Shown piece after piece: positions 1 through 44,622 of a stretch of DNA of 44,622 nucleotides. How positions within the stretch are numbered: the first letter of the stretch is position 1; each line of letters opens with the position of its first letter. A model generated the notes under the pieces. The model saw nothing but the letters and a program-made list of their open reading frames with translations. It was not told where the DNA came from and did not search any database. Both the position numbers and the translations under genes were made by a program. Origin of the DNA: Kagunavirus BCH953P1; sequence record OZ035754.1, one strand, 5' to 3'.

Positions 1-30
1 GTTAAGGCTGTTAAACCGGGGGGCGAGTAA
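1..30 (+). CDS. terminase small subunit, last 9 codons plus stop (continuation of the ORF that runs off the window end at 44622)
   Basis: Frame of the 44140..44622 ORF continues in phase into 1..27 (VKAVKPGGE) with TAA at 28-30 overlapping the ATG of the large terminase at 30 (TAATG); implies a circular or permuted molecule. Confidence 0.55.
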   Translation, partial: VKAVKPGGE

Positions 31-1265
31 TGGATATCCCATTAACAGAACCCCAACAGGACTTTGTATTCAGTACAAAGACACACCCAGCTATTGTCGC
101 GGGACTGGGGGCGGGCAAGTCCCGCGCGGCAACGATTCGCCTTTTGTATCTTATGTTGCGCGAGCGCGGGATAAACACTCTATACACTATGCCTACGTAT
201 GACCTGTTGAAGCTGCGCGCCATCCCTGGTGTGGTTGATGACCTGAATATGATGGGGCTTAAGTACGACCTCAACAAATCGGAATACAGTATCCATGTTA
301 GGGGGTACGGTACTATGTTTTTCAGGTCATACGATAACCCGAACCGTCTAATCGCTTTTGAAGTAGCTCATTCTGTCGCGGATGAACTTGACGTTCTTAC
401 TAAAGAACAGGCGTCCCTGGTGTGGCGTAAAATTTCAGAGCGTACCCGGCAACCATGTAGGGGCGGGAACAGTATTGCCGCCGTGACTACACCTGACCAG
501 GGATTCTCTGGATTTGTGTATGACTATTGGGTTACTAACGCCGACAGTTCTACGGAACTGATTAAGGCGTCTACATTGTCGAACCCATATTTACCTGAAG
601 GCTATGTCGAACAGATACGCAGGAACTACGACGCGGCTTTGGCTGATATGTATATTAACGGTGAATTTGTCAGTTTGACGGCCAATAAGGTGTATCACTA
701 TTTCAAACGAAGCACACATGACTCCACTCGCACCTTGCAGAATGGAGACGCTCTGCATATAGGGCTGGACTTTAATATCGGCGGCTGTTGCGCCACCGTG
801 AGCGTTATCGAAGACGGCAACCCGACGGTTGTTGATGAGTTTGTCAGCCATAATACCGACGACTTCGTCAATAATGTCAGGATACGGTATTCGGGCCATA
901 CGGTTACGGTTTACCCCGACGCCTCTGGTCGCTCAGGCCACACTAACGCATCATTATCCGACATAGGTATCATCGAAAAGGCCGGCTTACGTGTTAACGC
1001 TCCAAGTAAGAACCCATTCGTTAAAGACAGAATAAACGCGGTTAACGCTCTTCTGTCGCATAGCCGTTTGAGGGTTAACACTTCAAAATGCCCTAAATTA
1101 ACGCAGTCACTGGAGACGCAGGGGTATAACGATAATGGCGAACCGGAGAAGTTTAAAACTCACCCAGCTATCGACGACTGGAACGACAGTTTAGGTTACT
1201 GTATGCATAGGTTGTTCCCTGTTGTCCGCCCTGTTATCAATACACCAGTTCGTTTCGCACTTTAA
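30..1265 (+). CDS. terminase large subunit (ATPase/nuclease)
   Basis: 411 aa; Walker A-like GLGAGKSRAA near N-terminus; first gene of the structural block directly after the small-subunit ORF. Confidence 0.85.
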   Translation: MDIPLTEPQQDFVFSTKTHPAIVAGLGAGKSRAATIRLLYLMLRERGINTLYTMPTYDLLKLRAIPGVVDDLNMMGLKYDLNKSEYSIHVRGYGTMFFRSYDNPNRLIAFEVAHSVADELDVLTKEQASLVWRKISERTRQPCRGGNSIAAVTTPDQGFSGFVYDYWVTNADSSTELIKASTLSNPYLPEGYVEQIRRNYDAALADMYINGEFVSLTANKVYHYFKRSTHDSTRTLQNGDALHIGLDFNIGGCCATVSVIEDGNPTVVDEFVSHNTDDFVNNVRIRYSGHTVTVYPDASGRSGHTNASLSDIGIIEKAGLRVNAPSKNPFVKDRINAVNALLSHSRLRVNTSKCPKLTQSLETQGYNDNGEPEKFKTHPAIDDWNDSLGYCMHRLFPVVRPVINTPVRFAL

Positions 1266-1277
1266 GAGGATTATTCA

Positions 1278-2759
1278 ATGTTAACTATGAACGGTCAGAA
1301 TCAGGGTGTTAAGACAAAACACCGGGAATGGCTGCATCACTTCGATAAATGGCAGAAGGTACGCCATGCGCTGGAGGGTGACCTTATTCGCTATCTGCGC
1401 AACGTCGGGAAGAATGAGCCTGACCCGGCCTACGCAGCACAGCGCCAGGAAGAATACGAGAACGGCGCTATCTGTTACAACTTCACCAAGAGAACGCTGG
1501 CGGGGATGGTTGGTAGCGTCATGCGCAAGGACCCCGAGCAGATTATTCCGCCTGAGCTTGAGTACCTGTTACGTAATGCCGACGGTTCAGGCGTCGGGCT
1601 GTGGCAGCACGCGCAGGATACACTAATGGAGATTGACTCAGTAGGTCGTGGCGGGTTGCTGGTGGACGCCCCGGAGACAGCCGCGGCAACGGCGGCAGAG
1701 CAGAACGCTGGATTATTAAACCCGGTCATTGCATTCTATACCGCAGAGAACATCATCAACTGGCGACTGACCCGCACCGGTTCCGTTAACCGCGTGACGA
1801 TGGTTGTATTGCGCGAGGCATGGGAATACTCAGAACCGGGCGCAGAGTTCGAAACCAAGTTCGGTGAGCAATACCGCGTTCTTGATTTGATTGACGGGCG
1901 CTACCGCCAGCGCATTTACCGCTTCGACGCCGAAGGTGGTGCTCAGGGTGAAGTAATCGAAATATTCCCTGAACTTGGCGAACAGTTACGCGGCAAAATT
2001 CCGTTCACGTTCATTGGTGCAAGCAACAATGATGCAACCATCGACGACGCCCCTTTGCTGCCGTTGGCTGAGATTAATATCGGGCATTTCCGTAACAGCG
2101 CGGACAATGAGGAGTCCAGCTTCGTTGTAGGCCAGCCAACTCTGTTCATCGCCCCAGGCGAGAACATGAGCATGGAGCAGTGGAAAGAAGCCAACCCCCA
2201 CGGTGTGCGCATGGGGTCGCGTTCAGGCCATAACATTGGTTACGGCGGCAATGCGTTTCTGGTTCAGGCGGGAGAGAACAACCTGGCCAAGCAGAACATG
2301 CTGGATAAAGAGAATCAGGCCATCCAGATTGGGGCGCAGCTTATCACCCCGACGCAGCAAATCACCGCGGAATCGGCCCGCCTGCAACGTGGAGCGGATA
2401 CATCCGTTATGGCAACAATTGCACGTAACGTAAGCATGGCGTATACCGATGCGTTGCGCTGGGTAGCTGCGATGCTGGGGCTGCGTGAAGGGGTAGAGAT
2501 TGAGTTCAAGTTGAATATGGAGTTCTTCCTACAACCGATGACCGCTCAGGACCGTGCACAGTGGATGGCGGATATTAACGCTGGCCTGCTACCGGCTACC
2601 GCTTATTACGCAGCATTGCGTAAGGCGGGGGTAACTGACTGGACCGACGAGGATATTCAGAACGCTATTGAGGATGCGCCGCTGCCGTTAGGCGCGGTTA
2701 CTCAGGTAGAAGGAGATATTCCGTGGTCGGCGCAGCAACAGGACACCACTCAGCAGTAA
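1278..2759 (+). CDS. portal protein
   Basis: 493 aa ORF immediately after large terminase, SD AAGAGGA upstream; size and position typical of portal. Confidence 0.75.
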   Translation: MLTMNGQNQGVKTKHREWLHHFDKWQKVRHALEGDLIRYLRNVGKNEPDPAYAAQRQEEYENGAICYNFTKRTLAGMVGSVMRKDPEQIIPPELEYLLRNADGSGVGLWQHAQDTLMEIDSVGRGGLLVDAPETAAATAAEQNAGLLNPVIAFYTAENIINWRLTRTGSVNRVTMVVLREAWEYSEPGAEFETKFGEQYRVLDLIDGRYRQRIYRFDAEGGAQGEVIEIFPELGEQLRGKIPFTFIGASNNDATIDDAPLLPLAEINIGHFRNSADNEESSFVVGQPTLFIAPGENMSMEQWKEANPHGVRMGSRSGHNIGYGGNAFLVQAGENNLAKQNMLDKENQAIQIGAQLITPTQQITAESARLQRGADTSVMATIARNVSMAYTDALRWVAAMLGLREGVEIEFKLNMEFFLQPMTAQDRAQWMADINAGLLPATAYYAALRKAGVTDWTDEDIQNAIEDAPLPLGAVTQVEGDIPWSAQQQDTTQQ

Positions 2760-2769
2760 GTTCACCTAT

Positions 2770-2790
2770 AGCCCCGAAAGGGGCTTTCTT
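2770..2790 (+). terminator. stem-loop after portal gene (agcccc-gaaa-ggggct then ttctt)
   Basis: GC stem with GAAA loop followed by a short T-rich run; seen directly. Confidence 0.3.
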
Positions 2791-2795
2791 ATAGT

Positions 2796-3872
2796 ATGCT
2801 ATTAACTTTAGCGCCACAGGGTTTATCTATGAGATTACTTACATCCCTAATCAGCCACCAGATTTGGCTGCAACGCACCGCATCGGGCGAAGTGAAAGAC
2901 CTTGCGCCTTTCATTAAGGAGATGCGGGACGAAATCAAACGGCAGGTGCTGCTGTTCGGTGACGATGGGCGTAGCACCGCGCGACTGAATAAACTGTTAC
3001 GCGACCTGGAAGAAGCACTGAGCGGACTTACGGGCGACTGGCAAACAAAGCTGACGGAAGACCTTAAGGAACTGGCGGAGTATGAAGCAGAGTGGAACGT
3101 AAAAACGCTGACGGCTAACGTTAACGCGGAATTTGTTACACCCGCCGCCGAGCAGGTGTGGTCCGCTGCCGAGTTTCAGCCTCTGTCGCTAAGCGACAAG
3201 CCTGTCGATTTCACCAAGCTGATGTCGGACTGGGGTGAAACGGAGGTTGCGCGCCTGGTAACTGGTGTTAAGATGGGTTTCGTACAAGGGCAAACCACAC
3301 GGCAGATTGTTAAGAATGTTGTAGGCGCTGGCGGACTGGCCGACATCTCAGAACGTAACGCAGCTACCGTAATCCGCACCGCGCTGTCGCACGTATCCAA
3401 CGAAGCCCGTAACGAGACGTACCGCCAGAACGACGACATCATCGAGAAATACGAATGGGTATCAACGCTGGACAGCCGTACCAGTACGATTTGCAGAGCC
3501 AGAGACGGAATGACGTGGGAAATCGGTAAAGGGCCGATGCCCCCCGCCCATCCGAACTGTCGATCGTGCACGGCACCGGTAATCAGTTCAGAGTTCGATT
3601 TCCTGGATAAAGGCGCGAAACGCGCAGCTAAGGGCGCAGAAGGTGGTACTCAGGTAAGCGCAGACACCACTTACTACGAGTTCCTGAAACAACAACCGGC
3701 ATGGTTTCAGGACCAGGCTCTCGGGCCAACCCGCGGTAAGATTTTCCGCAACAGCGGTATATCGCCGGAGGAGTTTCGCGTAATATCTGTAGATGGTTTC
3801 GGGAATCCGCTCACGCTTAAGCAGATGGCGGAACTCGATAAACGTGTTGCTGATTATCTGAAAGGGGAATAA
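2796..3872 (+). CDS. head morphogenesis protein (MuF / SPP1 gp7-like)
   Basis: 358 aa after portal; conserved gene order; start uncertain (alternative ATG at 2829). Confidence 0.65.
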   Translation: MLLTLAPQGLSMRLLTSLISHQIWLQRTASGEVKDLAPFIKEMRDEIKRQVLLFGDDGRSTARLNKLLRDLEEALSGLTGDWQTKLTEDLKELAEYEAEWNVKTLTANVNAEFVTPAAEQVWSAAEFQPLSLSDKPVDFTKLMSDWGETEVARLVTGVKMGFVQGQTTRQIVKNVVGAGGLADISERNAATVIRTALSHVSNEARNETYRQNDDIIEKYEWVSTLDSRTSTICRARDGMTWEIGKGPMPPAHPNCRSCTAPVISSEFDFLDKGAKRAAKGAEGGTQVSADTTYYEFLKQQPAWFQDQALGPTRGKIFRNSGISPEEFRVISVDGFGNPLTLKQMAELDKRVADYLKGE

Positions 3873-3955
3873 TGATGGGCTTTTTCAAAGTAACTGATTC
3901 CTAAGGGTAGAGGCGGTAAGCAAGGCGGCGAAGGTTACTAAGCCAGAATGATATG

Positions 3956-3985
3956 AGGCCCCGTTAAGGGGCCTTAGTTTTATTT
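3956..3985 (+). terminator. rho-independent terminator (aggcccc-gtta-aggggcct then T-rich)
   Basis: GC hairpin followed by tagttttattt; sits after the head morphogenesis gene and overlaps the 3' end of the minus-strand ORF 3964..4200. Confidence 0.55.
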
Positions 3986-4200
3986 AAAGAATATCGCGAA
4001 CTTCTTGTAACCCGCTGGCTCGTTGCGCTGACCATGTTCGATAGCAAAACGTTGAACGTTGTTAAAATCGTTCTCTTCCATACCGTCGGTGCAAAAGGTA
4101 AAAAAAAGTTACGTTTGTTTCCGATAAGCACACGGCTCGCAACATCAATGCTGTAAAGTTCTTCGATAGCGCGTACCACGTTTGCAGTAGCTTTGTTCAT
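3964..4200 (-). CDS. hypothetical small protein (78 aa as read; contains an internal A8/T8 homopolymer, alternative frame possible)
   Basis: Track ORF; reverse-oriented inside the structural block; preceded by conserved promoter P1; C-terminal half runs into the terminator hairpin. Confidence 0.4.
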   Translation of the reverse strand: MNKATANVVRAIEELYSIDVASRVLIGNKRNFFLPFAPTVWKRTILTTFNVLLSNMVSATSQRVTRSSRYSLNKTKAP

Positions 4201-4235
4201 TTCTAAATTCCTTATCTCTCGTTTCGATGTAATGA

Positions 4236-4264
4236 ATAGTACCCTATTATATTGGGGTGCGCAA
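4236..4264 (-). promoter_or_regulatory. sigma70-type promoter P1 (TTGCGC-N17-TACTAT), B-family
   Basis: On minus strand TTGCGCACCCCAATATAATAGGGTACTAT; identical over about 33 nt to the copy at 13781..13809; immediately upstream of the minus ORF 3964..4200. Confidence 0.6.
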
Positions 4265-4539
4265 ACTGTTTATTCACCTATTTCAGTTATTCCACTTGAT
4301 TGTAAATGTCGGAATAAACTATTCGAATAGTTGACTTTTCACTGAAAATATGATAAGCTCCACCTGAGCTTGTGAAGTATGAACAAGCGACCGCGGCGCG
4401 GGCAGGTAACGGAGCGGGACGTAAGTCCTGAGTGTAGTTACGCTGACGCGTTCGGAAGGGTCATACTATATTGCTTGTGTAAAAAGTAACTGGTTTACTG
4501 AGATTACGCCGTTTCTATGTTTAAATGATAAGGACTAGC

Positions 4540-4567
4540 GCCCCGCTTTACGGCGGGGCTTTACTTA
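4540..4567 (+). terminator. hairpin (gccccgc-tttacg-gcggggc) followed by tttactta
   Basis: Seen directly; lies just upstream of the spanin gene start. Confidence 0.4.
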
Positions 4568-4583
4568 TCGAGAAAGGAGAAAC

Positions 4584-4970
4584 ATGAATCTTAAAGCAAC
4601 TGTCGTAGCAGGAGCATGTTTCATCGTCCTGGCTTACGCACACGGCATCTACCAGTATCGCAGCGGCTGGAACGAAGGCCGGGCGAATCTCGTTTCGCAG
4701 CAACAGCAGAAGGCGCAGGCTGAGTTAGCGAAGAAAACACAACGGCAGCAGCAGGACGAATCAAAGGCTGCCGCTGCTGACAACGAAGGCAAGACGAAAT
4801 CAGAGGTGATTACCCGTGAAGTCGTTAAGTACATTAAAACGCCTGGCCGCAGCGTGTGCACTTTTGACCCTGAGCGCGTGCAGCTCAAGTCCCGCGCCGT
4901 CGCAAACGCAAATTCCATCCCCGGATACGACGATGATGCAGCCACCGTGCAAACTGGCACCGCCAAGTAG
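4584..4970 (+). CDS. i-spanin (Rz-like inner membrane spanin)
   Basis: 128 aa; N-terminal TM segment (VVAGACFIVLAYAHGIY), Q-rich coiled-coil middle; SD AAAGGAGA; contains the embedded o-spanin ORF. Confidence 0.65.
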   Translation: MNLKATVVAGACFIVLAYAHGIYQYRSGWNEGRANLVSQQQQKAQAELAKKTQRQQQDESKAAAADNEGKTKSEVITREVVKYIKTPGRSVCTFDPERVQLKSRAVANANSIPGYDDDAATVQTGTAK

Positions 4971-5079
4971 CGACGCTGACGAGGATTTGGCTATCGACGT
5001 TCAGAATGCCGAATGTGTACGGCAATTGAGACTGAAAGTGTTCATGTTGCAGGATTACGTGAGGAATATTCTGGAATAG
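4816..5079 (+). CDS. o-spanin (Rz1-like outer membrane lipoprotein), overlapping the i-spanin gene in another frame
   Basis: 87 aa; signal peptide with lipobox LTLSAC, proline-rich mature part; GTG start preceded by GAGGTG; overlapped Rz/Rz1 architecture. Confidence 0.6.
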   Translation: MKSLSTLKRLAAACALLTLSACSSSPAPSQTQIPSPDTTMMQPPCKLAPPSSDADEDLAIDVQNAECVRQLRLKVFMLQDYVRNILE

Positions 5080-5161
5080 TTGCCTTGCATGTTGGAATAA
5101 TTTATTCTTGACATGTAAATCCGGGTGGCCCGGATTCCAACGTCCAGGGGACATACTGACT

Positions 5162-5863
5162 ATGAATCGTTTTTTACGTTATCCGTTCCAGGAAGAAGCT
5201 GGAGCAGAAGATAAATCTGGCGGCGGTGACGCGCCGAAAATGTTCACCGCCGAAGAAGTTCAGGCGCTGATTGAGAAAGAAGTCGCCGGACTTAAGGCCA
5301 ATCAGGAAGCGTTGCTGGCGGAGAAGAAAGAAGCCGCCCGTAAAGCAAAAGAGGCCGAAGAAGAACGGCAGCGCGCACACCAGGAGGCGTTAAAAGCCGC
5401 TGGTAAAATGGACGAGTTCGAAAAGACTATTCGTAGCCAGTATGACCCGGTGTTAGCTGAGAAAGATGGTCGCATCTCCAGAATGGCAGAGCGCATCCTC
5501 GGCAGCGAACGTAAAGCAGTGTTAGGCTCTTTCGCAGGTGACTTCATCACCCCGGAAGCAGTGGACATTCTTGCGCCGTTCGTTAAAACTGAGTTTGAAG
5601 GCGATGATGTGGTTACTAAGTTTGTTGGCGCAGACGGTAATGTAATCACGACTGACCCTGAACAGTTCCGCAAATACCTGCGCGAACATAAAGCGTTTTC
5701 GCATTTGATTAAAGCAAATGCAGCTTCCGGCGGCGGGGCTTCCGGTAGCAAAGGCGGCGGGGCCGCACCAGCGTTTAAAGACATGAGTGAAGCGGAGCGT
5801 TTAGCTCTGTATAAATCGAACCCTGCCGAATTTGAACGGCAACTTAAAGCCCTGAGGAAATAA
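5162..5863 (+). CDS. scaffolding protein
   Basis: Ala/Glu/Lys-rich predicted coiled coil, directly upstream of the major capsid gene; start taken at internal ATG (track ORF begins 5108). Confidence 0.65.
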   Translation: MNRFLRYPFQEEAGAEDKSGGGDAPKMFTAEEVQALIEKEVAGLKANQEALLAEKKEAARKAKEAEEERQRAHQEALKAAGKMDEFEKTIRSQYDPVLAEKDGRISRMAERILGSERKAVLGSFAGDFITPEAVDILAPFVKTEFEGDDVVTKFVGADGNVITTDPEQFRKYLREHKAFSHLIKANAASGGGASGSKGGGAAPAFKDMSEAERLALYKSNPAEFERQLKALRK

Positions 5864-5865
5864 TA

Positions 5866-6915
5866 ATGGCAATTACCACTATCGGCGATATCGTAACTGG
5901 CAACATCCCGGTCCTGGCGTCTTATATGACCGAGGACCCGGTAGAAAAAACCGCGTTCTTCCAGTCCGGTATTCTGACCCCGACTCCGTACGCCGCTGAG
6001 ATTGCCCGCGGCCCGTCAAACATCGCTAATATTCCTTTCTGGAAAGCGATTGATACGTCTATCGAACCTAACTACTCGAACGACGTATACCAGGACATCG
6101 CAACCCCTCGTAACGTGCAGACCGGTGAGATGATGGCGCGCGTAGCGTACCTGAACGAAGGTTTCGGCCAGGCGGACCTGACCGCTGAACTGACCAGTCA
6201 GAATCCGCTGCAATCTGTGGCTTCTCGCCTGGATAACTTCTGGCAGCGTCAGGCACAACGCCGTCTGATTGCCACCGCGCTCGGTCTGTACAACGACAAC
6301 GTAGCCGCTACCGATGAATACCATACGCGGAACGATATGGTTATCGACGTGTCTGCTTCTCTGGGCTTCGACGCTGGCGCATTCATCGACGCTACCCAGA
6401 CTATGGGCGATGCGCTGATGGGCAACGGCGGTGAAGTGCTGGGCGCTATCGCGATGCACAGCTTCGTTTATGCGCAGGCGCGTAAGCAGCAACTTATCGA
6501 CTTCATCAAAGACGCCGACAACGACACCTTGTTCGCCACCTACCAGGGCTACCGTGTGATTGTTGATGACAGCATGACTGTGGTCGGAACTGGCCTGAGC
6601 CGTAAGTTCATCTCCATCATCTTCGGCAACGGAGCTATCGGTTACGGTGAAGGCAATCCGTCTAACCCGCTGGAATACGAACGCGAAGCGTCTCGTGGTA
6701 ACGGCGGCGGCGTCGAAACCCTGTGGACCCGTAAGACCTGGCTGCTGCATCCATTCGGCTACAGCTTCACCAGTGCAGTAATCACCGGCAACGGCACCGA
6801 GACGGTCGCACGCTCCGCTTCCTGGCAGGACCTGGCGAACGCCTCTAACTGGAACCGCGTTGTTGAGCGTAAGCACGTACCGATTGCCTTCCTGGTAACT
6901 GGTGTAGGAGCTTAA
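5866..6915 (+). CDS. major capsid protein
   Basis: 349 aa, follows scaffold, followed by strong terminator; high-expression context. Confidence 0.8.
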   Translation: MAITTIGDIVTGNIPVLASYMTEDPVEKTAFFQSGILTPTPYAAEIARGPSNIANIPFWKAIDTSIEPNYSNDVYQDIATPRNVQTGEMMARVAYLNEGFGQADLTAELTSQNPLQSVASRLDNFWQRQAQRRLIATALGLYNDNVAATDEYHTRNDMVIDVSASLGFDAGAFIDATQTMGDALMGNGGEVLGAIAMHSFVYAQARKQQLIDFIKDADNDTLFATYQGYRVIVDDSMTVVGTGLSRKFISIIFGNGAIGYGEGNPSNPLEYEREASRGNGGGVETLWTRKTWLLHPFGYSFTSAVITGNGTETVARSASWQDLANASNWNRVVERKHVPIAFLVTGVGA

Positions 6916-6930
6916 GGTTAAGATATAATC

Positions 6931-6958
6931 GAGAGGGACTTCGGTCCCTCTTTTCATT
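6931..6958 (+). terminator. rho-independent terminator after capsid gene (gagagggac-ttcg-gtccctc then ttttcattt)
   Basis: Stem with TTCG tetraloop followed by T-run, seen directly. Confidence 0.65.
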
Positions 6959-6974
6959 TACTAAGAGGTAAACT

Positions 6975-7274
6975 ATGGCTAAGACCGGAAAAGGCTTACC
7001 GCGCAGCCTTCATAATACCGACTTCAGCGACCTGGATATCCCAGTCACGCCAGCTACTACCAGCGTAGTTGGAGGGGTTAAAAAGTCAGCTACTGTGGCT
7101 GCACCCGCGGCCATTACCGCCGCCGCCGGGGCGCAGTCCGCTGCGGATCCGACTAAAGCCGAGTTCGATGCGCTTGTAGCGGAGTACAACAAACTTCTAA
7201 CTGATGTTACCGCGCTGCGCACTACCGTAGCAAATCTGTTGACTGCGCTTAAAAACGCAGGAACTGTAAGCTAA
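6975..7274 (+). CDS. hypothetical head-associated protein (Ala-rich, C-terminal helical region)
   Basis: 99 aa track ORF with SD AAGAGG; position between capsid and neck genes. Confidence 0.5.
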   Translation: MAKTGKGLPRSLHNTDFSDLDIPVTPATTSVVGGVKKSATVAAPAAITAAAGAQSAADPTKAEFDALVAEYNKLLTDVTALRTTVANLLTALKNAGTVS

Positions 7275-7286
7275 AGGAGCTTAAAA

Positions 7287-7640
7287 ATGGTTGATGTAAT
7301 CAAACGTCGCGTTACTGGCGTCTCTGACGACTCCCCGGCCGATGGTCAGGTAGAAATCGATATGGCAAATATCTCGCCAGCATCTTTTTCTACCCCACTC
7401 AATGCTACCACCACTGTTAGTGCACCCGCCGCATTGACGCTTACCGTTGAGGCAACTGGCGGGATGGCACCTTATTCCTACCAGTGGTTCAAGGATAACA
7501 ACGCCATTGCAGGCGCTACCTCAGCTACGTACACCAAAGCCACCACTGTCGCGTCTGTCGATTCAGGCACGTATAAAGTGGTTGTTCACGATGTGTATGG
7601 TAATATTATCTCCAGTAGCACTGTAGCAACTGTATCTTAA
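7287..7640 (+). CDS. Ig-like domain protein (possible capsid decoration)
   Basis: 117 aa; beta-rich Ig-like signature (YSYQWFKDNNAI...SGTYKVVV); SD AAGGAG. Confidence 0.5.
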   Translation: MVDVIKRRVTGVSDDSPADGQVEIDMANISPASFSTPLNATTTVSAPAALTLTVEATGGMAPYSYQWFKDNNAIAGATSATYTKATTVASVDSGTYKVVVHDVYGNIISSSTVATVS

Positions 7641-7676
7641 TACAACGGCCCTTCGGGGCCGTAATAAGGAAAGGTC

Positions 7677-7856
7677 ATGGCAGATAATTATGTAATCCGC
7701 GAAAAGTACACCCACGTTGATATTGTTGACGGTCAGGTGATGCCTGTTCGCGGTGTGGTAGAGGCGGATGAACTGGTCGCTACTCAACCGGACAACGAAG
7801 AAGCGCACAACAACGGCGGTGGTACTAAGCGACGCCGCCGTAAGTCAGAGGAATAA
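7677..7856 (+). CDS. hypothetical small protein (59 aa, basic C-terminus)
   Basis: ORF below track threshold read from sequence; SD AGGAAAGG before ATG; fills the gap between flanking genes. Confidence 0.35.
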   Translation: MADNYVIREKYTHVDIVDGQVMPVRGVVEADELVATQPDNEEAHNNGGGTKRRRRKSEE

Positions 7857-7859
7857 TTT

Positions 7860-8372
7860 ATGCCGCTAATCGTGGAAGATGGGTCGATAGTACCTAACGC
7901 TGACAGTTACGTTAGTCTGGCTGACGCCCGCGCGTTAGCGGCTAAATACGGCCTTGAGCTGCCGGCGGATGATACCGCCGCCGAAGTTGCCTTACGTAAC
8001 GGTGCTACTTATGTCGGGCTTGCAGAACCGCAGATGTGCGGTCGTCGTGTATCCGCCGAACAGTCCCTTGCATACCCTCGCACTGGCGTAACGTTAAACG
8101 GGTTCCCTGTAGCGAACAATGTCATTCCGAAACAGGTAATTCTTGCGCAGGTAATCGCTGCCGCTACATATGGTACGGGTGCAGAAGTGCGGGCCAACTC
8201 GGACGGTCGTTCCGTGCAGACTGAGCGTGTCGAGGGTGCAGTGACCGTTACGTACTTCAACAACGGCAACAGTGGCGCTACAACCGCGATTACCGCGGCG
8301 GACGACGCCCTACGCCCGTTACTGTGTGGTGGTCTTAACAATGGCTTCTCGTTTAACGTGTACCGGGGTTAA
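7860..8372 (+). CDS. putative head-tail connector / neck protein
   Basis: 170 aa; position in the head-to-tail joining cluster; SD GAGGAA. Confidence 0.4.
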   Translation: MPLIVEDGSIVPNADSYVSLADARALAAKYGLELPADDTAAEVALRNGATYVGLAEPQMCGRRVSAEQSLAYPRTGVTLNGFPVANNVIPKQVILAQVIAAATYGTGAEVRANSDGRSVQTERVEGAVTVTYFNNGNSGATTAITAADDALRPLLCGGLNNGFSFNVYRG

Positions 8373-8374
8373 AA

Positions 8375-8989
8375 ATGGCTAAGACTAAAACAGAGATGTT
8401 TACCCTTATCGGTGCGAATCTTCCGGATAACACCGCCGGAGCTATTACACCTGCGAAGCTACGCGAAGTAATGACCCAGATGGCGGATTCGCCTATTTAC
8501 GCCACTCCCGGTGTTAAAGAGGTTGAAGTTCTCCGCGCTGCGTCGACAGTAACACAAGCGCCTACCGCAGTAGATACAGCATTGCAGGTATCGTTCGGCT
8601 CTGCTCAGGGAAGCGCATCTGACCCGGTAATGATTAATGCTGCAGGGCTTGTTACGTTCAACACCGCAGGTAACTATGCTGTTCGCATCAAGTTACAGGC
8701 TGGGCGCACAGGGGCCAGCGGCACATCCATCCTTTTATCGCGCATTCTTCTGAACGGTTCTCAGTACGGGTCACCCGCAGCTACTAAACTGGTAAGCGCC
8801 GATATTACAATCCCGATTGAGTCTCGCGTAGTTATTAACCCGACCGCAGGCCAGACGTTTGCCGTTCAGATTATGCGGGATAGCGCCGGGAGTGACTTTG
8901 GCGGCGTATATCCGCAAGCGGCTACTGTAACTGCATGGGGTACAGCGCCTTCTGCGCTACTGGTTATCTCGAGACTGGAGGCCGCGTAA
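8375..8989 (+). CDS. hypothetical structural protein
   Basis: 204 aa track ORF tightly packed in the neck cluster. Confidence 0.45.
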   Translation: MAKTKTEMFTLIGANLPDNTAGAITPAKLREVMTQMADSPIYATPGVKEVEVLRAASTVTQAPTAVDTALQVSFGSAQGSASDPVMINAAGLVTFNTAGNYAVRIKLQAGRTGASGTSILLSRILLNGSQYGSPAATKLVSADITIPIESRVVINPTAGQTFAVQIMRDSAGSDFGGVYPQAATVTAWGTAPSALLVISRLEAA

Positions 8990-9348
8990 TGGGTACAGCT
9001 TTCAGCAAACGTATGCAAGGCGTGGGCACGCGCCTGCTAACCAAATTTGGTAGCACGGTATCTCTGATTCGCGCCGGCTCGAAAGTATGGGATGAAGTTC
9101 TCGGCGAGTACGTCTGGTCCGCGGATGAAGTGTTGCCGTTGAAGGCCGTTCCGGTTCCGGTAAACGCGGGACTGGTAAACGGTACGACGATTCAGGCTGG
9201 TGACATGATTGTTAAAGCCAATCACAGCGTCGTTCCGAAGATGGAAGACAAGGTGCAATTCGGAGGCGAGCAATGGTCTGTCGTAGCCATCGAGAAGAAG
9301 ATGGTTAACGATGATGTCGTGGCATACTTTATCCAGGTGAGAAAATGA
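8989..9348 (+). CDS. putative head-tail joining / head closure protein
   Basis: Start at internal ATG overlapping upstream stop (TAATG); 119 aa. Confidence 0.45.
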   Translation: MGTAFSKRMQGVGTRLLTKFGSTVSLIRAGSKVWDEVLGEYVWSADEVLPLKAVPVPVNAGLVNGTTIQAGDMIVKANHSVVPKMEDKVQFGGEQWSVVAIEKKMVNDDVVAYFIQVRK

Positions 9349-9740
9349 GTTTCGCGCTCGATGTCTCTAAGTTCGTGGAAAAGGCGAAGAAGAATCCCGA
9401 GAAGGTGATTCGTCAGGTGTCTATCAAGCTGTTTTCCGCTATTATAAATGCGAGTCCAGTAGATACGGGTCGCTTTCGTATGAACTGGATGGCATCTGGT
9501 GGCACTCCTGCTTTCGGAACTACAGACGCTACGGATAAATCAGGAAACACGGCAACAGGAAACGCTACAAGTTTCGTACTGAAAGCCACCGACTGGCGCG
9601 AGTTCACGCTGACTAATAACCTGCCGTATGCGCAACGGCTGGAGTACGGTTGGTCGCAACAGGCTCCACAAGGCATGGTCAGGACTAATGTGTCACGCTT
9701 CCAGCAACTAATTAACGAAGAAGCCAACAAGGTGAAATGA
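9345..9740 (+). CDS. HK97 gp10-like neck / tail-completion protein
   Basis: 131 aa; motif PVDTGRFRMNW resembles the HK97 gp10 family signature; ATGA overlap with upstream gene. Confidence 0.5.
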   Translation: MSFALDVSKFVEKAKKNPEKVIRQVSIKLFSAIINASPVDTGRFRMNWMASGGTPAFGTTDATDKSGNTATGNATSFVLKATDWREFTLTNNLPYAQRLEYGWSQQAPQGMVRTNVSRFQQLINEEANKVK

Positions 9741-10153
9741 TGGGCTACTTTGAGGACTTAACAAAAGCGTTCGATGTGCCGCTGGTAGCCTTCGGAACCA
9801 CCAACGGCATCAGGGTAGCGCTTGAAAATATCGACGCGCCGACGTCAACCGATACGCCGTATCTGGCAAGTTACATGTTGCTGGCGGATACGGAACAGGC
9901 TGACCTATTCTTCACCGAGCAACGCGCCGGTGTTTATCAGGTCGACATTAACTACGCATCGGTGAAAGGTAGCGCGCCAATCAATAAAATGGCAGACTTA
10001 CTCAACACGGCGTTTAAAGCAGGTAAGTCATTTTCACGTAACGACATCTGCGCCGAGGTTCAATCGGTTAGCCTGGGGCCGCTGATTGTAGAAAACGGAT
10101 GGGCCAAACGACCATTGTCAATTAACTTTATTGCATTCACCAAGAGGCTGTGA
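9737..10153 (+). CDS. putative tail terminator / tail completion protein
   Basis: 138 aa; directly upstream of the major tail gene; ATGA overlap. Confidence 0.45.
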   Translation: MMGYFEDLTKAFDVPLVAFGTTNGIRVALENIDAPTSTDTPYLASYMLLADTEQADLFFTEQRAGVYQVDINYASVKGSAPINKMADLLNTAFKAGKSFSRNDICAEVQSVSLGPLIVENGWAKRPLSINFIAFTKRL

Positions 10154-10155
10154 AT

Positions 10156-11322
10156 ATGGCTACAACTCCTTTTAAGGGCGCGAATACCGCGCAATTCTAT
10201 GTGGCGGAAACTACCCCGGGCGTAACACCGACTAACCCGGTCTGGTCGCCGTTGCGTAACACAGGCGGCGTCCCTGCTATTACCCGAGACACGCTGACAT
10301 CCAACGAACTGGACGGCAGCCGCGAAACTACATCCATCCGCACCGGTAACAAACAGGTTAGCGGAGAATACGCCATCGAGCTTAGTTCGAAAAGCCAGGA
10401 TGACTGGCTGGCAGGTGCCTTAGGCTCTGCGTGGCAATCAGGTGTATCCTTGACTGACCTGTCAATTACCGTCGCACCGGCGGGCAAGACGTTCACCCGT
10501 GCTGATGGCAGCTTTATTTCTGATGGCGTTGAAGTGGGCGACCTGATCGCGTTCACCGACTTAACGGGCGACAACGCTAAACCGTTCATCGTAACCGAGG
10601 TAAGTGCGACTGTTGTCACCGGCGCTGGTATCCAACATACTCTGACCACTGAGACAGTAACTACCGCCGCTAAGACCGGAGACAAACTGGAAACCGGTAG
10701 CCAGTGTAAGACGTTCTCTATCCTCACCTGGTACAAAGGACAGTGCGGCGGCGCCAGCGCATACACGTTGACCAAAGGCGTAGAAGTTTCTGGGTTCACA
10801 GTTGAACAGGCTGTTAATGCGATGGTAACAGGCAGCTTCCCGTTTATCGGGCGTACCCAGGAGATTCTTACCGAGCCACCGTCTGGCTCTGATTTCTCCT
10901 CTGTTATGTTCGAGGATGAGCCGTTCTCCTCTGTTGACGTTTCCGTGTTTGATGGCTCTACGCCGTTACGCTGTGATAGCCTGACCATCACCAACGATAA
11001 CAGCGCGTCCGCACAGTTCGAACTCGGCAACACTAACGTAGCGTTTGTGGAGCGTAGCCGCGCGGCTAATACCTTCTCCATCTCCGGTAAGCTGTACGAC
11101 ATGGCGATGATTCAGAAGTTTATCAACGAACAGCAGGTAGAGATTAACTCTATTCTGGCGGGGGTAAATGGGGCTATGTCTTTTAGTTTGAAACGTGCAG
11201 AACTTACAGCAGTCACACCAGAGATTGGCGGGCCCGAGTCAATCACTCAGAGCATAGAAGGCCAGGCTACGGGAAACCAGTACCAGTCGTCTATTGTTAT
11301 CCAGCGTATCACTTACGCATAA
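10156..11322 (+). CDS. major tail protein
   Basis: About 388 aa; SD AAGAGG 8 nt upstream of ATG 10156 (track ORF starts at GTG 10150); followed by strong terminator. Confidence 0.6.
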   Translation: MATTPFKGANTAQFYVAETTPGVTPTNPVWSPLRNTGGVPAITRDTLTSNELDGSRETTSIRTGNKQVSGEYAIELSSKSQDDWLAGALGSAWQSGVSLTDLSITVAPAGKTFTRADGSFISDGVEVGDLIAFTDLTGDNAKPFIVTEVSATVVTGAGIQHTLTTETVTTAAKTGDKLETGSQCKTFSILTWYKGQCGGASAYTLTKGVEVSGFTVEQAVNAMVTGSFPFIGRTQEILTEPPSGSDFSSVMFEDEPFSSVDVSVFDGSTPLRCDSLTITNDNSASAQFELGNTNVAFVERSRAANTFSISGKLYDMAMIQKFINEQQVEINSILAGVNGAMSFSLKRAELTAVTPEIGGPESITQSIEGQATGNQYQSSIVIQRITYA

Positions 11323-11326
11323 AACT

Positions 11327-11351
11327 AAGGCCCCTTTCGGGGCCTTTTTCT
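11327..11351. terminator. terminator hairpin between convergent genes (aggcccc-tttc-ggggcct then ttttc)
   Basis: Seen directly; separates the plus major tail gene from the minus-strand cassette. Confidence 0.6.
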
Positions 11352-11905
11352 TACAAACCTAATTTTAAAGCAATGTCTATAACGTTGGATTTAACGTCAC
11401 CCGGTATGATGTAGGTGTCGTAATCTTCTACACCATCAACGCCGTACAGATAACCGCGGCTGTCCCCCTCAAACGTATAGCCTTCTCGGTGCAAGCGAAC
11501 GATTCTTACATCATGACCCGCGGTGACGATAGGGGTTACTTCGCTGGAGAACCCGCCATCAGACACCACAAAAACTTCGTCGCCGTCGGGCAAGTTTCCG
11601 GCAAGATACTTACCGAAATAATCATCACCGAATACCGGTTTAATGAATTGCTCCGAAATGGCAATCATGAACTGACGACGGGACAACCCATTAAGAAAAC
11701 CCTCTGGCTTTTCTTTCCGCGCCCGGTCGTCGTAGCCGTCGAGAAATTCGTGGTAAGCATCCGGGCCTAACGCTGCCAGAGCAATATTGAACATTGGATT
11801 CTTGAAACTGGTAGTTCCTTTTGCAAAGCCCATTTCTACCAGCGCCATAGCAAGCGTGTCTTTCCCGCAACCCGCAGGGCCATTAAGAATAATTACCTTA
11901 GCCAT
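11351..11905 (-). CDS. P-loop deoxynucleoside monophosphate kinase-like protein
   Basis: 184 aa; N-terminal Walker A LNGPAGCGKDT resembles the T4 gp1 dNMP kinase P-loop. Confidence 0.55.
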   Translation of the reverse strand: MAKVIILNGPAGCGKDTLAMALVEMGFAKGTTSFKNPMFNIALAALGPDAYHEFLDGYDDRARKEKPEGFLNGLSRRQFMIAISEQFIKPVFGDDYFGKYLAGNLPDGDEVFVVSDGGFSSEVTPIVTAGHDVRIVRLHREGYTFEGDSRGYLYGVDGVEDYDTYIIPGDVKSNVIDIALKLGL

Positions 11906-12393
11906 TATTTATCGCTCCCGTGTGATTTTAAGTATGTAGAGTTCCCGTTACAGTCATATTCAGTGACCGCGTGTGTCGTGATTCCTAAGCCGCGGAAATG
12001 CTTTATTACCGCTGGAGAGTCGTCGAATGCGCACAAGATTCTCTCCAGCCCAATAGCACGCAACACCTCTTCTTTAATTACGATGTCTTTTCTGTTGTCG
12101 TGTTTGCTGCGCATTAACAGAACGTCGAACTTGACATTGTTTTTACGTAACCACTCGCGAGTTTCTTCCTCGGCGTCGTCGCTTCGCCCGGTAAGGATGA
12201 TTACGGTCATCCCGGTATGCCACAACGTGTTGCACAAGTGAATGTTGTCATATATCGGCGAATCATCTTTGCAGGCCATGTTAAAAGGCTTCCACGCCCA
12301 GGTTTCGCCGTAGTTATCTTTTGGCAGCAGGTGTAAGCGATGAGTTCCGTCGGCTAATGTTCCATCTAAATCGAAAATCACAATATCTTTCAT
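11905..12393 (-). CDS. HAD-superfamily phosphatase (nucleotidase / polynucleotide phosphatase-like)
   Basis: 162 aa; N-terminal DLDGTL HAD motif I; ATGA-type overlaps with both neighbours. Confidence 0.65.
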   Translation of the reverse strand: MKDIVIFDLDGTLADGTHRLHLLPKDNYGETWAWKPFNMACKDDSPIYDNIHLCNTLWHTGMTVIILTGRSDDAEEETREWLRKNNVKFDVLLMRSKHDNRKDIVIKEEVLRAIGLERILCAFDDSPAVIKHFRGLGITTHAVTEYDCNGNSTYLKSHGSDK

Positions 12394-13520
12394 CCCAGCA
12401 TCTCCGGTGAAATAGTTAAACGTGCGACCTCGCCATATTCGGCGCTATAAGTAATTACATTTGCACTACGGCCTGACATCCATCCGCCGCGAGAGGCGTA
12501 TGCGTCTTTAGCCGCTAAGGTGCGGTGTTGCTCAACAATCATGTTACGGCTTTCTACAATCTTTTGATGGTGCAGGTGGCCTACGTGGGCGTAGCTGTAA
12601 ACACTCTCGCCGAATGCTTTGCGGAACTTGGCAATCATAACCGGTTCGATAGCGTCGAAGCGTGCTTTATGTCCGTGATGGAAGAACAGCGTAGTTTTGC
12701 CGTGTTGTACCATCTTGTAAACATCCGGCGACGTATCGACAACCACTCGGCTGTCGTTCGAATATAAAACTGTGAACATTTCTGCCAGCCACACGGACCC
12801 TACAGGGTCGTGATTTCCTTGCACGATAAGCAAGCGAACGGTTTTATGTTTAACCAGCGCCATATCAACAACACGGCGCACCATACGAATCATGTAGCGG
12901 ACAAGTTTCTGGTAGCGAGTGTCCGCGTCCAACACATGACGTGACTCAGGAGTAACGGCATCCAGACTATCGAAGTGCGCGAAGTCGCCTAGCAGGTTAA
13001 TAACTCCCGTTCCTGCATCCGGTGCTTTCTGAAACGCCGCATCGAACCAACGGGAGAACAGGTCTTCCGCAATTTTCATGTCCCAGTCGTCGCCACTCTC
13101 GTCGGCCCATGCCAGCATACCGAGATGGAAATCAGATACCGTGTAAAGATTGAGTAGCTTGTCGTCGCGTTTAGCGCGAACGGCTTTAACAGGTGCAACG
13201 GGTGTAATCTCTGACTTCATGCCTTCAATTACGGCTTTCATCAACTCTATCTGACGTTCGGCGTCAGTATCGGTCTTAACCCATTGCAACTTAGTGTTGC
13301 CGAACTCGTCCACAAGTGACGACGTGCCTTTAATTTTGTAGCCGTCCGGGACAAGGTGGCTAACGTCGCGCCCGTGGCCTACGCCTTTCTTAGCCAGCTT
13401 CGCTTTACGGATGCGAATAACGCGGTCTGAGATGCCATATTTACGGGCTATATCGATAGTTTTAACTCCGGCGTTCAATTCTTCCTGTAACTGCTCGTCG
13501 GTTATTTTCTTCCGGGCCAT
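12390..13520 (-). CDS. HTH domain fused to calcineurin-like metallophosphoesterase
   Basis: 376 aa; N-terminal HTH-like segment (IARKYGISDRVIRIRK); phosphoesterase motifs GDFAH, GNHD, GHLH. Confidence 0.65.
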   Translation of the reverse strand: MARKKITDEQLQEELNAGVKTIDIARKYGISDRVIRIRKAKLAKKGVGHGRDVSHLVPDGYKIKGTSSLVDEFGNTKLQWVKTDTDAERQIELMKAVIEGMKSEITPVAPVKAVRAKRDDKLLNLYTVSDFHLGMLAWADESGDDWDMKIAEDLFSRWFDAAFQKAPDAGTGVINLLGDFAHFDSLDAVTPESRHVLDADTRYQKLVRYMIRMVRRVVDMALVKHKTVRLLIVQGNHDPVGSVWLAEMFTVLYSNDSRVVVDTSPDVYKMVQHGKTTLFFHHGHKARFDAIEPVMIAKFRKAFGESVYSYAHVGHLHHQKIVESRNMIVEQHRTLAAKDAYASRGGWMSGRSANVITYSAEYGEVARLTISPEMLG

Positions 13521-13558
13521 GCTTACTTCCTCGTGTTTAGGATTTGTCCTATGCTAGC

Positions 13559-13765
13559 TCACTTCTCGTTAACATTCGAGTTGCACGCCCAGATTAAAAT
13601 AAATACCCACGGCAGCAGAATCCAACCAAGAAACAGGTTGGCCATGAATATCGCTAACTTCGCTTTATGGTTACGGAAGTACGCAACCAGGAAAGGTGCG
13701 AAATAAGCGAGAAGTGCAAACAGAATTAAGGAAACCGGTAAACTTGACATTTTAAACCCCTTCAT
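13559..13765 (-). CDS. small membrane protein (two predicted TM helices)
   Basis: 68 aa hydrophobic ORF; first gene downstream of promoter P2. Confidence 0.5.
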   Translation of the reverse strand: MKGFKMSSLPVSLILFALLAYFAPFLVAYFRNHKAKLAIFMANLFLGWILLPWVFILIWACNSNVNEK

Positions 13766-13780
13766 TGTTGGTGTAAGTGA

Positions 13781-13809
13781 ATAGTACCCTATTATATTGG
13801 GGTGCGCAA
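13781..13809 (-). promoter_or_regulatory. sigma70-type promoter P2 (TTGCGC-N17-TACTAT), identical copy of P1
   Basis: Same about 33-nt sequence as at 4236..4264; precedes the minus-strand cassette 13765..11351. Confidence 0.6.
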
Positions 13810-13917
13810 GTAATGTGATAGAATAATTTTGCGCCTAGTGTCGCACACGAAAAGCGGGTGGTTCCCGTCTGGCGCATTTACCCTTAACCTGTAACCTCTT
13901 AACCAAAGGATTAAAGA

Positions 13918-14337
13918 ATGAAACTTTCTGATTTCTATTTCGAAGAGAAAGCACTGGTAGGCAAGAAGATGCCGATTCTGCTACCAAACGGCGAAGACTC
14001 CGGTGAGTGGCTTAATGTTGTAAGTCCGGATGCCGATGTCGCCGTTAAAGCGGGGCGTGCTTTCATTATCGCATACCGTCGCGGGCTGGCGCGTTTCGAA
14101 GAACTGGAAAAAGCTGCCAAAGAATCCGGCGACTATACTGAATATAACCTGGCGATTAATGAGCTAGCGGAAGACCTCAACCGGCAACTCGCGGCGGAAG
14201 TCGTAAACGGCTGGAGCTTCGACGACGAGCCTTTCTCTAAGGAAGCGTTTAACAAATTGCTCGACCAGTTTAAAGGGCTTGGAACCCAGGTAGCAGCGTT
14301 CCATAACGCTGAGCGCAAAGCATTACAGGAAAAGTAG
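13918..14337 (+). CDS. tail assembly chaperone (G-like)
   Basis: 139 aa immediately upstream of the tape measure gene; SD AAGGA. Confidence 0.55.
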   Translation: MKLSDFYFEEKALVGKKMPILLPNGEDSGEWLNVVSPDADVAVKAGRAFIIAYRRGLARFEELEKAAKESGDYTEYNLAINELAEDLNRQLAAEVVNGWSFDDEPFSKEAFNKLLDQFKGLGTQVAAFHNAERKALQEK

Positions 14338-14702
14338 ACGCGCTGTACAGGTTCGCCACCTACGAGTTCGTTGATAAGCATAAAATCAGAGAGTTTGATT
14401 CTATAGCTGACGGACACGAACAGGCGCTTATCGCGATGGGTGTAATCGATAAGAAAAAACGTGCAGCGCGACGGGGTGGGCCAGAATGCCCGCCCCTTTT
14501 TATATCCACCTTTGAGACGTACTGTGACATTAAGTTTACGCGACACGTGCGCGAGGACGCTGTAGTATTGTTTGCAAGAGAATCCGTTACGTGGCAAGAC
14601 CTGAAAGCCTATCTCGATGTTACGCAAAAACAGCTTAGCCTGTTCGAGATAGACATTATCATGGGCTTAGAAGCAATCTTTGAAGGTAGAAATCATGGCT
14701 GA
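14313..14702 (+). CDS. tail assembly chaperone -1 frame extension (T-like domain, expressed as a G-T fusion by programmed frameshift)
   Basis: The -1 frame is open from 14313 to 14702 and overlaps the last codons of the chaperone gene; A-AAG slippery context (GGAAAAG) at about 14328..14334; canonical position before tape measure. Confidence 0.5.
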   Translation, partial: AQSITGKVDALYRFATYEFVDKHKIREFDSIADGHEQALIAMGVIDKKKRAARRGGPECPPLFISTFETYCDIKFTRHVREDAVVLFARESVTWQDLKAYLDVTQKQLSLFEIDIIMGLEAIFEGRNHG

Positions 14703-16968
14703 TACCGCTAGCTTGATAGTACGAGTATCTTCGACCGGCGTCGATAAAACCACATCACAACTGAACGGGCTTACCAAAGCCGCAGGTGCCGCCGCGGCTG
14801 CCGTTGTCAGTCTGGAAACCGCTAAGCAGGTGTTCAGCGCGCTGGTGGACTCTCAGCGCAACTTCGATAAGCTGAACTCCGGCCTCATCACAATGACCGG
14901 TAGCGCTGAGAACGCGGCTAAGGCTTTCAGCGTCCTGCAACAGTTCGCAAAAGAAACCCCGTATGGTCTCAATCAGGCGGTAGAAGGTTTCACTAAGCTG
15001 GTTGCCCTAGGCCTGAACCCCAGCAAAGAGGCGTTAATCTCCTACGGCAATACCGCTGCCGCGATGGGTAAAGACCTTAATCAGATGATTGAGGCCGTAG
15101 CGGACGCCAGTACATTTGAGTTTGAACGACTAAAAGAGTTTGGCATCAAGTCGTCACAGCAGGCGGATACCGTTTCTTTCACGTTCCGCGGCGTAACAAC
15201 TACTGTCAAAAAGAACTCCGAAGAGATTCAGAAATACCTGCTAAACATCGGTAACACTGATTTCGCCGGGGCGATGGAGACGCGTTCGAAGACCTTAGAT
15301 GGTCAGTTATCCAGCCTGGCGGACTCTTTCGATGGCCTTGTTCTTGCGGTAGCGCAATCCGGTTTTGGCGATGCCGTAGGTGAGCAGGCCGCGATGGCAG
15401 AAGACGCAGTAACGGCGCTTACCGACGCCATCGCGTCTAATGAGATAGCTGCCACACTCCAGGACTGGGCGACGCTGTTCAATGAGTCGTTCAAGTTTAT
15501 TTCTGACGCCTTGAATGACCTGGCATACGACACCGAGGACAAATCCGCAGACATGTCTGACTCGCTGGGGACTATACCGGATGCTATCCGTGAGTGGTTG
15601 CCTGAGATTCAAAGAATAGCGAAGGATATGTATGTAGAGTTCCAGGCTATTGACATGCAAGCGGCGCTTCTGGCGCAGTCTATTAAAGCCGCCTTCACCC
15701 CAGGTGAAACGGCGGCGGGTACATTTGCCGCGGGTCAGGCCGCCGTTCAGTTCTTCAAAGACACTGAAAAGGCGAAAAACAAGGCTGAGGCGGACGGGAT
15801 AACCCAACGCTCGAAGCAGCGTAAGAAAGAAATTGAGGAACAGCGCAAGCAGTACGACGAGCGCAAGAAGCAAGAAATTGACTTAGCCAGCCTTGTTAAT
15901 AAAAAAGGTGGAACTGGCGGCACCGGTAACGCCGACGATAAAGCGGCAAAAGCAGCCGCTAAGAAAGCTGAGCAATTGCGAAATCAGGCGCAGGATTACC
16001 TCGACACTTTGGCCCGTCAGAACAACGACGAGTTAAAGGCTATTGACGCGCAGGAACAGCAGAAACTGGCTAAAGCAAAAGAGTTCTACAGCCAGGGTGC
16101 GTTGTCTCTGAAAGAATACGAACAAGCTAAAACAGCTATCGTCCTCGAAGCCGGACAAAAACGGCAAGATGAACTGGATAAACGCCAGAAAGAAGCCCTG
16201 GAAAAGCAGCAGAAAGGTGACGACTTCATGGCCCAGATTATGGGCCAGAACGCTACTGAGCTTGAGCTTCTCGACATCCAGGAACAGCAGAAACTGGCGG
16301 TAGCCGATAAGTACCGGGAGCAAGGGCTTATTAGCGAGAAGCAGTATCAGGCCGCGCTTAACGCCATCAACGAGCAATATGCCACCAAGCGCGCCGACGC
16401 AACGGCAACCGCCTTCGGTAACATGGCCTCAAACATCGGGTCTGCGTTGGGGGAGGCTTCCGGTGCGTATAAGGCATTCGCTATCGTACAGGCCACTATC
16501 GCCACGTACACCGCAGCTATTGAGGCGTACAAGTCAACGGCTGCTATCCCTGTTGTTGGCCCGTTCCTTGCCCCTGTAGCCGCTGCCGCTGCCGTTGGGG
16601 CGGGTATGGCGCAGGTTTCCGCTATCAGGTCTGCGCGTGAGCAGGGGGGCCAGTTATCCGCGGGGCAGGCTTCCACCATCGCCGAACGCGGTAAACCCGA
16701 AGTTATCATGCCCGCTGGCGCATCGCGTGTGCGCACCGCGCAGCAGATGAAAGAAATTATGGGGCAAAACGGGTCTTCTTCCGGACCATCTAATGTTACT
16801 ATCGTAAACAACACGAGTTCTCAAATCGGCAATGTATCCACCGAACAGGATGATGAGGGCCGTCTGCGTATCATCATAGAAGAGCAAGTTGCTGCATCTT
16901 TGCAGAACAGCAACAGTAAGATTAGCAAGGCCCGCAAGGCCACAAGAAATGCGCCGGGGTTTAAATAA
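14680..16968 (+). CDS. tail tape measure protein
   Basis: 762 aa, coiled-coil rich with internal repeats and hydrophobic C-terminal segment; follows chaperones. Confidence 0.85.
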   Translation: MKVEIMADTASLIVRVSSTGVDKTTSQLNGLTKAAGAAAAAVVSLETAKQVFSALVDSQRNFDKLNSGLITMTGSAENAAKAFSVLQQFAKETPYGLNQAVEGFTKLVALGLNPSKEALISYGNTAAAMGKDLNQMIEAVADASTFEFERLKEFGIKSSQQADTVSFTFRGVTTTVKKNSEEIQKYLLNIGNTDFAGAMETRSKTLDGQLSSLADSFDGLVLAVAQSGFGDAVGEQAAMAEDAVTALTDAIASNEIAATLQDWATLFNESFKFISDALNDLAYDTEDKSADMSDSLGTIPDAIREWLPEIQRIAKDMYVEFQAIDMQAALLAQSIKAAFTPGETAAGTFAAGQAAVQFFKDTEKAKNKAEADGITQRSKQRKKEIEEQRKQYDERKKQEIDLASLVNKKGGTGGTGNADDKAAKAAAKKAEQLRNQAQDYLDTLARQNNDELKAIDAQEQQKLAKAKEFYSQGALSLKEYEQAKTAIVLEAGQKRQDELDKRQKEALEKQQKGDDFMAQIMGQNATELELLDIQEQQKLAVADKYREQGLISEKQYQAALNAINEQYATKRADATATAFGNMASNIGSALGEASGAYKAFAIVQATIATYTAAIEAYKSTAAIPVVGPFLAPVAAAAAVGAGMAQVSAIRSAREQGGQLSAGQASTIAERGKPEVIMPAGASRVRTAQQMKEIMGQNGSSSGPSNVTIVNNTSSQIGNVSTEQDDEGRLRIIIEEQVAASLQNSNSKISKARKATRNAPGFK

Positions 16969-17468
16969 TGAGCGACTTATATTTCCCACGTAGCCTTAAG
17001 CCGGTGGTGTCGAAAGGCTACTCAATGACCAGACGCAACAACGTCTGGAGTGTCGATTTAGCGGGCGGCGGTGTACGTCAGGGGCGCGACACATATTACG
17101 ACGTGTTTCCGATAAGCGTAACCCTGATTACATCAGCGCTGGGGCGACAGGCGTTTCTGTCGTTCCTCGAAAAAGTAGACGGCGGCGCGTCAAGTTTCTG
17201 GATGGCGCACGACTTCGGCATGGGTATTGAGGACTATCAGGTAACCATTACGTCCACCATCGCCGAGTCCACCGAAGATGGTATTAACTGGACGATTACT
17301 TTCACGGCAACCGCAGAGAAATCGCCGTTCCAGGATGAAGATAATAAGTGCCTTGTTAACAATCTGCCAGATTTGTATGGCTGTTATGGTGACGGGCTGG
17401 GATGTTTCCTTAAAGCCTACGGAACCGCACAATCAACGTTCCCACGAATTTGGGATCCGATGCAATGA
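16968..17468 (+). CDS. minor tail protein (distal tail component)
   Basis: 166 aa directly after tape measure; TAATG overlap. Confidence 0.5.
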   Translation: MSDLYFPRSLKPVVSKGYSMTRRNNVWSVDLAGGGVRQGRDTYYDVFPISVTLITSALGRQAFLSFLEKVDGGASSFWMAHDFGMGIEDYQVTITSTIAESTEDGINWTITFTATAEKSPFQDEDNKCLVNNLPDLYGCYGDGLGCFLKAYGTAQSTFPRIWDPMQ

Positions 17469-17581
17469 CAGAACAAGAGATAAAAGACCTGAGAGAATAC
17501 CTGAAGGACTGGTATTTAGCCATTAAGAAGGGACGTGATATCGAGAACGCCTACTCTTGGTTACGAGGGTATGTGTCATGA
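17465..17581 (+). CDS. hypothetical small protein (38 aa)
   Basis: Short ORF read from sequence, ATGA overlaps at both ends. Confidence 0.25.
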   Translation: MTEQEIKDLREYLKDWYLAIKKGRDIENAYSWLRGYVS

Positions 17582-18093
17582 GTCTGGAATCAGTAGAAGC
17601 CGCCTATCGCCGTAAGCTGGCCTCAAATCCCGACGGCGAGATGGATTACATCACATTACAAATCAGTCACCCGTTGCTATCGAAGACGTACTATCTTGTG
17701 CGCGGGCTACAGGAACTCACAGCAACACTGGAGACAGGCGAAACAATCACGTTCGAACCCACCCCGATGGAGGCGTCGGGGGCTTCAAACAACAGCGATA
17801 TGGACCAGACGACTACGTTTACTCTACCGGATATTCTCAATCAACTGGATGATGAGATGGATAAAATCCCGATGAGTAACACCGAGTTGCCGAAGTTCGT
17901 CTTCCGCCGTTACGTCAGCACCGACCTGTCTTATCCGGCTGACGGCCCGGTAGTGTACGAGTTGCAGGCCATCAACCAGGAGAAAGGCGAGTTCTCTGCG
18001 GATGTCGGTACACCTATGCTGAACCAACGAAGCACTGGTATACTTATGACACCTAAAGAGATACCGTTATTACGCGGCCTGTTGACCACATGA
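17578..18093 (+). CDS. minor tail protein
   Basis: Track ORF 17557..18093; start taken at internal ATG overlapping upstream stop. Confidence 0.5.
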   Translation: MSLESVEAAYRRKLASNPDGEMDYITLQISHPLLSKTYYLVRGLQELTATLETGETITFEPTPMEASGASNNSDMDQTTTFTLPDILNQLDDEMDKIPMSNTELPKFVFRRYVSTDLSYPADGPVVYELQAINQEKGEFSADVGTPMLNQRSTGILMTPKEIPLLRGLLTT

Positions 18094-18455
18094 ATATTAA
18101 CGACTACACGGGTATACCTTACGACTTTCGCAAGCGCAATTGCTGGCATCACGTGCGCATTGTACGGGCGGATGCCGGGTTAGAAACTCCGGCGTTCGAT
18201 GTTACAAGCCCAACGGCGATTAACGAAGCGTTTGACGAAGGCCACCGCGACACGAAGGGGCTTACGAAAATTGATAAGCCTGAAAACTTCTGTGCGGTGC
18301 TTATGGGGTATCGCCGTGGTGGTCGTATAGTGTGGCACGCAGGAGTTTACTTCGACGGGATGGTGAGTCATTGTGAGCTTGCTTCCCGCCAGGTACGGCT
18401 TGACAGGCTGGCGGACCTCAGAGACACGTACACGGAGATTGAATTTTGGCGATAA
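18090..18455 (+). CDS. NlpC/P60-family tail assembly / tail-associated peptidase
   Basis: 121 aa; candidate catalytic Cys in RKRNCWHHV and His in VWHAGVY; ATGA overlap. Confidence 0.55.
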   Translation: MNINDYTGIPYDFRKRNCWHHVRIVRADAGLETPAFDVTSPTAINEAFDEGHRDTKGLTKIDKPENFCAVLMGYRRGGRIVWHAGVYFDGMVSHCELASRQVRLDRLADLRDTYTEIEFWR

Positions 18456-21001
18456 TCCTGCACTACACTCGAAATGCGGAAGGCGCTTTCGACCGTACAA
18501 AACACGTCGGGATGCCGATGGAGTTTGTCGTTAACCGTATTCCTGACGGCGTGCCGGTGCGCGTCTACCTCGGCGAGATTGGCGATGATACAGATGTAAC
18601 CGACGACTTCGAAGCGCTCAAAGACGAAGATGCCGTGTACCACATTATCGAAGGTGCGGGTAGCGGGGCGCTTGGTGCGGTTAGTAAGGTGTTCGGTTTT
18701 ATCCTTAAGCCAATCGCTAAGTTGTTTGGGTTGAACATGTCCGCAAACGCCAACTACACGGCGACTAACAACCAGACAACGTCACCGAATAACAGCCTCA
18801 CAGACCGCTCCAACAAGCCGCGTCCTTACGAGCGTTCTTATGACATCTGCGGTACTGTGCAGACAATCCCTAATGACCTGATGCAGACGTACAAGGCGTT
18901 CAACTCAACGGGTGCTTTGCTGGAGTATTCGTACTATGACGCAGGGCGCGGGCATCTGCATATTGAGGCTGATGGCGTCACGGAAGGTGACACTCTGATA
19001 AGCGACATCACAGGTTCCTCTGTTGCCGTGTATGCGCCGTATACTTCCCCGAACAACACCGCATCTCCGCAGCTACAAATCGGCGACGTCATTGACCAGA
19101 AACTCTATGTGACATATTCCAATGACGACGTTGACGGTATTGTACTGAAAGCGCCAAACGACATCGGAGCTAACCCAAGCGCTGACGGTACAGCAAAACG
19201 TATATCAAACACCGGCTACATCTATGACCCGTCGGGCGACTCTGCTTTTTCTGAGTTTCTTAGCGTTGGTGATGTGGCGGTGCTTAGCAACTTTGACGTT
19301 GCTGACGTCACTAACCTGAACGGCTCGTTTGAGGTTTTATATGTCGACGACTTCGAGGTTCGGTTGTACGTCGGGAATATAGGTAATTGGGGAAACCTTA
19401 ATAGCGGAGAGACTTACGCACTTACAGAGCGTTCAGATACGTTTATCGGCCCGAGCAACACCTATGACGTATCCCTGACCGACTGGTATTACATGGTGCG
19501 CGGAGAAGTTGACCGGGTGCTTGCTAACGTTGCCGGGCAGAACGGCCTCTACAAATACGACGGTGGGTATAACCGCACCAGCGTAACGGTGGAACTCCAG
19601 TACCAAATGATTGATTCTCAGCGTAACCCGTTGAGCGACATTTACACAGTACAGGCCACCATTACAGGCAACAATACGGATTACGTCGGTACGTCCATTT
19701 ATGGGCAGTTACCGACGGCGTCCCGTTTCCGCGCCCGTATGCGCCGCATAACGAATTATGACAAGGACTACGACGGAACAGTAAGCGACGAGATAACGTT
19801 CATTAACCTGTATGGGCAGTCACTGGACACCACACCGCACTACGGCAACAGAACTACCGTACATTGCGCCCGTAAACAGACGCCGCGCGCCGCCAGCATA
19901 GACAACCCGGAACTGCGCATGATTGCGACCGAGATGTGCTACAAATACTTAGGCAATGGAGTATTCGATACGGTAATGTCGCCAAATACTCAGGCTGTGC
20001 AGTCGCTAATCAGACTGGCACGTGACCCGGCGGTGGGTAATCTGCAACTGACAACGGCAAACATGGACAAGTTACTCGCCGTGCAGGAAGAGATTGAGTC
20101 CTATTTCGGAAGTGAATTAGCGGGGCAGTTCTGCTACACGTTCGACGACTACGACACCACGATGCAGGACATCGTTCAGACTATAGCGGAAGCCGTGTTC
20201 TGCACCGCGTACCGTAAAGGCGCGGATATTATGCTGCGATTCGACCGTCCGGTTGCTGGGCCTGAGATGGTGTTCACACACCGCAGCAAAACTACCGGTA
20301 CGGAGAAGTGGTCCCGCACGTTCAACGATTCGACGACCTACGATAGTCTGTCATTCTCGTACATCGACCCGGATACTAACGTACAGGAAACGATTTATAT
20401 CCCGGAAGAACTCGGAGCAAACACCGAGGAATACGAATCGAAGGGCGTGCGGAACTATCAGCAAGCGTACTGGCTGGCGTGGCGTCGCTACCAGCGCAAC
20501 ATGTTAAGTAAAGTTGTCGTAGAGTTCGAAGCGACCGAAGAGGGGGCACTCGCTACACCGGGCGGCGTAATCAGTGTGGTTAAAGGATCTCGCATCGCTC
20601 CTCAGGACGGCTATGTTGTTGCCGTTAATGGGCTTACGCTTACGCTGTCTCAGCCTGTTACGTTTACCCCAGGGGATGGCCATTCCATCATACTCAAGAA
20701 GCGCGACGGCTCGGTGCAGAGTATCTCTGTTATCAAAGGAAGTCACGACCGTGAGGTGATTATGCTCTCCGCGCCGGAGGAGGCAATCTACACAGGGAAT
20801 AGTGCACTAAAAACTGAGTTTTCATTCGGCAACGAAGCAAGGCATAATGCTCAGAAGATAGTTGTTTCCTCAATCGACCCGGGCGACGACCGCACGGTCA
20901 GGATTACTGGTTACAACTATGACGACGGATTCTATAAATACGACGGCGTCGCGCCATACGGCAGCGGTTTCTCCGACGGATACAGCAACGGTTTTTATTA
21001 A
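18446..21001 (+). CDS. tail tip / central tail fiber protein (host-specificity J-like)
   Basis: 851 aa, large beta-rich protein in distal tail cluster; likely TTG start at 18446, start uncertain. Confidence 0.6.
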   Translation: MAIILHYTRNAEGAFDRTKHVGMPMEFVVNRIPDGVPVRVYLGEIGDDTDVTDDFEALKDEDAVYHIIEGAGSGALGAVSKVFGFILKPIAKLFGLNMSANANYTATNNQTTSPNNSLTDRSNKPRPYERSYDICGTVQTIPNDLMQTYKAFNSTGALLEYSYYDAGRGHLHIEADGVTEGDTLISDITGSSVAVYAPYTSPNNTASPQLQIGDVIDQKLYVTYSNDDVDGIVLKAPNDIGANPSADGTAKRISNTGYIYDPSGDSAFSEFLSVGDVAVLSNFDVADVTNLNGSFEVLYVDDFEVRLYVGNIGNWGNLNSGETYALTERSDTFIGPSNTYDVSLTDWYYMVRGEVDRVLANVAGQNGLYKYDGGYNRTSVTVELQYQMIDSQRNPLSDIYTVQATITGNNTDYVGTSIYGQLPTASRFRARMRRITNYDKDYDGTVSDEITFINLYGQSLDTTPHYGNRTTVHCARKQTPRAASIDNPELRMIATEMCYKYLGNGVFDTVMSPNTQAVQSLIRLARDPAVGNLQLTTANMDKLLAVQEEIESYFGSELAGQFCYTFDDYDTTMQDIVQTIAEAVFCTAYRKGADIMLRFDRPVAGPEMVFTHRSKTTGTEKWSRTFNDSTTYDSLSFSYIDPDTNVQETIYIPEELGANTEEYESKGVRNYQQAYWLAWRRYQRNMLSKVVVEFEATEEGALATPGGVISVVKGSRIAPQDGYVVAVNGLTLTLSQPVTFTPGDGHSIILKKRDGSVQSISVIKGSHDREVIMLSAPEEAIYTGNSALKTEFSFGNEARHNAQKIVVSSIDPGDDRTVRITGYNYDDGFYKYDGVAPYGSGFSDGYSNGFY

Positions 21002-21013
21002 AGAGGATTCTAT

Positions 21014-22960
21014 ATGTCAAGCGGATGCGGTGACGTTTTATCGCTGGAAGATCTGAAAACGGCCAAGAAGCACCAGACCTTTGAGGCCGAAGTCATTACA
21101 GGGCGCGCAGGTGGTATATCATCCGGCGCGGAGATTGACTTTGCGACTAACCAGGTTACCGGACAAGTACAAAAAACTCTTCCGGCGATCCTGCGTGACA
21201 TGGGCTTTGACCCCGCGGCATTTGATTTCACCACCGGCGGCACTGTAACAGCACGTGACACCGTGGTTTACAATTCGGCGGATAATAACTGGTATTCGTG
21301 GGCGGGAGCGCTGCCGCATGTTGTTGTGCCGGGCACTGACCCGACGGCGGACAGTAACTGGAAACCGCGCACGGATCAGTTATTGCGGCAAAACCTGGCA
21401 TCATCCGTGATTCCGGGGACTTCGTTAGTGACCCACTCCGACGGTATTCCGCTTGATGATTATATAGAGATTTTTAACAGAAGAACTAAGTTTGTAATGC
21501 CCGAGGATTTTTCCGGCACTGACACCGAACAGTTACTGGCTGCAAACAGCTATGCGAAAGCAAATAGTGTTAACTTAGTTCTGCAACCAGGAAAGACATA
21601 TATCCTTACTGGTTCTACTGGCCTGGACATTGATTTAGGGTATTTTTCTTTTGGGTGTCCTTTTGGGCGTGCGGGTATCGACGCAACCGGTTTTACAGGT
21701 GATGCCCCGATATGGGTGCATTCCTCGGCGCCGTACTCCGTAGGTTATCGGGTGCATTCTAATATCATGCGCGGTGTATCAGTCGTTGGTAGCCTGAAAG
21801 GAACAGGGCAAGCAGGGATAATCATTGGTAATAAAAATAATAACGCCAATGGGACATATAACGGCGATTGCAACATAATGCATTGCAGTTTCAAAAACTT
21901 TGACAAATTACTATTAGCCACTAACTCAACTTGGCGTTATAAATTCACCGATTGCGGTTTTACCACAGAACTGACGGGAACAACGCACGCTATGCACTTC
22001 CCTTCGGGGCTTTCCGATTCTGGGGAGAGTATCAGTTTTGACAACTGTAAGATCTACGATACTAAGGGCGCTAAAATTCTGCTGGAATGCGCCAACTTCT
22101 CAATAGGTATGTCCGGCACATCCATCCTCAACTGCCCGGTAGAAATAACGGGCGCCGGTGCTTTAATAAATCTCGATAAAACCAGCAATATAGAGAATCC
22201 TGTAGCATCTGCATGGTATCGTTATGTTAAAGTTACGGGCGTGGGTGCTCGATTTAATTTTAACGGATGTACTATTGTCTGTAACAACATGTCTGTACAA
22301 ACACAGCCACTGTTTGAAGTTGGGCCAAATGCGTTTTTGGATTTCAGCCACGTTAAAATGCCGGGTAATAACTATCTTTTCCAGAACGGGACAGAAGGGC
22401 TAAGAACTTTTGTTGAGGGTGACGGATATGTTATCGCGACATCTGTCATCGCTGACATTGCTTCAGGAGCAGGAAATATTCCGCTACATAAATCATTAAA
22501 CCCTACCCGAAACTCAGGTTTTGAGACTGGTGATTTATCATCGTGGTCATTTAATAATCAGGGGTCTGCTAGTCAAACATGCGTAGTTGGTACAGCATAT
22601 AAGAAAACAGGTACCTATGGTGCGAGAATGACATCGTTCGGGTCATTAAGTTGTTTCTTAACTCAAAATGTAAAAGTAACACAGCATAATTATTACACGG
22701 TAACGTGCCAAATCAATACAATAACGGCAGGAGCAGGAACAACGGCAGGGGCGCTAACCGTTACATTTTACGATAGGGCTGGTAGCGCCATCCAATCAGG
22801 TGCAAGTAGTTCTTTTACTAATACACCTAGTGGATGGCAATCTGTAGGACAGTTCATACAAGGCCGAGTGCCGCAGGCCGCGGAATACTGCGAAGTGTCG
22901 ATACGCTGCCGTGAGGGTGCCGTTATTGACGTTGATAATTTTATTATTAATTTTACATAG
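21014..22960 (+). CDS. receptor-binding tail fiber / tailspike (possible beta-helix with C-terminal carbohydrate-binding region)
   Basis: 648 aa, last large late gene; SD AGAGGA; 3' two-thirds visibly AT-richer than the rest of the genome. Confidence 0.6.
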   Translation: MSSGCGDVLSLEDLKTAKKHQTFEAEVITGRAGGISSGAEIDFATNQVTGQVQKTLPAILRDMGFDPAAFDFTTGGTVTARDTVVYNSADNNWYSWAGALPHVVVPGTDPTADSNWKPRTDQLLRQNLASSVIPGTSLVTHSDGIPLDDYIEIFNRRTKFVMPEDFSGTDTEQLLAANSYAKANSVNLVLQPGKTYILTGSTGLDIDLGYFSFGCPFGRAGIDATGFTGDAPIWVHSSAPYSVGYRVHSNIMRGVSVVGSLKGTGQAGIIIGNKNNNANGTYNGDCNIMHCSFKNFDKLLLATNSTWRYKFTDCGFTTELTGTTHAMHFPSGLSDSGESISFDNCKIYDTKGAKILLECANFSIGMSGTSILNCPVEITGAGALINLDKTSNIENPVASAWYRYVKVTGVGARFNFNGCTIVCNNMSVQTQPLFEVGPNAFLDFSHVKMPGNNYLFQNGTEGLRTFVEGDGYVIATSVIADIASGAGNIPLHKSLNPTRNSGFETGDLSSWSFNNQGSASQTCVVGTAYKKTGTYGARMTSFGSLSCFLTQNVKVTQHNYYTVTCQINTITAGAGTTAGALTVTFYDRAGSAIQSGASSSFTNTPSGWQSVGQFIQGRVPQAAEYCEVSIRCREGAVIDVDNFIINFT

Positions 22961-22969
22961 GGGCGTGAA

Positions 22970-23143
22970 ATGTTAAAAGTAAATGTGTGGTTTATGTCAA
23001 CTGGCAATCTTCCTGTCACGGTGGACATAGATGCTGGCGAATTATCATTTTCTGATGAAATTGAAAAACAAGATTATGTGTTGGATTACTTAATGAACAA
23101 TGGATTTTCCGACAAAGAAGGATTGACGTTTAAAATAGATTAA
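22970..23143 (+). CDS. hypothetical small protein (57 aa), AT-rich
   Basis: ORF read from sequence just after the fiber gene and before the late terminator. Confidence 0.3.
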   Translation: MLKVNVWFMSTGNLPVTVDIDAGELSFSDEIEKQDYVLDYLMNNGFSDKEGLTFKID

Positions 23144-23175
23144 GGGGCGCAAGCCCCTTTCATTTTAAATTTTTG
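23142..23175 (+). terminator. rho-independent terminator at end of late operon (aggggc-gcaa-gcccct then T-rich)
   Basis: Hairpin followed by ttcattttaaattttt, seen directly. Confidence 0.6.
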
Positions 23176-23214
23176 CGTTATGATTTAGCGTGAAGTCTAA
23201 ATCTCAGCCAAAAT

Positions 23215-23343
23215 CTAGCACCTTGCACATTTCCTGACCGGCTTCTGGCACATTTTAACCGGAGTGACCGCCGTGGCGAAACCGGCATACGAGCAGCCCA
23301 GAACGGCGGCCAGAGTAATCGCGACAGCGGTAATACGATTCAT
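23215..23343 (-). CDS. hypothetical small lipoprotein-like peptide (42 aa)
   Basis: Read from sequence; N-terminus MNRITAVAITLAAVLGC resembles a signal peptide with lipobox; weak. Confidence 0.25.
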   Translation of the reverse strand: MNRITAVAITLAAVLGCSYAGFATAVTPVKMCQKPVRKCARC

Positions 23344-23385
23344 TGTGTTTGCTCCTGAAAGTAGGCCCCGAACGGGGCCTTTTCT

Positions 23386-23523
23386 CTACTCTTCTGATAA
23401 CTTCTCCAGTACAAACGCCAGTTGCGCGTTAGCGGCGTCTCTTTGCTGTCGTAGTCGTAGAACCTCCTCTTCGAGTTCCTTGATACGTTTTTGCAATGCC
23501 GGAATCGGAGCTATGATGTTCAT
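23386..23523 (-). CDS. hypothetical small coiled-coil protein (45 aa)
   Basis: Read from sequence; ATGA overlap with upstream ORF 23520..23705. Confidence 0.3.
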   Translation of the reverse strand: MNIIAPIPALQKRIKELEEEVLRLRQQRDAANAQLAFVLEKLSEE

Positions 23524-23705
23524 TTCTTACCTTCACTTTTCTTGAAACTGCGCTTTATATCCGGCAGCGTGTAGCACCGTGATTTTTCGTATTTACCGTC
23601 CGAGCTTACCAAAACAAAGCTGTTGCCGTCTCTTGATATGTACTCGATGGTGAAAATATTGAATGAATGTACGCTGTATATTTCATCGCCAACATTAAGT
23701 TTCAT
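23520..23705 (-). CDS. hypothetical protein (61 aa)
   Basis: Track ORF; ATGA overlap with the helicase gene upstream. Confidence 0.45.
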   Translation of the reverse strand: MKLNVGDEIYSVHSFNIFTIEYISRDGNSFVLVSSDGKYEKSRCYTLPDIKRSFKKSEGKK

Positions 23706-25126
23706 TTCTTACCTCGTCTCTTCATGTAATTTAGCAATTCTTCCTGGACCGATTTCTTCTCGTCCGTACGCGCAGCGACAACCTCATCCAGCGTGTCTTT
23801 AGCGACGATATGATAGAGGAACACCGGGCGCTCGTGGCCCGCCTGCTTCTGACGGACCGGGCCTATACGCTCAACAACCTGCAAATAGTGCTCAAGGTTC
23901 CAGCCTTGCGAAATAAACGCCAGATGATGGCCGCCGTCCTGTAAATTCAAACCATGACCGGCTGACGCAGGGTGAACGCATAAGATTTCGATTTCCCCAC
24001 GGTTCCACGCTTCCATCTGCTTATTACCCTTAGCACCTTTTGCGAACGCCTGCGCCTGCGGGAATCGCTTAAGGATGCGCTCAAGTTCGTGCTTGAACTG
24101 ATAGGCGACCAGCAACGGCGCTCCCTGTAACTCCTCGACAATCGACTCCAGCGCATCAAGTTTCGTGTCGTGCACTTTCTCCCAGTCTTTGGTTGCTTCG
24201 CCATCCGGTCCTGATACATACACGGCACCGGATGCAATCTGCAGACACTTCGACGTCTTCGCTGCGGCGTTAGCCGCTTCAACTTCTCCGCTCTCCAGTT
24301 CCGCGAATAACTTTTCCTCCATATCGATGTACGCCTGACGCGCCTTCTTCGGCAGGTCGATTTCAACCGGTACGATAACGGGCGCTTCACAACCGAACCA
24401 CTCAGCGGCATCAATCGTAAGGCTGATGTCCTTCATCTTCTGGTGAATTTCATTATCCGCACCCGGGCGGGCGTGGTACTCACGCGCCATCACCGACTTA
24501 CCTTTCTGTACCGAGTTAAACCATCGGTCGGTGAACGCGGTGTATGAAGAACCAAGTCGCTCGCCAGCGTCGATAAACCAGTTCTGCCCCCACAAGTCCT
24601 TGAGGCCGTTTGGCGACGGTGTACCGGTCAGGTTAATGAAGCGCTTAACCTTTCCAAATGCCACTTTGCTGAGCGCCTTAGCCCGCTTGCTCCCACCAGA
24701 ACGGCTACGGAATGATTTCAGTTTCGTGCTTTCATCAGCAACGATAACCGTAAAAGGCCAGTCGTCTTTGCCGTAGTAGTCAATTAGCCACTCGATAACT
24801 TCGTAGTTAGTACACACCACGTTAGCGTCCGACTCCAGCGCCGCGATGCGGCGCTTCTCTGAACCGGTCGCATCGACGACACGTAGACAAGGGAAGTTCC
24901 ATTTCTCTTGTTCTGCAGGCCATGTACCTGACGCAACACGTAAGGGGGCGAGGATTAACACACGGTCGTCGTCCGTAAGTTGCCCATTACGAAACAGGCG
25001 GTTTAGCACCCACATAGTAGAGGAGGTTTTACCCCCTCCCATGCCGCACCAGATATTACAGCGCGGATGTTGTAGCATGAACGAAGTCATGAGCTTCTGG
25101 TACTCTCGACGGATAAATTTAGACAT
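23702..25126 (-). CDS. SNF2/DEAD-like superfamily 2 DNA helicase
   Basis: Walker A GMGGGKTS, DExx motif VIVADEST, C-terminal helicase domain; start at internal ATG 25126 (MSKFIRRE) 2 nt after the methyltransferase stop; track ORF extends to 25444. Confidence 0.8.
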   Translation of the reverse strand: MSKFIRREYQKLMTSFMLQHPRCNIWCGMGGGKTSSTMWVLNRLFRNGQLTDDDRVLILAPLRVASGTWPAEQEKWNFPCLRVVDATGSEKRRIAALESDANVVCTNYEVIEWLIDYYGKDDWPFTVIVADESTKLKSFRSRSGGSKRAKALSKVAFGKVKRFINLTGTPSPNGLKDLWGQNWFIDAGERLGSSYTAFTDRWFNSVQKGKSVMAREYHARPGADNEIHQKMKDISLTIDAAEWFGCEAPVIVPVEIDLPKKARQAYIDMEEKLFAELESGEVEAANAAAKTSKCLQIASGAVYVSGPDGEATKDWEKVHDTKLDALESIVEELQGAPLLVAYQFKHELERILKRFPQAQAFAKGAKGNKQMEAWNRGEIEILCVHPASAGHGLNLQDGGHHLAFISQGWNLEHYLQVVERIGPVRQKQAGHERPVFLYHIVAKDTLDEVVAARTDEKKSVQEELLNYMKRRGKK

Positions 25127-25802
25127 GATTAGCCCCGTAAACTGCTTTTGCGAAACCACGCGGAGTAAGGCTGCGGATTGTTTTTGTTCTGGCGCTCTTT
25201 CCGCCGAGTTTAGCCCAACCAGGGTTATCTCCACTACCCACGGCAACCTCGGCAACGTCGGGCATAACAAACCCATTTCCGGCCCACAGGCACGTCTTTT
25301 TAACATATGCATCTCGCGCCGGGATAACATCCGGGAACATTGGATGTGTGTCGTCTTCGGGTAAATAGCCGCCGTATTCGTACGGATTGAACGCGTAGTC
25401 AGGCTTACGCCATAAAGACGAAAGAACGCTAACCGGGTTCTCAATCATATACGGTACGTTGTACTTTTTAGCCAGACGCGCAGCCACTTTGCATGTAATC
25501 ACGGCCTCTACCTGAAACGTTGGGTTCCTTCTCCGCTTCGTTTCGAAATGGGCCGCGCCGCTAACGGCTAAATCTGTGCATGGGGGGAACGCGAAAATAA
25601 TATCCGGCGCAACGTCGAAGTCGAATTTATTATCAATCCACGCGTTTATATAGTGGATGTTCTCGTGTTCAACTTTTGCGCCCAATCGTGCATAGTCTCC
25701 GTGGTCGGCGCCATCGTAGTTGAAACAATAGCAAGTATGGCCTGCTTCCGCCCACGGCTGGGCCATAAGGCCCGAACCGTCAAACAATGACCAGACAATC
25801 AT
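25119..25802 (-). CDS. DNA (cytosine-5) methyltransferase-like protein
   Basis: 227 aa; motif I-like LFDGSG, motif IV-like FPPCT (PC dipeptide), motif VI-like ENP; short for a full C5-MTase. Confidence 0.5.
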   Translation of the reverse strand: MIVWSLFDGSGLMAQPWAEAGHTCYCFNYDGADHGDYARLGAKVEHENIHYINAWIDNKFDFDVAPDIIFAFPPCTDLAVSGAAHFETKRRRNPTFQVEAVITCKVAARLAKKYNVPYMIENPVSVLSSLWRKPDYAFNPYEYGGYLPEDDTHPMFPDVIPARDAYVKKTCLWAGNGFVMPDVAEVAVGSGDNPGWAKLGGKSARTKTIRSLTPRGFAKAVYGANHV

Positions 25803-25990
25803 TTCGCCACCAGAACTAGCTCTTTACGTCCGAACGCCGTAACGTTACCCGTTACATCTTCGATAACCAGTTTACCGTTCGACTCGACGAACACCGTATC
25901 AACGGCAACAGGACGACGTGTCTTAACGTTGAAAATCATGTCGCCTGGTACGATGTCACGTGCTGGTTTGCGGTCATATTCGTGTTTCAT
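25799..25990 (-). CDS. hypothetical protein (63 aa)
   Basis: Track ORF with ATGA overlap. Confidence 0.45.
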   Translation of the reverse strand: MKHEYDRKPARDIVPGDMIFNVKTRRPVAVDTVFVESNGKLVIEDVTGNVTAFGRKELVLVAK

Positions 25991-26029
25991 TTCTCAATTC
26001 CTTATAGTTAAGGCCCAGAAGGGCCTGTA

Positions 26030-26284
26030 TTAGTTAGATAATTCGGCTTGAACTTGCTTAATAAGTTCTCCAGCCGTTGTGAAGTCTACAGACAGCCCTT
26101 TAGCGACGTCTTCCGCAAGCACCTTGCGGCCAACTGACCCGAAACCCAGGGTACGGTTTACTTCCGAAACCTTCATAGACCATGAGTAATTAGCCGACGC
26201 CCCTGTGTATTTACAGATGCGAACAGATGAATCGATTGAACCGAGAATCATGGTGTTTACTGACAGTTGAAGTTCGATAGCCAT
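26030..26284 (-). CDS. hypothetical protein (84 aa)
   Basis: Track ORF downstream of promoter P3. Confidence 0.5.
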   Translation of the reverse strand: MAIELQLSVNTMILGSIDSSVRICKYTGASANYSWSMKVSEVNRTLGFGSVGRKVLAEDVAKGLSVDFTTAGELIKQVQAELSN

Positions 26285-26285
26285 T

Positions 26286-26600
26286 TTATAATTCCTTATA
26301 TTGTTGGGGTATGTGCTTACTATAATAGTCTGCTATTAGGGTGTCAACCTGTTTTATAGAGCCAACCACAAAAACATTTGCGCCGCGTTTGCGCATCCGC
26401 TCATGTTCTCGTAGCTGGTGCGGGTCTGGCTTCGTGTTTTCGTCTTTCTTAACCTCGACAAACCATATGATGCCGCCGGGGAGCATTACCAGCAAGTCGG
26501 GGGCGCCGGAGCGCCCCTCGTAGGAAAGTTTACGAACGAGGCCCCCCAGGGCCTCGAATCGGTCTTTCGCGTATTTCTGTACGCGGCCCTCTTTAGTCAT
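26286..26600 (-). CDS. VRR-NUC domain nuclease (PD-(D/E)xK)
   Basis: 104 aa; GAPDLLVM ... FVEVK pattern typical of VRR-NUC. Confidence 0.55.
   Translation of the reverse strand: MTKEGRVQKYAKDRFEALGGLVRKLSYEGRSGAPDLLVMLPGGIIWFVEVKKDENTKPDPHQLREHERMRKRGANVFVVGSIKQVDTLIADYYSKHIPQQYKEL
26319..26347 (-). promoter_or_regulatory. sigma70-type promoter P3 (TTGACA-N17-TATAGT), A-family
   Basis: On minus strand TTGACACCCTAATAGCAGACTATTATAGT; lies in the 3' end of the VRR-NUC gene, upstream of 26030..26284. Confidence 0.55.
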
Positions 26601-26749
26601 GGCCGCAGAGCCCAGGTTATAAACGCCCCACCGAGAACGGCAACGCCAACAAACTTAAAGAACAGGCCATAACAGAACATCGCAGCTATTCCAGCGCCGA
26701 GTAATAGTGCGAGCAGGGCTACTATCGTCCAAAATACAAGCATTGTCAT
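26597..26749 (-). CDS. hypothetical small membrane peptide (50 aa)
   Basis: Read from sequence; hydrophobic (MTMLVFWTIVALLALLLGAGIAAMF...); SD GGGAGGGG; stop overlaps VRR-NUC start. Confidence 0.3.
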   Translation of the reverse strand: MTMLVFWTIVALLALLLGAGIAAMFCYGLFFKFVGVAVLGGAFITWALRP

Positions 26750-26831
26750 AATATGCACCCCTCCCGTTTCGTATGCTCAATCCCGCATCGCGGACAGATT
26801 CGACAGTCTTCTTCATAGACCCAGTAAATTT

Positions 26832-26963
26832 TCACTCCAGCACCCACAGATAAATTGCGATAAACATACCTAATACGGCGACCATCATGCCGTATTGACC
26901 CTCGTGACAGTAGACACCGGCGGCGAATCCCGCCAGTACCGCGATAATCAGTTTACTTAGCAT
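26832..26963 (-). CDS. hypothetical small membrane peptide (43 aa)
   Basis: Read from sequence; hydrophobic; start overlaps DNA polymerase stop. Confidence 0.3.
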   Translation of the reverse strand: MLSKLIIAVLAGFAAGVYCHEGQYGMMVAVLGMFIAIYLWVLE

Positions 26964-29154
26964 AACGCTTCATCTCCGCACCTTCTGCCACAAGAGGGAA
27001 CCCCTCGGCCCAATCAGGTAATTCGCACATTAATTTCTCCAGTTCGGCCACCGTGTACTCGGGGGTGTCCGGAGTTTCGCACACCAGTTCATCGTGTACA
27101 GAAAGCACGATGGGATACCCGCCACCCTCAACATTAATCATTGCATATGCGAGTAAATCACGGCACAGCGCCTGAACAATGTTTTCGCAGGCTTTGCCGC
27201 CGTGCGTGTACAGGGTAGTCCATTGGCGGGTTAACTGGTTTTCACCCTGATACTTGATTCTCACATTCGTGTTTACCCGTCCGTCTTCGTCTGTTTCCTT
27301 TGTCACACTAACGCCGATTCCCGGATACGAGAGGATGCGACCTGACGGCAACTCCATACATAACCACCAACCGGGAACCTTCCTACCGGATGAATCAAAT
27401 TCTACTGTTCTCCAGATTCGGATAGCGCGCTCGCCATTCTTGCGCAGATGTGCCCCCGCCCAAAATTCACGACCCGGATTTCTTACAGCGGCTAAAATAC
27501 CGTCTTTGAGGTCGCGCCAGAACGCTACTGTTTCCGGGTGTGACTCGCGCCACATACGCTTGATTGCGTCGCAGGTGCGCCACACTTTCTTGTCCAGAAT
27601 ATACGATGGTCGGTCATCCTTCTCACCTGGATGCGGGGGGCGCTTGGCTTCCTGAATACGCGCCCACTCATACCCACGTGCGGTAGCAGCCCATATGTGG
27701 TCAGGGAATGTACCGTCCATTGTTTTAGTCATCTCAATAAGGTCGAGGCCTAAGTTTTTGGCGAACGTAACGAACGCTCCTACACCCCCCTCATAGCCGA
27801 GGCCAAGCTCGCAGGCCTTGCCTATCTGTCTGATTTCCTTGAAGTTTTTCTTAATATCATCTGGGTCCATGCCGAACATCTTACCCGCGGTTACGCAGTA
27901 AATATCAAGGCCGGCGCGGAACGTATCGAGCGCGGTTTCTTCACCGGCCAGCCACGCTAAACCGCGACCTTCGACGTTAGAATAATCGGCAACAACAAAC
28001 TTATGTCCTGCTTCCGGTATGATGCAGCTACGCACCGTCGATGCCGTCAGCTTGGCCACGTCGAAACGGCGGTGCGCGCGGCCTTTAAGTAGCGCAGAAA
28101 TGCCTTTATCCAGTTCATCATCGTGATAGTACCCGCGCGCCAGGTTCTGCGGCTGGAAGCCTTTACCTGCCCATCGCAGAGTACGTTTTGCCCCGCCGTA
28201 CTGTAAACACCCCCGACGGCGGTCGTCCGAAGAGCGGCCTAACAACAGCGGGTTATATTTCGTTGATGCGGTGGACGCGGCCCCGAGGCGCATTTCGATA
28301 ATCGTGCGGGCGTCATCCGGTAAGTCCTCGTCCGCCAGCAGGTCGTTAAGGGTAGACTTCTGTGCGTTGTGAATGCGGTGCGCGGGGGCGAGTTCACGCA
28401 GAATCGGAAGGAAGTCCTTTCCGGTAAGCGAGCCGCCGTATTTGCGTTGTGCTTCTTCCTGTAACTGCGCCTTGTGTTTCTCTACGGCTTCAATCGCGGC
28501 TTCCGCCAGTGCAACGTCAACCTTAAACCCGCGGTCGTTGATTAACTGGTCCAATTCCAGTACCCGGTCTTCGAACTCGGAATTACCCCAACGCGGCAGC
28601 TTATGGAATACTTCTCGCATCGCAGTGATGTCGCTCACGGCGTACTTGATGAACAGCGCCCACTCGTCCGGGTGTGTTTCTGCGGTGTAGCGGCGAATTT
28701 TGTAGTTCTTCGGTGTCGGTTTAGAGAAACGCTTAATCAGTGCCTTGCCGCGCTTATCCTTCGCATTGTCAGCGGACACGCCCAGCACTTCGCACAACGC
28801 ATCAAGTGACCCCGGCAGCGCGTGACGAAACGCCCAAATCATCGTATCAATGGTGTTGCTTACCGGAATATCAAAGCCCCAGCAGTGTTTCATGATAAGG
28901 CGATCGAAAAGTCCACCGTTGTGCCACACCATCTTGATGCGGCTGTTTGGCTTAACCAGACGGCGTAACGCGCGGTGCAAATCGCCCGGCATGTCGCTGC
29001 CGTCGGTGCAATCCCATACCTGCACCGGCTCGTCGTCAAAAGCATAGGTACAGATAAGCACTTCGGTAGTTGGGTGTTCAGCGTAGGCGTAGGAACCGAC
29101 TTTCTTTAAATTGGCTTCGGAGAATGTTTCAAAGTCTAAGAACAGGTAACTCAT
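26953..29154 (-). CDS. DNA polymerase, family A, with N-terminal 3'-5' exonuclease domain
   Basis: 733 aa; N-terminal exo I motif LFLDFETFS; C-terminal LSVHDELV motif C-like. Confidence 0.85.
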   Translation of the reverse strand: MSYLFLDFETFSEANLKKVGSYAYAEHPTTEVLICTYAFDDEPVQVWDCTDGSDMPGDLHRALRRLVKPNSRIKMVWHNGGLFDRLIMKHCWGFDIPVSNTIDTMIWAFRHALPGSLDALCEVLGVSADNAKDKRGKALIKRFSKPTPKNYKIRRYTAETHPDEWALFIKYAVSDITAMREVFHKLPRWGNSEFEDRVLELDQLINDRGFKVDVALAEAAIEAVEKHKAQLQEEAQRKYGGSLTGKDFLPILRELAPAHRIHNAQKSTLNDLLADEDLPDDARTIIEMRLGAASTASTKYNPLLLGRSSDDRRRGCLQYGGAKRTLRWAGKGFQPQNLARGYYHDDELDKGISALLKGRAHRRFDVAKLTASTVRSCIIPEAGHKFVVADYSNVEGRGLAWLAGEETALDTFRAGLDIYCVTAGKMFGMDPDDIKKNFKEIRQIGKACELGLGYEGGVGAFVTFAKNLGLDLIEMTKTMDGTFPDHIWAATARGYEWARIQEAKRPPHPGEKDDRPSYILDKKVWRTCDAIKRMWRESHPETVAFWRDLKDGILAAVRNPGREFWAGAHLRKNGERAIRIWRTVEFDSSGRKVPGWWLCMELPSGRILSYPGIGVSVTKETDEDGRVNTNVRIKYQGENQLTRQWTTLYTHGGKACENIVQALCRDLLAYAMINVEGGGYPIVLSVHDELVCETPDTPEYTVAELEKLMCELPDWAEGFPLVAEGAEMKRYAK

Positions 29155-29170
29155 TATTTTCGACCCTTAG

Positions 29171-29194
29171 TAAAAAGGCCCAATGAAGGGCCTT
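29171..29194 (-). terminator. rho-independent terminator after SSB-like gene (minus strand aaggccc-tcatt-gggcctt then TTTTT)
   Basis: Seen directly between 29214 and 29154. Confidence 0.5.
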
Positions 29195-29213
29195 AGTTAA
29201 ATTGATTCGGATA

Positions 29214-29837
29214 TTAGCGGCGACGACGTTCGCGGCGCGGTGCTTCATCTTCGTCGTCTTCGAGGTCATCGACACTTGCAGCAACTTTAGAGCCACCGAA
29301 CGCTTTACCTTCGCCTACGTATTTAATCGCCAGCAGGTTAACACCGAGAACTTTGTATTTCTGGCTGAACCAAATTTCAACGCTTACGTTAGCGACGCAG
29401 CCGCTGTAAACCTGTTCACCTTCAATCTGTTCGCCGTCTACATTGAAGTCCTGCTCTACCTGAGTCTCGCCTTTTTTAGAGGTTACAATCAGCGGTTGTT
29501 TCTGTGCCTTCGCTTTGAAGTAGAAGCCTTCGGGGAAGTCTTCAAACGGATTGTCGCGCTCTGCAATATCTTTAATCGCGCATTTATCCATGTGCTTACC
29601 TTCGCCGTAGTTGGACTTCATCCATTTCTCGGCAGCGGCTGCGCCTAACGCTTCTTCAACTACAGCGTAAACGGTGTCGTAAAGCGCGTCGATTTGAGCA
29701 TGGCCAGACGGCAGGATAATCGTCGCGCTGTACTGGCCTTTAGTGATTGAACCATCATCGTTTTCACGGTCTTTTTCGCGTTCGAATACGTTAACCCATG
29801 CAGTGTTTACTTTACGCAGATTCAGTTTAATACCCAT
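29214..29837 (-). CDS. putative single-stranded DNA-binding protein (DUF2815-like), acidic C-terminal tail
   Basis: 207 aa; acidic tail DDLEDDEDE near C-terminus; sits between polymerase and exonuclease genes; own promoter P4. Confidence 0.45.
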   Translation of the reverse strand: MGIKLNLRKVNTAWVNVFEREKDRENDDGSITKGQYSATIILPSGHAQIDALYDTVYAVVEEALGAAAAEKWMKSNYGEGKHMDKCAIKDIAERDNPFEDFPEGFYFKAKAQKQPLIVTSKKGETQVEQDFNVDGEQIEGEQVYSGCVANVSVEIWFSQKYKVLGVNLLAIKYVGEGKAFGGSKVAASVDDLEDDEDEAPRRERRRR

Positions 29838-29890
29838 CGTGATTTCTCGCTTTTCAGTTTACTCCGGGAACTGCCCGGCCAGTGATTAGA

Positions 29891-29919
29891 ACTATAATAG
29901 CTAACTATTCAGGTGTCAA
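29891..29919 (-). promoter_or_regulatory. sigma70-type promoter P4 (TTGACA-N17-TATAGT), A-family
   Basis: On minus strand TTGACACCTGAATAGTTAGCTATTATAGT in the intergenic gap upstream of 29214..29837. Confidence 0.6.
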
Positions 29920-29923
29920 CACT

Positions 29924-30415
29924 TTATTTGCCGTGATTTTCGTGGAAACCGTACTTAACCTCTGCGGCCTTTCGCGCTGCTATTGCGCCGTCGATAGTTT
30001 CAAAACGTCCGAGATGAATTAGTTTCTTCTCAACTTTTATCTCAGCTCGCCATTTGCCGCGGGTTTTATCGAAACTAACACCCGTCACCCCTGACGTGTT
30101 GTTGCGGGCTAAAGATAAATTACGGCTGTTCTCTTTTCGGGTTGTTTTCCTTAAATTAGAAAGAAGATTATTTTCCCGATTATGGTCAATATGGTCTATC
30201 TCCTCTCCAGGTTGAAGTTTATTTTCAGGGTTCATCATATCCCATATAATTCTATGCGCCAGAAATGTCCTTCCACGTAAACGTACGCACACATAGCCCC
30301 AATTACGGACAGACGCGACCTCGCTCCCAGCGGGTGCACGATTGCTGTTAGTTACGCGCCAATACAACTTACCGGTATTGGTATCATACCTAAAATAATC
30401 TTCCCATTTAATCAT
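29924..30415 (-). CDS. HNH homing endonuclease with AP2 DNA-binding domain (copy 1)
   Basis: HNH motif EIDHIDHNRENN; AP2-like SGVTGVSFDKTRGKWRAEI; start at internal ATG 30415 in ATGA overlap with exonuclease stop. Confidence 0.75.
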   Translation of the reverse strand: MIKWEDYFRYDTNTGKLYWRVTNSNRAPAGSEVASVRNWGYVCVRLRGRTFLAHRIIWDMMNPENKLQPGEEIDHIDHNRENNLLSNLRKTTRKENSRNLSLARNNTSGVTGVSFDKTRGKWRAEIKVEKKLIHLGRFETIDGAIAARKAAEVKYGFHENHGK

Positions 30416-31653
30416 TCCAAATCCTCCTCTGTTACCCCCTTCCACTCAGGTCGTTTGTCGTCCGCCGTTGTAACGCATGGGGCTCCGGGCTTACGCGTGA
30501 TGAAGTTTTTTAGTTCTTCTTCTGGGATAACTTTCAAGGCTGCTGTAGGGGTCATGATTGACTTAGTCATAACTTTATCACCAAATTTAGCAATAACGGC
30601 ATCGGGGTCCGCCCAGGAGCGATTGCCATCCCGCCCTTCAACCAGCTTGTACCCCGGAACTTTCTTACCGGAATGCAACGCGGCAGCCATAGCTTTCTCA
30701 ACCTTGTCGATGTGCTGGCGCAACAACGGCAGCTTCTCATACTCGGCGACGAGTTGCTCTGGCGTCAATTCCAGCGCAAAGTCGTCCTCAAGTTCTTCCG
30801 CCAGTACCGCGTTAACGGTTTTTGTACGCGCGGCGCACTGTTCGGAGAACCGACACCACTGGCAACCATCTACTGACGGCTTGAAGTCCGACGCTTTCAG
30901 GTTCTTCTTGCCACGGAAATACGCATCAAGAGCTAACAGCGCACGTTTCTGTGCAAACTTAGCGAACAGTTCCAGACCTTCAACCGAGATGTCCCACTCC
31001 GACGCACCCCCAGCGTACGGCTGGAAGATGACCAGACGAACCATTGTTATGTTATAACGTCTCTTTAGTCGGCGATAAACACCGAGAGCGTAAAGCATAA
31101 GCTGCTTGTTTTCTTTCGCTTCGACACGATGTCGTCCTGTTTTCAGGTCGCCGATGATAAGCATGTGCTCTTCGGTGTTCGCCAGTTCCTGGACGGCAAC
31201 AAGGTCAGCGGTTCCGAACGTCTCGACACCTTCGTAACCAGGATGCAATACCTCAGTAAGATTGACGCGCATTTCCAGCTTAGCGTAAGTCGCTACGTCC
31301 ATAATCGCTTTGCAGTAGTCGGTGTACTTTCGCACCTGCTCAATCATGTCAGCCGTAATCAGCACCGCGCCTTTCATCGGGCTGATTAGCGCCTTAATCT
31401 GGCCTTTACCCTCATCCAGCACGTAAGCACCGACTTCGCGCTCTAACGGCAGTGCAGTGCCTTTTATGTACTGGTTTAAATGTACCTCAGCTATGGTGTG
31501 ACACGCGGTCCCTGTAACGGCGGCTTTACCTGACGTGTTGGGGATATCTTTTTCACAGGCCAGTGATGCACTGCACGCCAACCATTTCTTAGCACCGGAC
31601 GGTGACAACAGCGCGTGCACATCGTTATTGCCCCTGCGTTCTTTTAATTTCAT
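30412..31653 (-). CDS. PD-(D/E)xK exonuclease (Cas4/RecB-like, DUF2800-like) with C-terminal Cys cluster
   Basis: 413 aa; IIGDLKTGRH...EAKENKQLMLYALG nuclease core; Cys cluster CQWCRFSEQC. Confidence 0.6.
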   Translation of the reverse strand: MKLKERRGNNDVHALLSPSGAKKWLACSASLACEKDIPNTSGKAAVTGTACHTIAEVHLNQYIKGTALPLEREVGAYVLDEGKGQIKALISPMKGAVLITADMIEQVRKYTDYCKAIMDVATYAKLEMRVNLTEVLHPGYEGVETFGTADLVAVQELANTEEHMLIIGDLKTGRHRVEAKENKQLMLYALGVYRRLKRRYNITMVRLVIFQPYAGGASEWDISVEGLELFAKFAQKRALLALDAYFRGKKNLKASDFKPSVDGCQWCRFSEQCAARTKTVNAVLAEELEDDFALELTPEQLVAEYEKLPLLRQHIDKVEKAMAAALHSGKKVPGYKLVEGRDGNRSWADPDAVIAKFGDKVMTKSIMTPTAALKVIPEEELKNFITRKPGAPCVTTADDKRPEWKGVTEEDLE

Positions 31654-32144
31654 CTTTTAACCCCATGATTTTTGTGGAACCCGTAAATCTCTTCTGCTTT
31701 CTTTCTAACGTTTACCGCATCGTCGAAGCTGTCGAAGTATCCTAAATGCTTCAATACCTTGTTTATTTTTATACTTGCCCGCCATCTACCGCGCCTACGG
31801 CACCATGAAACTCCGGTCACACCTGACGTATTTAGCGACGACATTCCAGAATTACGCCGGTTGCCTAGACTGTCAACTTTACGAAGATTAGATATGCGAT
31901 TATTCCTTCTGTCATGGTCTATATGGTCAATCTGGTCGCCGCTACTTAAAACATCATTAGGATTACAAAGTTCCCATATAACACGGTGCACTTTATAGAC
32001 CTTACCTAACACTTGTACCTGTTTATAGCCGTGAACATCATTCGACCCCGCCTCTTGGCCTACCTTTACCTTATCCGAAGGGCTTATCTTCCAAAATAAT
32101 TTACCGGTATCAGGGTCATAGTCAAAAACTTCATGCCAATTCAT
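31650..32144 (-). CDS. HNH homing endonuclease with AP2 domain (copy 2, paralog)
   Basis: HNH motif QIDHIDHDRRNN; AP2-like SGVTGVSWCRRRGRWRASI; ATGA overlaps at both ends. Confidence 0.75.
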   Translation of the reverse strand: MNWHEVFDYDPDTGKLFWKISPSDKVKVGQEAGSNDVHGYKQVQVLGKVYKVHRVIWELCNPNDVLSSGDQIDHIDHDRRNNRISNLRKVDSLGNRRNSGMSSLNTSGVTGVSWCRRRGRWRASIKINKVLKHLGYFDSFDDAVNVRKKAEEIYGFHKNHGVKR

Positions 32145-32413
32145 ACTCTGTTCTCCCACTGGTCGATTAAATGTCTGGTCCGGTGATGACAATGCATAGC
32201 CCAGCCATACATCGACTCGAAGACATAAAAGTCAGGCTTGGCGAATGTCGTGCGCTTAATCTGCGACAAGTGACGGCCTATATCTTTAGGCCGTGGCACT
32301 TTGCCTAAGTACGCCATCTCTTCCATCTGGTGCGCACCGGATGGCGCACGCAATAGCCATAGCGCCTCTGTGCTATCCCGCCGGTCTACGGCGCGGTAGA
32401 GTTGGTAAATCAT
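32141..32413 (-). CDS. hypothetical protein (90 aa)
   Basis: Track ORF. Confidence 0.5.
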   Translation of the reverse strand: MIYQLYRAVDRRDSTEALWLLRAPSGAHQMEEMAYLGKVPRPKDIGRHLSQIKRTTFAKPDFYVFESMYGWAMHCHHRTRHLIDQWENRV

Positions 32414-32456
32414 AATTCCGACCCTCAGTTAAAGCGGCCCGAAGGCCGCGGGATAG

Positions 32457-32975
32457 TTATTCTTCTTCGAAATACTTGTTCTTGATTGCTGTCAGGCGCT
32501 CCAGATACTCAGCCAGGTCTTCGTCTTTAATCGCAGCAATCTTCATCTTCTTACCGGTAAACTCTTCCAGCAGTTCGTCAGAATCGTCGCATGCGGCATC
32601 GCTTGGGCCTTCGTTAATCGCATCGTCGATGGCCTGAATCTGGTTACGAAGAGACTGGTAATCGACTTCTTCTTTATCTTCTTCCGGTTCTGGCGCAGGT
32701 TCCTCTACTTTAGCTTTACGCGGCTTGCGTTTCGGCTTCTCTTCTTCTGCCGGTTTAGTGTCAACTACGTCTTCACCCTCGACCGGGATTTCTTTTGTTT
32801 CTTCTTTTACAACAGTAGGCGTGATTGTTGCAGTTTCTGCGACACCACTGTCGACGTCTTTACCATATGGCGCCGTGATAGCCTTCGGCAGTTCAGTACG
32901 GCGTGCACTGTTCGCAGCAATCAGTTCATGTGCAACTACGAAACGTTCCAGTAATTTTAAGAATTGGTCTAACAT
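32457..32975 (-). CDS. hypothetical acidic protein (172 aa)
   Basis: Track ORF; highly charged central region; first gene downstream of P5. Confidence 0.5.
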   Translation of the reverse strand: MLDQFLKLLERFVVAHELIAANSARRTELPKAITAPYGKDVDSGVAETATITPTVVKEETKEIPVEGEDVVDTKPAEEEKPKRKPRKAKVEEPAPEPEEDKEEVDYQSLRNQIQAIDDAINEGPSDAACDDSDELLEEFTGKKMKIAAIKDEDLAEYLERLTAIKNKYFEEE

Positions 32976-33006
32976 TTGTTTCTCTCCTCTCGTTTGGTAT
33001 GGGCTA

Positions 33007-33035
33007 ACTATAATAGCGAACTATTCACTTGTCAA
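33007..33035 (-). promoter_or_regulatory. sigma70-type promoter P5 (TTGACA-N17-TATAGT), A-family
   Basis: On minus strand TTGACAAGTGAATAGTTCGCTATTATAGT; perfect -35. Confidence 0.6.
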
Positions 33036-33045
33036 TGGGCTTTTC

Positions 33046-33068
33046 TAAAATAATTAATATGGTACTAT
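33046..33068 (+). promoter_or_regulatory. promoter-like element for the HTH gene (B-family -10 block GGTACTATTCAC without a recognisable -35)
   Basis: TACTAT at 33063..33068 with the same flanks as P1/P2/P6; divergent from P5. Confidence 0.4.
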
Positions 33069-33099
33069 TCACATATCAACTGACTAAGGAGTAATTGAC

Positions 33100-33315
33100 A
33101 TGCAACCATCTGAACTAGGCATCCGTGTAGAACAGCGCCGTAAAGAACTCGGCATTTCCCAACGCCGTCTGGCTGTCCTGGCCGGTGTTTCCCAGGGCGC
33201 GATTAACCAGCTGGCACTCGGTGTAACTAAGGACGTCCGCCCGTCGACGTTGTTTAAGCTGGCGGAAGTGCTGCAAGTAGACGCCAAGTGGCTGGCGTTC
33301 GGTGAAGGGGCTTAA
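33100..33315 (+). CDS. XRE-family helix-turn-helix transcriptional regulator (Cro/CI-like)
   Basis: 71 aa; HTH ISQRRLAVLAGVSQGAINQL; SD AAGGAG; opposite orientation to flanking genes. Confidence 0.75.
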   Translation: MQPSELGIRVEQRRKELGISQRRLAVLAGVSQGAINQLALGVTKDVRPSTLFKLAEVLQVDAKWLAFGEGA

Positions 33316-33330
33316 CGCCCCTTTCTTTTT
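33306..33330 (+). terminator. rho-independent terminator (aggggc-ttaac-gcccct then tttcttttt)
   Basis: Seen directly, between convergent HTH and primase genes. Confidence 0.6.
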
Positions 33331-33332
33331 AC

Positions 33333-35573
33333 CTACTCCAAATCCTCCTCTGTCACCACCAGCATTTCATTCGGTTCGTATATTGTCTTCGGCCTTAGTC
33401 TATCCCCTATTCTTTCAGGTATACGATATGTTCTCGGTACTACTTCGCCATTAGCGTCGCAGCCTAGCATCAACTCACCGTCTTTCAGCATTTTATCAAG
33501 ATGGGTGTTAGTCACAGAAAAGTCACCGGAACGGGCCACTATCTGCTGCTGGGTAAAACCGCGACCTGTATCATCTGACTGTTGCAGGTCTTCCAGTGCT
33601 GAAAGTATTGACTCCTTCCTTACTTCATCCCTGCCGCGTTTAACTTCTTCCTTTACTTTTTGTTTACCTTCGTTAGTTAACCCTTCTTCCCGCTCTTTCT
33701 CCTCGTCAGTTTTGAACGGCTCGAAACCCCACGGCATAAGCACAAGCGCCTTGTGCGGCTCCGGCAGGTCGAGGTTTACTATTGTGCCGTATTCCTCTGT
33801 GCTACCGAGGAACTCAACCGCGCGATACTCTTTCGGCGGAGGAGCTTCACGAAACTGTACAGACTCCAGCACCATACCAACCGTTTTCTGTTGAGGCCCG
33901 TGCTTAAATTTCGAATGGTATACGTTTATCTGGCGGTCGGTTGCACGTTCAATTGTCAGTTCCACGTCGACGCCCGCATACAGCGCCCCACTACCACGGG
34001 CTTTCTTTCCGCCCTTCGGCGTATGGTGGACGACGCCAACCGCAGCTTTAGTCGCGTCGCGTACTTCTTTCAGTATGGCGATAACTTTACCCATGCCAAT
34101 CGCCGTTGATGAACTGTTTTCGTCGAACTTATCAATCGTCAGGGCCAGCGTCTGGTTTAGGGTGTCGAACGCAACCATACCGATTGGCTCGTCGCCGGCG
34201 GTTTCACGCATCAACTTAATAAGGCTTTTCAGTTTGCCAACTTCGCCCATGTCGATGACATGTACATAATCTTTACCTTCCTCGCCGTATTTAGCCGCGA
34301 GTGCGTCAATACGTGTGCGTGTAGCTGCGCCGCCCTCACCGTCAATATAGAAATGGTGGCAACGCTGGGTATCCGCCCCTGCAAACCGGTATCCGGCGGC
34401 GCTCAGGTACATCATCCCCAGCGTATAGAACGATTTGTACGTGCCGGATTCCCCAACAATATCCCAGATACAATCTGACGGCATGTACCCCTCAACGACG
34501 AAATCAGCCTTTACCGGTTCCGGTAGCTCGTCCTCTTCTGAGTCATCATCGTCTTCCAGGTCGTCGAGGCTGCATGAAACAGATTCACGCGCACCCCATC
34601 CGATAGCCTCGGCGACTTCACTGAACGGCAGCCCGGTCGCATCACACGCGTATTTCCACACTTCTTTCGGTGACATGCCTTCGGTCGCCGCAATGTCGGT
34701 GTCGTGAATCATGGTTACGTTAGGTGCGGCGTAGCCCTCACGTGGGAAGCACAGCAGGAAGTCGTCCGGACGCGGTGTCGGGTCGCTGTAGTTTTCTGCA
34801 TGCTCTGGTGTGGCTGGCATCTTAAGGCCGCGTGGTGTCATAGCACCGCCGTACTCGAACGCCAACGCCTCAAAAGCGTCCGTAAACGCTGTGCGTAGTT
34901 CTTCCGGTATCTGGTAGTCAGATGCGCTGCTCACCTCGTAATCCGGGATGCCCTCCAGTAACTCGTCCGGGTCAATCAGGTCGTTACGGCGCGACCAGAT
35001 AACCTGCGAGCCGACCGGCGGCAGGTACATCGGCTGAGACAGAGTGAACCCGCTGCGGTCCGCACCCATGCCTTTGAAGAAGTGTTCCAACAATCCATGA
35101 CGAACGCGGATGATGTCACCGCCCTCAACCGTTCGGGCCAGCGGCATGACGACGCGAAAGCGCGGGGCTTCGTCTGTGTGTGATGCCGTGGTGTAGAGGC
35201 ACATGGCTTTACGGCTGCGCTTAACCAGGCGCACAGCTTCCTGATACTCTTCCAGGGTTGCGCTGTCGAAGTCCAGGTACGTCAGCGACGATTTGTTTAC
35301 AGACGCGTCGCAGCGGTAGAAGAAGCCCCGGCGCGCTTGCTTAAAGTCACCGGTTTCCGGGTCTTTTACGGTGCTGTGCGTAGAATCGCACGCGGCAGTA
35401 ATATAGCCCGGCGCGGTCTTCGGATTAATCCCGTCACGAACGGCATCGAGCGGCTGGATTAACTCTTTCAGGTCGTCCAGTGTTGCCGTGTGAGTGGTTC
35501 TGACGTTTATATCCTTTTTCTCTGCCCGCGCGTTGCGACGAGACCACGAGTAGGATAAAATTACATCGGACAT
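33333..35573 (-). CDS. DNA primase/helicase (RecA-like AAA_25-type ATPase domain in C-terminal half)
   Basis: 746 aa; Walker A-like VGESGTYKS, Walker B-like region; N-terminal half unassigned (primase-like by position). Confidence 0.6.
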   Translation of the reverse strand: MSDVILSYSWSRRNARAEKKDINVRTTHTATLDDLKELIQPLDAVRDGINPKTAPGYITAACDSTHSTVKDPETGDFKQARRGFFYRCDASVNKSSLTYLDFDSATLEEYQEAVRLVKRSRKAMCLYTTASHTDEAPRFRVVMPLARTVEGGDIIRVRHGLLEHFFKGMGADRSGFTLSQPMYLPPVGSQVIWSRRNDLIDPDELLEGIPDYEVSSASDYQIPEELRTAFTDAFEALAFEYGGAMTPRGLKMPATPEHAENYSDPTPRPDDFLLCFPREGYAAPNVTMIHDTDIAATEGMSPKEVWKYACDATGLPFSEVAEAIGWGARESVSCSLDDLEDDDDSEEDELPEPVKADFVVEGYMPSDCIWDIVGESGTYKSFYTLGMMYLSAAGYRFAGADTQRCHHFYIDGEGGAATRTRIDALAAKYGEEGKDYVHVIDMGEVGKLKSLIKLMRETAGDEPIGMVAFDTLNQTLALTIDKFDENSSSTAIGMGKVIAILKEVRDATKAAVGVVHHTPKGGKKARGSGALYAGVDVELTIERATDRQINVYHSKFKHGPQQKTVGMVLESVQFREAPPPKEYRAVEFLGSTEEYGTIVNLDLPEPHKALVLMPWGFEPFKTDEEKEREEGLTNEGKQKVKEEVKRGRDEVRKESILSALEDLQQSDDTGRGFTQQQIVARSGDFSVTNTHLDKMLKDGELMLGCDANGEVVPRTYRIPERIGDRLRPKTIYEPNEMLVVTEEDLE

Positions 35574-35631
35574 ATTGTATATTCCTTCAGCAAGTAATTT
35601 GGCCTCGGCGCTCTAACGTCGGGGCTTTCTT

Positions 35632-35865
35632 TTATTCCAGGTCTTCTAAAGTAGCGGCCATTCCGCGAACTTCAGCAACAGCACTATATTTCCCACCAAC
35701 ATTTTTCACGACACCAGATTTAACCAGCACCTTCAACGACCCTTCAATAATGGCGGAACTATAGTACCTAAAATAACTACGGCGCAAGTCGATAACGCTG
35801 CACGACCCTTTTTTACGTGTTAACGAAACGACTGCCGTGAATACGCGTGACTGGAACTCGGTCAT
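35632..35865 (-). CDS. hypothetical protein (77 aa)
   Basis: Track ORF; C-terminus ends EDLE like two other proteins in this block. Confidence 0.5.
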   Translation of the reverse strand: MTEFQSRVFTAVVSLTRKKGSCSVIDLRRSYFRYYSSAIIEGSLKVLVKSGVVKNVGGKYSAVAEVRGMAATLEDLE

Positions 35866-36032
35866 TTCACATTCTCCTTAATCCACGCTTCCACTTTCTC
35901 CGGGTCAAACGTACCCGGCTGACGGCGGCCCATAATGCGGATACAACAATCCGGGAACTTCCCGCTCTTTAGCCAGTTATTCAGTGTGCGACGAGTAACC
36001 CCGATACGCTCGGCTACTTCATTCTGTGTCAT
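35862..36032 (-). CDS. small HTH DNA-binding protein (AlpA/excisionase-like fold), probable early regulator
   Basis: HTH MTQNEVAERIGVTRRTLNNW; start taken at internal ATG 36032 because the predicted promoter P9 lies at 36066..36093 (track ORF extends to 36065). Confidence 0.5.
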   Translation of the reverse strand: MTQNEVAERIGVTRRTLNNWLKSGKFPDCCIRIMGRRQPGTFDPEKVEAWIKENVK

Positions 36033-36065
36033 TCTCAAACCCTCAGTATCAGTTAACGAAACCAA

Positions 36066-36093
36066 GTATACATTGCGAATAATGGGAAATCAA
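36066..36093 (-). promoter_or_regulatory. candidate sigma70 promoter P9 (TTGATT-N16/17-TATACT) for the minus-strand replication operon
   Basis: Read on minus strand; moderate match. Confidence 0.35.
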
Positions 36094-36182
36094 ACATAAT
36101 CGCACCTATTGACATTATGAAAATCTTCGTTTAAGGTGCTTCTATATCTTAGTTACTTTGATTCCTGTTCACCTTGTAAGAA

Positions 36183-36216
36183 TGTTTAACCCGTGCGTCA
36201 AGCAAAGGGTTAAACA
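36183..36216. promoter_or_regulatory. inverted repeat tgtttaaccc / gggttaaaca (10-bp arms, 14-nt spacer) in the early control region
   Basis: Seen directly. Confidence 0.4.
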
Positions 36217-36370
36217 CAGGCTTACTGAACACGAGAATTATCATAACTTTCCTTCCTTAGTATCTCCGGTTGCCCTGGGCAAGCTATATTCTCATCAACG
36301 GCATATCTCTTAAGTATCTGATTTTCTTAATGTGCCGTAGATTCGCAACCGTAAAAATGTAACCCTTACC

Positions 36371-36394
36371 GGGCGGGCTTAAGGCCCGCCCTTT
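36371..36394 (+). terminator. GC-rich hairpin gggcgggc-ttaag-gcccgccc followed by TTT
   Basis: Seen directly, in intergenic region upstream of P6. Confidence 0.4.
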
Positions 36395-36464
36395 AGTTAC
36401 AAAGTAATAAGAATAAAGGCACGACCCTGCCTGAAGAATCACAACGGCAACGTAACTATTCTCT

Positions 36465-36493
36465 TGCACACCCCAACATAATAGGATACTATT
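36465..36493 (+). promoter_or_regulatory. sigma70-type promoter P6 (TTGCAC-N17-TACTAT), B-family
   Basis: TTGCACACCCCAACATAATAGGATACTAT; near-identical to P1/P2; 25 nt upstream of the first plus-strand early gene. Confidence 0.6.
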
Positions 36494-36517
36494 CACTTAT
36501 CGTAACGAGACAGAGGA

Positions 36518-36712
36518 GTGAGGGTTATGTTTAAGAAGGGTCAGTTGGTGAAGATTTTGGAGACCGGAGAGTTAGCGGTTATCTCATTTATGCACCACAG
36601 AGAATATGAGGTCTATTTTGCTAAATCTTTAACGGAGTCCTATCTCACCGTGCTATACGCGCAAGATATGAAACTCATCGGCAACAATTTTAAATTCAAA
36701 GGGGCGAAGTGA
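36518..36712 (+). CDS. hypothetical early protein (64 aa)
   Basis: Track ORF; SD GGAGTGAGGG. Confidence 0.5.
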   Translation: MRVMFKKGQLVKILETGELAVISFMHHREYEVYFAKSLTESYLTVLYAQDMKLIGNNFKFKGAK

Positions 36713-36912
36713 TGGAAGAATTATTTGAGGAACTGAAACATCATGAGTTCGAGGAGATATATTTTGTAGCTGGACGCTACGAGGCGCATTTAGTGGACGG
36801 GATTACACTTATTACGGTGGATAGCCTGCAAATGTTAAATAGCTTACGTGCGCTACGAACGGCATCGAATCATGATGCTCGTGCCGACGACTCTGAGGGA
36901 GGTTGCCGTTGA
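36712..36912 (+). CDS. hypothetical early protein (66 aa)
   Basis: Track ORF 36709..36912, start set at ATG overlapping upstream stop. Confidence 0.45.
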   Translation: MEELFEELKHHEFEEIYFVAGRYEAHLVDGITLITVDSLQMLNSLRALRTASNHDARADDSEGGCR

Positions 36913-37169
36913 TGAATAATACTGAACTGAAAACAGTAGCGGAATATAACCGTAAAATACGGGTCATGCGTCGTGGTGCGGGGCTGGAGCAGTTCTATAA
37001 CATGTGGCGCATTGCGACGCGCGACCCTGAGTTTCTTCAGACAGGTTATTATTCCATTAAAGGCATTATCCCGATTCGTGCACGTAAGGATTATGGTTGG
37101 GTTCGTGAGACCCCTAATCTTTTGTGGTGCTGGTATTGTGGTGAATTCTGGGTAAGGGTTAAGGACTGA
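36912..37169 (+). CDS. hypothetical early protein (85 aa)
   Basis: Track ORF 36903..37169, start set at ATG in TGATG overlap. Confidence 0.45.
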   Translation: MNNTELKTVAEYNRKIRVMRRGAGLEQFYNMWRIATRDPEFLQTGYYSIKGIIPIRARKDYGWVRETPNLLWCWYCGEFWVRVKD

Positions 37170-37240
37170 GTTATGAATAATTACCCGTTTATTTTAATCG
37201 TCAGCGTCGTTTATGTGGCGCACGTGTTGTGGGGTTTGGT

Positions 37241-37441
37241 ATGAGCAAGTGGATTAAGTGTAGTGAGCGGATGCCGCGCTGCGAGCCGGGTAGGTGGTCA
37301 AAAGATGTTATTGCACTAAGTGATACTGGGGAGGTGTTTCGTCTGGCCTGTCAAGGTGAATACTGGCAAAGAACGTCAGCGTTCGTTGAATCAGGTTCAG
37401 AAAAAGTGGTTGCATGGATGCCGTTCCCTGATGAGGACTAA
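37241..37441 (+). CDS. DUF551-like protein (copy 1)
   Basis: MSKWIKCSERMP...W..WMPFP pattern typical of the DUF551 phage family; paralog at 37592..37777. Confidence 0.55.
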   Translation: MSKWIKCSERMPRCEPGRWSKDVIALSDTGEVFRLACQGEYWQRTSAFVESGSEKVVAWMPFPDED

Positions 37442-37444
37442 GTT

Positions 37445-37588
37445 ATGAGAGAAGCATTTGAACGGTGGGCCGTCATCGAGGGTCTGCCGGTCAACAAGGG
37501 TTCAAAGAAAGAGTACCTGAACGTTAAGACCCGTCTCGCGTGGCGGGCGTGGAGAGCTGGTGTGCAAGCGGTTATGGACCGGGGGTGA
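37445..37588 (+). CDS. hypothetical small protein (47 aa)
   Basis: Read from sequence, fills the gap between the two DUF551 genes. Confidence 0.3.
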   Translation: MREAFERWAVIEGLPVNKGSKKEYLNVKTRLAWRAWRAGVQAVMDRG

Positions 37589-37591
37589 GAT

Positions 37592-37777
37592 ATGGGCGAG
37601 TGGATTATGTGTAGTGAACGGATGCCGGAGCCTTATGAATACGTTCTTGTAACTGATTGTTTTGTTGGCTGTGAGGTTATGCGTGTTAATTCAGATGGCT
37701 ACTGGGGGCCCGCAAAGAGTTTATATCACGGTGATATCACCCACTGGATGCCATTACCGGAGCCGCCAGAAGCGTGA
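37592..37777 (+). CDS. DUF551-like protein (copy 2)
   Basis: EWIMCSERMPEPYEYVLV...HWMPLPEPP. Confidence 0.55.
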   Translation: MGEWIMCSERMPEPYEYVLVTDCFVGCEVMRVNSDGYWGPAKSLYHGDITHWMPLPEPPEA

Positions 37778-37818
37778 TGTTATATTGTAACAATAGCTTG
37801 GGATTTTACTGAGTGACT

Positions 37819-37840
37819 TACGCTGCTGTGCAGCAGCGTA
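37819..37840. repeat. near-perfect palindrome TACGCTGCTG-tg-CAGCAGCGTA
   Basis: 10-bp perfect arms seen directly in a 227-bp intergenic region. Confidence 0.6.
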
Positions 37841-37944
37841 CAACTTTAACTTAGTGTCGTCAAAAGGTGACACTTTTCACCAAACGCAACAATCGAGGCG
37901 ACTATTGCAGGAGATGCAACAATACAAACACCAATAAAATTTAC

Positions 37945-37973
37945 TTGCACACTGAGATAGAATAGGCTACTGT
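37945..37973 (+). promoter_or_regulatory. sigma70-type promoter P7 (TTGCAC-N17-TACTGT), B-family
   Basis: TTGCACACTGAGATAGAATAGGCTACTGT followed by TCATTTACAC as in the other B-family copies. Confidence 0.5.
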
Positions 37974-38004
37974 TCATTTACACAAACGAGAGGAGAGATA
38001 GAAG

Positions 38005-38154
38005 ATGGTTACTTTGATGGTTATGGAGTTTGAAAACAGCGTAGCAACTTACCGTGAGATGACTATGGTGCAGGCGTATCACCTGGCATCAAACGGCAAC
38101 TTCTACAAGGCTCAAATCATCAACGAGTTCGGGGTAATTGACTATGAATTTTAA
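38005..38154 (+). CDS. hypothetical small protein (49 aa)
   Basis: Read from sequence; SD GAGGAGAG. Confidence 0.35.
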   Translation: MVTLMVMEFENSVATYREMTMVQAYHLASNGNFYKAQIINEFGVIDYEF

Positions 38155-38416
38155 CAGCTACACCGTTACCGTTGATTTTGAGGGGCTGGAGTTGCCCCTC
38201 CCCAACAACTACCGATATGTCACGCGCGACCGTAACGGGTTTATCCAGGGGTGGAGGAACAAACCGACAGATACTGAGTTCGGGATGTCGGGCGGCGAAG
38301 AGTTGCCGATCACTTTCGGGCATCAGAGTAGCAACGAAGAGCTTAAAACTGTGATTCGTAAGTATCGCCGCCGCGGTAACACTGGGCTTATAGCAATAAC
38401 AGGTGCTGTTGAATAG
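38144..38416 (+). CDS. hypothetical protein (90 aa)
   Basis: Track ORF 38138..38416; start at ATG 38144. Confidence 0.5.
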   Translation: MNFNSYTVTVDFEGLELPLPNNYRYVTRDRNGFIQGWRNKPTDTEFGMSGGEELPITFGHQSSNEELKTVIRKYRRRGNTGLIAITGAVE

Positions 38417-38434
38417 ACGAGAGGAGAGACAGAG

Positions 38435-38653
38435 ATGTTCCTGGAATGTAAATCCTATGATGGATATTGGGCGCTGACTAAAAATGACTTATACCACCTA
38501 AAAGAGGACGGCGACGAGAGCCGCTGCTACGTAATAGACGACAACGGCACTGAACTTGATGTCTATTACACCGGTTATGGCCGATGGGCGCTATCCGCTG
38601 ACGATGACTTTGTGTTCGAAGAATATAACGGAGAGGAATCAGAAGATGAGTAA
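38435..38653 (+). CDS. hypothetical small acidic protein (72 aa)
   Basis: Track ORF; SD GAGGAGAG; acidic C-terminus EESEDE. Confidence 0.5.
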   Translation: MFLECKSYDGYWALTKNDLYHLKEDGDESRCYVIDDNGTELDVYYTGYGRWALSADDDFVFEEYNGEESEDE

Positions 38654-39155
38654 CAAAAACGAAGTATTCGAGTACCTGATTGACCAGTTACGACAGCAGG
38701 TAACTAACAACCCGCACAAGCAACAGTGCGAAGACCTGGCGCATGAGGTGCAGTCGCTTAAGAATCAGTTACGTGATGCGTCGGCGCTGGTGGCTGAGTT
38801 GCAGGAAACAATAAAACTAATGAATGAGGACTTCGACAGTGTAACCAACCGCGGCGGCCCACTGCCTAAAGGGAAGAGCTACGTAGTAGGCGAACACGGA
38901 CCAGAGCAATCCGGTTGCCGTAAGGAAGATACTCAGGAATGCGAGCACTCTTGGATTATTATGCCTGGGTTGTTTCTCAGCGAAGGCAATACGAACAACG
39001 TTCCTGGTAGTGAGCTTTGCTCTAAATGTGGTAAACGTGAGTGGGACGACAAGGAATATAAACCGAAAAACGATACACAGGAGTGCGAGCATGAATGGGA
39101 ATATTATTACCCCGACGGTAGGCGTTGTACCAAATGCGGGGTGATAAACTTATGA
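38646..39155 (+). CDS. coiled-coil protein with two C-terminal zinc-ribbon-like repeats (QECEH-x-W ... C-x-KCG)
   Basis: Track ORF 38556..39155, start at internal ATG; repeats QECEHSW...CSKCGK and QECEHEW...CTKCG. Confidence 0.5.
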   Translation: MSNKNEVFEYLIDQLRQQVTNNPHKQQCEDLAHEVQSLKNQLRDASALVAELQETIKLMNEDFDSVTNRGGPLPKGKSYVVGEHGPEQSGCRKEDTQECEHSWIIMPGLFLSEGNTNNVPGSELCSKCGKREWDDKEYKPKNDTQECEHEWEYYYPDGRRCTKCGVINL

Positions 39156-39355
39156 CCAGCATCTTATTTATCTGGGTACTGTCAGCAGGCCAGATGCAAC
39201 TAGCGGCATCAGAAACGTTTTACTCGATGGAGGCGTGCCGGTCAGCGGCACGCGCCGCAGAGAACGCGCACTTCCTGTTTCAGGGCGACAAGCCAAACGA
39301 TTCAGAGGTACGCGCTATCTGCTCACCTAAGCGACTTGGTAAACAGGAGAAGTGA
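39152..39355 (+). CDS. hypothetical small protein with N-terminal signal-peptide-like segment
   Basis: ATGA overlap; MTSILFIWVLSAGQMQLAAS hydrophobic N-terminus. Confidence 0.4.
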   Translation: MTSILFIWVLSAGQMQLAASETFYSMEACRSAARAAENAHFLFQGDKPNDSEVRAICSPKRLGKQEK

Positions 39356-39357
39356 TT

Positions 39358-39537
39358 ATGGTGCAGAGGTACTTATTACAAGGCGGTTTAATCGGGCCGC
39401 ACGATGCGGGTGATTGGGTTGGCTACGAAGATTACGCGGAGCTGGAGCGCAAACTGCGTAACTTCGCCGACCAGGTATTGTACGCACCCTGTTCGAAAGT
39501 TACCGAAGAAATGGCCCGCGAGATTCTCGGAATATGA
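39358..39537 (+). CDS. hypothetical protein (59 aa)
   Basis: Track ORF 39352..39537. Confidence 0.45.
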   Translation: MVQRYLLQGGLIGPHDAGDWVGYEDYAELERKLRNFADQVLYAPCSKVTEEMAREILGI

Positions 39538-39827
39538 GCCTCGCAACTGACATCCTGAAACGAAGCGGCCTTGCGCCGCTGTCACCGAGAGCTAAAACAC
39601 AGATATACAAGCGCCGGGGTAATGCGCTGTTCCCTGAGATTCAGGCCCGACGCAAGGCTATCCGCGCCTGTGGATTCCAGAACGGGAAGGCCGTGAATCT
39701 CGGTGAGTTCAAAACACAGGAACGCGCAGCAATCGCTAATCGGTTATTTAATTACTGGAAATCGCTGGGGTACGATGATATTCCAACGAAACCGCAGAGA
39801 CGACAATACATCTGGAGACATAAATGA
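39534..39827 (+). CDS. hypothetical basic protein (97 aa)
   Basis: Track ORF, ATGA overlap. Confidence 0.5.
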   Translation: MSLATDILKRSGLAPLSPRAKTQIYKRRGNALFPEIQARRKAIRACGFQNGKAVNLGEFKTQERAAIANRLFNYWKSLGYDDIPTKPQRRQYIWRHK

Positions 39828-40264
39828 CTACAATCGCGTTTGACGGAAAGACAATGGCCTGCGACACCCGTGTTGTGTGCGGAAGTAACTGCTACAACAC
39901 TGACACAAAGATATACGAGAATGATTTTGCTGTTATTGGGGTGGCTGGTGATGCTGGAGTAGGGGCTATGCTTATCGATTGCTCTGGTATTCTTCTGGCA
40001 AAGCACTATGACTTCGATTTCGAAGCTCTGGTGTTCGTGAAAGACACAGAAAAGGTGTACAAAGTTGCGTTTTATAAATCATGGGATTGCGCACTAAGTT
40101 CGGTTATCCCTGTTGCCGATGTGCGCGCTGCCGTAGGGTCCGGCGCCCCTTATGCACTGGCGGCTATGTATTTGGGTGAAACCGCAACACGTGCGATTAC
40201 TGTAGCCGCGCAATTCGACACTAACACTGGGGGCAAGGTTATTACCAAACAACTATTAAGATAA
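39824..40264 (+). CDS. HslV / proteasome beta-subunit-like Ntn-hydrolase fold protein (truncated relative to bacterial HslV)
   Basis: N-terminus MTTIAF (Thr after initiator Met), segment KIYENDFAVIGVAGDAGVG and GSGAPYALAAMYL resemble HslV conserved blocks (recalled from E. coli HslV, not searched). Confidence 0.5.
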   Translation: MTTIAFDGKTMACDTRVVCGSNCYNTDTKIYENDFAVIGVAGDAGVGAMLIDCSGILLAKHYDFDFEALVFVKDTEKVYKVAFYKSWDCALSSVIPVADVRAAVGSGAPYALAAMYLGETATRAITVAAQFDTNTGGKVITKQLLR

Positions 40265-40278
40265 TTCCTACCCGTGCT

Positions 40279-40318
40279 ATCCTCCAGTTACTGCATACTT
40301 AATACGCACCTGGAGGAT
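40279..40318 (+). promoter_or_regulatory. stem-loop atcctccag ... ctggaggat (9-bp stem, 22-nt loop) whose 3' arm forms the GGAGGA ribosome-binding site of the holin gene
   Basis: Seen directly; could occlude the RBS. Confidence 0.4.
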
Positions 40319-40323
40319 TCATC

Positions 40324-40632
40324 TTGGATAAATTTACTGAAACAGTGACAGGCTGGCTTCTCGCTGCCGCGCTAGCCGGAGGGGTAATCGGACTACGACA
40401 ACATAAGTCCGTTATTTCTGGCCCTATCGACGGATTCTGCTTTATCGCAATGGGCTTCACTTGCGCCGTATTTGGAGCACCTCTCGCAGCTCAATGGTTC
40501 GGTATCACGGGCGACCGTGAAATCGCGGGCCTGGGCTTCATTATCGCCGTTCTCTGGATGCCTATCTATTCCCGTCTCTCCGGTATCGTCGCCGGAGAAT
40601 ACATCGCACGTCGAGGAGGCCCAGATGAATGA
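40324..40632 (+). CDS. putative holin (membrane protein, TTG start)
   Basis: 102 aa with about three hydrophobic segments; GGAGGA 6 nt upstream of TTG; immediately upstream of endolysin. Confidence 0.5.
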   Translation: MDKFTETVTGWLLAAALAGGVIGLRQHKSVISGPIDGFCFIAMGFTCAVFGAPLAAQWFGITGDREIAGLGFIIAVLWMPIYSRLSGIVAGEYIARRGGPDE

Positions 40633-40897
40633 GTTATTCTGGTTCGGTGGTATGCTGGCAATCGGAGGCACATCGCTGTTTAATGTGTACCATCCGAGTA
40701 TTGACGACGGGCTATTTGGCCGGGTGCTCTATATCCTGACTGCTATCGTCTGCGCTGCCGGATGTATCCACCTGTTACAGGGCAGCATGTCGCCAACGCT
40801 GCCTGAGACATTAATCACATTAGTTGCGCTGCGCCAGATTCGCCAGGCGTGGCTGGCATACGGAGGACATAAGCGTGTCTCGAAACATTTCAGATAA
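40625..40897 (+). CDS. second small membrane protein of the lysis cassette (holin/antiholin-like)
   Basis: 90 aa, two hydrophobic segments; start at internal ATG of track ORF 40472..40897. Confidence 0.45.
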   Translation: MNELFWFGGMLAIGGTSLFNVYHPSIDDGLFGRVLYILTAIVCAAGCIHLLQGSMSPTLPETLITLVALRQIRQAWLAYGGHKRVSKHFR

Positions 40898-41363
40898 TGG
40901 ATTGCATTTCACCGCCGCGTTTGAGGGGTTCCGCGGAACTGCGTACCGCGCTACGCCGAACGAGAAGTACCTGACCATAGGCTACGGTCACTACGGACCG
41001 GACGTAACACCTGGCAAGACCATCACGCCAGGTCAGGGCCTCCTGTTACTGAATCGCGATATGGCTAAGGCCGTAGCTGCGGTTGATGCGGCGGCGCACC
41101 ATTCACTGACGCAGGCGCAGTTTGATGCTGTGTGCGACCTGGTCTATAACGCGGGTGCTGGTGTGATTGCCGCTACTACCGGCACGGGCAAGGCGCTGCG
41201 TTCTGGAGATGTTACGACACTGCGGGCCAAGCTGGCGCTGTTCATCAACCAGAACGGCAAACCGTTACTCGGCCTGCGTCGCCGTACCGCCGGTCGTCTG
41301 GCTCTGTTCGACGGCAAACCATGGCAAGAGGCAGAGGCTATCGGGCGCGCGGTGAAAGGTTGA
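40875..41363 (+). CDS. endolysin, T4/lambda-type lysozyme (glycoside hydrolase family 24)
   Basis: Catalytic-region motif FEGFRGTAY...TIGYGH; GTG start with GGAGGA 7 nt upstream (track ORF starts 40824). Confidence 0.75.
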   Translation: MSRNISDNGLHFTAAFEGFRGTAYRATPNEKYLTIGYGHYGPDVTPGKTITPGQGLLLLNRDMAKAVAAVDAAAHHSLTQAQFDAVCDLVYNAGAGVIAATTGTGKALRSGDVTTLRAKLALFINQNGKPLLGLRRRTAGRLALFDGKPWQEAEAIGRAVKG

Positions 41364-41427
41364 CACCTGAGACTAATCCGACGATACTTAAATCACCTCC
41401 TGCTCCATCCCTCTACTCTCCAGTTTT

Positions 41428-41460
41428 ATCCCGGCCCTGACCCAGCCGGGATTTTTTTTT
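41428..41460 (+). terminator. rho-independent terminator (atcccggc-loop-gccgggat then T9)
   Basis: GC stem followed by nine T, seen directly after the endolysin gene. Confidence 0.75.
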
Positions 41461-41482
41461 ATCTATTTTCTGCAATGACTAG

Positions 41483-41511
41483 TTGACTATTACTCTCACA
41501 CCAATTATATT
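41483..41511 (+). promoter_or_regulatory. sigma70 promoter P8 (TTGACT-N17-TATATT)
   Basis: Strong consensus match, directly after the terminator and about 35 nt upstream of 41545. Confidence 0.55.
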
Positions 41512-41544
41512 TACTCCATCGACAACGAGAACGGAGTAGAGAAG

Positions 41545-41793
41545 ATGAGTAACGTATCGACGATAGAAATAACCGAGGAACTTGAAGCTAAATGCATCGC
41601 ATGGACTATGGATAACGACCCGGTTGCTATGCGTAAATTTCCAATGAAAATCACGGATACCGAGGCATTCAAAGACGCACAACTGATGGCACGTATCGCC
41701 GTTAGTAACCTGAGCAACAGCATTCCGGCAGATGCGTTCTGGTTCGCCGCGATGCAGACACTGAAAGCAGCTTATGCAGGAGAGAAGAAATGA
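41545..41793 (+). CDS. hypothetical protein (82 aa)
   Basis: Track ORF; SD GGAGTAGAGAAG. Confidence 0.5.
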   Translation: MSNVSTIEITEELEAKCIAWTMDNDPVAMRKFPMKITDTEAFKDAQLMARIAVSNLSNSIPADAFWFAAMQTLKAAYAGEKK

Positions 41794-41954
41794 TTAAGTT
41801 AGCTACTGATTTAGTCCCTGGCGATGTTCTATTCATAGATAACCGCGACGGCGGGTATTTTGTGGAGGTTAAACGCGTATTCGAGGACTCGGGTATTTTA
41901 GTTGTTAACGGTGACATTGTATTCCTGACTACCGATTATGTTGAGGTTAAGTGA
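41790..41954 (+). CDS. hypothetical small protein (54 aa), paralog of 42109..42279
   Basis: Read from sequence; ATGA overlap; shares L..D...GD...ID...GGY.VEVKR...D......V.......T.DYVEV pattern with the paralog. Confidence 0.4.
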   Translation: MIKLATDLVPGDVLFIDNRDGGYFVEVKRVFEDSGILVVNGDIVFLTTDYVEVK

Positions 41955-42112
41955 TGAGCGAACAAGGCCCGGCAAGCCGACCATTACGCGTAGGCCGTAA
42001 AGTTAGTCACACCCCGTTCCCGACACGCGAGGAACTGATGAAACGCAACAGTTTCCCGGGGCCGGACAAGAACAAGTATCTCAATCGCATGTGGGGAGAG
42101 CGTAAAGTATGA
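41954..42112 (+). CDS. hypothetical small protein (52 aa)
   Basis: Read from sequence; overlaps both neighbours. Confidence 0.3.
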   Translation: MSEQGPASRPLRVGRKVSHTPFPTREELMKRNSFPGPDKNKYLNRMWGERKV

Positions 42113-42279
42113 AAAAGTTAATTGCAGATGTTGAGCTGGGCGATGTTATCCGTATCGATGACGGCTACGGCGGCTACGATGTAGAGGTGAAGCGAATCGA
42201 TTGGGATTCTATGCTGCCGTTTGTCACTATTAATCGTGAAATCATGTTCGCCAAAACTGATTTAGTAGAGGTTCGATAA
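42109..42279 (+). CDS. hypothetical small protein (56 aa), paralog of 41790..41954
   Basis: Read from sequence. Confidence 0.4.
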   Translation: MKKLIADVELGDVIRIDDGYGGYDVEVKRIDWDSMLPFVTINREIMFAKTDLVEVR

Positions 42280-42503
42280 TGACTAACAACGAATACGAGA
42301 AACTTAGCGTCGAATCCGCGACTGGTGAATCTGAAATAGCGTGGATTGACGTCCACATCGAACACCACTTACGGCAGGTAGATAATCTTATGGAACGCCG
42401 CCGTGAACTGATTAACCGCTTCAACCTGAACAAGGGGTTCGCTATTTCTGATGATTTCGATGGAGATTACCGAAATGGCGATTTTTATGAGGGGGCTGAA
42501 TAA
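42279..42503 (+). CDS. hypothetical protein (74 aa)
   Basis: Track ORF. Confidence 0.5.
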   Translation: MTNNEYEKLSVESATGESEIAWIDVHIEHHLRQVDNLMERRRELINRFNLNKGFAISDDFDGDYRNGDFYEGAE

Positions 42504-42742
42504 TGCCTAAAATCACAATCGCATCGCTCGAGCGCCGTGTTCTGGTGCTTGAGTCGGAGAAACAGACGTTAGGCGGGCAACTGTCAATCAACGGTGAGTT
42601 TCAACTGGAGGCGTTTAAGTTGTTGCTTGATAAGTTGAAAGAGGGTGAAAAGCCTTGCGAGCATGATTACTATCTACATGTGGTTGGTGGGTTACATCGC
42701 GCCACGTGCATTAAGTGCGGTGAAGCGTATGGAGTTGCCTAA
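42503..42742 (+). CDS. hypothetical protein with zinc-ribbon-like motif (PCEH ... CIKCG)
   Basis: Track ORF; motif resembles the repeats in 38646..39155. Confidence 0.5.
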   Translation: MPKITIASLERRVLVLESEKQTLGGQLSINGEFQLEAFKLLLDKLKEGEKPCEHDYYLHVVGGLHRATCIKCGEAYGVA

Positions 42743-42911
42743 ACCAGTAGTTATCGATGGCGTACTGTGGAAACCCTACTCGGTTAACCACATCGACGCA
42801 GACGGGAAGAAGTTTAGCTTCTACATTTTTGCAATTAGCCGGGAGCACGCCGCCTGCGTGGTAGACGATATACGAGAAACGGCGTGGCTTGGTGATGAGA
42901 TAGTGGGGTAA
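42729..42911 (+). CDS. hypothetical protein (60 aa)
   Basis: Internal ATG of track ORF 42645..42911. Confidence 0.4.
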   Translation: MELPKPVVIDGVLWKPYSVNHIDADGKKFSFYIFAISREHAACVVDDIRETAWLGDEIVG

Positions 42912-42913
42912 TT

Positions 42914-43144
42914 ATGTTTCACGAACTGAAGATATTACCTGAGCATTTTGAGCCTGTTATGGCAGGAATCAAGCTGGCGGAACTTCGATTAAACGACCGC
43001 GACTTCAAGGAAGATGACACTCTGTGTCTGCGAGAATACGAAAACGGTGAATACACAGGCCGTATCGTTTACCGCCGCATCATTCATGTTGCGGACGTAG
43101 GGGTTTACCTACCCGGGTACGTGCTATTAAGTATGGAGGATTGA
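42914..43144 (+). CDS. ASCH-like (DUF3850-type) small protein
   Basis: 76 aa; ELKILPEHFEPVMAGIK..ELRLNDRDF..DDTLCLREY pattern typical of DUF3850. Confidence 0.5.
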   Translation: MFHELKILPEHFEPVMAGIKLAELRLNDRDFKEDDTLCLREYENGEYTGRIVYRRIIHVADVGVYLPGYVLLSMED

Positions 43145-43146
43145 TT

Positions 43147-43317
43147 ATGTTCAGCGACATCAACGCAGCAATCGAAGAGGCAATCTGGCGTCGTTACAAC
43201 GGCGAGCAACAGCGGCACTTCTGCCTGGTGCAACGCGGTAACATGATTGCCGTAGTGCAGGACCGCGATAACAAATATCCGAATGCGATGTGGACAACGA
43301 GGAATTTCTTAGAATGA
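43147..43317 (+). CDS. hypothetical small protein (56 aa)
   Basis: Read from sequence. Confidence 0.35.
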   Translation: MFSDINAAIEEAIWRRYNGEQQRHFCLVQRGNMIAVVQDRDNKYPNAMWTTRNFLE

Positions 43318-43550
43318 TTACCAGCATTCCGAACCTGATTAAAGAATTCGGCACGATGGCGGAGACATGCCGACAAACCGGCATCAACGAAATGACGATT
43401 GCGAAGTACAGCAAAGACGTGAACTGCGAGCGCCACGTAATTTATAACAACCGTCTGATGACGCACGTTAAAACAAGCCCGGTGTTATTCACGCGCCGGG
43501 GTATCACTAAAACTGAGCAACGCATCGCTAAAGAGGAGAGCGGAGAATGA
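43314..43550 (+). CDS. hypothetical protein with possible HTH (78 aa)
   Basis: Internal ATG of track ORF 43290..43550; ATGA overlap. Confidence 0.4.
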   Translation: MITSIPNLIKEFGTMAETCRQTGINEMTIAKYSKDVNCERHVIYNNRLMTHVKTSPVLFTRRGITKTEQRIAKEESGE

Positions 43551-43747
43551 GCGAAAAACTATTGTTACTTATGCTGCATACGCTTATTGATGACAACGGA
43601 CAGGTGGTATTCCAGTTTACCGGGCGAGATGACCTCCTAATCGACGTCTACGGTGGGACATTTGCTATTGGCGACGAGTTTGTAGAAAGAGGGGCTGCAT
43701 TCCAGTATCTAAGCGACAATTACGACGTGCTGGAAGATATTTGCTGA
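43547..43747 (+). CDS. hypothetical protein (66 aa)
   Basis: Track ORF, ATGA overlap. Confidence 0.5.
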   Translation: MSEKLLLLMLHTLIDDNGQVVFQFTGRDDLLIDVYGGTFAIGDEFVERGAAFQYLSDNYDVLEDIC

Positions 43748-43862
43748 TGAGACTACTAATCATCCCGAACGCCTGGGCTATCGCCGTAGCTAATGACCAT
43801 TACGGCGGCGACGGTAAAAGAGCACCGCGGCACCGCATATACAACTGATTGGAGAGTGAAAA

Positions 43863-44012
43863 ATGGTTGAATTCGATGATGTTTCATTTGAGGAGCGCAT
43901 AGACCGGGTTGTTTTAATAGTGTATTGGGGTTTTTACTCAAAAGCATTCGAAGGCGACACGAAAGCAGATTGCATAAATCAATTACTGCAATGGGCCGCA
44001 AGCCGAAAGTAA
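43863..44012 (+). CDS. hypothetical small protein (49 aa)
   Basis: Read from sequence; SD GGAGAGTGA. Confidence 0.3.
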   Translation: MVEFDDVSFEERIDRVVLIVYWGFYSKAFEGDTKADCINQLLQWAASRK

Positions 44013-44020
44013 CAACACCA

Positions 44021-44046
44021 AAAGCCCTCCGTAGAGGGCTTTTCTG
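44021..44046 (+). terminator. rho-independent terminator (aagccctc-cgta-gagggctt then ttctgt)
   Basis: Seen directly, closes the early plus-strand block before the terminase genes. Confidence 0.55.
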
Positions 44047-44139
44047 TACATCACGCCTAATCCCCTTATATAATCCATTTAGACGCGTAGGGCGCGTCTT
44101 ATGCGCTCTGATGGTCAGACGCATATGCAAGGGGATTCT

Positions 44140-44622
44140 ATGAAGCTGAAACTCAAGCAGCCATCGCCAGAGGTGGTGCAAGCTGCACATGAAGAAGCTG
44201 TTAGCGCGAACCGTCGCCGTAAACGACCGCGCGGTAAACAGAGCCTTTATCAATCGTCCCGTAATTCCGCCGCGTTGTGGGACCCGGATTATTGCGACGC
44301 GTTAATCGAGTTCTTCGACCGCACGTCATGGGAACTTGTGCCCACGTCTAAGGGTGACGAACGCCCGCTGATTCAGGATAAACCGCCGTCGCTAGCCCGC
44401 TTCGCCTTACATATTGGCGTCACTATCCCGATTATTAAGCTGTGGCTGCGCGAGATTCCCGCATTTGCAGAAGCCTGGGAGACAGCACAGGCACTGGAAG
44501 AGGCATACTTCACTGAGACAGGGGCCGCTGGCATCTCTGCTACGTTTGCCGCTGCGAAGCTGGGCCTGAATAAGAAAGAAGAATCGACTGGCGAGGGTTC
44601 TGAACCTATCGAGATTCGTTTC
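44140..44622 (+). CDS. terminase small subunit (N-terminal 161 codons; ORF runs off the window end and continues at 1..30)
   Basis: SD AAGGGGA before ATG 44140; HTH-like segment; no stop before window end; in-phase continuation at window start ending in TAATG overlap with the large terminase. Confidence 0.65.
   Translation, partial: MKLKLKQPSPEVVQAAHEEAVSANRRRKRPRGKQSLYQSSRNSAALWDPDYCDALIEFFDRTSWELVPTSKGDERPLIQDKPPSLARFALHIGVTIPIIKLWLREIPAFAEAWETAQALEEAYFTETGAAGISATFAAAKLGLNKKEESTGEGSEPIEIRF

What the first reader, a model, noticed from the sequence alone, without database searches (positions are those of the whole stretch)
16020..16380. Internal sequence repeat in the tape measure gene
Two approximately 38-codon segments (..DAQEQQKLAKAKEFYSQGALSLKEYEQA.. 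and ..DIQEQQKLAVADKYREQGLISEKQYQAA..) are clearly related at both protein and DNA level. Such repeats are where tape-measure length, and hence tail length, changes by recombination.
Basis: seen in the sequence. Interest (0 to 1): 0.2.

Follow-up and report, generated by a model that had tools for sequence, protein, structure and literature searches.

The report
Old fixed duplication in tape measure
The tail-length "ruler" gene of this E. coli phage contains two adjacent, anciently duplicated 76-amino-acid helical units; the repeat is real but frozen at two copies in the sampled members of this phage subfamily, so it is an ordinary structural feature and not an active site of tail-length change.

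Summary
The repeat is real and larger than reported. The tape measure protein (TMP, window 14695-16968, +) holds two directly adjacent 76-codon units (15961-16188 and 16189-16416). They give an ungapped 70-aa self-match scoring 122, against a shuffle maximum of 42 +/- 4.

The two copies are old: 36% aa and 46% nt identity, with third codon positions near random. Same-codon use (11) equals the codon-usage expectation (11.8).

The window is a Kagunavirus (Guernseyvirinae). All 13 diverse subfamily TMPs carry exactly two units, and no indel occurs between TMP aa 415 and 699. All length differences (742-779 aa) lie N-terminal. The 120 closest database clusters are 756-760 aa.

So the idea that length changes here is not supported for this lineage. 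It holds only at depth: distant TMPs with the same C-module show 1, 2 or 4-5 units, and one has an 85%-identical recent duplication.

Each unit is a helix-loop-helix whose core resembles the SHOCT domain. This has weak single-sequence support, but the family consensus reaches Pfam's cut-off and the reciprocal search retrieves true SHOCT proteins.

A mosaic recombination junction coincides with the unit 1/unit 2 boundary.

Overall this is a new example of a known kind of TMP repeat, of low to moderate interest.

The parts
14695..16968 (+). Tail length tape measure protein gene (757 aa from ATG 14695; the ORF is open from TTG 14680)
   Evidence: phrog_1538 E=1.4e-185 over aa 6-756, and Pfam TMP_3 over aa 56-223. 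99.9% identical to Kagunavirus BCH953P1. The ATG start follows the K1G annotation. Tail-module synteny is confirmed.
15961..16188 (+). Repeat unit 1 (76 codons; TMP aa 423-498 in 757-aa numbering)
   Evidence: Self-diagonal at offset 76 aa scoring 122 vs a null of 42 +/- 4. Unit HMM i-E=2.7e-41. Indel-free in 13 relatives.
16189..16416 (+). Repeat unit 2 (76 codons; TMP aa 499-574), directly abutting unit 1 and the C-module
   Evidence: There is zero gap between the end of unit 2 and the start of the C-module in all Guernsey-like homologues.
16063..16137 (+). SHOCT-like helix-loop-helix core of unit 1 (unit positions 35-59, KLAKAKEFYSQGALSLKEYEQAKTA)
   Evidence: Pfam SHOCT E=9e-4, 19.3 bits (cut-off 27) for this unit. 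The family consensus scores 27.7 bits, E=2e-6. AF2 places a helix break at unit positions 45-49 with pLDDT ~90.
16291..16365 (+). SHOCT-like core of unit 2 (unit positions 35-59, KLAVADKYREQGLISEKQYQAALNA)
   Evidence: Weak SHOCT_2 match, E=0.064. 8 of 15 units from relatives match SHOCT at E<=1, best 1.9e-5. AF2 places a helix break at unit positions 45-49.
16051..16070 (+). 20-nt exact run CAGGAACAGCAGAAACTGGC (QEQQKLA), copy 1
   Evidence: Not maintained in relatives.
16279..16298 (+). 20-nt exact run, copy 2
   Evidence: K1G and KpD1 have AAG here, which breaks the run.
16165..16200 (+). Mosaic (inter-phage recombination) junction at the unit 1/unit 2 boundary
   Evidence: Nt identity to L AB-2017, EcoPhCCP1, LM08P1 and LM02P1 steps from ~50-60% to ~90% here. 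Protein identity is 38-46% in unit 1 and 78-96% in unit 2.
16417..16965 (+). Conserved C-terminal module (TMP aa 575-757), including a hydrophobic segment at aa 613-646 (window 16531-16632)
   Evidence: 62-99% identical across the subfamily. Found after the unit(s) in distant TMPs. Kyte-Doolittle value >1.2 at aa 613-646.
13918..14702 (+). Tail assembly chaperone pair (G-like ORF 13918-14337; the -1 frame extension is open from 14313 to 14702)
   Evidence: The 259-aa phrog_15027 profile is split over the two ORFs. K1G annotates a joined CDS.

Best explanation
The feature is an ancient tandem duplication of a 76-residue alpha-helical module inside the tape measure protein of a Kagunavirus, now fixed at two copies.

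Each unit consists of a leading helix, a SHOCT-like helix-loop-helix core (K-L-x2-L/A-x2-F/Y-x3-G-L-I-S-x2-Q/E-Y-x2-A-x3-I) and a short trailing helix. The pair sits directly in front of the conserved hydrophobic C-terminal module of the TMP.

The 152 residues are part of the ruler. By inference, at ~0.15 nm per residue they account for about 23 nm, or 20% of the shaft. Their number and length are under strong constraint in the Guernseyvirinae: there is no copy-number change and not a single indel.

The two copies diverged before the sampled genera split and evolve independently, with no concerted evolution. Their DNA is now too dissimilar to drive unequal homologous crossing-over.

Recombination does act on this region, but in register between different phages. 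The unit boundary is a module junction where TMP halves of different ancestry are joined without any change in length.

Shown: the repeat, its age, its fixed copy number, the indel-free zone, the junction, and the helix-loop-helix prediction. Inferred: the contribution to tail length and any specific role of the SHOCT-like core.
For: - Repeat statistics.
- Two units in 13 of 13 subfamily TMPs.
- Indel-free from aa 415 to 699, with all length variation N-terminal.
- The 120 nearest clusters are 756-760 aa, and the full-length megablast hits have the same span as the query.
- Orthologous units are 53-54% identical between genomes, against 23% on average for paralogous units within a genome.
- Same-codon count is 11 against 11.8 expected.
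- Junction at 16165-16200.
- AF2 predicts an all-helical chain with breaks at the conserved QG-(L/I)S loop of both units.
- SHOCT link: 8 of 15 units match. The consensus scores 27.7 and 27.5 bits against a cut-off of 27. The unit profile retrieves proteins with 6-8 true SHOCT domains, aligned to unit positions ~28-70.
- TMP identity and synteny.
- The figure of 0.15 nm per residue comes from the TP901-1 deletion series (PMC5099701).
Against: - The ruler contribution is not measured. The one tail length found for a Kagunavirus (fBC-Eco01: 94 +/- 2 nm for a 779-aa TMP, PMC9825357) gives 0.12 nm per residue, so part of the TMP may not be extended.
- The sample of 13 plus 120 relatives could miss rare copy-number variants.
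- The AF2 model is a monomer of moderate confidence (pLDDT 71, pTM 0.38), whereas the TMP is an oligomer inside the tube.
- Single units do not reach Pfam's SHOCT cut-off.
- The coincidence of the junction with the unit boundary rests on four genomes that may share one ancestral event.
Confidence: 0.78

Rival explanations
1. One reading: the repeat is an active substrate for unequal recombination that changes TMP length, and hence tail length, in this phage and its close relatives.
For: - In-frame spacing of exactly 228 nt with a shared 20-nt exact run.
- Distant TMPs with the same C-module carry 1, 2 or 4-5 units.
- P0191 has two adjacent units 85% identical.
- Repeat gain and loss in TMPs is documented for other unit types (PMC3271669; PMC5099701).
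Against: - No copy-number variant among 13 diverse and 120 close relatives or among the full-length phage records.
- No indel in the region at all.
- Only 46% nt identity, and the 20-nt run is broken in K1G and KpD1.
- Length variation in the subfamily maps elsewhere, to aa 41-414.
Confidence: 0.08
2. The units are kept at two copies because the SHOCT-like cores have a specific job beyond spacing. Possible jobs are docking the G/GT assembly chaperone, or lying on the host membrane surface next to the hydrophobic C-module when the TMP is ejected.
For: - The motif is conserved in TMPs whose flanking coil is unalignable, and it always lies 0-36 aa (in most cases) upstream of the hydrophobic C-module.
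- There are no indels, which is also a stated property of SHOCT (PMC3581485).
- SHOCT-like domains have been predicted to anchor proteins at the membrane (PMC11237479).
- Conserved aromatics at unit positions 13, 42 and 53 recall the aromatic TMP repeats proposed to contact the chaperone (PMC5099701).
Against: - There are no experimental data on SHOCT function. The original paper found no oligomerisation.
- The SHOCT similarity is borderline.
- Many TMPs, such as lambda gpH, lack the unit.
- Many homologues manage with a single unit.
Confidence: 0.12
3. The similarity is a chance match between two low-complexity, Q/E/K/A-rich coiled-coil segments and not a true duplication.
For: The region is rich in Q, E, K and A. 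The word-index search with the segment found almost nothing.
Against: - The score is 19 SD above the shuffle maximum, with an exact 76-residue register over 70 residues.
- The same two-unit architecture, with conserved L36, Y/F53, A56, I60 and R68, is present in all relatives.
- The profile finds 157 proteins at E<=1e-3 in 1.84 billion.
Confidence: 0.02

Closest known systems
Internal repeat units of siphophage tape measure proteins (11-aa units of mycobacteriophage TMPs, Belcaid et al. 2011; 11/18-aa aromatic repeats of TP901-1 and the 40-aa repeat of phage p2, Mahony et al. 2016)
   Same: Tandem, in-frame, alpha-helical repeats lie inside the ruler part of a TMP. Units have been gained and lost in the wider family (1 to 4-5 copies, and one recent duplication). 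Conserved aromatics are spaced by sums of 11 and 18 (29, 11, 36).
   Different: The unit is 76 aa, not 11, 18 or 40. There are only two copies, strongly diverged (36% aa). Copy number is invariant across the sampled members of the subfamily. The unit contains a recognisable helix-loop-helix motif instead of a simple periodic helix.
SHOCT domain (Pfam PF09851; Eberhardt et al. 2013) and SHOCT-like bi-helical domains (Ravi et al. 2024)
   Same: A two-helix motif of about 25-30 residues with a Gly in the loop, an acidic/amide residue followed by an aromatic at the start of helix 2, and no indels. The family consensus passes the Pfam cut-off. The unit profile retrieves true multi-SHOCT proteins.
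   Different: It is internal, 183-259 aa from the C-terminus, not C-terminal. Single units score below the cut-off. The Gly is present in 20 of 26 units, and the Glu is mostly replaced by Gln. The motif is embedded in a longer 76-aa unit inside a virion protein. No TMP-SHOCT link was found in the literature searched.
Lambda gpH, the reference tape measure protein
   Same: Same gene position after a G/GT-type frameshifted chaperone pair, the same presumed ruler role, and a largely helical protein with a hydrophobic C-terminal part.
   Different: No detectable copy of the 76-aa unit, nor of the window's N- or C-modules, in gpH.

Membership tests
Phage tail length tape measure protein | Sequence match to curated TMP families | tested here: met
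   phrog_1538 E=1.4e-185 over the full length. Pfam TMP_3 scores 39 bits, just under its cut-off of 41, at E=9e-10.
Phage tail length tape measure protein | Gene lies between the frameshifted tail assembly chaperone pair and the distal/minor tail genes | tested here: met
   Chaperone ORFs at 13918-14337 and to 14702 (phrog_15027 split over both). Minor tail proteins and a J-like tail protein lie downstream. The same order is annotated in K1G.
Phage tail length tape measure protein | Protein length proportional to tail length (~0.15 nm per residue) | tested here: inconclusive
   Only one measurement was found: fBC-Eco01, 779 aa, tail 94 +/- 2 nm, which is 0.12 nm per residue. TP901-1 gives 0.15. 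No measurement exists for this phage.
Phage tail length tape measure protein | Mostly alpha-helical with hydrophobic segment(s) towards the C-terminus | tested here: met
   AF2 predicts aa 413-604 as all-helical. A hydrophobic segment lies at aa 613-646.
Copy-number-variable TMP tandem repeats (Belcaid / TP901-1 type) | Head-to-tail in-frame copies | tested here: met
   Units at 15961-16188 and 16189-16416 are contiguous.
Copy-number-variable TMP tandem repeats (Belcaid / TP901-1 type) | Period of 11 or 18 residues marked by Trp/Phe | tested here: not met
   The period is 76 residues. No significant short hydrophobic periodicity was found. Only three conserved aromatics per unit, spaced 29, 11 and 36.
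Copy-number-variable TMP tandem repeats (Belcaid / TP901-1 type) | Copy number differs between related phages | tested here: not met
   There are two units in 13 of 13 Guernseyvirinae TMPs, and no +/-76-aa variant among the 120 nearest clusters. Variation (1, 2, 4-5 units) appears only in distant homologues.
SHOCT domain (PF09851) | Score at or above Pfam's gathering cut-off (27 bits) | tested here: inconclusive
   Window unit 1 scores 19.3 bits, and unit 2 matches only SHOCT_2 at E=0.064. 8 of 15 units match at E<=1. The consensus of 26 units scores 27.7 bits, and the consensus of 97 TMP units scores 27.5 bits.
SHOCT domain (PF09851) | About 30 residues forming two helices joined by a short loop, without indels | tested here: met
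   AF2 places helix breaks at unit positions 45-49 in both units. There are no indels in 13 relatives.
SHOCT domain (PF09851) | Strongly conserved Gly and Glu | tested here: inconclusive
   Position 46 is Gly in 20 of 26 Guernsey units and 56 of 97 TMP units. Position 52 is Glu in 4 of 26 (Gln in 18 of 26) and in 44 of 97. The assignment of these columns to the SHOCT Gly and Glu rests on the reported profile coordinates, not on a residue-level alignment.
SHOCT domain (PF09851) | Located within ~50 residues of the C-terminus (89% of members) | tested here: not met
   The cores end 183 and 259 residues before the C-terminus (coordinates; criterion from PMC3581485).
SHOCT domain (PF09851) | Reciprocal retrieval of family members | tested here: met
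   The TMP-unit profile retrieved proteins with 6-8 SHOCT domains (Pfam E=1e-36 to 1e-51), aligned to unit positions ~28-70.

The most novel reading that the evidence does not exclude
The 76-aa unit may define a previously unrecognised, widespread TMP module whose core is a true SHOCT domain. It would act as a specific functional element placed just upstream of the membrane-inserting C-module, for example anchoring at the membrane surface or docking the chaperone during tail assembly or DNA ejection. That would give the functionally orphan SHOCT domain its first experimentally tractable context. It would also explain why copy number and length are frozen in Guernseyvirinae.
Probability: 0.15. 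Interest if true: 0.55.

Novelty: new member of a known kind. Interest (0 to 1): 0.25.

Why it matters
Internal repeats in tape measure proteins are often assumed to be the place where tail length evolves. This case shows a repeat that arose by duplication but has since been frozen. It has two copies and no indels across all sampled genera of the subfamily, while length differences accumulate elsewhere in the protein. That is a useful caution for reading TMP repeats.

Two by-products may be of some use. First, the unit boundary is a clean module junction for inter-phage exchange, which is relevant for engineering chimeric Kagunavirus or Jerseyvirus tails. Second, there is a borderline but reciprocal link between a TMP module and the uncharacterised SHOCT domain.

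None of this changes the basic understanding of tail length determination.

Tried and rejected
- Word-index homologue search with the 169-aa repeat segment gave only 4 hits and was uninformative.
- NCBIfam gave no hit.
- PDB sequence search returned only a designed helical bundle at E=0.03.
- Foldseek of the AF2 model against the PDB gave nothing below E=1.
- Hydrophobic periodicity (heptad or hendecad) in the units was not above the shuffle level, so the idea was dropped.
- The idea that unit 2 is the ancestral copy by sequence was rejected. Single units of distant TMPs score equally with the unit-1 and unit-2 models (19 of 39). Only the positional equivalence stands.
- The idea that the 20-nt exact run is a maintained recombination site was rejected. 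It is broken in K1G and KpD1, and overall same-codon use equals expectation. Taken alone, six identical codons have p~0.013.
- Lambda gpH as a homologue of the unit was rejected: no match.
- Matching 1-unit and 5-unit TMPs to cultured phages with measured tails failed. There is no close relative in the phage collection.

Full report
**Context.** The finding lies in a 762-codon ORF (14680-16968, +). It matches the PHROG tape-measure family phrog_1538 over its whole length (E=1.4e-185) and Pfam TMP_3 at aa 56-223. The gene is 99.9% identical to Kagunavirus BCH953P1 and about 91-93% identical to K1G, K1ind1-3 and many other Kagunavirus phages of E. coli (subfamily Guernseyvirinae). Relatives annotate the start at the ATG corresponding to window 14695, giving 757 aa. 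A frameshifted tail assembly chaperone pair lies upstream, and minor tail and J-like tail genes lie downstream.

**The observation.** The two quoted peptides are 76 codons apart. A scan of every self-diagonal of the protein gives one outstanding hit: offset 76 aa, ungapped over 70 residues (aa 428-497 vs 504-573 of the 762-aa ORF). Its BLOSUM62 score is 122. The maximum diagonal in 60 shuffles was 42 +/- 4, and the next real diagonal scores 43.
- Identity is 27/76 aa (36%) and 105/228 nt (46%), against 27 +/- 3% for other in-frame segments. By codon position it is 46, 55 and 37%.
- The only notable DNA match is a 20-nt exact run (16051 and 16279, encoding QEQQKLA) within a 41-nt 76% match.
- Among the 27 identical residues, 11 share the codon, against 11.8 expected from the codon usage of the tail genes.
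- The DNA resemblance is therefore what protein conservation alone would give. The six consecutive identical codons have p~0.013 taken in isolation, but the run is interrupted in K1G and KpD1.

**Copy number and length in relatives.** I extracted TMP genes from 12 annotated or unannotated relatives spanning Kagunavirus, Jerseyvirus, Cornellvirus and a Serratia phage. They are 742-779 aa and 18-93% identical in the N-domain.
- A unit HMM finds exactly two adjacent units in every one.
- In the 13-sequence alignment there is no gap column between window TMP aa 415 and 699. All length differences fall in aa 41-414.
- The distance from the end of unit 2 to the C-terminus is 182-183 aa throughout.
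- The 120 closest clusters in the 5.8-billion-protein collection are 756-760 aa.
- The full-length megablast hits have the same span as the query.
- No variant differing by one unit was seen.

**Age and mode of evolution.** Orthologous units are 53-54% identical on average between genomes. The two units within one genome average 23% (range 14-36%), and the window's 36% is the highest in the set. The duplication therefore predates the divergence of these genera, and there is no concerted evolution.

**Recombination does act here, but in register.** Identity to EcoPhCCP1 and L AB-2017 is 38-46% in unit 1, then 96% in unit 2 and 99% in the C-module. LM02P1 and LM08P1 show the same step. At nucleotide resolution the step lies at about 16165-16200, which is the unit 1/unit 2 boundary. 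Two deeply diverged N-terminal types occur within single genera. A further replaced patch at 15700-15790 relative to K1G explains why the megablast hits come in two pieces. The TMP is thus a mosaic whose modules are exchanged between phages without change of length.

**The wider family.** A profile of ten units was searched against 1.84 billion representative proteins and gave 157 hits at E<=1e-3. I recounted them locally with a 26-unit HMM and with HMMs of the window's N- and C-modules.
- Guernsey-like TMPs have two units abutting the C-module.
- 39 TMP homologues carrying the C-module (many also the N-module) show a single unit, followed in most by only 7-36 residues before the C-module, so they have no room for a second unit.
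- P0191 (1703 aa) has four full-length units plus one partial match.
- The single units occupy the position of unit 2, but by sequence they are equidistant from both units.
- In P0191 two adjacent 69-aa units are 85% identical, which is a recent duplication.
- So gain and loss of this unit has shaped TMP length in the larger family.
- Neither the 1-unit nor the 5-unit proteins have close cultured relatives, so tail lengths cannot be compared.
- Lambda gpH has no detectable unit.

**What the unit is.** AlphaFold2 on aa 413-604 with 17 homologues (mean pLDDT 71, about 90 over the unit-1 core) predicts continuous helices. They are broken at unit positions 45-49 (QGALS and QGLIS) in both units, and at positions 20-23 of unit 2.
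- Unit positions 35-59 match Pfam SHOCT positions 2-26 of 28. For window unit 1 this is weak (E=9e-4, 19.3 bits, cut-off 27).
- SHOCT is the only family hit recurrently, by 8 of 15 units with a best E of 1.9e-5.
- The consensus of 26 Guernsey units scores 27.7 bits and that of 97 TMP units scores 27.5 bits, so both reach the cut-off.
- Reciprocally, the TMP-unit profile retrieved non-TMP proteins with 3-10 matches to unit positions ~28-70 only. Ten of them were scanned; nine hold SHOCT domains above the cut-off, up to 6-8 stretches at E=1e-36 to 1e-51, and the tenth matches the SHOCT-like DUF1707.
- The published hallmarks of SHOCT are two amphipathic helices, a conserved Gly and Glu, and no indels (PMC3581485). 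They are partly met. Gly46 occurs in 20 of 26 units. Position 52 is mostly Gln in Guernsey units but Glu in 44 of 97 family-wide. The location is internal, not C-terminal.
- I found no paper linking SHOCT to tape measure proteins.
- SHOCT function is unknown. A membrane-anchoring role has been predicted for SHOCT-like domains (PMC11237479). This is suggestive, given the hydrophobic segment 39 residues downstream of unit 2, but it is untested.

**Mechanism.** The best-supported reading is that the two units are fixed helical modules of the ruler. At the 0.15 nm per residue measured in TP901-1 deletions, they would contribute about 23 nm of a predicted 114 nm. The one measured Kagunavirus tail (94 +/- 2 nm for a 779-aa TMP) is shorter than that rule predicts, so the extended-helix assumption is not verified here. 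The absence of any indel or copy-number change points to constraint on exact length, and possibly on the motif itself.

**Verdict.** The feature is a new example of a known kind of TMP repeat. The SHOCT-like core and the junction at the unit boundary are modest extras. Interest is low to moderate.

Noticed in passing
window 13918-14702 (+): G/GT-type tail assembly chaperone. The G-like ORF ends at the TAG at 14335-14337, and the -1 frame is open from 14313 to 14702. The 259-aa phrog_15027 profile is split across the two ORFs, and K1G annotates a joined CDS. The slippery site was not pinned down; only GAAAAG lies just before the stop.
   Followed up: partly
window 14680-14702: The mechanical ORF starts at TTG 14680, but relatives annotate ATG 14695 (MADTASL...). 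That start overlaps the end of the upstream chaperone frame by 8 nt, suggesting translational coupling.
   Followed up: partly
window 14695-15960 (TMP N-domain and middle region); loci L003, L004, L007: Two deeply diverged N-terminal types of the TMP (13-23% vs 47-93% aa identity to the window) occur within the same genus: Kagunavirus (window vs L AB-2017) and Jerseyvirus (VSe101 vs SETP3). This means the N-terminal half is exchanged as a module.
   Followed up: partly
window 15700-15790: A short patch in the charged middle region is only 32-48% identical to K1G and KpD1, while the flanks are above 90%. This explains why most megablast hits to the gene come in two pieces.
   Followed up: partly
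window units 15961-16416, unit positions 13, 42, 53: Aromatic residues are conserved at the same three positions of both units in nearly all relatives. Their spacings of 29, 11 and 36 are sums of 11 and 18, reminiscent of the 11/18-aa aromatic repeats described in other TMPs.
   Followed up: no
protein P0191 aa ~989-1125 (from the representative library): A 1703-aa TMP homologue with the same N- and C-modules carries four full-length copies and one partial copy of the unit. Two adjacent 69-aa copies are 85% identical, indicating a recent tandem duplication. Its source organism is unknown.
   Followed up: partly
proteins P0148, P0159, P0184: The TMP-unit profile also retrieved proteins combining an N-terminal calponin-homology domain with several SHOCT domains. 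They are probably eukaryotic; multi-SHOCT proteins are reported in Naegleria.
   Followed up: no
window 13559-13765 (-): A small membrane-protein ORF on the opposite strand lies just upstream of the tail genes. The syntenic gene is annotated as a superinfection immunity protein in K1G, EcoPhCCP1 and VSe101.
   Followed up: no

Follow-up and report, generated by a model that had tools for sequence, protein, structure and literature searches.

A probable mobile receptor-binding cassette related to Klebsiella K2 capsule depolymerases in the tailspike locus of Kagunavirus BCH953P1

Introduction

According to the modular model of tailspikes, an N-terminal anchor of ~130–150 residues is combined with an enzymatic receptor-binding domain that can be exchanged (Pas et al. 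2023, PMC10408124). Among the enzymes described so far, Dep17 and 1611E-K2-1 are K2 depolymerases of Jedunavirus phages. Dep17, encoded by phage vB_KpnM_JYSS3, has been shown by experiment to strip the K2 capsule, and the recombinant protein is active when expressed alone (PMC12542494). The K2-2 tailspike (8IQ5/8IQ9/8IQE) is a retaining hydrolase specific for K2, with grooves between its subunits (mBio 2024, PMC10936425). Its catalytic residues are Glu267, Glu323, and Asp278, Arg331 recognises the substrate through a salt bridge to the carboxylate of glucuronic acid, and a C-terminal domain, equivalent to the sandwich described below, governs trimerisation (PMC10936425).

Here, we analyse the tailspike locus of phage BCH953P1 (sequence record OZ035754.1; the whole stretch of 44,622 nucleotides is referred to as the window). 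The window belongs to a Kagunavirus, a siphovirus of the Guernseyvirinae, and shares 99.8% identity with OZ035805, a record that carries no annotation. Its tailspike shares 72–73% of the amino acids with Dep17 and 1611E-K2-1 over aa 60–648 (85–93% in the C-terminal domain), and all three have the same catalytic residues, a homologous small gene downstream (ORF57), and the same terminator hairpin. The first ~60 residues are, however, unrelated: those of the Jedunavirus enzymes serve attachment to a myovirus baseplate, whereas those of BCH953P1 serve attachment to a siphovirus tail tip. Moreover, the Jedunavirus genes lie inside the baseplate operon, whereas that of BCH953P1 comes last in the late operon. 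K2-2 is more distant: when the structures are aligned by Foldseek, only ~26% of the residues are identical, and the N-terminus is different. As in the modular model, receptor-binding domains group according to the glycan of the host rather than the taxonomy of the phage. The locus differs from that model in that the cassette brings a companion ORF and a terminator of its own, and in that the anchor has also been exchanged, which departs from the rule that anchors follow taxonomy.

Taken together, the AT-rich block in this locus is best explained as a mobile receptor-binding cassette, a reading to which we assign a probability of roughly 0.8. It is a clear yet ordinary example that adds one further case to the known swapping of receptor-binding modules in phages, and its conceptual value is modest.

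Results and discussion

A compositional step within the tailspike gene

The features of the locus are compiled in Table 1. The GC content of the window is 50.65%, that of positions 21400–23143 is 43.0%, and just 0.19% of all 1744-nt stretches in the GC profile are that low, with a minimum of 42.5% at 21459–23202. A two-state likelihood scan placed the strongest low-GC segment of the window at 21453–23742 (2dLL 48.8; the runner-up, 35551–38150, reached 32.5), with the left change point at 21453 (support 21374–21472). Within the tailspike gene, the initial 387 nt have a GC content of 55.3% and the remainder one of 44.0%.

Table 1. Coordinates of the features in and around the tailspike locus of BCH953P1
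Feature	Position	Strand	Basis or remark
Tailspike gene, 648 aa	21014..22960	+	ORF; mosaic: anchor, linker, depolymerase beta-helix, C-terminal CBM-like domain
N-terminal virion anchor, aa 1–135	21014..21417	+	Normal GC, 55%; Tail_spike_N-like beta domain at aa 56–120
Inter-domain linker, aa 136–159	21418..21490	+	Putative left recombination junction; GC change point
Catalytic parallel beta-helix, aa 160–480	21491..22453	+	K2-type capsule depolymerase by alignment to K2-2
Catalytic-equivalent codons	E338 22025–22027; D349 22058–22060; E394 22193–22195	+	Alignment to K2-2, positions verified
C-terminal beta-sandwich, CBM-like, aa 511–648	22544..22957	+	Foldseek
ORF57, 57 aa, acidic, pI 4.1	22970..23143	+	Starts 9 nt past the tailspike stop; 32.8% GC
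Intrinsic-terminator hairpin of the cassette, GGGGC-N4-GCCCC, then T-rich tail	23142..23159	+	Terminator scan; overlaps the ORF57 stop
Spacer, remnant 3' end of a ~90-aa minus-strand gene	23160..23241		Right end of the putatively acquired cassette
42-aa ORF with signal peptide and lipobox LAAVLG|C	23215..23343	-	Translation comparison
Backbone bidirectional terminator hairpin	23363..23380		Terminator scan; homology to E. coli Kagunaviruses restarts here

The codon positions revealed where the difference lies. For aa 1–129 of the tailspike, GC1, GC2, and GC3 were 0.589, 0.488, and 0.581, respectively, and for aa 130–648 they were 0.455, 0.470, and 0.397; the length-weighted means of the 53 ORFs were 0.563, 0.421, and 0.559. 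Over the 519 codons of the distal part, the GC3 deficit relative to the genome mean corresponds to a z of −7.4, and no other ORF of at least 70 aa in the window has a GC3 as low. We conclude that the GC drop at 21400–23143 exceeds chance and sits mainly at synonymous sites, whose composition deviates from that of the resident genome, a feature that is not specific to recent transfer.

The preliminary description had judged the DNA to be AT-rich from about 21.4 kb onward and the N-terminus of the fiber to be of typical composition. Both statements hold upon computation, and the GC content is not uniform. AT-richness was further said to last until the late terminator; the low GC is there, but the right edge is blurrier than implied, with an island of 51–53% GC at 23200–23400 followed by GC-poor small minus-strand genes up to ~23740.

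Homology breakpoints and exchange among phages

The tailspike gene directly follows a gpJ-like tail-tip gene, in synteny with Golestan, Bas75, RP180, VLCpiS11a, and 37P2. The protein matched PHROG 4217 ("tail protein", E 4e-149, aa 66–648) and phrog_29731 ("tail spike", aa 1–110), and the anchor gave a weak match to Pfam PF18668 (aa 71–110). Residues 1–145 are 62–74% identical to those of Golestan and RP180. By gene position and conserved N-terminal sequence, the anchor is that of a Guernseyvirinae/Kagunavirus tailspike.

The E. coli Kagunaviruses are 94–97% identical to the window up to ~21000 and ~63% identical past 21100. Their homology stops at 21199–21249 and restarts at 23363, as seen in the alignments of Golestan, Bas75, and RP180. 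The interval in between matched the tailspikes of Klebsiella Jedunavirus myophages and of KlebP_265/DP01-type siphophages, as well as those of Klebsiella-type Guernseyvirinae and of K. pneumoniae temperate phages. The Jedunavirus matches cover 21266–21532 and 22187–23163, and the KlebP_265 match covers 21401–23233. The highest values were obtained for the Guernseyvirinae contig L020 (87.5% nt over 21025–23241; 97–100% aa over aa 136–648), the Jedunavirus-type L025 (88.7% nt over 21221–23163), and the temperate phages L024 and L026 (88–89% nt over 21482–22962). Homology to KlebP_265 and to the temperate phages starts in or close to the linker, near the residues that the AF2 model predicts with low confidence (aa 121–138 and 152–157). 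The same receptor-binding domain stands behind at least six different N-termini, in tailspikes of 648, 660, 668, 669/673, 745/746, and 794/811 aa, and the N-terminal types of the carriers include K. pneumoniae chromosomal contigs. Judged from these comparisons, the breakpoints and the recurrence of the segment in unrelated phage backbones mark it as a probable mobile receptor-binding cassette, in agreement with the horizontally exchanged module that had been proposed before.

The anchor requires separate consideration. Between 21012 and 21417, the window differs from the distantly related Klebsiella-type Guernseyvirinae contig L017 by 6 mismatches (98.5% nt identity; 97–100% aa identity in the anchor), and mismatches turn dense from 21418 onward. 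Because the flanking sequence of L017 is only 60–70% identical to the window, the anchor has been exchanged as well. Despite its normal GC content, it is not native to the backbone, but the product of a recent exchange within the subfamily, between members that are only distantly related. The compositional step is therefore a junction inside a larger block that was replaced, ~21012–23362, and not the edge of a transfer. Within a tailspike gene, such a step indicates a junction at a domain boundary and need not give the limit or the recency of a transfer.

Could the K2-type tailspike instead be ancestral in the lineage, the E. coli Kagunaviruses having replaced theirs, so that nothing was acquired in the window? 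The Guernseyvirinae-type contigs L017, L018, and L020 share the 647–648-aa architecture including ORF57 and align colinearly with the window at 74–88% nt identity, similar to or slightly above the divergence of the backbone, as ancestry would have it. The identity along the gene is, however, strongly mosaic. Compared with L017, it falls from 98.5% in the anchor to 54–69% in the beta-helix and rises again to 85–91% in the C-terminal domain, and the pattern is reversed for L020, which makes clonal descent impossible. Thus, colinear homology across the whole protein, which the preliminary description had named as the outcome that would speak against its reading, gave way to mosaic identity and breakpoints. 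In addition, the adjoining backbone is 94–97% identical to that of E. coli phages bearing other receptor-binding domains, and the domain itself recurs at ~88% nt identity in myophages and temperate phages. We consider an ancestral origin very improbable.

The favoured reading of a mobile cassette implies a unit composed of the last three quarters of the tailspike gene (linker, K2-type beta-helix, and CBM-like sandwich), the 57-aa ORF, and the terminator hairpin. It would move by homologous recombination, with one arm in the linker after the anchor domain (aa ~136–200) and the other in the conserved block formed by the C-terminal domain, the small ORF, and the terminator. A search for a near-identical donor yielded at best ~88% nt identity (L020 and L024–L026), so that neither direction nor date of the transfer can be stated.

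Origin of the low GC content

The GC3 of the module is 0.39–0.49 in carriers with GC3 values of 0.43–0.63 in adjacent genes, and its AT-rich codon usage persists unaltered in genomes where the tail or baseplate genes next to it range from 0.43 to 0.66. Relative to L020, the codons of the window contain 166 synonymous and 9 nonsynonymous differences. The synonymous changes are balanced (65 from GC to AT and 72 from AT to GC), and the two GC3 values are 0.398 and 0.406. The tailspikes of Golestan, Bas75, RP180, and VLCpiS11a, which carry unrelated receptor-binding domains, have a GC3 of 0.40–0.44 in the distal part and of 0.54–0.62 at the N-terminus. Since the unrelated domains of these sister phages are equally AT-rich, AT-richness is no sign of recent arrival, and composition alone does not prove a foreign origin. 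We conclude that AT-richness is a stable property of the module, which marks membership of a mobile pool and not recent arrival. The low GC, which is concentrated at the third positions of codons, would stay with the cassette in whatever genome it occupies, and would stem from a promiscuous, AT-richer pool of receptor-binding modules and not from the composition of phage BCH953P1.

Alternatively, AT-richness could be a functional constraint on beta-helix tailspike genes in general, caused by slow-translation codons for co-translational folding or by a protein composition with many N, S, T, G, and I residues, and not the footprint of a foreign origin. The low GC3 of the unrelated domains and of the K2 module, which is at ~0.40 in all of its carriers, would fit this view, as would the balanced changes relative to L020, which look like an equilibrium, and the lowered GC1. 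On the other hand, GC2 exceeds the genome mean (0.47 vs. 0.42), and amino acid composition was therefore rejected as the main cause. The 37P2 tailspike, with a normal distal GC3 of 0.544, demonstrates that low GC is not needed by a tailspike. The other genes with the lowest GC3 in the window are classic mobile genes that encode no beta-helix, namely those of HNH_3+AP2 homing endonucleases. ORF57 contains no beta-helix and is yet more AT-rich than the tailspike, and the compositional step coincides with the homology breakpoints. A general constraint is thus an unlikely explanation when compared with a mobile pool.

We also considered KlebP_265-type genomes as the compositional home of the module. 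Their local GC3 of 0.43–0.47 fits, but with a genome of 48.1% GC the tailspike is still lower; no clear donor emerges from this comparison.

The depolymerase domains and the predicted host

A phmmer search against the PDB retrieved the K2-2 tailspike (8iqe/8iq5/8iq9) with an E value of 1e-52 for aa 175–639. The AF2 model of the BCH953P1 protein has a pLDDT of 82, with values of at least 90 for most of aa 160–648, and its best Foldseek matches were 8iq9 and 8iq5 (E 5e-34, TM 0.81). [quoted passage not shown] For the C-terminal region, a beta-helix or a carbohydrate-binding fold had been anticipated; the model predicts both. Of all parts of the module, the sandwich is conserved best, with 78–100% aa identity to all carriers.

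Residues E338, E394, and D349 align with Glu267, Glu323, and Asp278 of K2-2, respectively, and are invariant in 11 homologues as well as in a set of 40. Arg331 of K2-2 stands opposite Y402, and the neighbouring R403 aligns with Arg332, so that a register shift of one residue is possible; R403 is shared by all 11 close homologues, but is not invariant among the 40 sequences. By homology, conserved catalytic carboxylates, and predicted fold, the distal part of the tailspike belongs to the family of K2-type Klebsiella capsule depolymerases. Given its homology to K2-2, it would act as a retaining glycosidase in an inter-subunit groove, using the Glu/Glu pair E338 and E394 with the help of D349.

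Homologous tailspikes were detected by tblastn in 135 phage records. The great majority of these phages have K. pneumoniae as host, and every record that gives a capsule type or a known K2 strain (B5055, ATCC 43816) points to K2. The module is common in K. pneumoniae chromosomes, and no match was found in 5,426 complete E. coli genomes. Together with 72–73% aa identity to Dep17 and KLPPOU148 and the K2-specific activity of such relatives (PMC12542494), this bears out the earlier view of the segment as the host-range determinant. The beta-helix core (aa 201–300) is 100% identical to that of L020 and only ~50% identical to the tested Dep17/1611E-K2-1 type, and K2 specificity of the BCH953P1 variant is therefore an extrapolation from relatives and their K2 hosts. 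The relatives (PMC12542494, PMC10936425) and the K2 hosts of the homologous phages likewise suggest a trimeric assembly. In the infection process, the N-terminal anchor would hold the trimer on the tail tip, and the tailspike would bind and cleave a K2-type capsule, so that the virion reaches the outer membrane; the tailspike would thereby set the host range. The predicted host is K2-capsulated Klebsiella and not E. coli. A likely host glycan, the Klebsiella K2-type capsule, can thus be assigned to a phage that was deposited unannotated and with no host given, and an E. coli-type Kagunavirus backbone can evidently carry a Klebsiella receptor-binding cassette. The coordinates of domains and junctions are usable for grafting or swapping the depolymerase in engineering.

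ORF57, a small gene linked to the tailspike

Based on sequence comparison with nine homologues, ORF57 is a real gene under purifying selection (dN/dS 0.07–0.20). It matched phrog_29315, and AF2 predicts a beta-beta-alpha-beta fold (pLDDT 86). A LisH domain match in Pfam (E 0.016) was below the curated cut-off and was taken as chance.

By tblastn, ORF57 was found in 32 phage records, i.e., 31 of Klebsiella phages and that of Kagunavirus BCH953P1; 34 records contain a tailspike distal part that is at least 60% identical. Phages with a distal part below 60% identity, the range of K2-2-like proteins, gave no ORF57 homologue in this search. Among the 32 records, ORF57 directly follows the same tailspike type in all nine carrier loci read. 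Including a 59-aa homologue, the association extends to 14 of 14 loci read and to five of the six or more anchor types, which substantiates the suggestion that the ORF was acquired together with the module. The homologue starts 8–10 nt after the stop codon in the five anchor/genome backgrounds read (tailspikes of 648, 657/660, 668, 746, and 811 aa). In the temperate phages it is the divergent 59-aa version, located 10 nt after the tailspike. This allele adjoins a distal part of 88–89% nt identity, so that there is no co-variation between ORF57 alleles and the C-terminal domain, which speaks against a chaperone. A profile HMM of ORF57 retrieved 8 matches from 1.84 billion representatives, including two small-ORF clusters (57 aa, and the 59-aa variant P0150). 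The remaining matches were partial, extended, or long multi-stretch proteins, and the three long multi-stretch ones were discarded as repeat artefacts. No fusion of ORF57 to the tailspike C-terminus was present in 120 homologues.

The list of virion proteins identified by LC-MS/MS for MMNM/MEW1 lacks the ORF57 homologue MMNM_25 and contains the products of the two flanking genes, MMNM_24 and MMNM_26 (PMC8269216, Table S4). Its absence is consistent with a non-structural role, keeping in mind that a 57-aa protein is easily missed. We conclude that ORF57 is an accessory gene of the cassette whose product is probably not part of the virion.

Tail-fibre assembly chaperones, such as Tfa of lambda and P2 or gp38 and gp57A of T4, are encoded just downstream of the fibre gene. 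ORF57 resembles them in its position 3' of a receptor-binding gene, in its presumed late co-transcription, and in not being detected in the virion. It is, however, much smaller and has no sequence or fold similarity to them, and comparisons by Pfam, PHROG, structure, and profile HMM revealed no similarity to known chaperones. Moreover, a related depolymerase folds actively without it: the activity of Dep17 in the absence of its ORF57 homologue argues against a strict requirement for folding. Membership in the tail-fibre chaperones is not supported, and only the positional analogy holds.

The most likely role of ORF57 would be that of an aid to the assembly or maturation of the tailspike in vivo. 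We tentatively suggest that the 57/59-aa beta-beta-alpha-beta proteins form a previously unrecognised, tailspike-coupled accessory family whose members might assist assembly, trimerisation, or tail attachment. If so, a minimal trans-acting helper would allow one depolymerase cassette to plug into structurally different tails, and the family would be linked to the CBM-terminated K2 depolymerase across lytic myophages, siphophages, and temperate phages. It is also conceivable, if rather doubtful, that ORF57 rides along as a selfish or unrelated gene, a moron encoding, e.g., an anti-defence or host-modulating peptide. Such a passenger would have no role in the tailspike, and its place between the tailspike stop and the cassette terminator would be the sole reason for its staying there. 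Its GC content of 33%, far below that of the tailspike itself, would suit a passenger, as would alleles that recombination can part right at the tailspike stop (22962 is the last position with homology to the temperate phages), the activity of recombinant Dep17 on its own, and a small acidic fold lacking chaperone-like relatives. Yet a homologue occupies the identical position in all five backgrounds, even where the allele has been replaced, and a moron would be expected elsewhere too, whereas the HMM search returned only the two small-ORF clusters.

The right end of the cassette

The terminator hairpin at the end of ORF57 has a fold energy of −13.1 kcal/mol (z −3.3). Its stem is kept, with changes in the loop only, in 12 of the 12 loci with the 57-aa allele for which downstream sequence was read. 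The following spacer corresponds to a ~90-aa minus-strand gene that is located downstream of ORF57 in KlebP_265, DP01, L017, L018, and L020, an intact 92-aa gene being present in L018 and L020. From 23140 to 23233/41, the window is 75–88% identical at the nucleotide level to L006, L017, L018, and L020, and from 23225 to 23380 it is ~85% identical to VLCpiS11a and 37P2. The backbone hairpin, with fold energies of −16.2 kcal/mol on the plus strand and −17.8 kcal/mol on the minus strand, is 97% identical in ~100 E. coli phages. Comparison of the 42-aa ORF with gp34 of VLCpiS11a, the corresponding 37P2 protein, and a 106-aa protein of L018 identifies it as what is left, by truncation or fusion, of a lipoprotein gene of 79–106 aa that belongs to Klebsiella-type Guernseyvirinae.

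Composition of the tailspike region

The distal part of the receptor-binding fiber gene and the small ORF behind it had been described, by eye, as AT-rich, and computation confirmed this. The GC content was 43.0% in 21400-23143 versus 50.65% in the window; only 0.19% of equal-length windows were as low, with the global minimum (42.5%) at 21459-23202. A two-state likelihood scan placed the left edge of the strongest low-GC segment of the window at 21453 (support 21374-21472), and the first 387 nt of the tailspike gene had 55.3% GC compared with 44.0% for the rest. The 57-aa ORF had 32.8% GC. The left edge was as first described, but the right edge was fuzzier, with a 51-53% GC island at 23200-23400. 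GC at the first, second, and third codon positions (GC1/GC2/GC3) was 0.455/0.470/0.397 in the distal tailspike versus 0.563/0.421/0.559 for the mean of 53 ORFs, a GC3 deficit of z = -7.4; the N-terminal 129 codons had a GC3 of 0.581. Thus, the shift is mostly synonymous, and amino-acid composition at the second position does not account for it.

Next in strength among the low-GC segments of the window is 35551-38150 (45.2% GC, score 2dLL 32.5), which coincides with a GC-skew strand switch and few long ORFs and is probably an early or regulatory region. Matches to sigma-70-like promoters in 20800-23800 numbered 15, versus 5.2 ± 2.0 in shuffled sequences. On both strands, several fall within the AT-rich body of the tailspike gene, and the excess may be a by-product of the local AT-richness.

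Features of the tailspike region and further low-GC3 genes
Feature	Position	Strand	Remark
gpJ-like tail-tip gene	18446-21001		
Tailspike gene	21014-22960	plus	
57-aa ORF	22970-23143		3' of tailspike
42-aa ORF	23215-23343	minus	intact signal peptide and lipobox (LAAVLG|C); left by a fusion deletion
Small genes and SNF2 helicase	after 57-aa ORF	minus	
Paralogous HNH_3 + AP2-domain homing-endonuclease genes (two)	29924-30415, 31650-32144	minus	GC3 0.42, next-lowest in window

Golestan, Bas75, and RP180, all Guernseyvirinae, have the same gene arrangement. Region 20500-23600 was 99.8% identical to the unannotated Kagunavirus BCH953P1 record OZ035805, in which no host is given, and identical contigs were present in two sequencing runs. 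The segment 23526-23694, just upstream of the helicase gene, is polymorphic among these isolates, which are otherwise nearly identical: here BCH953P1 and contig L023 have a longer stretch of different sequence encoding a 77-aa ORF versus the 61-aa ORF of the window (phrog_27617, unknown function).

Exchange of the receptor-binding module

Escherichia coli Kagunaviruses were 94-97% identical to the window up to ~21000 and ~63% identical beyond 21100. Their alignments ended at 21199-21249 and restarted at 23363, a strong bidirectional terminator hairpin. Between these breakpoints, the window matched Klebsiella phages, which upholds the proposal of a horizontally exchanged receptor-binding module. 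Jedunavirus myophages (KLPPOU148, JYSS3, 1611E-K2-1, and others) matched 21266-21532 and 22187-23163, and the siphophages KlebP_265 and DP01 matched 21401-23233. Closer relatives were added from metagenomic and isolate assemblies: the Guernseyvirinae-type contig L020 (87.5% nucleotide identity over 21025-23241; 97-100% amino-acid identity for residues 136-648), a Jedunavirus-type locus (L025; 88.7%), and the temperate, integrase-bearing Klebsiella phages L024 and L026/L027 (88-89% over 21482-22962). In a protein search, at least six different N-termini preceded the same receptor-binding domain, some on K. pneumoniae chromosomal contigs. None of 5,426 complete E. coli genomes carried the module.

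In L024 (2477-7468), a K. pneumoniae-associated contig, the tailspike and a 59-aa ORF lie between two holin-lysozyme lysis cassettes, as though the tailspike cassette had entered the lysis region or duplicated it. This gene pair is located just upstream of the lysis genes and the integrase in L026/L027.

It is textbook knowledge that tailspikes can combine a conserved anchor with glycan-specific receptor-binding domains that are exchanged horizontally (PMC10408124). The tailspike of the window departs from the rule that the anchor follows taxonomy. Its N-terminus is typical in composition, as the preliminary description held, yet it has been exchanged too. Positions 21012-21417 differed from 3043-3448 of L017, a 39-kb Klebsiella-type Guernseyvirinae contig, by just 6 mismatches (98.5% identity), whereas the flanking genes, including the upstream one, were only 60-70% identical. 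This boundary was knife-sharp at the tailspike start codon. Identity to L017 fell to 54-69% across the beta-helix, and the C-terminal domain and 57-aa ORF were again 85-91% identical. The block replaced relative to E. coli Kagunaviruses is therefore ~21012-23362, and the compositional step at ~21450 is an internal junction between a GC-normal anchor of Guernseyvirinae origin and the AT-rich cassette. Two segments of low confidence in the AF2 model (residues 121-138 and 152-157) flank this junction, which separates the N-terminal beta domain from the beta-helix. The anchor swap is a second exchange, apparently a recent one.

In the gpJ-like gene, ~400 internal nt (19115-19512) did not align to E. 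coli Kagunaviruses, while the flanks aligned at 84-86%; by sequence comparison, this segment is a further variable cassette within a gene of host interaction.

What the AT-richness means

The GC3 of the module was 0.39-0.49 across all carriers, and 0.43 to 0.63 in their adjacent genes. In the distal part, the window and L020 differed by 166 synonymous versus only 9 nonsynonymous codons. Because GC-to-AT and AT-to-GC differences were balanced (65 vs 72) and GC3 was equal, the composition of the module is stationary rather than ameliorating. The module is thus stably AT-rich, and its AT-richness gives no date for the transfer. Unrelated receptor-binding domains of Golestan, Bas75, RP180, and VLCpiS11a were likewise AT-rich distally with a normal N-terminus, a pattern absent from the 37P2 tailspike. 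The other lowest-GC3 genes of the window are the two homing-endonuclease genes, inserted among replication genes. Low GC3 is best explained as the mark of a fast-moving gene pool common to phages; selection on tailspike genes possibly contributes. No compositional home of the module was identified, KlebP_265 included in the comparison (48.1% GC overall, tailspike 44.9%).

The tailspike as a probable K2-type depolymerase

Both a beta-helix and a carbohydrate-binding fold, as anticipated, were recovered. A phmmer search of the PDB matched the K2-2 tailspike (8IQ5/8IQ9/8IQE; E 1e-52) and Kp7 gp52 (7XYC). The AF2 model (pLDDT 82) superposed on K2-2 with a TM score of 0.81, and its last ~140 residues matched CBM16/CBM61/CBM22 beta-sandwiches. 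In K2-2, Glu267 and Glu323 are catalytic, Asp278 contributes, and Arg331 recognises the substrate carboxylate (PMC10936425). The equivalents of the first three, E338, E394, and D349, were invariant in 40 homologues. Arg331 aligned to Y402; the adjacent R403 showed conservation across the 11 close homologues examined. Recombinant Dep17, the JYSS3 depolymerase, strips K2 capsule (PMC12542494) and is 72-73% identical to the window tailspike. Wherever records of homologous phages named a capsule type or known K2 strain, it was K2. As the window/L020 type and the Dep17 type share only ~50% identity in the beta-helix core (residues 201-300), we infer K2 specificity of this variant as probable. K2 depolymerases are a well-studied family, of which the window tailspike is a previously unannotated member.

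The 57-aa companion ORF

The 57-aa ORF starts 9 nt past the tailspike stop codon, and its own 3' end falls within a conserved terminator hairpin. The suggestion that it was acquired with the module was upheld. A tblastn search found it in 32 phage records, compared with 34 records carrying a distal tailspike at least 60% identical. Pairwise dN/dS against nine homologues was 0.07-0.20, and the C-terminal half was almost invariant. The family comprised only 27 clusters in a set of 5.8 billion proteins, and profile searching of 1.84 billion representatives added only a 59-aa variant (~40% identical, 31-33% GC, common DYxxDYLMNNG motif). In temperate phages, whose nucleotide homology to the window ends exactly at the tailspike stop codon, this variant stands in the place of the 57-aa ORF. 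The AF2 model of the 57-aa protein (pI 4.1) gave a confident beta-beta-alpha-beta fold, for which no informative structural neighbour was found. The MEW1/MMNM virion LC-MS/MS list contains MMNM_24 and MMNM_26 but lacks the homologue MMNM_25 (PMC8269216), and recombinant Dep17 is active without the ORF. We therefore conclude that the ORF is a real, selected companion gene, and probably non-structural. Our leading guess is that it helps tailspike assembly; a strong competing reading is that it is a passenger moron.

Right boundary of the cassette

In the Guernseyvirinae-type contigs L018 and L020, the 57-aa ORF is followed by a minus-strand gene of ~92 aa. Positions 23160-23241 are what is left of the 3' end of this gene; KlebP_265, DP01, and L017 contain related sequence. 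A lipoprotein gene (79-106 aa) of Klebsiella Guernseyvirinae (VLCpiS11a, 37P2, L018) matches 23225-23380 with its 5' part. A deletion, estimated at ~450 nt against the L018/L020 arrangement, fused the two remnants out of frame. In Klebsiella-type Guernseyvirinae, the full-length lipoprotein gene is found opposite the tailspike. The 42-aa ORF, compared with L018 5474-5794 and the comparison locus L008 4878-5117, is its truncated 5' part and may be either a pseudogene or a mini-lipoprotein. The location of this ORF is reminiscent of receptor-masking lipoproteins such as T5 Llp.

Follow-up and report, generated by a model that had tools for sequence, protein, structure and literature searches.

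Phage K42, a KarlJaspers-like member of Drexlerviridae, encodes a Dcm that triggers retron Ec86 (Eco1) (bioRxiv 10.1101/2023.08.16.553469), in a study by Wang et al. which later appeared in Cell Rep 2024;43:114857, as cited in PMC12673091. The gene is 711 bp in length, and C82, E128, K175 and K176 are the catalytic residues of its product (bioRxiv 10.1101/2023.08.16.553469). Ordinary 5mC on the retron msDNA was raised by K42 Dcm, as determined by LC-MS against a standard, while the phenotype was lost with a quadruple catalytic mutant (C82 included) which served as the inactive control, and phages escaping retron Ec86 had lost the dcm gene (bioRxiv 10.1101/2023.08.16.553469). The specificity for CCWGG was assumed from the host Dcm and tested only by mutation of the msDNA hairpin, and this hairpin, in the DNA part of the single-stranded msDNA, is the sole substrate demonstrated for a homologue (bioRxiv 10.1101/2023.08.16.553469).

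A related gene was identified in the window analysed here, that is, the whole stretch of 44,622 nucleotides from Kagunavirus BCH953P1 (OZ035754.1), a phage of Guernseyvirinae with 99% identity to OZ035805. The 236-aa homologue from Warwickvirus tonnikala, equal to K42 Dcm in length and residue numbering, was taken as its stand-in, and showed 59% identity to the window protein over 232 residues (E 5e-103). Another protein with 236 aa and the correct numbering (P0097) was rejected as the K42/KarlJaspers Dcm, being Sasha-like instead. Drexlerviridae homologues of 236 and 234 aa have exactly C82, E128 and K175/K176, and judging from gene length, residue numbering and phage family, C82, E128, K175 and K176 of K42 would correspond to C75, E121, K168 and K169 here. 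Both enzymes belong to a compact family (236 aa versus 227 aa) and, as seen through the Warwickvirus homologue, have the DNPGW variant of a hypervariable loop. They differ in phage family, in genomic position, which in K42 is not beside a helicase, and in about 40% of residues.

The label "Dcm" in phage annotations originated from Dcm of E. coli K-12, which together with M.EcoRII-type CCWGG enzymes (472 aa) has the reaction class and the order of motifs IV and VI in common with the window protein, but is twice as long and contains a full target-recognition domain (TRD). Sequence homology to E. coli Dcm was not detected by BLASTP (E 0.42) or hhalign (probability 2.4%, motifs IV-VI only). The name is an analogy, so CCWGG specificity is not transferable by homology. 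The type II enzymes M.HhaI and M.HaeIII (PF00145) have motifs I, IV and VI in the canonical order, as does the window protein, which, compared with canonical type II C5 methyltransferases, is about 100 residues shorter, has KKT in place of QxRxR and 36 residues in place of the TRD, and is without an endonuclease partner.

The open reading frame lies at 25119..25802 and encodes 227 aa, just as the initial annotation had it; it is on the minus strand and starts with ATG. Its product is very probably an active orphan AdoMet-dependent DNA cytosine-C5 methyltransferase of the compact Dcm-like family, as predicted from the following features. Motif I (FDGSG, residues 7-11, 25770..25784, minus), the AdoMet-binding loop after strand beta-1, was read from the sequence, with G9, S10 and G11 invariant among close relatives, and an HMM alignment to M.HaeIII residues 2-79 spanned this motif. 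Motif IV (PPCT, residues 73-76, 25575..25586, minus) provides the nucleophile Cys75, which was invariant in 54 divergent members of the family, with F72, P73 and T76 nearly invariant; in the profile alignment its PC was in register with the PC of M.HaeIII. Motif VI (ENP, residues 121-123, 25434..25442, minus) contains the catalytic Glu121; E121 and P123 were invariant and N122 nearly so in the same 54 members, with Pro taking the place of Val at the third position in the whole family. All three motifs were located where the initial annotation had put them. When the family profile was aligned by hhalign with single sequences, PPCT matched FPCQ and ENP matched ENV of M.HhaI and E. coli Dcm, at a probability of only 1-2%, so that this alignment serves as an illustration only.

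Motif VIII in its QxRxR form was absent, and the equivalent strand reads Y166-x-K168-K169-T170-C-L-W173. In the structure model K168-K169-T170 (25293..25301, minus) begin the strand at 170-175 (KKTCLW) as the positional counterpart of motif VIII; K168 and T170 were nearly invariant and W173 invariant in the 54 divergent members. This triplet is a putative equivalent of QxRxR, and its lysines may functionally replace the arginines, judging from the K42 quadruple mutant, in which C82 and E128 were altered at the same time. The motif IX/X-like C-terminus (residues 210-225, RSLTPRGFAKAVYGAN, 25128..25175, minus) was recognized by conservation and by model helices at 204-210 and 215-225, with R210, S211, L212, T213, P214, R215 and G216 invariant among close relatives, and R210, S211, P214, G216 and A220 nearly invariant in divergent members.

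The family is large and already annotated, and consists of phage DNA cytosine methyltransferases of unusually small size. The window protein matched PHROG 757 "DNA methyltransferase" over residues 1-226 (E 7e-86), and a total of 7010 homologues were found in databases, so that the resemblance goes beyond chance. Homologues occurred in 1527 phage records, many of which name them DNA cytosine methyltransferase or Dcm. They formed 2038 clusters at 50% identity, mostly of 210-260 aa. With homologues this abundant and mostly of this size, the short length and PPCT/ENP are family signatures and not marks of truncation. The family-invariant residues C75, G82, E121, P123, P140, Y166, W173 and P181 were all present in the window protein. 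The Pfam match to PF00145 was sub-threshold (16.5 bits versus a cutoff of 22, E 0.0059) and covered residues 3-102 only, the N-terminal 100 residues or so aligning to PF00145 positions 3-98; just 3 of the 54 family members reached PF00145 at E<0.01. No match was given by the NCBIfam scan, and nothing significant came up when PDB sequences were searched with the protein itself and with two profiles, the best relevant hit being M.HaeIII (E 0.72, motifs I-IV only).

The motifs had been called non-canonical, and a diverged enzyme with altered chemistry had been suggested. Such an enzyme would transfer a group other than methyl or produce a precursor of hypermodification. In its favour, T for Q in motif IV and P for V in motif VI are fixed in the family, and motif VIII is without the arginines of QxRxR. 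But PPC is also found in M.HaeIII, T76 is nearly invariant and P123 invariant in the family, and Cys75 and Glu121, on which the chemistry depends, are intact and did not vary among the divergent members. The product of K42 Dcm was ordinary 5mC, and the annotation of the relative SZH-1 names no gene for hypermodification, such as a dioxygenase or glycosyltransferase, so that altered chemistry is very improbable. The PPC motif is also known from eukaryotic DNMT1 and DNMT2, and DNMT3 has PCxDLS.

The gene lies in a minus-strand replication module with the order DNA polymerase, VRR-NUC, small ORFs, methyltransferase and SNF2 helicase. Downstream is the gene of an SNF2-related DNA helicase (474 aa, 23702..25126, minus; PF00176 SNF2-rel_dom, 1e-12), whose start MSKFIRRE corresponds to the ATG at 25126, which gives an 8-nt overlap with the methyltransferase stop at 25119-25126 (ATGTCTAA); the 2-nt gap given by the initial annotation was a mistake. 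An identical overlap was present in the annotated relative SZH-1. Upstream, a hypothetical 63-aa ORF (25799..25990, minus, from the ORF list) overlaps the methyltransferase ATG with its stop by 4 nt (ATGA); it had no Pfam match, and its counterpart is annotated as hypothetical protein in SZH-1 and L223. Scans for promoters and terminators revealed nothing specific. In the related phage Henuyfy11N the methyltransferase was precisely missing while the helicase was retained, and the sequence of the 63-aa ORF, where no CDS is annotated, directly abutted the helicase ATG. The VRR-NUC gene near the methyltransferase was likewise retained in the phage without it. The methyltransferase gene is an accessory cassette. 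Genomes of relatives with and without the methyltransferase were 88-90% identical, having diverged too recently for their composition to have changed.

The tight coupling to the helicase might be read as a sign that the protein serves the SNF2 helicase as an accessory subunit or regulator without catalysis of its own, the fold being used for DNA binding only. The 8-nt translational overlap would agree with this, as would the adjacent genes of Dhillonvirus, where the order is reversed, and a 1397-aa helicase protein of an uncultured phage which contains a similar domain. However, conservation extends to the catalytic Cys and Glu as well as the AdoMet loop, and the phenotype of the K42 homologue was lost on mutation of its catalytic residues. 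In T1-like and Warwickvirus phages the gene is located well away from any helicase, and Henuyfy11N has the helicase alone. The coupling is positional only, a functional link between methyltransferase and helicase was rejected, and a silent subunit is hardly to be expected.

The AlphaFold model (pLDDT 90, pTM 0.89) places the protein in the C5-methyltransferase catalytic-domain fold. In the Foldseek search against PDB all of the 50 matches at E<=1e-3 were cytosine-C5 DNA methyltransferases, DNMT3A being the best (1.4e-6), and DNMT3A/3B were followed by M.HaeIII, MET1 and DNMT1, with modest TM-scores of 0.4-0.53; the structural matches in BFVD were phage cytosine methylases. The catalytic domains of DNMT3A and DNMT3B (4u7t, 6brr, 6f57; E 1e-6 to 1e-5, TM 0.42-0.53) had only 12-18% identity to the window protein. 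DNMT3 enzymes have PCxDLS as motif IV, similar to PPCT, and an unusually small TRD, but they have ENV, RxR in motif VIII and a longer TRD loop, and form a tetramer with regulatory domains. Nothing in the comparison indicated a direct evolutionary link between the phage family and DNMT3. A DNMT2-like enzyme that methylates cytosine C5 in RNA (tRNA), DNMT2 likewise having a PPC motif and the DNA-methyltransferase fold, would agree with the PPC motif, the small size and the single-stranded msDNA hairpin, not double-stranded DNA, as the only demonstrated homologue substrate, but is very improbable, since DNMT3A/3B, M.HaeIII, MET1 and DNMT1 and not DNMT2 were the best among the matches listed, the 5mC made by the homologue was in the DNA portion of msDNA, a D12 Dam DNA adenine methyltransferase is fused to one member of the family, and the gene is within the replication module.

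As a DNA cytosine-C5 methyltransferase, the protein would bind AdoMet in its Rossmann-type core via FDGSG and flip the target cytosine out of DNA. Cys75 would then attack C6 and Glu121 would protonate N3, and after transfer of the methyl group to C5, beta-elimination would free 5-methylcytosine. The gene is predicted to be translationally coupled on both sides within the minus-strand replication operon. From its place in this operon it would act on replicating phage DNA and shield it from 5mC-sensitive restriction enzymes. The initial annotation had suggested an orphan enzyme for anti-restriction. Its orphan status held, as no restriction endonuclease partner was found beside the gene, the neighbours being the 63-aa ORF and the SNF2 helicase, and as the accessory gene is missing from a relative; an anti-restriction role would fit this. 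The precise absence from a related phage is as expected for an accessory counter-defence gene. As a side effect, infection would be expected to set off retron Ec86 (Eco1), a defence responding to methylation of its msDNA by the compact family. DNA of the phage is predicted to carry 5mC even from dcm-minus hosts, and retron Ec86/Eco1 would be expected to act against the phage, as might type IV restriction enzymes that depend on 5mC.

Although real, the finding is an ordinary one. Records of related Kagunavirus phages already give the gene as "DNA cytosine methyltransferase", and one member of the family has been characterised, so the annotation is little changed. The question is how the target is chosen by an enzyme of 227 residues with 36 residues in the place of a TRD. 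The protein had been described as short and without an obvious TRD, which was borne out: a canonical TRD, which takes up about 80-150 residues from motif VIII to motif IX, was absent, and the motif-VIII-like strand KKTCLW is separated from the motif-IX-like RSLTP by only 36 residues. Residues 174-209 (25176..25283, minus) form a putative mini target-recognition segment, with a family median of 36 residues and a range of 33-76. A hypervariable loop, SGDNPGWAK in the window protein, is bordered by conserved GNGFxMP and LGGKSxRTK. The segment had the lowest pLDDT in the model (63 for block 191-200), and was mosaic between relatives, relative to the catalytic core. A conserved insert spans residues 131-169.

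This segment with its loop is the best candidate for the part that decides which sequence is methylated. A bolder proposal, which is tentative and rather doubtful as a whole, is that of a minimal C5 methyltransferase whose choice would depend on a 36-residue mini-TRD that can be exchanged, two or more alleles of which (DNPGWAK and GYSxQHxK, P0037 being of the GYSxQH type) would be shuffled by recombination between otherwise near-identical enzymes, and with a target which is not CCWGG but shorter, relaxed, or dependent on structure (hairpin or single-stranded DNA). For a mapped recognition motif, annotation-level mentions were all that the literature gave for the compact family. There were 89 CCWGG sites in the window versus about 122 expected, a mild under-representation and no strong avoidance, and since host Dcm would also protect such sites, the count is uninformative on specificity. 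Enzyme engineering could profit from a C5 methyltransferase this small if its recognition loop can be swapped. As a point against the main reading, residue 28 of the window protein is Asn, which is shared by the K42-type relatives, while Asp occupied this position in more than 90% of the divergent members.

The methyltransferase gene of the window is a member of a very large family of compact phage orphan enzymes, one of which has been biochemically characterised; the family was annotated before. The ORF (25119..25802, minus strand) started with ATG and encoded 227 aa, and direct reading of the same strand gave the motifs FDGSG (residues 7-11, 25770-25784), PPCT (residues 73-76, 25575-25586) and ENP (residues 121-123, 25434-25442). 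The coordinates, length and motifs of the initial annotation were right, and so was its recognition of a real, C5-methyltransferase-like gene. It had also placed a 2-nt gap before the downstream SNF2-type helicase gene (minus strand; PF00176, E 1e-12), which was wrong, since the helicase starts at ATG 25126 (MSKFIRRE...) and the two genes share 8 nt, ATGTCTAA. In the annotated relative SZH-1 the two genes likewise share 8 nt. A mechanical ORF list began the helicase at TTG 25444 (23702-25444, minus), 106 codons earlier and inside the methyltransferase gene, and this start was rejected in favour of the ATG.

The gene lay in a minus-strand replication operon in the order DNA polymerase I (26953..29154), small ORFs, VRR-NUC (26286..26600), 84-aa and 63-aa ORFs, methyltransferase, SNF2 helicase and two small ORFs, with the 63-aa ORF overlapping the methyltransferase ATG by 4 nt. 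The surrounding 4 kb was 99.1% identical to Kagunavirus BCH953P1 (OZ035805). With many phages of E. coli, Salmonella and Klebsiella from the genera Kagunavirus and Jerseyvirus (Guernseyvirinae) it shared 86-92% identity, and their records label the ortholog as "DNA cytosine methyltransferase", "Dcm", "DNA methylase" or "hypothetical protein". The short intergenic stretch that separates the 84-aa from the 63-aa ORF in this operon contains a GC-rich hairpin, AGGCCCAGAAGGGCCT (26011-26026), and a near-identical one, GGCCCCGAAGGGCC, was seen at the matching place in Escherichia phage Henuyfy11N.

Over its whole length the protein matched PHROG 757 "DNA methyltransferase" (E 7e-86). Pfam PF00145 covered only residues 3-102, with 16.5 bits (cutoff 22); the NCBIfam scan gave no match, and PDB sequence searches gave none that was significant. 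Homologues were found by tblastn in 1527 phage records, including Drexlerviridae (T1-like), Dhillonvirus, rV5-like, Klebsiella (e.g. TSK1), Campylobacter, Vibrio and Arthrobacter phages, and a large protein database held 7010. A profile search (E<=1e-3) returned 2038 clusters at 50% identity, whose full-length members were nearly all 210-260 aa, so the short length is a family property and truncation was rejected as its cause. Among 54 divergent members C75, G82, E121, P123, P140, Y166, W173 and P181 were invariant and F72, P73, T76, N122, K168, T170, R210, S211, P214 and G216 nearly so, which makes PPCT and ENP the forms that motifs IV and VI take in this family. The compact domain also occurred in fusions: with an HNH endonuclease domain in the homologue P0260 (348 aa), and, in similar form, inside a 1397-aa uncultured-phage protein named 'Helicase/UvrB, N-terminal' (BFVD A0A6J5SE15). 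In the homologue P0258 (563 aa) it was joined to a D12-class Dam N6-adenine methyltransferase, which agrees with a DNA methyltransferase family.

The AlphaFold2 model, built from a 28-sequence alignment, was confident (pLDDT 90, pTM 0.89). All 50 Foldseek matches in the PDB at E<=1e-3 were cytosine-C5 DNA methyltransferases, headed by DNMT3A/3B catalytic domains (E 1.4e-6, TM 0.42-0.53) and followed by M.HaeIII, MET1 and DNMT1; among viral models the best matches were phage cytosine methylases. The secondary-structure order fitted the C5 class, with beta-1 leading to FDGSG, beta-4 to PPC and beta-5 bearing ENP, strand 170-175 (KKTCLW) at the expected place of motif VIII, and C-terminal helices bearing RSLTPRGFAKAV, a stretch similar to motifs IX and X. 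Only 36 residues separated the motif VIII strand from RSLTP (family median 36, range 33-76), in keeping with the earlier remark that no target-recognition domain (TRD) was obvious. Canonical C5 enzymes have roughly 80-150 residues between motifs VIII and IX.

Wang et al. (bioRxiv 10.1101/2023.08.16.553469; cited in PMC12673091 as Cell Rep 2024;43:114857) isolated retron Ec86 escapers from Drexlerviridae phage K42, and the lesions of 4 of 4 fell in a gene of 711 bp described as a "Dcm-like C5 cytosine methyltransferase". Its expression was toxic only with the retron present and increased 5mC in msDNA by LC-MS, while the C82A/E128A/K175A/K176A mutant gave neither effect; its model superposed best on DNMT3A (10.1101/2023.08.16.553469), like that of the window protein. 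The Warwickvirus tonnikala homologue, matched by gene length and residue numbering, stood in for K42 Dcm: read from its third in-frame Met it is 236 aa long (711 bp) and has C82, E128, K175 and K176 at precisely these numbers, a numbering shared by the T1-like SH6 protein (234 aa). The tonnikala homologue and the window protein agreed in 59% of residues over a 232-residue alignment (E 5e-103), and the four residues corresponded to C75, E121, K168 and K169. Therefore the compact family comprises genuine 5mC-forming DNA methyltransferases, and everything known to matter is retained in the window protein. The altered chemistry offered as an alternative found no support, as K42 Dcm, for which the 59%-identical homologue stands, makes 5mC and the counterpart residues are kept. 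The most likely function predicted is to counter restriction by adding 5mC to phage DNA after replication, which by analogy may bear the known cost of triggering retron Ec86/Eco1.

The "Dcm" label is an analogy: E. coli K-12 Dcm (472 aa) had no significant similarity to the window protein or the family profile (BLASTP E 0.42, hhalign probability 2%). CCWGG was assumed for K42 Dcm from the host enzyme and checked only by a CCTGG mutation in the msDNA hairpin, and msDNA 5mC was still low without the phage enzyme in the dcm-plus host MG1655 (10.1101/2023.08.16.553469). The hairpin mutation could also disturb effector contacts. No paper mapping the family's recognition motif was found in the literature searched. 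The window contained 89 CCWGG sites where about 122 were expected, a difference that carries no weight either way.

In place of a TRD, the 36-residue segment carried conserved flanks, GNGFxMP and LGGKSxRTKxIRSLTP, around a hypervariable loop. Two loop types dominated among enterobacterial phages, DNPGWAK (window protein and tonnikala/K42 type) and GYSxQHxK, and these alleles spread independently of core similarity. Residues 156-205 (25188-25337) were mosaic between relatives compared with the core: the homologue P0037 was 94% identical to the window protein over residues 1-155 and only 62% over 156-205, whereas several proteins about 60% identical in the core reached 68-72% in the segment when the DNPGW loop was in common. 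Such a pattern would be expected of an exchangeable specificity module, which the segment may be, a modest lead on how so small an enzyme reads its target sequence.

The tight coupling to the helicase noted initially holds in that the genes adjoin, but functional dependence does not follow, as in other phages the gene also lies without a helicase nearby. In the related phage Henuyfy11N (L006, 2380-2640, against window 25100-25830) the methyltransferase was cleanly absent, with no remnant detectable by tblastn, and the helicase ATG took the position of the methyltransferase ATG, immediately behind a stretch that matches the 63-aa ORF. In Dhillonvirus the two neighbours were in reversed order: in its member Escherichia phage PaulFeyerabend (L004, 1080-4551) the helicase preceded the Dcm-like gene with a 4-nt overlap. 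T1-like and Warwickvirus phages carried the gene among small early genes, with no helicase close by. Thus the overlap is operon packing.

In PaulFeyerabend a homing endonuclease came next, together with a Dam-like N6-adenine methyltransferase distinct from the Dcm-like one, so both methylases occur in this phage, whereas GATC is avoided in the Kagunavirus window. The depletion was extreme: by a maximal-order Markov estimate about 160 GATC sites were expected, and 11 were present (3562, 7146, 10545, 17454, 20586, 21050, 21187, 21374, 22051, 28902 and 38308); CTAG was depleted too, with 18 sites where 71 were expected. Of the 11 GATC sites, five were grouped at 20586-22051, mostly inside the tailspike gene (21014..22960), which suggests recent import of the tailspike from a source without GATC avoidance.

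Follow-up and report, generated by a model that had tools for sequence, protein, structure and literature searches.

Three minus-strand sites in the replication block of a Kagunavirus share the −35 hexamer TTGACA, a 17-nt spacer and the −10 hexamer TATAGT, and a reading made from the sequence alone had taken them for a family of promoters marked by its spacer. Here we ask whether these sites are promoters, and what the shared spacer between their hexamers is for. The window is the whole stretch of DNA analysed, 44,622 nucleotides of record OZ035754.1 from Kagunavirus BCH953P1. It is a near-complete Kagunavirus genome (Guernseyvirinae), belonging to a virulent siphovirus of E. coli. The explanation that we favour, with somewhat better than even confidence, is that the three sites, A1 to A3, are strong promoters for the host RNA polymerase that carry an operator for a Cro-like repressor of the phage; initiation at A1–A3, binding of a protein to the palindrome in their spacers, and the sign of the regulation are what we infer from the DNA.

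Three probable, near-consensus promoters

The hexamers and the 17-nt spacing are exact at all three positions that the sequence-only reading gave, and the 29-mers were located on the minus strand at 26347..26319 (TTGACAccctAATAGcagaCTATTATAGT), 29919..29891 (TTGACAcctgAATAGttagCTATTATAGT) and 33035..33007 (TTGACAagtgAATAGttcgCTATTATAGT). The predicted promoters and the genes beside them are as follows.

26319..26347, minus strand: promoter A1, TTGACA-N17-TATAGT, predicted +1 at ~26312, upstream of ORF 26030..26284
29891..29919, minus strand: promoter A2, TTGACA-N17-TATAGT, predicted +1 at ~29885, with SSB 29214..29837 after a ~48-nt leader
33007..33035, minus strand: promoter A3, TTGACA-N17-TATAGT, predicted +1 at ~33000, heading a four-gene unit from 32975 down to 29924
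26030..26284, minus strand: 84-aa protein of unknown function, phrog_11050, first gene after A1
26286..26600, minus strand: VRR-NUC-like endonuclease ORF, weak Pfam match, PHROG endonuclease at 6e-33
29214..29837, minus strand: Enc34/Gp2.5-like ssDNA-binding protein (SSB), Pfam 3e-15, downstream of A2
32457..32975, minus strand: acidic protein, 172 aa, pI 4.5, phrog_3127, first gene after A3

With up to three mismatches allowed, the pattern TTGACA-N17-TATAGT returned three matches, A1–A3 alone, and none in 100 shuffles. They are the sole 11/12 sigma-70 matches within 22000-41900, and a weighted hexamer score of 14.8 bits places them in the top 0.004% of the window's positions, both strands counted. 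A gene with a ribosomal binding site and a start codon lies 25–50 nt downstream of each, and the identities proposed for these genes (the gene at 26030, the SSB-like gene and the acidic-protein/HNH/exonuclease unit) were confirmed, the order beyond the acidic protein being HNH, PD-(D/E)XK exonuclease and a second HNH. A1 does lie in the 3′ end of the VRR-NUC coding sequence, within its last ~20 codons.

Alignment with relatives, as the earlier reading had suggested, showed A1–A3 kept in their orthologous places across Kagunavirus, in Jerseyvirus and in a Klebsiella relative. Among 34 distinct orthologs of A2, conservation begins at TTGACA and continues through the leader, the DNA ahead of it being mosaic or unrelated, which places the mosaic boundary exactly at the −35. 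Over 31 distinct orthologs, third-codon positions of the VRR-NUC gene are variable at 3 of 10 sites inside A1 versus 80 of 94 in the rest of it (Fisher p=4e-4), a comparison which indicates that A1 suppresses synonymous change there. Given the near-consensus hexamers, the 17-nt spacer, the ribosomal binding sites and genes downstream, the orthologous conservation, the A2 boundary and the synonymous constraint in A1, these are very probably real sigma-70 promoters. To that extent the sequence and comparative evidence bears out the original proposal; the parts of it that fell were a family defined by its spacer and a clean splitting of transcripts.

Transcript organisation

29170..29194, minus strand: intrinsic terminator AAGGCCC-ttcatt-GGGCCTT + TTTTT, read from the sequence, immediately behind SSB, with the DNA polymerase start region 16 nt further on
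33304..33324, plus strand: hairpin with a T-run ending the HTH transcript, where the HTH and helicase-primase genes converge

The replication block was said to be divided into several separately initiated transcripts, and the terminators speak against so clean a division. None is present between the upstream HNH gene and A2, A1 is internal to a gene, and the clear minus-strand terminator lies after SSB, an arrangement in which A1 and A2 probably add to read-through transcription. Only A3 follows a hairpin, and that hairpin (33304-33324), whose counterpart in phage Snoke carries a terminator annotation, terminates the opposite strand. Host sigma-70 RNA polymerase would read all three promoters: A3 would start the recombination unit (acidic protein, HNH, exonuclease, HNH), A2 would boost the SSB gene, and A1, from within the VRR-NUC gene, would boost the genes downstream. 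Since the terminator stands straight after SSB, expression of the DNA polymerase gene beyond it probably depends on read-through. A single time-course RNA-seq study was found (PMC12645636), and it is too coarse to bear on these sites.

A palindrome within and beyond the three spacers

The conserved spacer of A1–A3 is a 14-bp perfect inverted repeat, AATAG-N4-CTATT, and the sequence-only reading had overlooked both its dyad symmetry and its copies elsewhere.

26324..26337, unstranded: palindrome in the A1 spacer, ~−25 to −12, putative operator; half-site variability 0-0.04 versus 0.21 in the centre
29896..29909, unstranded: palindrome in the A2 spacer, putative operator; half-site variability 0.005-0.024, centre 0.16, linker 0.15
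33012..33025, unstranded: palindrome in the A3 spacer, putative operator; overlaps TTCACT, the −35 of a candidate HTH-gene promoter on the plus strand
4235..4248, minus strand: exact palindrome, TTGCGC-N17-TACTAT, ahead of ORF 3964..4200 on the minus strand
4326..4339, plus strand: palindrome with one mismatch, overlapping the −35 of TTGACT-N17-TAAGCT (11.5 bits)
13780..13793, minus strand: exact palindrome, TTGCGC-N17-TACTAT, upstream of a minus-strand superinfection-immunity/phosphatase cluster (Imm_superinfect) embedded in the tail genes
33056..33069, unstranded: palindrome with one mismatch, AATATGGTACTATT, 44 bp away from that of A3 and 31 nt ahead of the HTH start codon
36480..36493, plus strand: exact palindrome over the −10, TTGCAC-N17-TACTAT (8.4 bits only), upstream of the plus-strand small-gene block, ATG at ~36527
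37961..37974, plus strand: palindrome with one mismatch, TTGCAC-N17-TACTGT (architecture as at 36480), upstream of ORF 38005
41478..41491, plus strand: palindrome with one mismatch, overlapping the −35 of TTGACT-N17-TATATT at 41483-41511 (15.0 bits)

Six exact copies were counted in the window versus 0.02 expected, and 11 with at most one mismatch versus 1.06 expected, 9 of the 11 having a gene start within 60 nt downstream. The sequences themselves and this excess over chance are direct observations, as is the pattern of conservation described below. Measured from the best hexamer pair that it overlaps, the palindrome is centred near −18.5, −12.5 or −33.5, three registers that depend in part on our own promoter assignments at the non-A sites, where hexamer scores are weak (6–8 bits) and orientation was inferred from gene positions. 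At least eight further promoter-like regions carry the palindrome, set differently against the hexamers, and it is no signature of a promoter family.

Individual copies add detail. The promoter at 41483-41511 is the strongest-scoring of the window, and in Jerseyvirus the mismatch in its palindrome falls in the other half-site. The Jerseyvirus equivalents of 36480 read TTGACG/TTGCGT-N17-TACTAT. The copy at 33056 is nearly invariant in 36 distinct orthologs, with Jerseyvirus keeping only a degenerate version, its right half, and a perfect 16-bp palindrome whose half-sites are swapped, AACTATTCGAATAGTT at 4316-4331, overlaps the copy at 4326.

Across ~40 relatives the half-sites are invariant (variability 0-0.04) while the central N4 (0.16-0.21) and the linker (0.05-0.27) change; in 39 distinct orthologs of A3 the linker is 4 or 5 nt, giving a spacer of 17 or 18, around unchanged half-sites. 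A Cornellvirus relative has the orthologous SSB promoter and leader and lacks the palindrome (0 copies in 43 kb). Shared by differently built promoter regions and absent from that SSB promoter, the palindrome looks like an operator, a regulatory module separable from promoter function.

It is conceivable, if improbable, that A1–A3 are real sigma-70 promoters whose shared spacer is a functionless relic of one promoter cassette duplicated and recombined across the genome. The repeated cassettes do share more than the palindrome, namely leader motifs (AACGAGAGGAG) and, once, in other phages, a promoter, leader and ~33 codons recurring at another locus, so similarity between the sites is, on this comparison, owed in part to common descent; a TTGCRCACCCCAAYAT stretch is near-identical at 4235, 13780 and 36480, and the Cornellvirus promoters presumably function without the palindrome. 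A relic fits poorly, however, with half-sites held constant next to a varying centre and linker in ~40 orthologs per site and two genera, with the frozen third-codon positions in A1, or with symmetry that is kept while the register to the hexamers shifts, even between orthologous sites (15638 in the relative L007 versus 13780 in the window).

A Cro-like protein as the candidate binder

33100..33315, plus strand: Cro/C1-type HTH gene, 71 aa, candidate palindrome binder, Pfam HTH_3 at 7e-13, divergent from A3

This gene encodes the only XRE-type HTH protein among ten ORFs scanned, and two palindromes 44 bp apart lie upstream of it in the divergent promoter region. Its homology was observed directly: 434 Cro and 434 cI are its best PDB matches in sequence as in fold, 434 Cro leading by sequence with a match over the full length (E=1.7e-7), and the AF2 model (pLDDT 84, five helices) has 2cro as its best Foldseek match, at 42% identity. 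Homologs were found across Guernseyvirinae. The 434 Cro protein is itself 71 aa long and binds 14-bp operators in which the outer bases are conserved and the centre is variable.

An operator may of course be read by some other protein, such as a host transcription factor, a nucleoid protein, or one of two further DNA-binding candidates, an HTH_17 protein (35862..36065), whose gene is a second HTH gene in the early region, and a NinH-like protein known from the annotation of a relative; we regard this as unlikely too. The recognition helices give it some weight: the Jerseyvirus ortholog is only 51% identical to the Kagunavirus protein, and its helix (SQSLITH) is closer to that of Cornellvirus (TQSAISH) than to that of Kagunavirus (SQGAINQ), yet the palindrome is common to Jerseyvirus and Kagunavirus and absent in Cornellvirus. 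A conserved host factor would fit one palindrome beside differing helices in Kagunavirus and Jerseyvirus. Against it, HTH_17/excisionase-like proteins are not typical symmetric-dimer binders of 14-bp palindromes, the Cro-like gene adjoins two copies, and the composite TTGACA-N4-AATAG-N4-CTATTATA is confined in IMG/VR to Guernseyvirinae-sized contigs. We also know of no E. coli factor with this half-site spacing, which counts against a host binder: OxyR has ATAG-N7-CTAT, ArgR has TGAAT-N4-ATTCA, and TrpR needs CTAG.

The palindrome is thus most likely bound, judging from the sequence, by the phage's own small Cro-like repressor. A dimer of the 71-aa protein would bind the palindrome in each spacer and occlude the polymerase, turning A1–A3 down, and at about eight other promoter-like regions, including that of the HTH gene itself, the operator would overlap the −10 or the −35. 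On that distribution a single small repressor would regulate itself along with a large part of the non-structural transcription programme of a virulent phage.

It is less likely still that the palindrome loads an activator or an antiterminator, in the manner of lambda Q/QBE or of MerR-type spacer binding. In A1–A3 the palindrome does lie between −35 and −10, like the lambda QBE and MerR operators, and antitermination could serve the terminator after SSB, ahead of the polymerase gene; but these promoters are near-consensus with an optimal 17-nt spacer versus 19-20 nt for the MerR type, a Q-like gene is absent from the relatives' annotation, and the palindrome elsewhere covers the −10 or −35, positions incompatible with activation.

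Earlier descriptions of the motif

The motif is already published. For the Kagunavirus fBC-Eco01, PHIRE gave the consensus tgAATAGTa-ccTATTat-T at seven sites (PMC9825357, Table S2), which is the same motif as the present palindrome; the dyad symmetry, the overlap with sigma-70 hexamers and the Cro-like gene all go unremarked there, and the equivalents of A2 and A3 are missing from both promoter lists for that phage. That an RNA polymerase of the phage's own starts from it, as the label 'Phage RNAP promoter' on those seven sites has it, and as the seven PHIRE promoters of VB_EcoS-Golestan (PMC7203180; compared by count) might echo, can be virtually dismissed, since the products annotated in three relatives include no RNA polymerase, the motif is palindromic and lies between or over good sigma-70 hexamers, and PHIRE output is repeated words only. 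The evidence contradicts that label, and the proposed arrangement of promoters and operators is ordinary biology, though the motif was mislabelled in earlier papers.

Relation to known systems

The nearest parallel is phage 434. The candidate regulator here, a five-helix XRE-type HTH protein of 71 aa, is closest in sequence and fold to 434 Cro; the predicted operators resemble those of OR and OL in their length of 14 bp, in a centre that varies between conserved outer half-sites, and in lying inside core promoters; and, as in the immunity region of that lambdoid phage, two putative operators sit in the divergent region beside the regulator gene. In contrast to 434, there is no cI partner, integrase or lysogeny module here, in a family described as virulent; AATAG (5+4+5) takes the place of ACAA (4+6+4) as the half-site, and the predicted binding sites are spread over ~10 promoter regions instead of being clustered at OR and OL.

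In T4-like phages, promoter-early stem-loop (PeSL) modules lie at mosaic junctions. The repeated promoter-plus-leader cassettes described here likewise border exchangeable gene modules, but differ in sequence and do not require a stem-loop.

Consensus sigma-70 early promoters of coliphages (T5, T7 A1-A3, lambda PL/PR) resemble the present three in having a perfect −35, a 17-nt spacer, a −10 matching at 5/6, AT-rich upstream DNA and, as predicted here, use of the host polymerase. Unlike them, the Kagunavirus promoters carry a palindromic putative operator in the spacer and precede replication and recombination genes, not host-takeover genes.

Three very probable host-type promoters in the replication block

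On the evidence of database matches, the window is a near-complete genome of a siphovirus of the Guernseyvirinae, since the 9-kb block around the sites matches 468 phage records, led by a Kagunavirus at 95.6% identity, then other Escherichia Kagunavirus phages, then Salmonella Jerseyvirus phages at about 80-85%. Kagunavirus and Jerseyvirus phages are frequent isolates for therapy and food biocontrol; their transcription programme is still unmapped, and we found no TSS mapping for Guernseyvirinae in the literature. The sequence-only reading had proposed that three promoters of one family (A1-A3, or sites 1-3) drive separate units of the replication block, and both the three 29-mers, read directly from the sequence, and the genes downstream of them are as it described.

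Predicted promoters of the A type and the genes downstream of them
26319..26347, minus strand: A1, TTGACA-N17-TATAGT
26030..26284: 84-aa protein with no assigned function, first gene downstream of A1
29891..29919, minus strand: A2, TTGACA-N17-TATAGT
29214..29837: Enc34/Gp2.5-like SSB gene, downstream of A2
33007..33035, minus strand: A3, TTGACA-N17-TATAGT
32457..32975: 172-aa protein of pI 4.5, downstream of A3, followed by an HNH gene, a PD-(D/E)XK exonuclease gene and a second HNH gene

When up to three mismatches to the full pattern are allowed, A1, A2 and A3 are its sole matches, shuffled sequences giving none, and within 22000-41900 they are also the only sites that match sigma-70 hexamers at 11 of 12 positions. 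By a weighted hexamer score each reaches 14.8 bits, which places them in the top 0.004% of all window positions on both strands, and only the promoter at 41483-41511 scores higher. All three have a perfect -35 (TTGACA, 6/6) and, after a 17-nt spacer, a -10 that matches TATAAT at five of six positions (TATAGT); among their orthologs the spacer is 17 or 18 nt and the -10 is TATAGT or TATATT. An RBS and a start codon follow on the same strand about 25-50 nt downstream of each site. The TATAAT on the plus strand opposite the three sites was rejected as a promoter because it has no usable -35.

Alignment with relatives finds all three sites kept at orthologous positions, in a 38-kb partial from Kagunavirus and in seven further complete genomes, of which five are Kagunavirus, one is Jerseyvirus and one is a Klebsiella relative. 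Among 34 distinct orthologs of site 2, identity starts at TTGACA and continues through the leader, and upstream of the -35 they have nothing in common, since different genes abut there; a mosaic joint lying exactly at the upstream edge of A2 is the pattern expected of a functional promoter module. A1 is embedded, as the earlier reading had it, in the last ~20 codons of a VRR-NUC-like ORF. Across 31 distinct orthologs, only 3 of 10 third-codon positions inside the 29-mer vary, whereas elsewhere in the gene 80 of 94 do (Fisher p=4e-4), so that the DNA is constrained beyond the protein. The hexamers, the spacing, the downstream genes with their RBS and the conservation above neutral all fit sigma-70 (host-type) promoters, and we regard it as very probable that A1-A3 are promoters.

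The end of the VRR-NUC ORF differs among relatives, many of which stop right after the -10 (TATAGT-TAA), and in the window the ORF extends ten codons beyond the -10 (region 26286-26320). The A1 promoter fixes the VRR-NUC peptide as ...LIAxYYS.

A palindrome shared with other promoter-like regions

The promoter assignment thus stands on hexamers, spacing, conservation and synonymous constraint; what did not stand is the conserved spacer as the signature of a promoter family, since the conserved part is a palindrome that recurs at other promoter-like regions. This 14-mer, AATAG-N4-CTATT, is a perfect inverted repeat, present in the window in six exact copies against 0.02 expected and, with up to one mismatch, in 11 against 1.06 expected.

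Palindrome copies besides those in A1-A3, by start coordinate
2790: one-mismatch copy over a start codon
4235, minus strand: overlaps -10-like TACTAT, with TTGCRC 17 nt upstream
4326, plus strand: covers the -35 (TTGACT) of a good promoter
13780, minus strand: overlaps -10-like TACTAT, with TTGCRC 17 nt upstream
33056, plus strand: overlaps -10-like TACTAT
36480, plus strand: overlaps -10-like TACTAT, with TTGCRC 17 nt upstream
37961, plus strand: overlaps -10-like TACTAT, with TTGCRC 17 nt upstream
41478, plus strand: covers the -35 (TTGACT) of a good promoter

For nine of the 11 copies a gene starts no more than 60 nt downstream, and at all five sites of the TACTAT type a gene follows directly in the same orientation; the Jerseyvirus equivalents of these sites read TTGACG/TTGCGT-N17-TACTAT. 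The centre of the palindrome falls near -18.5, -12.5 or -33.5, the non-A promoters scoring only 6-8 bits and their orientation being inferred from gene positions. An alternative promoter at 13780, ATCACA-N17-TATAAT, was discarded because it is not repeated at the sister sites.

Half-sites swapped to CTATT-N2-AATAG form a perfect 16-bp palindrome, AACTATTCGAATAGTT, at 4316-4331, unchanged in five relatives and immediately upstream of, and overlapping, the -35 of a TTGACT-N17-TAAGCT promoter. This promoter (4331-4359) is followed by about 190 nt with only a 36-aa ORF (4379..4489), then by a strong terminator (4540-4559), and the next gene starts at 4584; the region 4372-4560(+) could encode a small protein or a small RNA, and an Rfam scan of the whole window returned zero family matches, here as elsewhere. 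The one-mismatch copy at 2790-2803, TATAGTATGCTATT, lies over the ATG of ORF 2796..3872, directly after a terminator hairpin (2770-2785), and is conserved in relatives, yet it may be a chance coding match.

Conservation of the palindrome

At sites 2 and 3, with about 40 distinct orthologs each, the half-sites have a variability of 0-0.024, compared with 0.16-0.19 for the central four bases and 0.15-0.27 for the linker between the -35 and the palindrome, which is 4 or 5 nt long. The half-sites are retained in Jerseyvirus despite different flanks. Salmonella virus VSiP (L100), a Cornellvirus, retains the leader and the orthologous promoter of SSB (TTGACA-N17-TATCTT), and its genome has zero copies of the palindrome with up to one mismatch; at equivalent promoter regions (6338, 7675, 31230, 34371, 34432 and 38065) it has a related but non-symmetric repeated element resembling AATAC-N4-CTAAT. 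Because the Cornellvirus promoter persists without it, the palindrome appears dispensable for the promoter and thus an added module. We consider it likely, with less assurance than for the promoters themselves, that the palindrome is a protein-binding operator, a reading that accounts for the conservation of the spacer.

A hairpin in the SSB leader at 29858-29872(-), CCGGGcagtTCCCGG (CCGGG-N5-CCCGG), is kept in Kagunavirus, Jerseyvirus and Cornellvirus with variation in the loop only, and could be a processing or translational-control site; the folding energy of the SSB leader hairpin does not surpass that of shuffled sequences (z=0.52).

A Cro-like protein as the candidate binder

Among ten ORFs scanned, the only one with an XRE-type HTH is the 71-aa product of 33100..33315(+) (HTH_3, 7e-13). 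Among solved structures, phage 434 Cro is the nearest by sequence (full length, E=1.7e-7), ahead of 434 cI, HipB and P22 C2. An AF2 model built from the single sequence, with five helices and a pLDDT of 84, has 2cro as its top Foldseek match, at 42% identity and a TM of 0.72-0.78. 434 Cro is itself a 71-aa protein; its operators are 14 bp long, the outer bases being conserved and the centre, which the protein does not contact, tuning affinity. The gene is divergent from site 3, and the intergenic region holds two palindromes (33012 and 33056), 44 bp apart. A candidate plus-strand promoter for the HTH gene, TTCACT-16-TAAAAT at 33024-33051, would carry palindromes at two points, over the -35 and at the start site, an arrangement like that of a Cro-type gene under autoregulation. 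Homologs are found across Guernseyvirinae, and in IMG/VR the pattern TTGACA-N4-AATAG-N4-CTATTATA occurs only on Guernseyvirinae-like contigs (24-45 kb where complete). A time course of phage K1B4 (5-120 min, three classes) puts an HTH gene (008) in the early class and, in the middle class, AAA gene 005 and gene 004 ('DNA-binding'), at a coarse resolution (PMC12645636).

We judge the odds to lie somewhat on the side of this protein binding the palindrome and acting as a repressor. The comparison of recognition helix and operator between lineages covers two: the Cornellvirus homolog is 41% identical, in a genome without the palindrome, and the Jerseyvirus homolog is 51% identical, with a recognition helix closer to the Cornellvirus than to the Kagunavirus one and the palindrome as in Kagunavirus. 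The IMG/VR relatives are nearly all more than 92% identical, and a contig with a 42% match (L046) was set aside as unrelated and GC-rich. A host factor, or a second HTH protein in the window (HTH_17, 35862..36065), may bind the palindrome instead; to our knowledge, the half-site spacing of OxyR, ArgR, TrpR, IHF and Fis does not match it. We give low weight to activation through the palindrome of the MerR or Q type, the former requiring an over-long spacer of 19-20 nt that the activator distorts, whereas that of A1-A3 measures 17 nt, with 18 nt for part of the orthologs.

In Cornellvirus the HTH gene does not converge on the helicase-primase operon; it lies on the same strand, as the first gene of that operon.

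Relation to known systems and to a published label

The motif is already in print: PHIRE found seven copies in phage fBC-Eco01, with the consensus tgAATAGTa-ccTATTat-T, which its authors label as phage RNA polymerase promoters (Table S2 of PMC9825357). For phage Golestan, the reported number of PHIRE promoters is likewise seven (PMC7203180). Neither paper mentions the dyad symmetry or the Cro-like gene, and counterparts of sites 2 and 3 are missing from both fBC-Eco01 promoter lists (PMC9825357). We reject the published label, because no RNA polymerase is found among the annotated products of phiWAO78-1, VSiP and Snoke, and because the motif is a palindrome interleaved with sigma-70 hexamers. 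Promoters of single-subunit phage RNA polymerases are conserved, asymmetric ~20-mers that include the start site and do not depend on sigma-70 hexamers, whereas the motif in the window is a palindrome in several registers.

The closest functional likeness is to the 434 Cro/operator pair, with a 434-Cro-like HTH, 14-bp dyad operators over core promoters and, in the window too, multiple operators beside the regulator gene (33012 and 33056). What sets it apart from the 434 system is that it has no cI or lysogeny partner, as far as the annotations of relatives go: neither cI nor integrase is among their annotated products. The literature describes the Guernseyvirinae as virulent and reports neither integrase nor repressor genes for them, nor lysogeny genes for fBC-Eco01 (PMC9825357). 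Because the partner is absent, the system may work like Cro without being an immunity switch.

By this account the mechanism is an ordinary one, in which strong host-type promoters would carry a built-in repressor operator as part of a genome-wide regulon. No new kind of mechanism is revealed. The analysis gives a testable map of three strong promoters, about eight further operator-bearing regions and one candidate regulator, corrects the label of phage RNA polymerase promoters and offers compact promoter/operator parts. More tentatively, and with the balance somewhat against it, a virulent siphovirus family would run most of its non-structural transcription through a single 434-Cro-like protein without cI, by way of a 14-bp operator that lies in about ten host-type promoters, either within the spacer or across the -10 or the -35. 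On this reading the promoter-operator cassettes would double as the joints where phages exchange gene modules such as HNH genes and small early genes.

Transcript boundaries

The claim that the block is split into separate transcripts holds in part: only site 3 lies behind a hairpin (33304-33324, between the helicase-primase unit and site 3, its T-run facing the plus strand), site 1 is internal, and no terminator was found between the HNH gene and site 2. The single clear minus-strand terminator, a strong intrinsic one at 29194..29170, lies directly after SSB; the DNA polymerase start region is about 16 nt further on, and no promoter was found in the gap. DNA polymerase is probably expressed by read-through of this terminator, whose position suggests a high output of SSB and attenuated read-through into the polymerase gene. 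Because site 1 is internal, site 2 has no terminator before it and the sole terminator follows SSB, sites 1 and 2 are best seen as putative boosters inside a read-through array rather than as heads of isolated units.

Promoter cassettes as possible recombination joints

Several cassettes share a leader motif, AACGAGAGGAG, and the sites resemble one another in part through shared ancestry. As (A)AACGAGAGGAG(A) it stands between promoter and start codon in at least five units and is a putative extended RBS/leader cassette travelling with promoters.

Copies of the leader motif (A)AACGAGAGGAG(A)
32985-32999
36503-36517
37984-37998
4205-4216, minus strand
41520-41535

The promoter, the leader and the first ~33 codons at 4235(-), belonging to ORF 3964..4200 (MNKA...), recur in other Kagunavirus genomes at the locus of the 36480 type, with 64-73% amino-acid identity over 33 residues (window 4190-4250 against L006, L010, L012-L014, L021, L033, L044, L073 and L096). 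Because this 5' end recurs at another locus, the operator-bearing promoter cassettes appear to serve as joints where recombination moves or duplicates the 5' ends of genes.

In the window (29920-29990) the neighbour of the SSB promoter is the HNH-AP2 gene 29924..30445, and the neighbours in relatives are entirely different. This gene and 31650-32192, both on the minus strand, are HNH homing endonuclease paralogs (48% identity over 161 aa) that flank the exonuclease gene; Pfam confirms HNH_3 and AP2 domains for 29924-30445 only, and several relatives lack one or both paralogs. The gene-poor stretch of about 450 bp at 36066-36517, between divergent early blocks, is a possible location of an origin or a non-coding RNA; in it lie several weak promoter-like sites and a strong hairpin that looks bidirectional (36371-36391).

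Follow-up and report, generated by a model that had tools for sequence, protein, structure and literature searches.

Two free-standing HNH genes with AP2-like C-termini flanking the exonuclease gene of a Kagunavirus are probable homing endonuclease genes of independent origin

How do two similar HNH genes come to lie on either side of one phage exonuclease gene, and do they behave there as mobile elements? The locus belongs to an E. coli Kagunavirus, whose whole genome constitutes the window analysed here (44,622 nucleotides). A preliminary description of this DNA read the two genes as paralogous HNH-AP2 homing endonuclease genes coupled to their neighbours by ATGA overlaps. Comparison with relatives indicates that HNH-U and HNH-D are probably independently acquired, free-standing, I-HmuI-like HNH and AP2 homing endonuclease genes (HEGs) flanking the exonuclease gene (exo), a reading given a probability of about three in four.

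Both genes are present on the minus strand at the limits first assigned to them, and the PD-(D/E)XK exonuclease gene lies directly between them (Table 1). They are separate open reading frames with their own start and stop codons, located at gene junctions. Their products are 48% identical over 161 amino acids with no gaps, a similarity far above chance given a BLASTP E value of 6e-58. The common N-terminal block (WEDYFRYDTNTGKLYW / WHEVFDYDPDTGKLFW) and the HNH motif (EIDHIDHNRENN / QIDHIDHDRRNN) can be read in both proteins, as described. Pfam HNH_3 scores 46.8 bits for HNH-D and 44.8 bits for HNH-U, both above the gathering score of 24.8, and both proteins match phrog_99 'HNH endonuclease' (E = 3e-63 and 2e-65). 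The C-terminal part of the proposed HNH-AP2 architecture is AP2-like; the Pfam AP2 (PF00847) scores of 28.9 bits for HNH-D (E = 1.4e-6, full-length, 1-52/54) and 19.7 bits for HNH-U fall below the 33.3-bit cut-off. When a profile built from 12 sequences was searched against PDB sequences, it matched I-HmuI (1U3E) over positions 26-101 (E = 2.7e-7) and the plant AP2/ERF structures 7ET4 and 7WQ5 over positions 95-155 (E ~ 1e-3), with 1GCC at 0.25.

Residues D74, H75, N87 and N96 align to the equivalent positions of I-HmuI 1U3E, forming the D-H...N...N pattern of the beta-beta-alpha-metal motif; from what is known of I-HmuI, we take them to have catalytic and metal-binding roles. Among the 12 HNH proteins from these slots, H75, N83 and N87 never vary, and D74, N96 and N99 are nearly invariant. 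An intron-encoded HNH protein was considered and rejected, as Rfam intron searches gave no match in the window at the gathering score and none in 29000-33400 at E <= 1. No further HNH copies were found in the window by tblastn. A candidate stand-alone AP2-like open reading frame at 39534-39827 reaches an hhalign probability of 21%, with no Pfam match.

Table 1. Features of the exonuclease locus, in positions of the window
Feature	Position	Strand	Remarks
Enc34/gp2.5-like ssDNA-binding and annealing protein (SSB) gene	29214..29837	minus	downstream neighbour
SSB-gene promoter (P_ssb), sigma-70-like, TTGACA-17-TATAGT, 11/12	29891..29919	minus	
Imported HNH-D patch, maximal extent vs BCH953P1	29751..30658	minus	minimal 29799-30634
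HNH-D, free-standing HNH_3 and AP2-like endonuclease gene, 163 aa	29924-30415	minus	ATG at 30415; operon's last gene
exo last ~245 nt	30416..30658	minus	HNH-D-linked allele
DUF2800 / PD-(D/E)XK (Cas4-like) exonuclease gene (exo), 413 aa	30412..31653	minus	
exo first ~216 nt, tract co-converted with HNH-U	31438..31653	minus	candidate HNH-U target location
HNH-U, free-standing HNH_3 and AP2-like endonuclease gene, 164 aa	31650-32144	minus	ATG at 32144
ORF90, phrog_4965, function unassigned	32141..32413	minus	
ORF172, phrog_3127, function unassigned	32457..32975	minus	operon's first gene
Sigma-70-like promoter, TTGACA-17-TATAGT, 11/12, upstream of ORF172	33007..33035	minus	probable operon start

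The promoter upstream of ORF172 probably starts an operon running ORF172-ORF90-HNH-U-exo-HNH-D, and downstream of it, as far as position 29919, no terminator-like site has a convincing stem. Both HNH genes are predicted to be transcribed within this replication operon, neither having a promoter of its own. Each is likewise predicted to start on an ATGA overlap, with its SD located in the upstream gene. The 3' end of ORF90 holds an SD (GGGAGAA) and an ATGA used by exo in HNH-free phages and by HNH-U here, so that HNH-U is a 491-nt insertion bounded by two ATGA motifs; the last ~245 nt of exo contain the SD GAGGAGGA, encoded in synonymous codons. The exonuclease itself is identified by Pfam (DUF2800, 233 bits / PDDEXK_1). 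Its gene is mosaic, and the protein in exactly this sequence occurs on one contig only in the protein collection.

Three ATGA overlaps can be read in the sequence, at 32141-32144 (ORF90/HNH-U), 31650-31653 (HNH-U/exo) and 30412-30415 (exo/HNH-D). The claim that each HNH gene is coupled in this way holds for these three junctions but not for the end of HNH-D, whose TAA stop is not overlapped and is followed by an 86-nt intergenic region containing the strong sigma-70-like SSB promoter. Nor are the overlaps special to HNH genes, because 19 of 84 same-strand junctions in the annotation of the relative SHAK7693 have 4-nt overlaps; the ATGA of the exo/D-slot junction is used by every D-slot cassette, HNH or not. 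ATGA coupling is a general style of these operons. On the other side of the D slot, the -35 region of P_ssb (AAAGTGTTGACA) forms the right border, conserved in every cassette.

The distribution of the two genes was followed in GenBank phages and Logan/ENA contigs, because IMG/VR holds no close relatives (none above 53% identity for either HNH protein). Both genes are missing from most relatives. Among 47 exonuclease loci, intact HNH-U is present in 2, and the D slot is empty in 20, filled by small ORFs in 23 and occupied by HNH-D in 4. At more than 90% identity, HNH-D is found in 3 of 3638 matching phage records, at the same site each time, and HNH-U at 100% in one phage record. Because both genes are rare in the population, they are not sweeping through it, a point against the homing reading. 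The GenBank orthologues of HNH-D in the same slot are SHAK7693_0049 (WVW77728.1, 100%), Ivi ECPH5_65 and HSE2 gp009; the counterparts of HNH-U in its slot are an unannotated gene of Kagunavirus BCH953P1 and EKD3228036.1. The HNH-U cluster at 90% comprises ~55 contigs; a second member of the cluster, P0005, occurs on 22 contigs. The combination of HNH-D with this exact HNH-U occurred in none of the phage records and IMG/VR contigs searched or the contigs retrieved. A second double carrier is the metagenomic contig L092 (run ERR10745091), whose HNH-U-like gene has 96.7% nucleotide identity.

The HNH-free alleles are the large majority, so that universal presence at identical positions, the pattern that would speak against mobile elements, is not what the relatives display. 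They define instead a presence/absence polymorphism at fixed sites, which takes the form of an exact 491-nt indel for HNH-U and of a cassette with conserved borders for HNH-D. The same borders also enclose non-nuclease ORFs, of at least 3 classes in the D slot and at least 5 insert sizes in the U slot, and HNH-D took over the place of a small-ORF cassette, not an empty site. Decayed copies occur at the U slot: fBC-Eco01 carries a frameshifted HNH-U-like gene and contig L036 an internally deleted HNH-U remnant. These degenerate copies are consistent with a cycle of invasion, decay and loss.

Two near-isogenic comparisons delimit what has moved. The window and its sister phage BCH953P1 are 99.9% identical over 28 kb, with the backbone at this level outside 23.7-39.2 kb. 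Within the window, a patch of ~840-910 bp that comprises HNH-D and the final ~245 nt of exo matches two distant phages, SHAK7693 and Ivi, at 100% identity; it also takes in the first ~13-30 codons of the SSB gene. Its minimal extent consists of 143 consecutive SHAK7693-type informative sites, with BCH-type runs on both sides. The exo end in this patch is 72% identical to that of BCH953P1, 96-100% identical to those of 7 of the 8 other HNH-D+ loci compared, and 85% identical to that of HSE2, whose HNH-D is an older copy (92%). At 99% identity or more, this exo 3' allele is restricted to HNH-D+ phages among 331 records. The window and BCH953P1 also differ by mosaic patches that do not adjoin an HNH gene, at 28309-28873 and 33337-39177.

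For HNH-U, the evidence comes from one near-isogenic pair and from the comparison of the window with BCH953P1. Contig L092 carries HNH-U as an exact 491-nt insertion relative to L093 (run ERR10744860). The two also differ by 3 substitutions in the last 14 nt of ORF90 and by 41 within the initial ~216 nt of exo, and a single substitution separates them over the next 4.5 kb. By these alignments, each HNH gene has moved recently between diverged backbones, carrying with it the adjacent end of exo (~245 nt of the 3' end with HNH-D and ~216 nt of the 5' end with HNH-U).

The HNH-D tract recurs as an island of near-identity. Across seven backbones, HNH-D has 98.4-100% nucleotide identity in all 21 pairs, while the middle of exo has 88-93% in most pairs (96% and 99% in two related pairs) and the backbones around the HNH islands are otherwise ~90% identical. 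The exo-side border of the island always lies 213-300 nt inside exo, which could mark where homology resumes past a divergent segment. At least one class of small-ORF cassette (L016, L017, L026 and L047) serves as a control: its cassette is 96-100% and its exo 3' end 97-99.6% identical, versus 85-89% for mid-exo in 5 of its 6 pairs. Cassette exchange at this locus thus needs no encoded nuclease, and the identity island loses force as proof of nuclease-driven homing. Because of this class, nuclease-driven homing has good support but falls short of proof. The islands point to horizontal spread with co-converted flanks, with the caveat that one non-nuclease class has a similar island. Slot position, near-identity and degenerate copies are signatures expected of free-standing HEGs and of recent exchange, and the sequence comparisons support both. 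The earlier view of the genes as mobile selfish elements that mark recent exchange accords with the HNH-free majority, the slots defined to the base pair, the islands and the decayed copies.

The small-ORF cassettes lend substance to an unlikely but serious alternative, in which cassettes of any kind are exchanged at two hot spots, the ORF90/exo and exo/SSB junctions, delimited by conserved sequence (exo ends, ATGA and P_ssb -35 region), and the HNH genes are passive cargo of ordinary homologous recombination, their nuclease inactive or irrelevant. Non-nuclease ORFs within the same borders, the small-ORF island and the mosaic patches away from the HNH genes would all follow from it. It accounts less well for the intact catalytic residues of both proteins and for the HNH-D island, the most uniform one. 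The slot-wise clustering of HNH genes across genera fits site-specific enzymes, the decay products are those expected of the life cycle of homing genes, and the genes belong to an established HEG family (PMC10448857).

The same clustering makes it exceedingly improbable that one HNH gene was copied to the other side of the exonuclease by a local, tandem-type duplication. Shared architecture, similar length and 48% identity suit such an event, but with bootstraps computed from identity distances, the Kagunavirus U clade is recovered in 83/100 replicates and the grouping of D and U from the same genome in 0/100, and same-slot identity across genera (51-52%) is no lower than identity within genomes (45-48%). 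Because HNH genes cluster by insertion slot and not by genome, D and U are not in-situ duplicates; moreover, HNH-D occurs without HNH-U in SHAK7693, Ivi, HSE2 and several metagenomic contigs, and HNH-U without HNH-D in BCH953P1. The term paralogous is inapt if it implies a local duplication. Recent duplication is refuted; that the whole family descends from one ancient ancestor is not disputed. Domestication is very unlikely as well. Accessory nucleases could be kept for the benefit of the phage if they assisted the exonuclease and SSB in replication, in recombination or in degrading host DNA, or if they excluded competitors; the two genes are predicted to share a transcript with, and to be translationally linked to, replication and recombination genes, the HNH-exo-HNH order recurs in Cornellvirus Shemara and PhiSTP1, and an HNH precedent is known in the terminase partner of HK97 (PMC10448857). 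Against this, most Kagunaviruses replicate without either gene, copies with a frameshift or a deletion are tolerated, D and U are each found without the other, and the slot is otherwise empty or filled by unrelated small ORFs.

If the two genes are HEGs, as favoured here, homing would begin in co-infection, when the enzyme would bind an HNH-less allele through its AP2-like and N-terminal domains at a site within or beside the exo end segments. The HNH centre, with its conserved D74/H75/N87/N96, would then nick or cut that allele (its relatives I-HmuI and T4 MobE are nickases), and the phage recombination machinery would repair the break with the HNH+ genome as template, copying the HNH gene and co-converting its flank. 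Because the exo ends linked to each HNH gene are divergent, a carrier genome may be protected from the enzyme it encodes. A broader and rather doubtful proposal treats the slots as a cassette-exchange system whose borders, perfectly linked to occupancy, lie in the coding ends of exo (SD in synonymous codons and ATGA). The HNH enzymes, one per exo end, would be its break-making engines, and their breaks would also shuffle small-ORF cassettes and exo termini by trans-homing, or collateral mobilisation. If true, this would explain why mosaicism peaks in this 3-kb region of genomes that are otherwise 99.9% identical.

The proposed mechanism has close counterparts. I-HmuI of Bacillus phage SPO1 (1U3E; HNH_3, phrog_99) is of similar size (163-174 aa) and aligns in the N-terminal beta region and the HNH core. 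Its gene lies in a group I intron, and its C-terminal DNA-binding domain is a helix-turn-helix, whereas HNH-D and HNH-U are free-standing and have an AP2-like C-terminal domain. The MobE and Seg proteins of T4-type phages are likewise intergenic, free-standing and expressed from a neighbour operon, and they target a nearby conserved gene away from the insertion site and co-convert its flanks. MobE, a free-standing HNH protein, makes strand-specific nicks in its target (PMC2790892). Mob proteins combine HNH with a zinc finger (PMC10448857), in place of which HNH-D and HNH-U have the AP2-like domain.

Proteins with an N-terminal HNH and a C-terminal AP2 domain form an established HEG family of phages, cyanobacteria and protists, with an 'IPA-HNH' class and precedents, and HEGs are found at recombination boundaries close to essential replication genes (PMC10448857). 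The IPA-HNH class resembles the present pair in domain order, in its replication-gene neighbours and in its place at recombination-tract boundaries (PMC10448857), but the IPA-HNH proteins of ICP1 are too divergent for Pfam HNH_3, which HNH-D and HNH-U match strongly. In lactococcal Skunavirus phages, I-HmuI-like HNH genes cluster by insertion site, like the slot-specific D and U lineages, vary in copy number and position among close phages, and are tied to mosaicism and marker exclusion (PMC12724721). Those phages form another group on another host, in which marker-exclusion experiments have been done (PMC12724721); the Kagunavirus case is one of sequence comparison. No characterised HNH and AP2 member from Guernseyvirinae was found in the searchable literature. 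The genes described here are of an ordinary, well-known kind of phage element, and nothing about them departs conceptually from known phage HEGs.

The locus provides a natural example, resolved to the base pair, of free-standing HNH-AP2 mobility in Guernseyvirinae, where such genes had previously just been listed as 'HNH endonuclease' accessory genes. The near-isogenic pairs, the window with BCH953P1 for HNH-D and ERR10745091 with ERR10744860 for HNH-U, are suited to homing and marker-exclusion work and predict target sites at the two ends of the exonuclease gene. For Kagunavirus engineering and therapy, the two slots are sites where inserts are tolerated, and related phages in a cocktail may be out-competed or converted by HNH carriers.

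Two HNH endonuclease genes flank the exonuclease gene (exo) in the window: HNH-D lies downstream, in the exo-SSB junction (the D slot), and HNH-U upstream, in the ORF90-exo junction (the U slot). Direct reading of the sequence gives three ATGA stop/start overlaps, at 32141-32144, 31650-31653 and 30412-30415. The preliminary description pointed to this coupling; the overlaps are there, but they are the house style of these genomes and nothing peculiar to the HNH genes, with 4-nt overlaps at 19 of the 84 junctions in the SHAK7693 annotation. Given the two promoters in the table, ORF172, ORF90, HNH-U, exo and HNH-D look like a single operon, and the SSB gene appears to have its own promoter, P_ssb. 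In the SSB 5' leader, downstream of P_ssb and ahead of the start codon, lies a 5-bp GC hairpin (CCGGG-AACTG-CCCGG on the plus strand). It is kept in ten Kagunavirus D-slot alleles among 11 aligned loci, is slightly changed in the divergent locus L041, and may serve as a translational operator or as a processing site.

Features of the exonuclease region and other elements of the window
Feature	Coordinates	Strand	Remark
DNA polymerase A	26953-29154	minus	
Enc34/gp2.5-like SSB	29214-29837	minus	
SSB-leader hairpin	29864-29878	minus	
Sigma-70-like promoter (P_ssb)	29919-29891	minus	strong, 11/12 matches; right after HNH-D stop codon
HNH-D	29924-30415	minus	163 aa
DUF2800/PD-(D/E)XK exonuclease	30412-31653	minus	413 aa
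HNH-U	31650-32144	minus	164 aa
ORF90	32141-32413	minus	90 aa
ORF172	32457-32975	minus	172 aa
Sigma-70-like promoter	33035-33007	minus	strong, 11/12 matches
Helicase-primase	33333-35573	minus	
97-aa ORF	39534-39827	plus	matches phrog_9632/phrog_4947

Both proteins pass Pfam HNH_3, and their AP2 matches fall under the gathering score. A profile of 12 slot HNH proteins matches the I-HmuI structure 1U3E over positions 26-101 (E = 2.7e-7) and the plant AP2/ERF domains 7ET4 and 7WQ5 over positions 95-155 (E ~ 1e-3). The catalytic motif is intact, with D74, H75, N87 and N96 aligned with the same positions of I-HmuI. An N-terminal HNH with a C-terminal AP2 defines an established homing endonuclease family (PMC10448857), and HNH-D is 100% identical to WVW77728.1, already annotated 'HNH endonuclease' in GenBank. 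The window contains no further HNH copies, nor was any intron-like RNA found in it. The 97-aa ORF, which has no Pfam match, weakly resembles the AP2-like C-terminal part of the HNH proteins (hhalign E = 0.0011, probability 21%), and a weak match also links phrog_4947 to the HNH-D AP2 region; this ORF may encode a stand-alone AP2-like DNA-binding protein.

The two genes had been called paralogous. They do belong to one family, with 48% identity over 161 gap-free residues (E = 6e-58), but an origin by local duplication is rejected. When 23 slot HNH proteins are placed in a neighbour-joining tree (100 bootstraps), D and U proteins of the same genome group in 0/100 replicates, and phages with D but not U, and with U but not D, both occur. 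Kagunavirus U-slot proteins group in 83/100, all D-slot proteins together in 49/100 and pol-SSB-slot proteins in 100/100. Members of this one family thus colonised the two slots independently, and Skunavirus HNH genes likewise cluster by insertion site (PMC12724721). The HNH-exo-HNH layout recurs in Cornellvirus Shemara and PhiSTP1, whose proteins are ~50% identical. The SSB-DNA polymerase junction is a third recurrent HNH slot in Guernseyvirinae (Shemara and PhiSTP1, L085/L086, and loci L001, L021 and L084), holding a distinct lineage ~30% identical to D and U; in PhiSTP1 all three slots hold HNH genes.

Distribution of the HNH genes is sporadic. Among 50,697 phage records, only SHAK7693 (100%), Ivi (99.4%) and HSE2 (93%) carry a relative of HNH-D above 90% identity, always directly behind the exonuclease gene. 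A 100% identical HNH-U occurs in BCH953P1 alone, and fBC-Eco01 has a frameshifted, 72% identical copy at the same site. Remaining matches are at most 54% identical and come from a very large family (over 3,000 phage records at E < 1e-5), and IMG/VR holds no relative of either protein closer than 53%. In a larger protein collection, 13-16 contigs carry HNH-D in its exact sequence, the HNH-U 90% cluster has 22 members and the window's exact exonuclease protein occurs on 1 contig only. Across 47 Kagunavirus-type exonuclease loci both slots are mostly HNH-free, so the genes are clearly not universal among relatives. The D slot is empty (~90 nt) at 20 loci, holds unrelated small ORFs (235-335 nt) at 23 and HNH-D (577 nt) at 4. 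The U slot is empty, with an ORF90/exo ATGA overlap, at 26 loci; it holds non-nuclease inserts (136-480 nt) at 13, another HNH lineage (45% identical) at 3, intact HNH-U at 2, and decay products at two, one a frameshifted HNH-U-like copy and one an internally deleted remnant (L036). At two more loci ORF90 has no full-length match, and the slot is not measurable there. In some HNH-D-bearing phages (L090, L094, L095) the U slot holds a 115-aa ORF (locus 1919-2266) with a weak Pfam Phage_ProQ_C_like match; other phages have the 136-480-nt inserts, of unknown function, at this place, so that the junction stands out as a general accessory-gene hot spot.

Both slots are defined to the base pair. The empty U slot reads ...GGGAGAACAGGGT-ATGA-TTCTAAAAGAACGC and that of the window ...GGGAGAACAGAGT-ATGA-(HNH-U)-GGGGTTAAAAG-ATGA-AATTAAAAGAACGC. 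HNH-U is a 491-nt insertion flanked by two ATGA motifs and therefore takes over the translation-initiation region that exo uses in HNH-less phages; with HNH-U present, exo is predicted to initiate from sequence of the HNH-U 3' end. D-slot cassettes, HNH or small ORF, share one starting junction, and every one has its right border at AAAGTGTTGACA, which is the SSB promoter's -35 region. The exo tail (window 30416-30436) reads AGT GAA GAA GAT TTR GAA TAA when the D slot is empty and ACA GAG GAG GAT TTR GAA TGA T when it is occupied, the latter a Shine-Dalgarno-type signal in synonymous codons plus ATGA. Tail form follows occupancy perfectly (20 and 26 loci, one variant; loci L001-L065), and thus the cassette's translation start signals belong to the exchanged unit.

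The window, a complete genome of an E. coli siphophage of Kagunavirus (Guernseyvirinae), is 99.9% identical to BCH953P1 (OZ035805) over 1-23525 and 39697-44622, and 23526-39696 is a mosaic only 92-98% identical. A Logan contig of run ERR12949623 matches the window without a difference across the 7.5 kb that were compared, and the neighbouring run ERR12949622 corresponds to BCH953P1, so the two phages are probably sister isolates of one project. The mosaic includes patches of third-party ancestry, such as 28309-28873 (DNA polymerase N-terminus) and 33331-33730 (helicase-primase end), and about 520 nt (39178-39696) without a BCH953P1 counterpart.

A four-way alignment of the window, SHAK7693, Ivi and BCH953P1 locates the exchange. 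The first three are 100% identical from about 29.8 to 30.65 kb, where the exo part is only 71-74% identical between the window and BCH953P1; at 30712 the window switches back to 100% identity with BCH953P1 and ~85% with SHAK7693/Ivi. Informative sites are donor-type 143 times in a row (29799-30634); next to this run come 45 BCH-type sites towards exo, and towards SSB the sites are mostly BCH-type. Apart from the window, 99-100% identical HNH-D copies are carried by six backbones (SHAK7693, Ivi and four Logan/ENA contig groups). Their identity to the window is 99.2-100% in HNH-D and 96-100% in the last 245 nt of exo, falling to 88-93% in the middle of exo, 82-89% at its 5' end and 71-93% in the polymerase gene. 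The exo-side border of this island always lies 213-300 nt into exo (30628-30715), and its other border, towards SSB, is variable, at 22-430 nt past the HNH-D stop. Among 331 matching phage records, only Ivi and SHAK7693 have the 235-nt exo 3' allele at 99% or more; HSE2 has 85%, and in the other Kagunavirus records listed the terminal 142 nt alone align, at 82-86%. These comparisons indicate that the HNH-D-bearing patch passed recently between the SHAK7693/Ivi lineage and that of the window, whichever of the window and BCH953P1 is derived. The BCH953P1 D slot holds a small-ORF cassette (57-aa ORF), and because all D-slot cassettes share the left junction and right border, HNH-D in the window replaced such a cassette and did not enter an empty site. 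The SHAK7693 record (OR594180.1, vB_EcoM_SHAK7693) is filed under Autographiviridae; Studiervirinae; Kayfunavirus and named 'EcoM'; its taxonomy line looks wrong, because the genome is collinear throughout with the Kagunavirus window and ~88-90% identical.

A second near-isogenic pair, the metagenomic contigs L092 and L093, captures HNH-U. L092 has an exact 491-nt insertion, an HNH-U-like gene 96.7% identical in nucleotides to the window's, and the two contigs further differ by 3 substitutions within the final 14 nt of ORF90 and 41 in the first 216 nt of exo, then 1 in the next 4.5 kb. Over the initial ~90 nt of exo, L092 has the window's allele at most differing sites; fBC-Eco01 and L036, with decayed HNH-U-like copies, have in common another distinctive exo 5' allele. 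A separate 55-substitution patch in the N-terminal part of ORF172 (locus 927-1119), ~650 nt upstream of the insertion, may have arisen by an independent exchange, or by the insertion event itself if the tract was discontinuous. As read from both alignments, the HNH genes were recently transferred with co-converted exo ends.

The established behaviour of I-HmuI-type and free-standing HNH endonucleases suggests a mechanism. During mixed infection, the HNH enzyme would nick or cut an HNH-less allele inside or beside the adjacent exo segment; with the phage's own exonuclease and annealing protein, replication and repair would use the carrier genome as template for the HNH gene and the flank in between, and the HNH-linked divergent exo termini would protect the carrier. 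MobE nicks its target (PMC2790892), and homing endonuclease genes mark recombination boundaries beside essential genes (PMC10448857). Conversion tracts are asymmetric, long into exo and short on the other side, which fits target sites inside exo and is equally explained by crossovers limited to where homology resumes.

The HNH genes might instead be passive cargo, moved like other cassettes, and the control question is whether non-nuclease D-slot cassettes also have an identity island. One class (L016/L017/L026/L047) does: the cassette is 96-100% and the exo 3' end 97-99.6% identical, versus 85-89% in mid-exo in 5/6 pairs. Since cassettes can thus be exchanged here with no nuclease encoded, the island by itself is no proof of nuclease-driven homing. 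Cassettes of the BCH953P1 type have no island (cassette 86-96%, exo 3' end 65-91%). Passive carriage is judged unlikely. Jerseyvirus and Kagunavirus papers treat such genes as no more than accessory or mobile elements (PMC8425127, PMC5582158). The new contribution is one of description: slots defined to the base pair, two near-isogenic natural pairs with their conversion tracts mapped, and a link between each HNH gene and one of the two exo ends.
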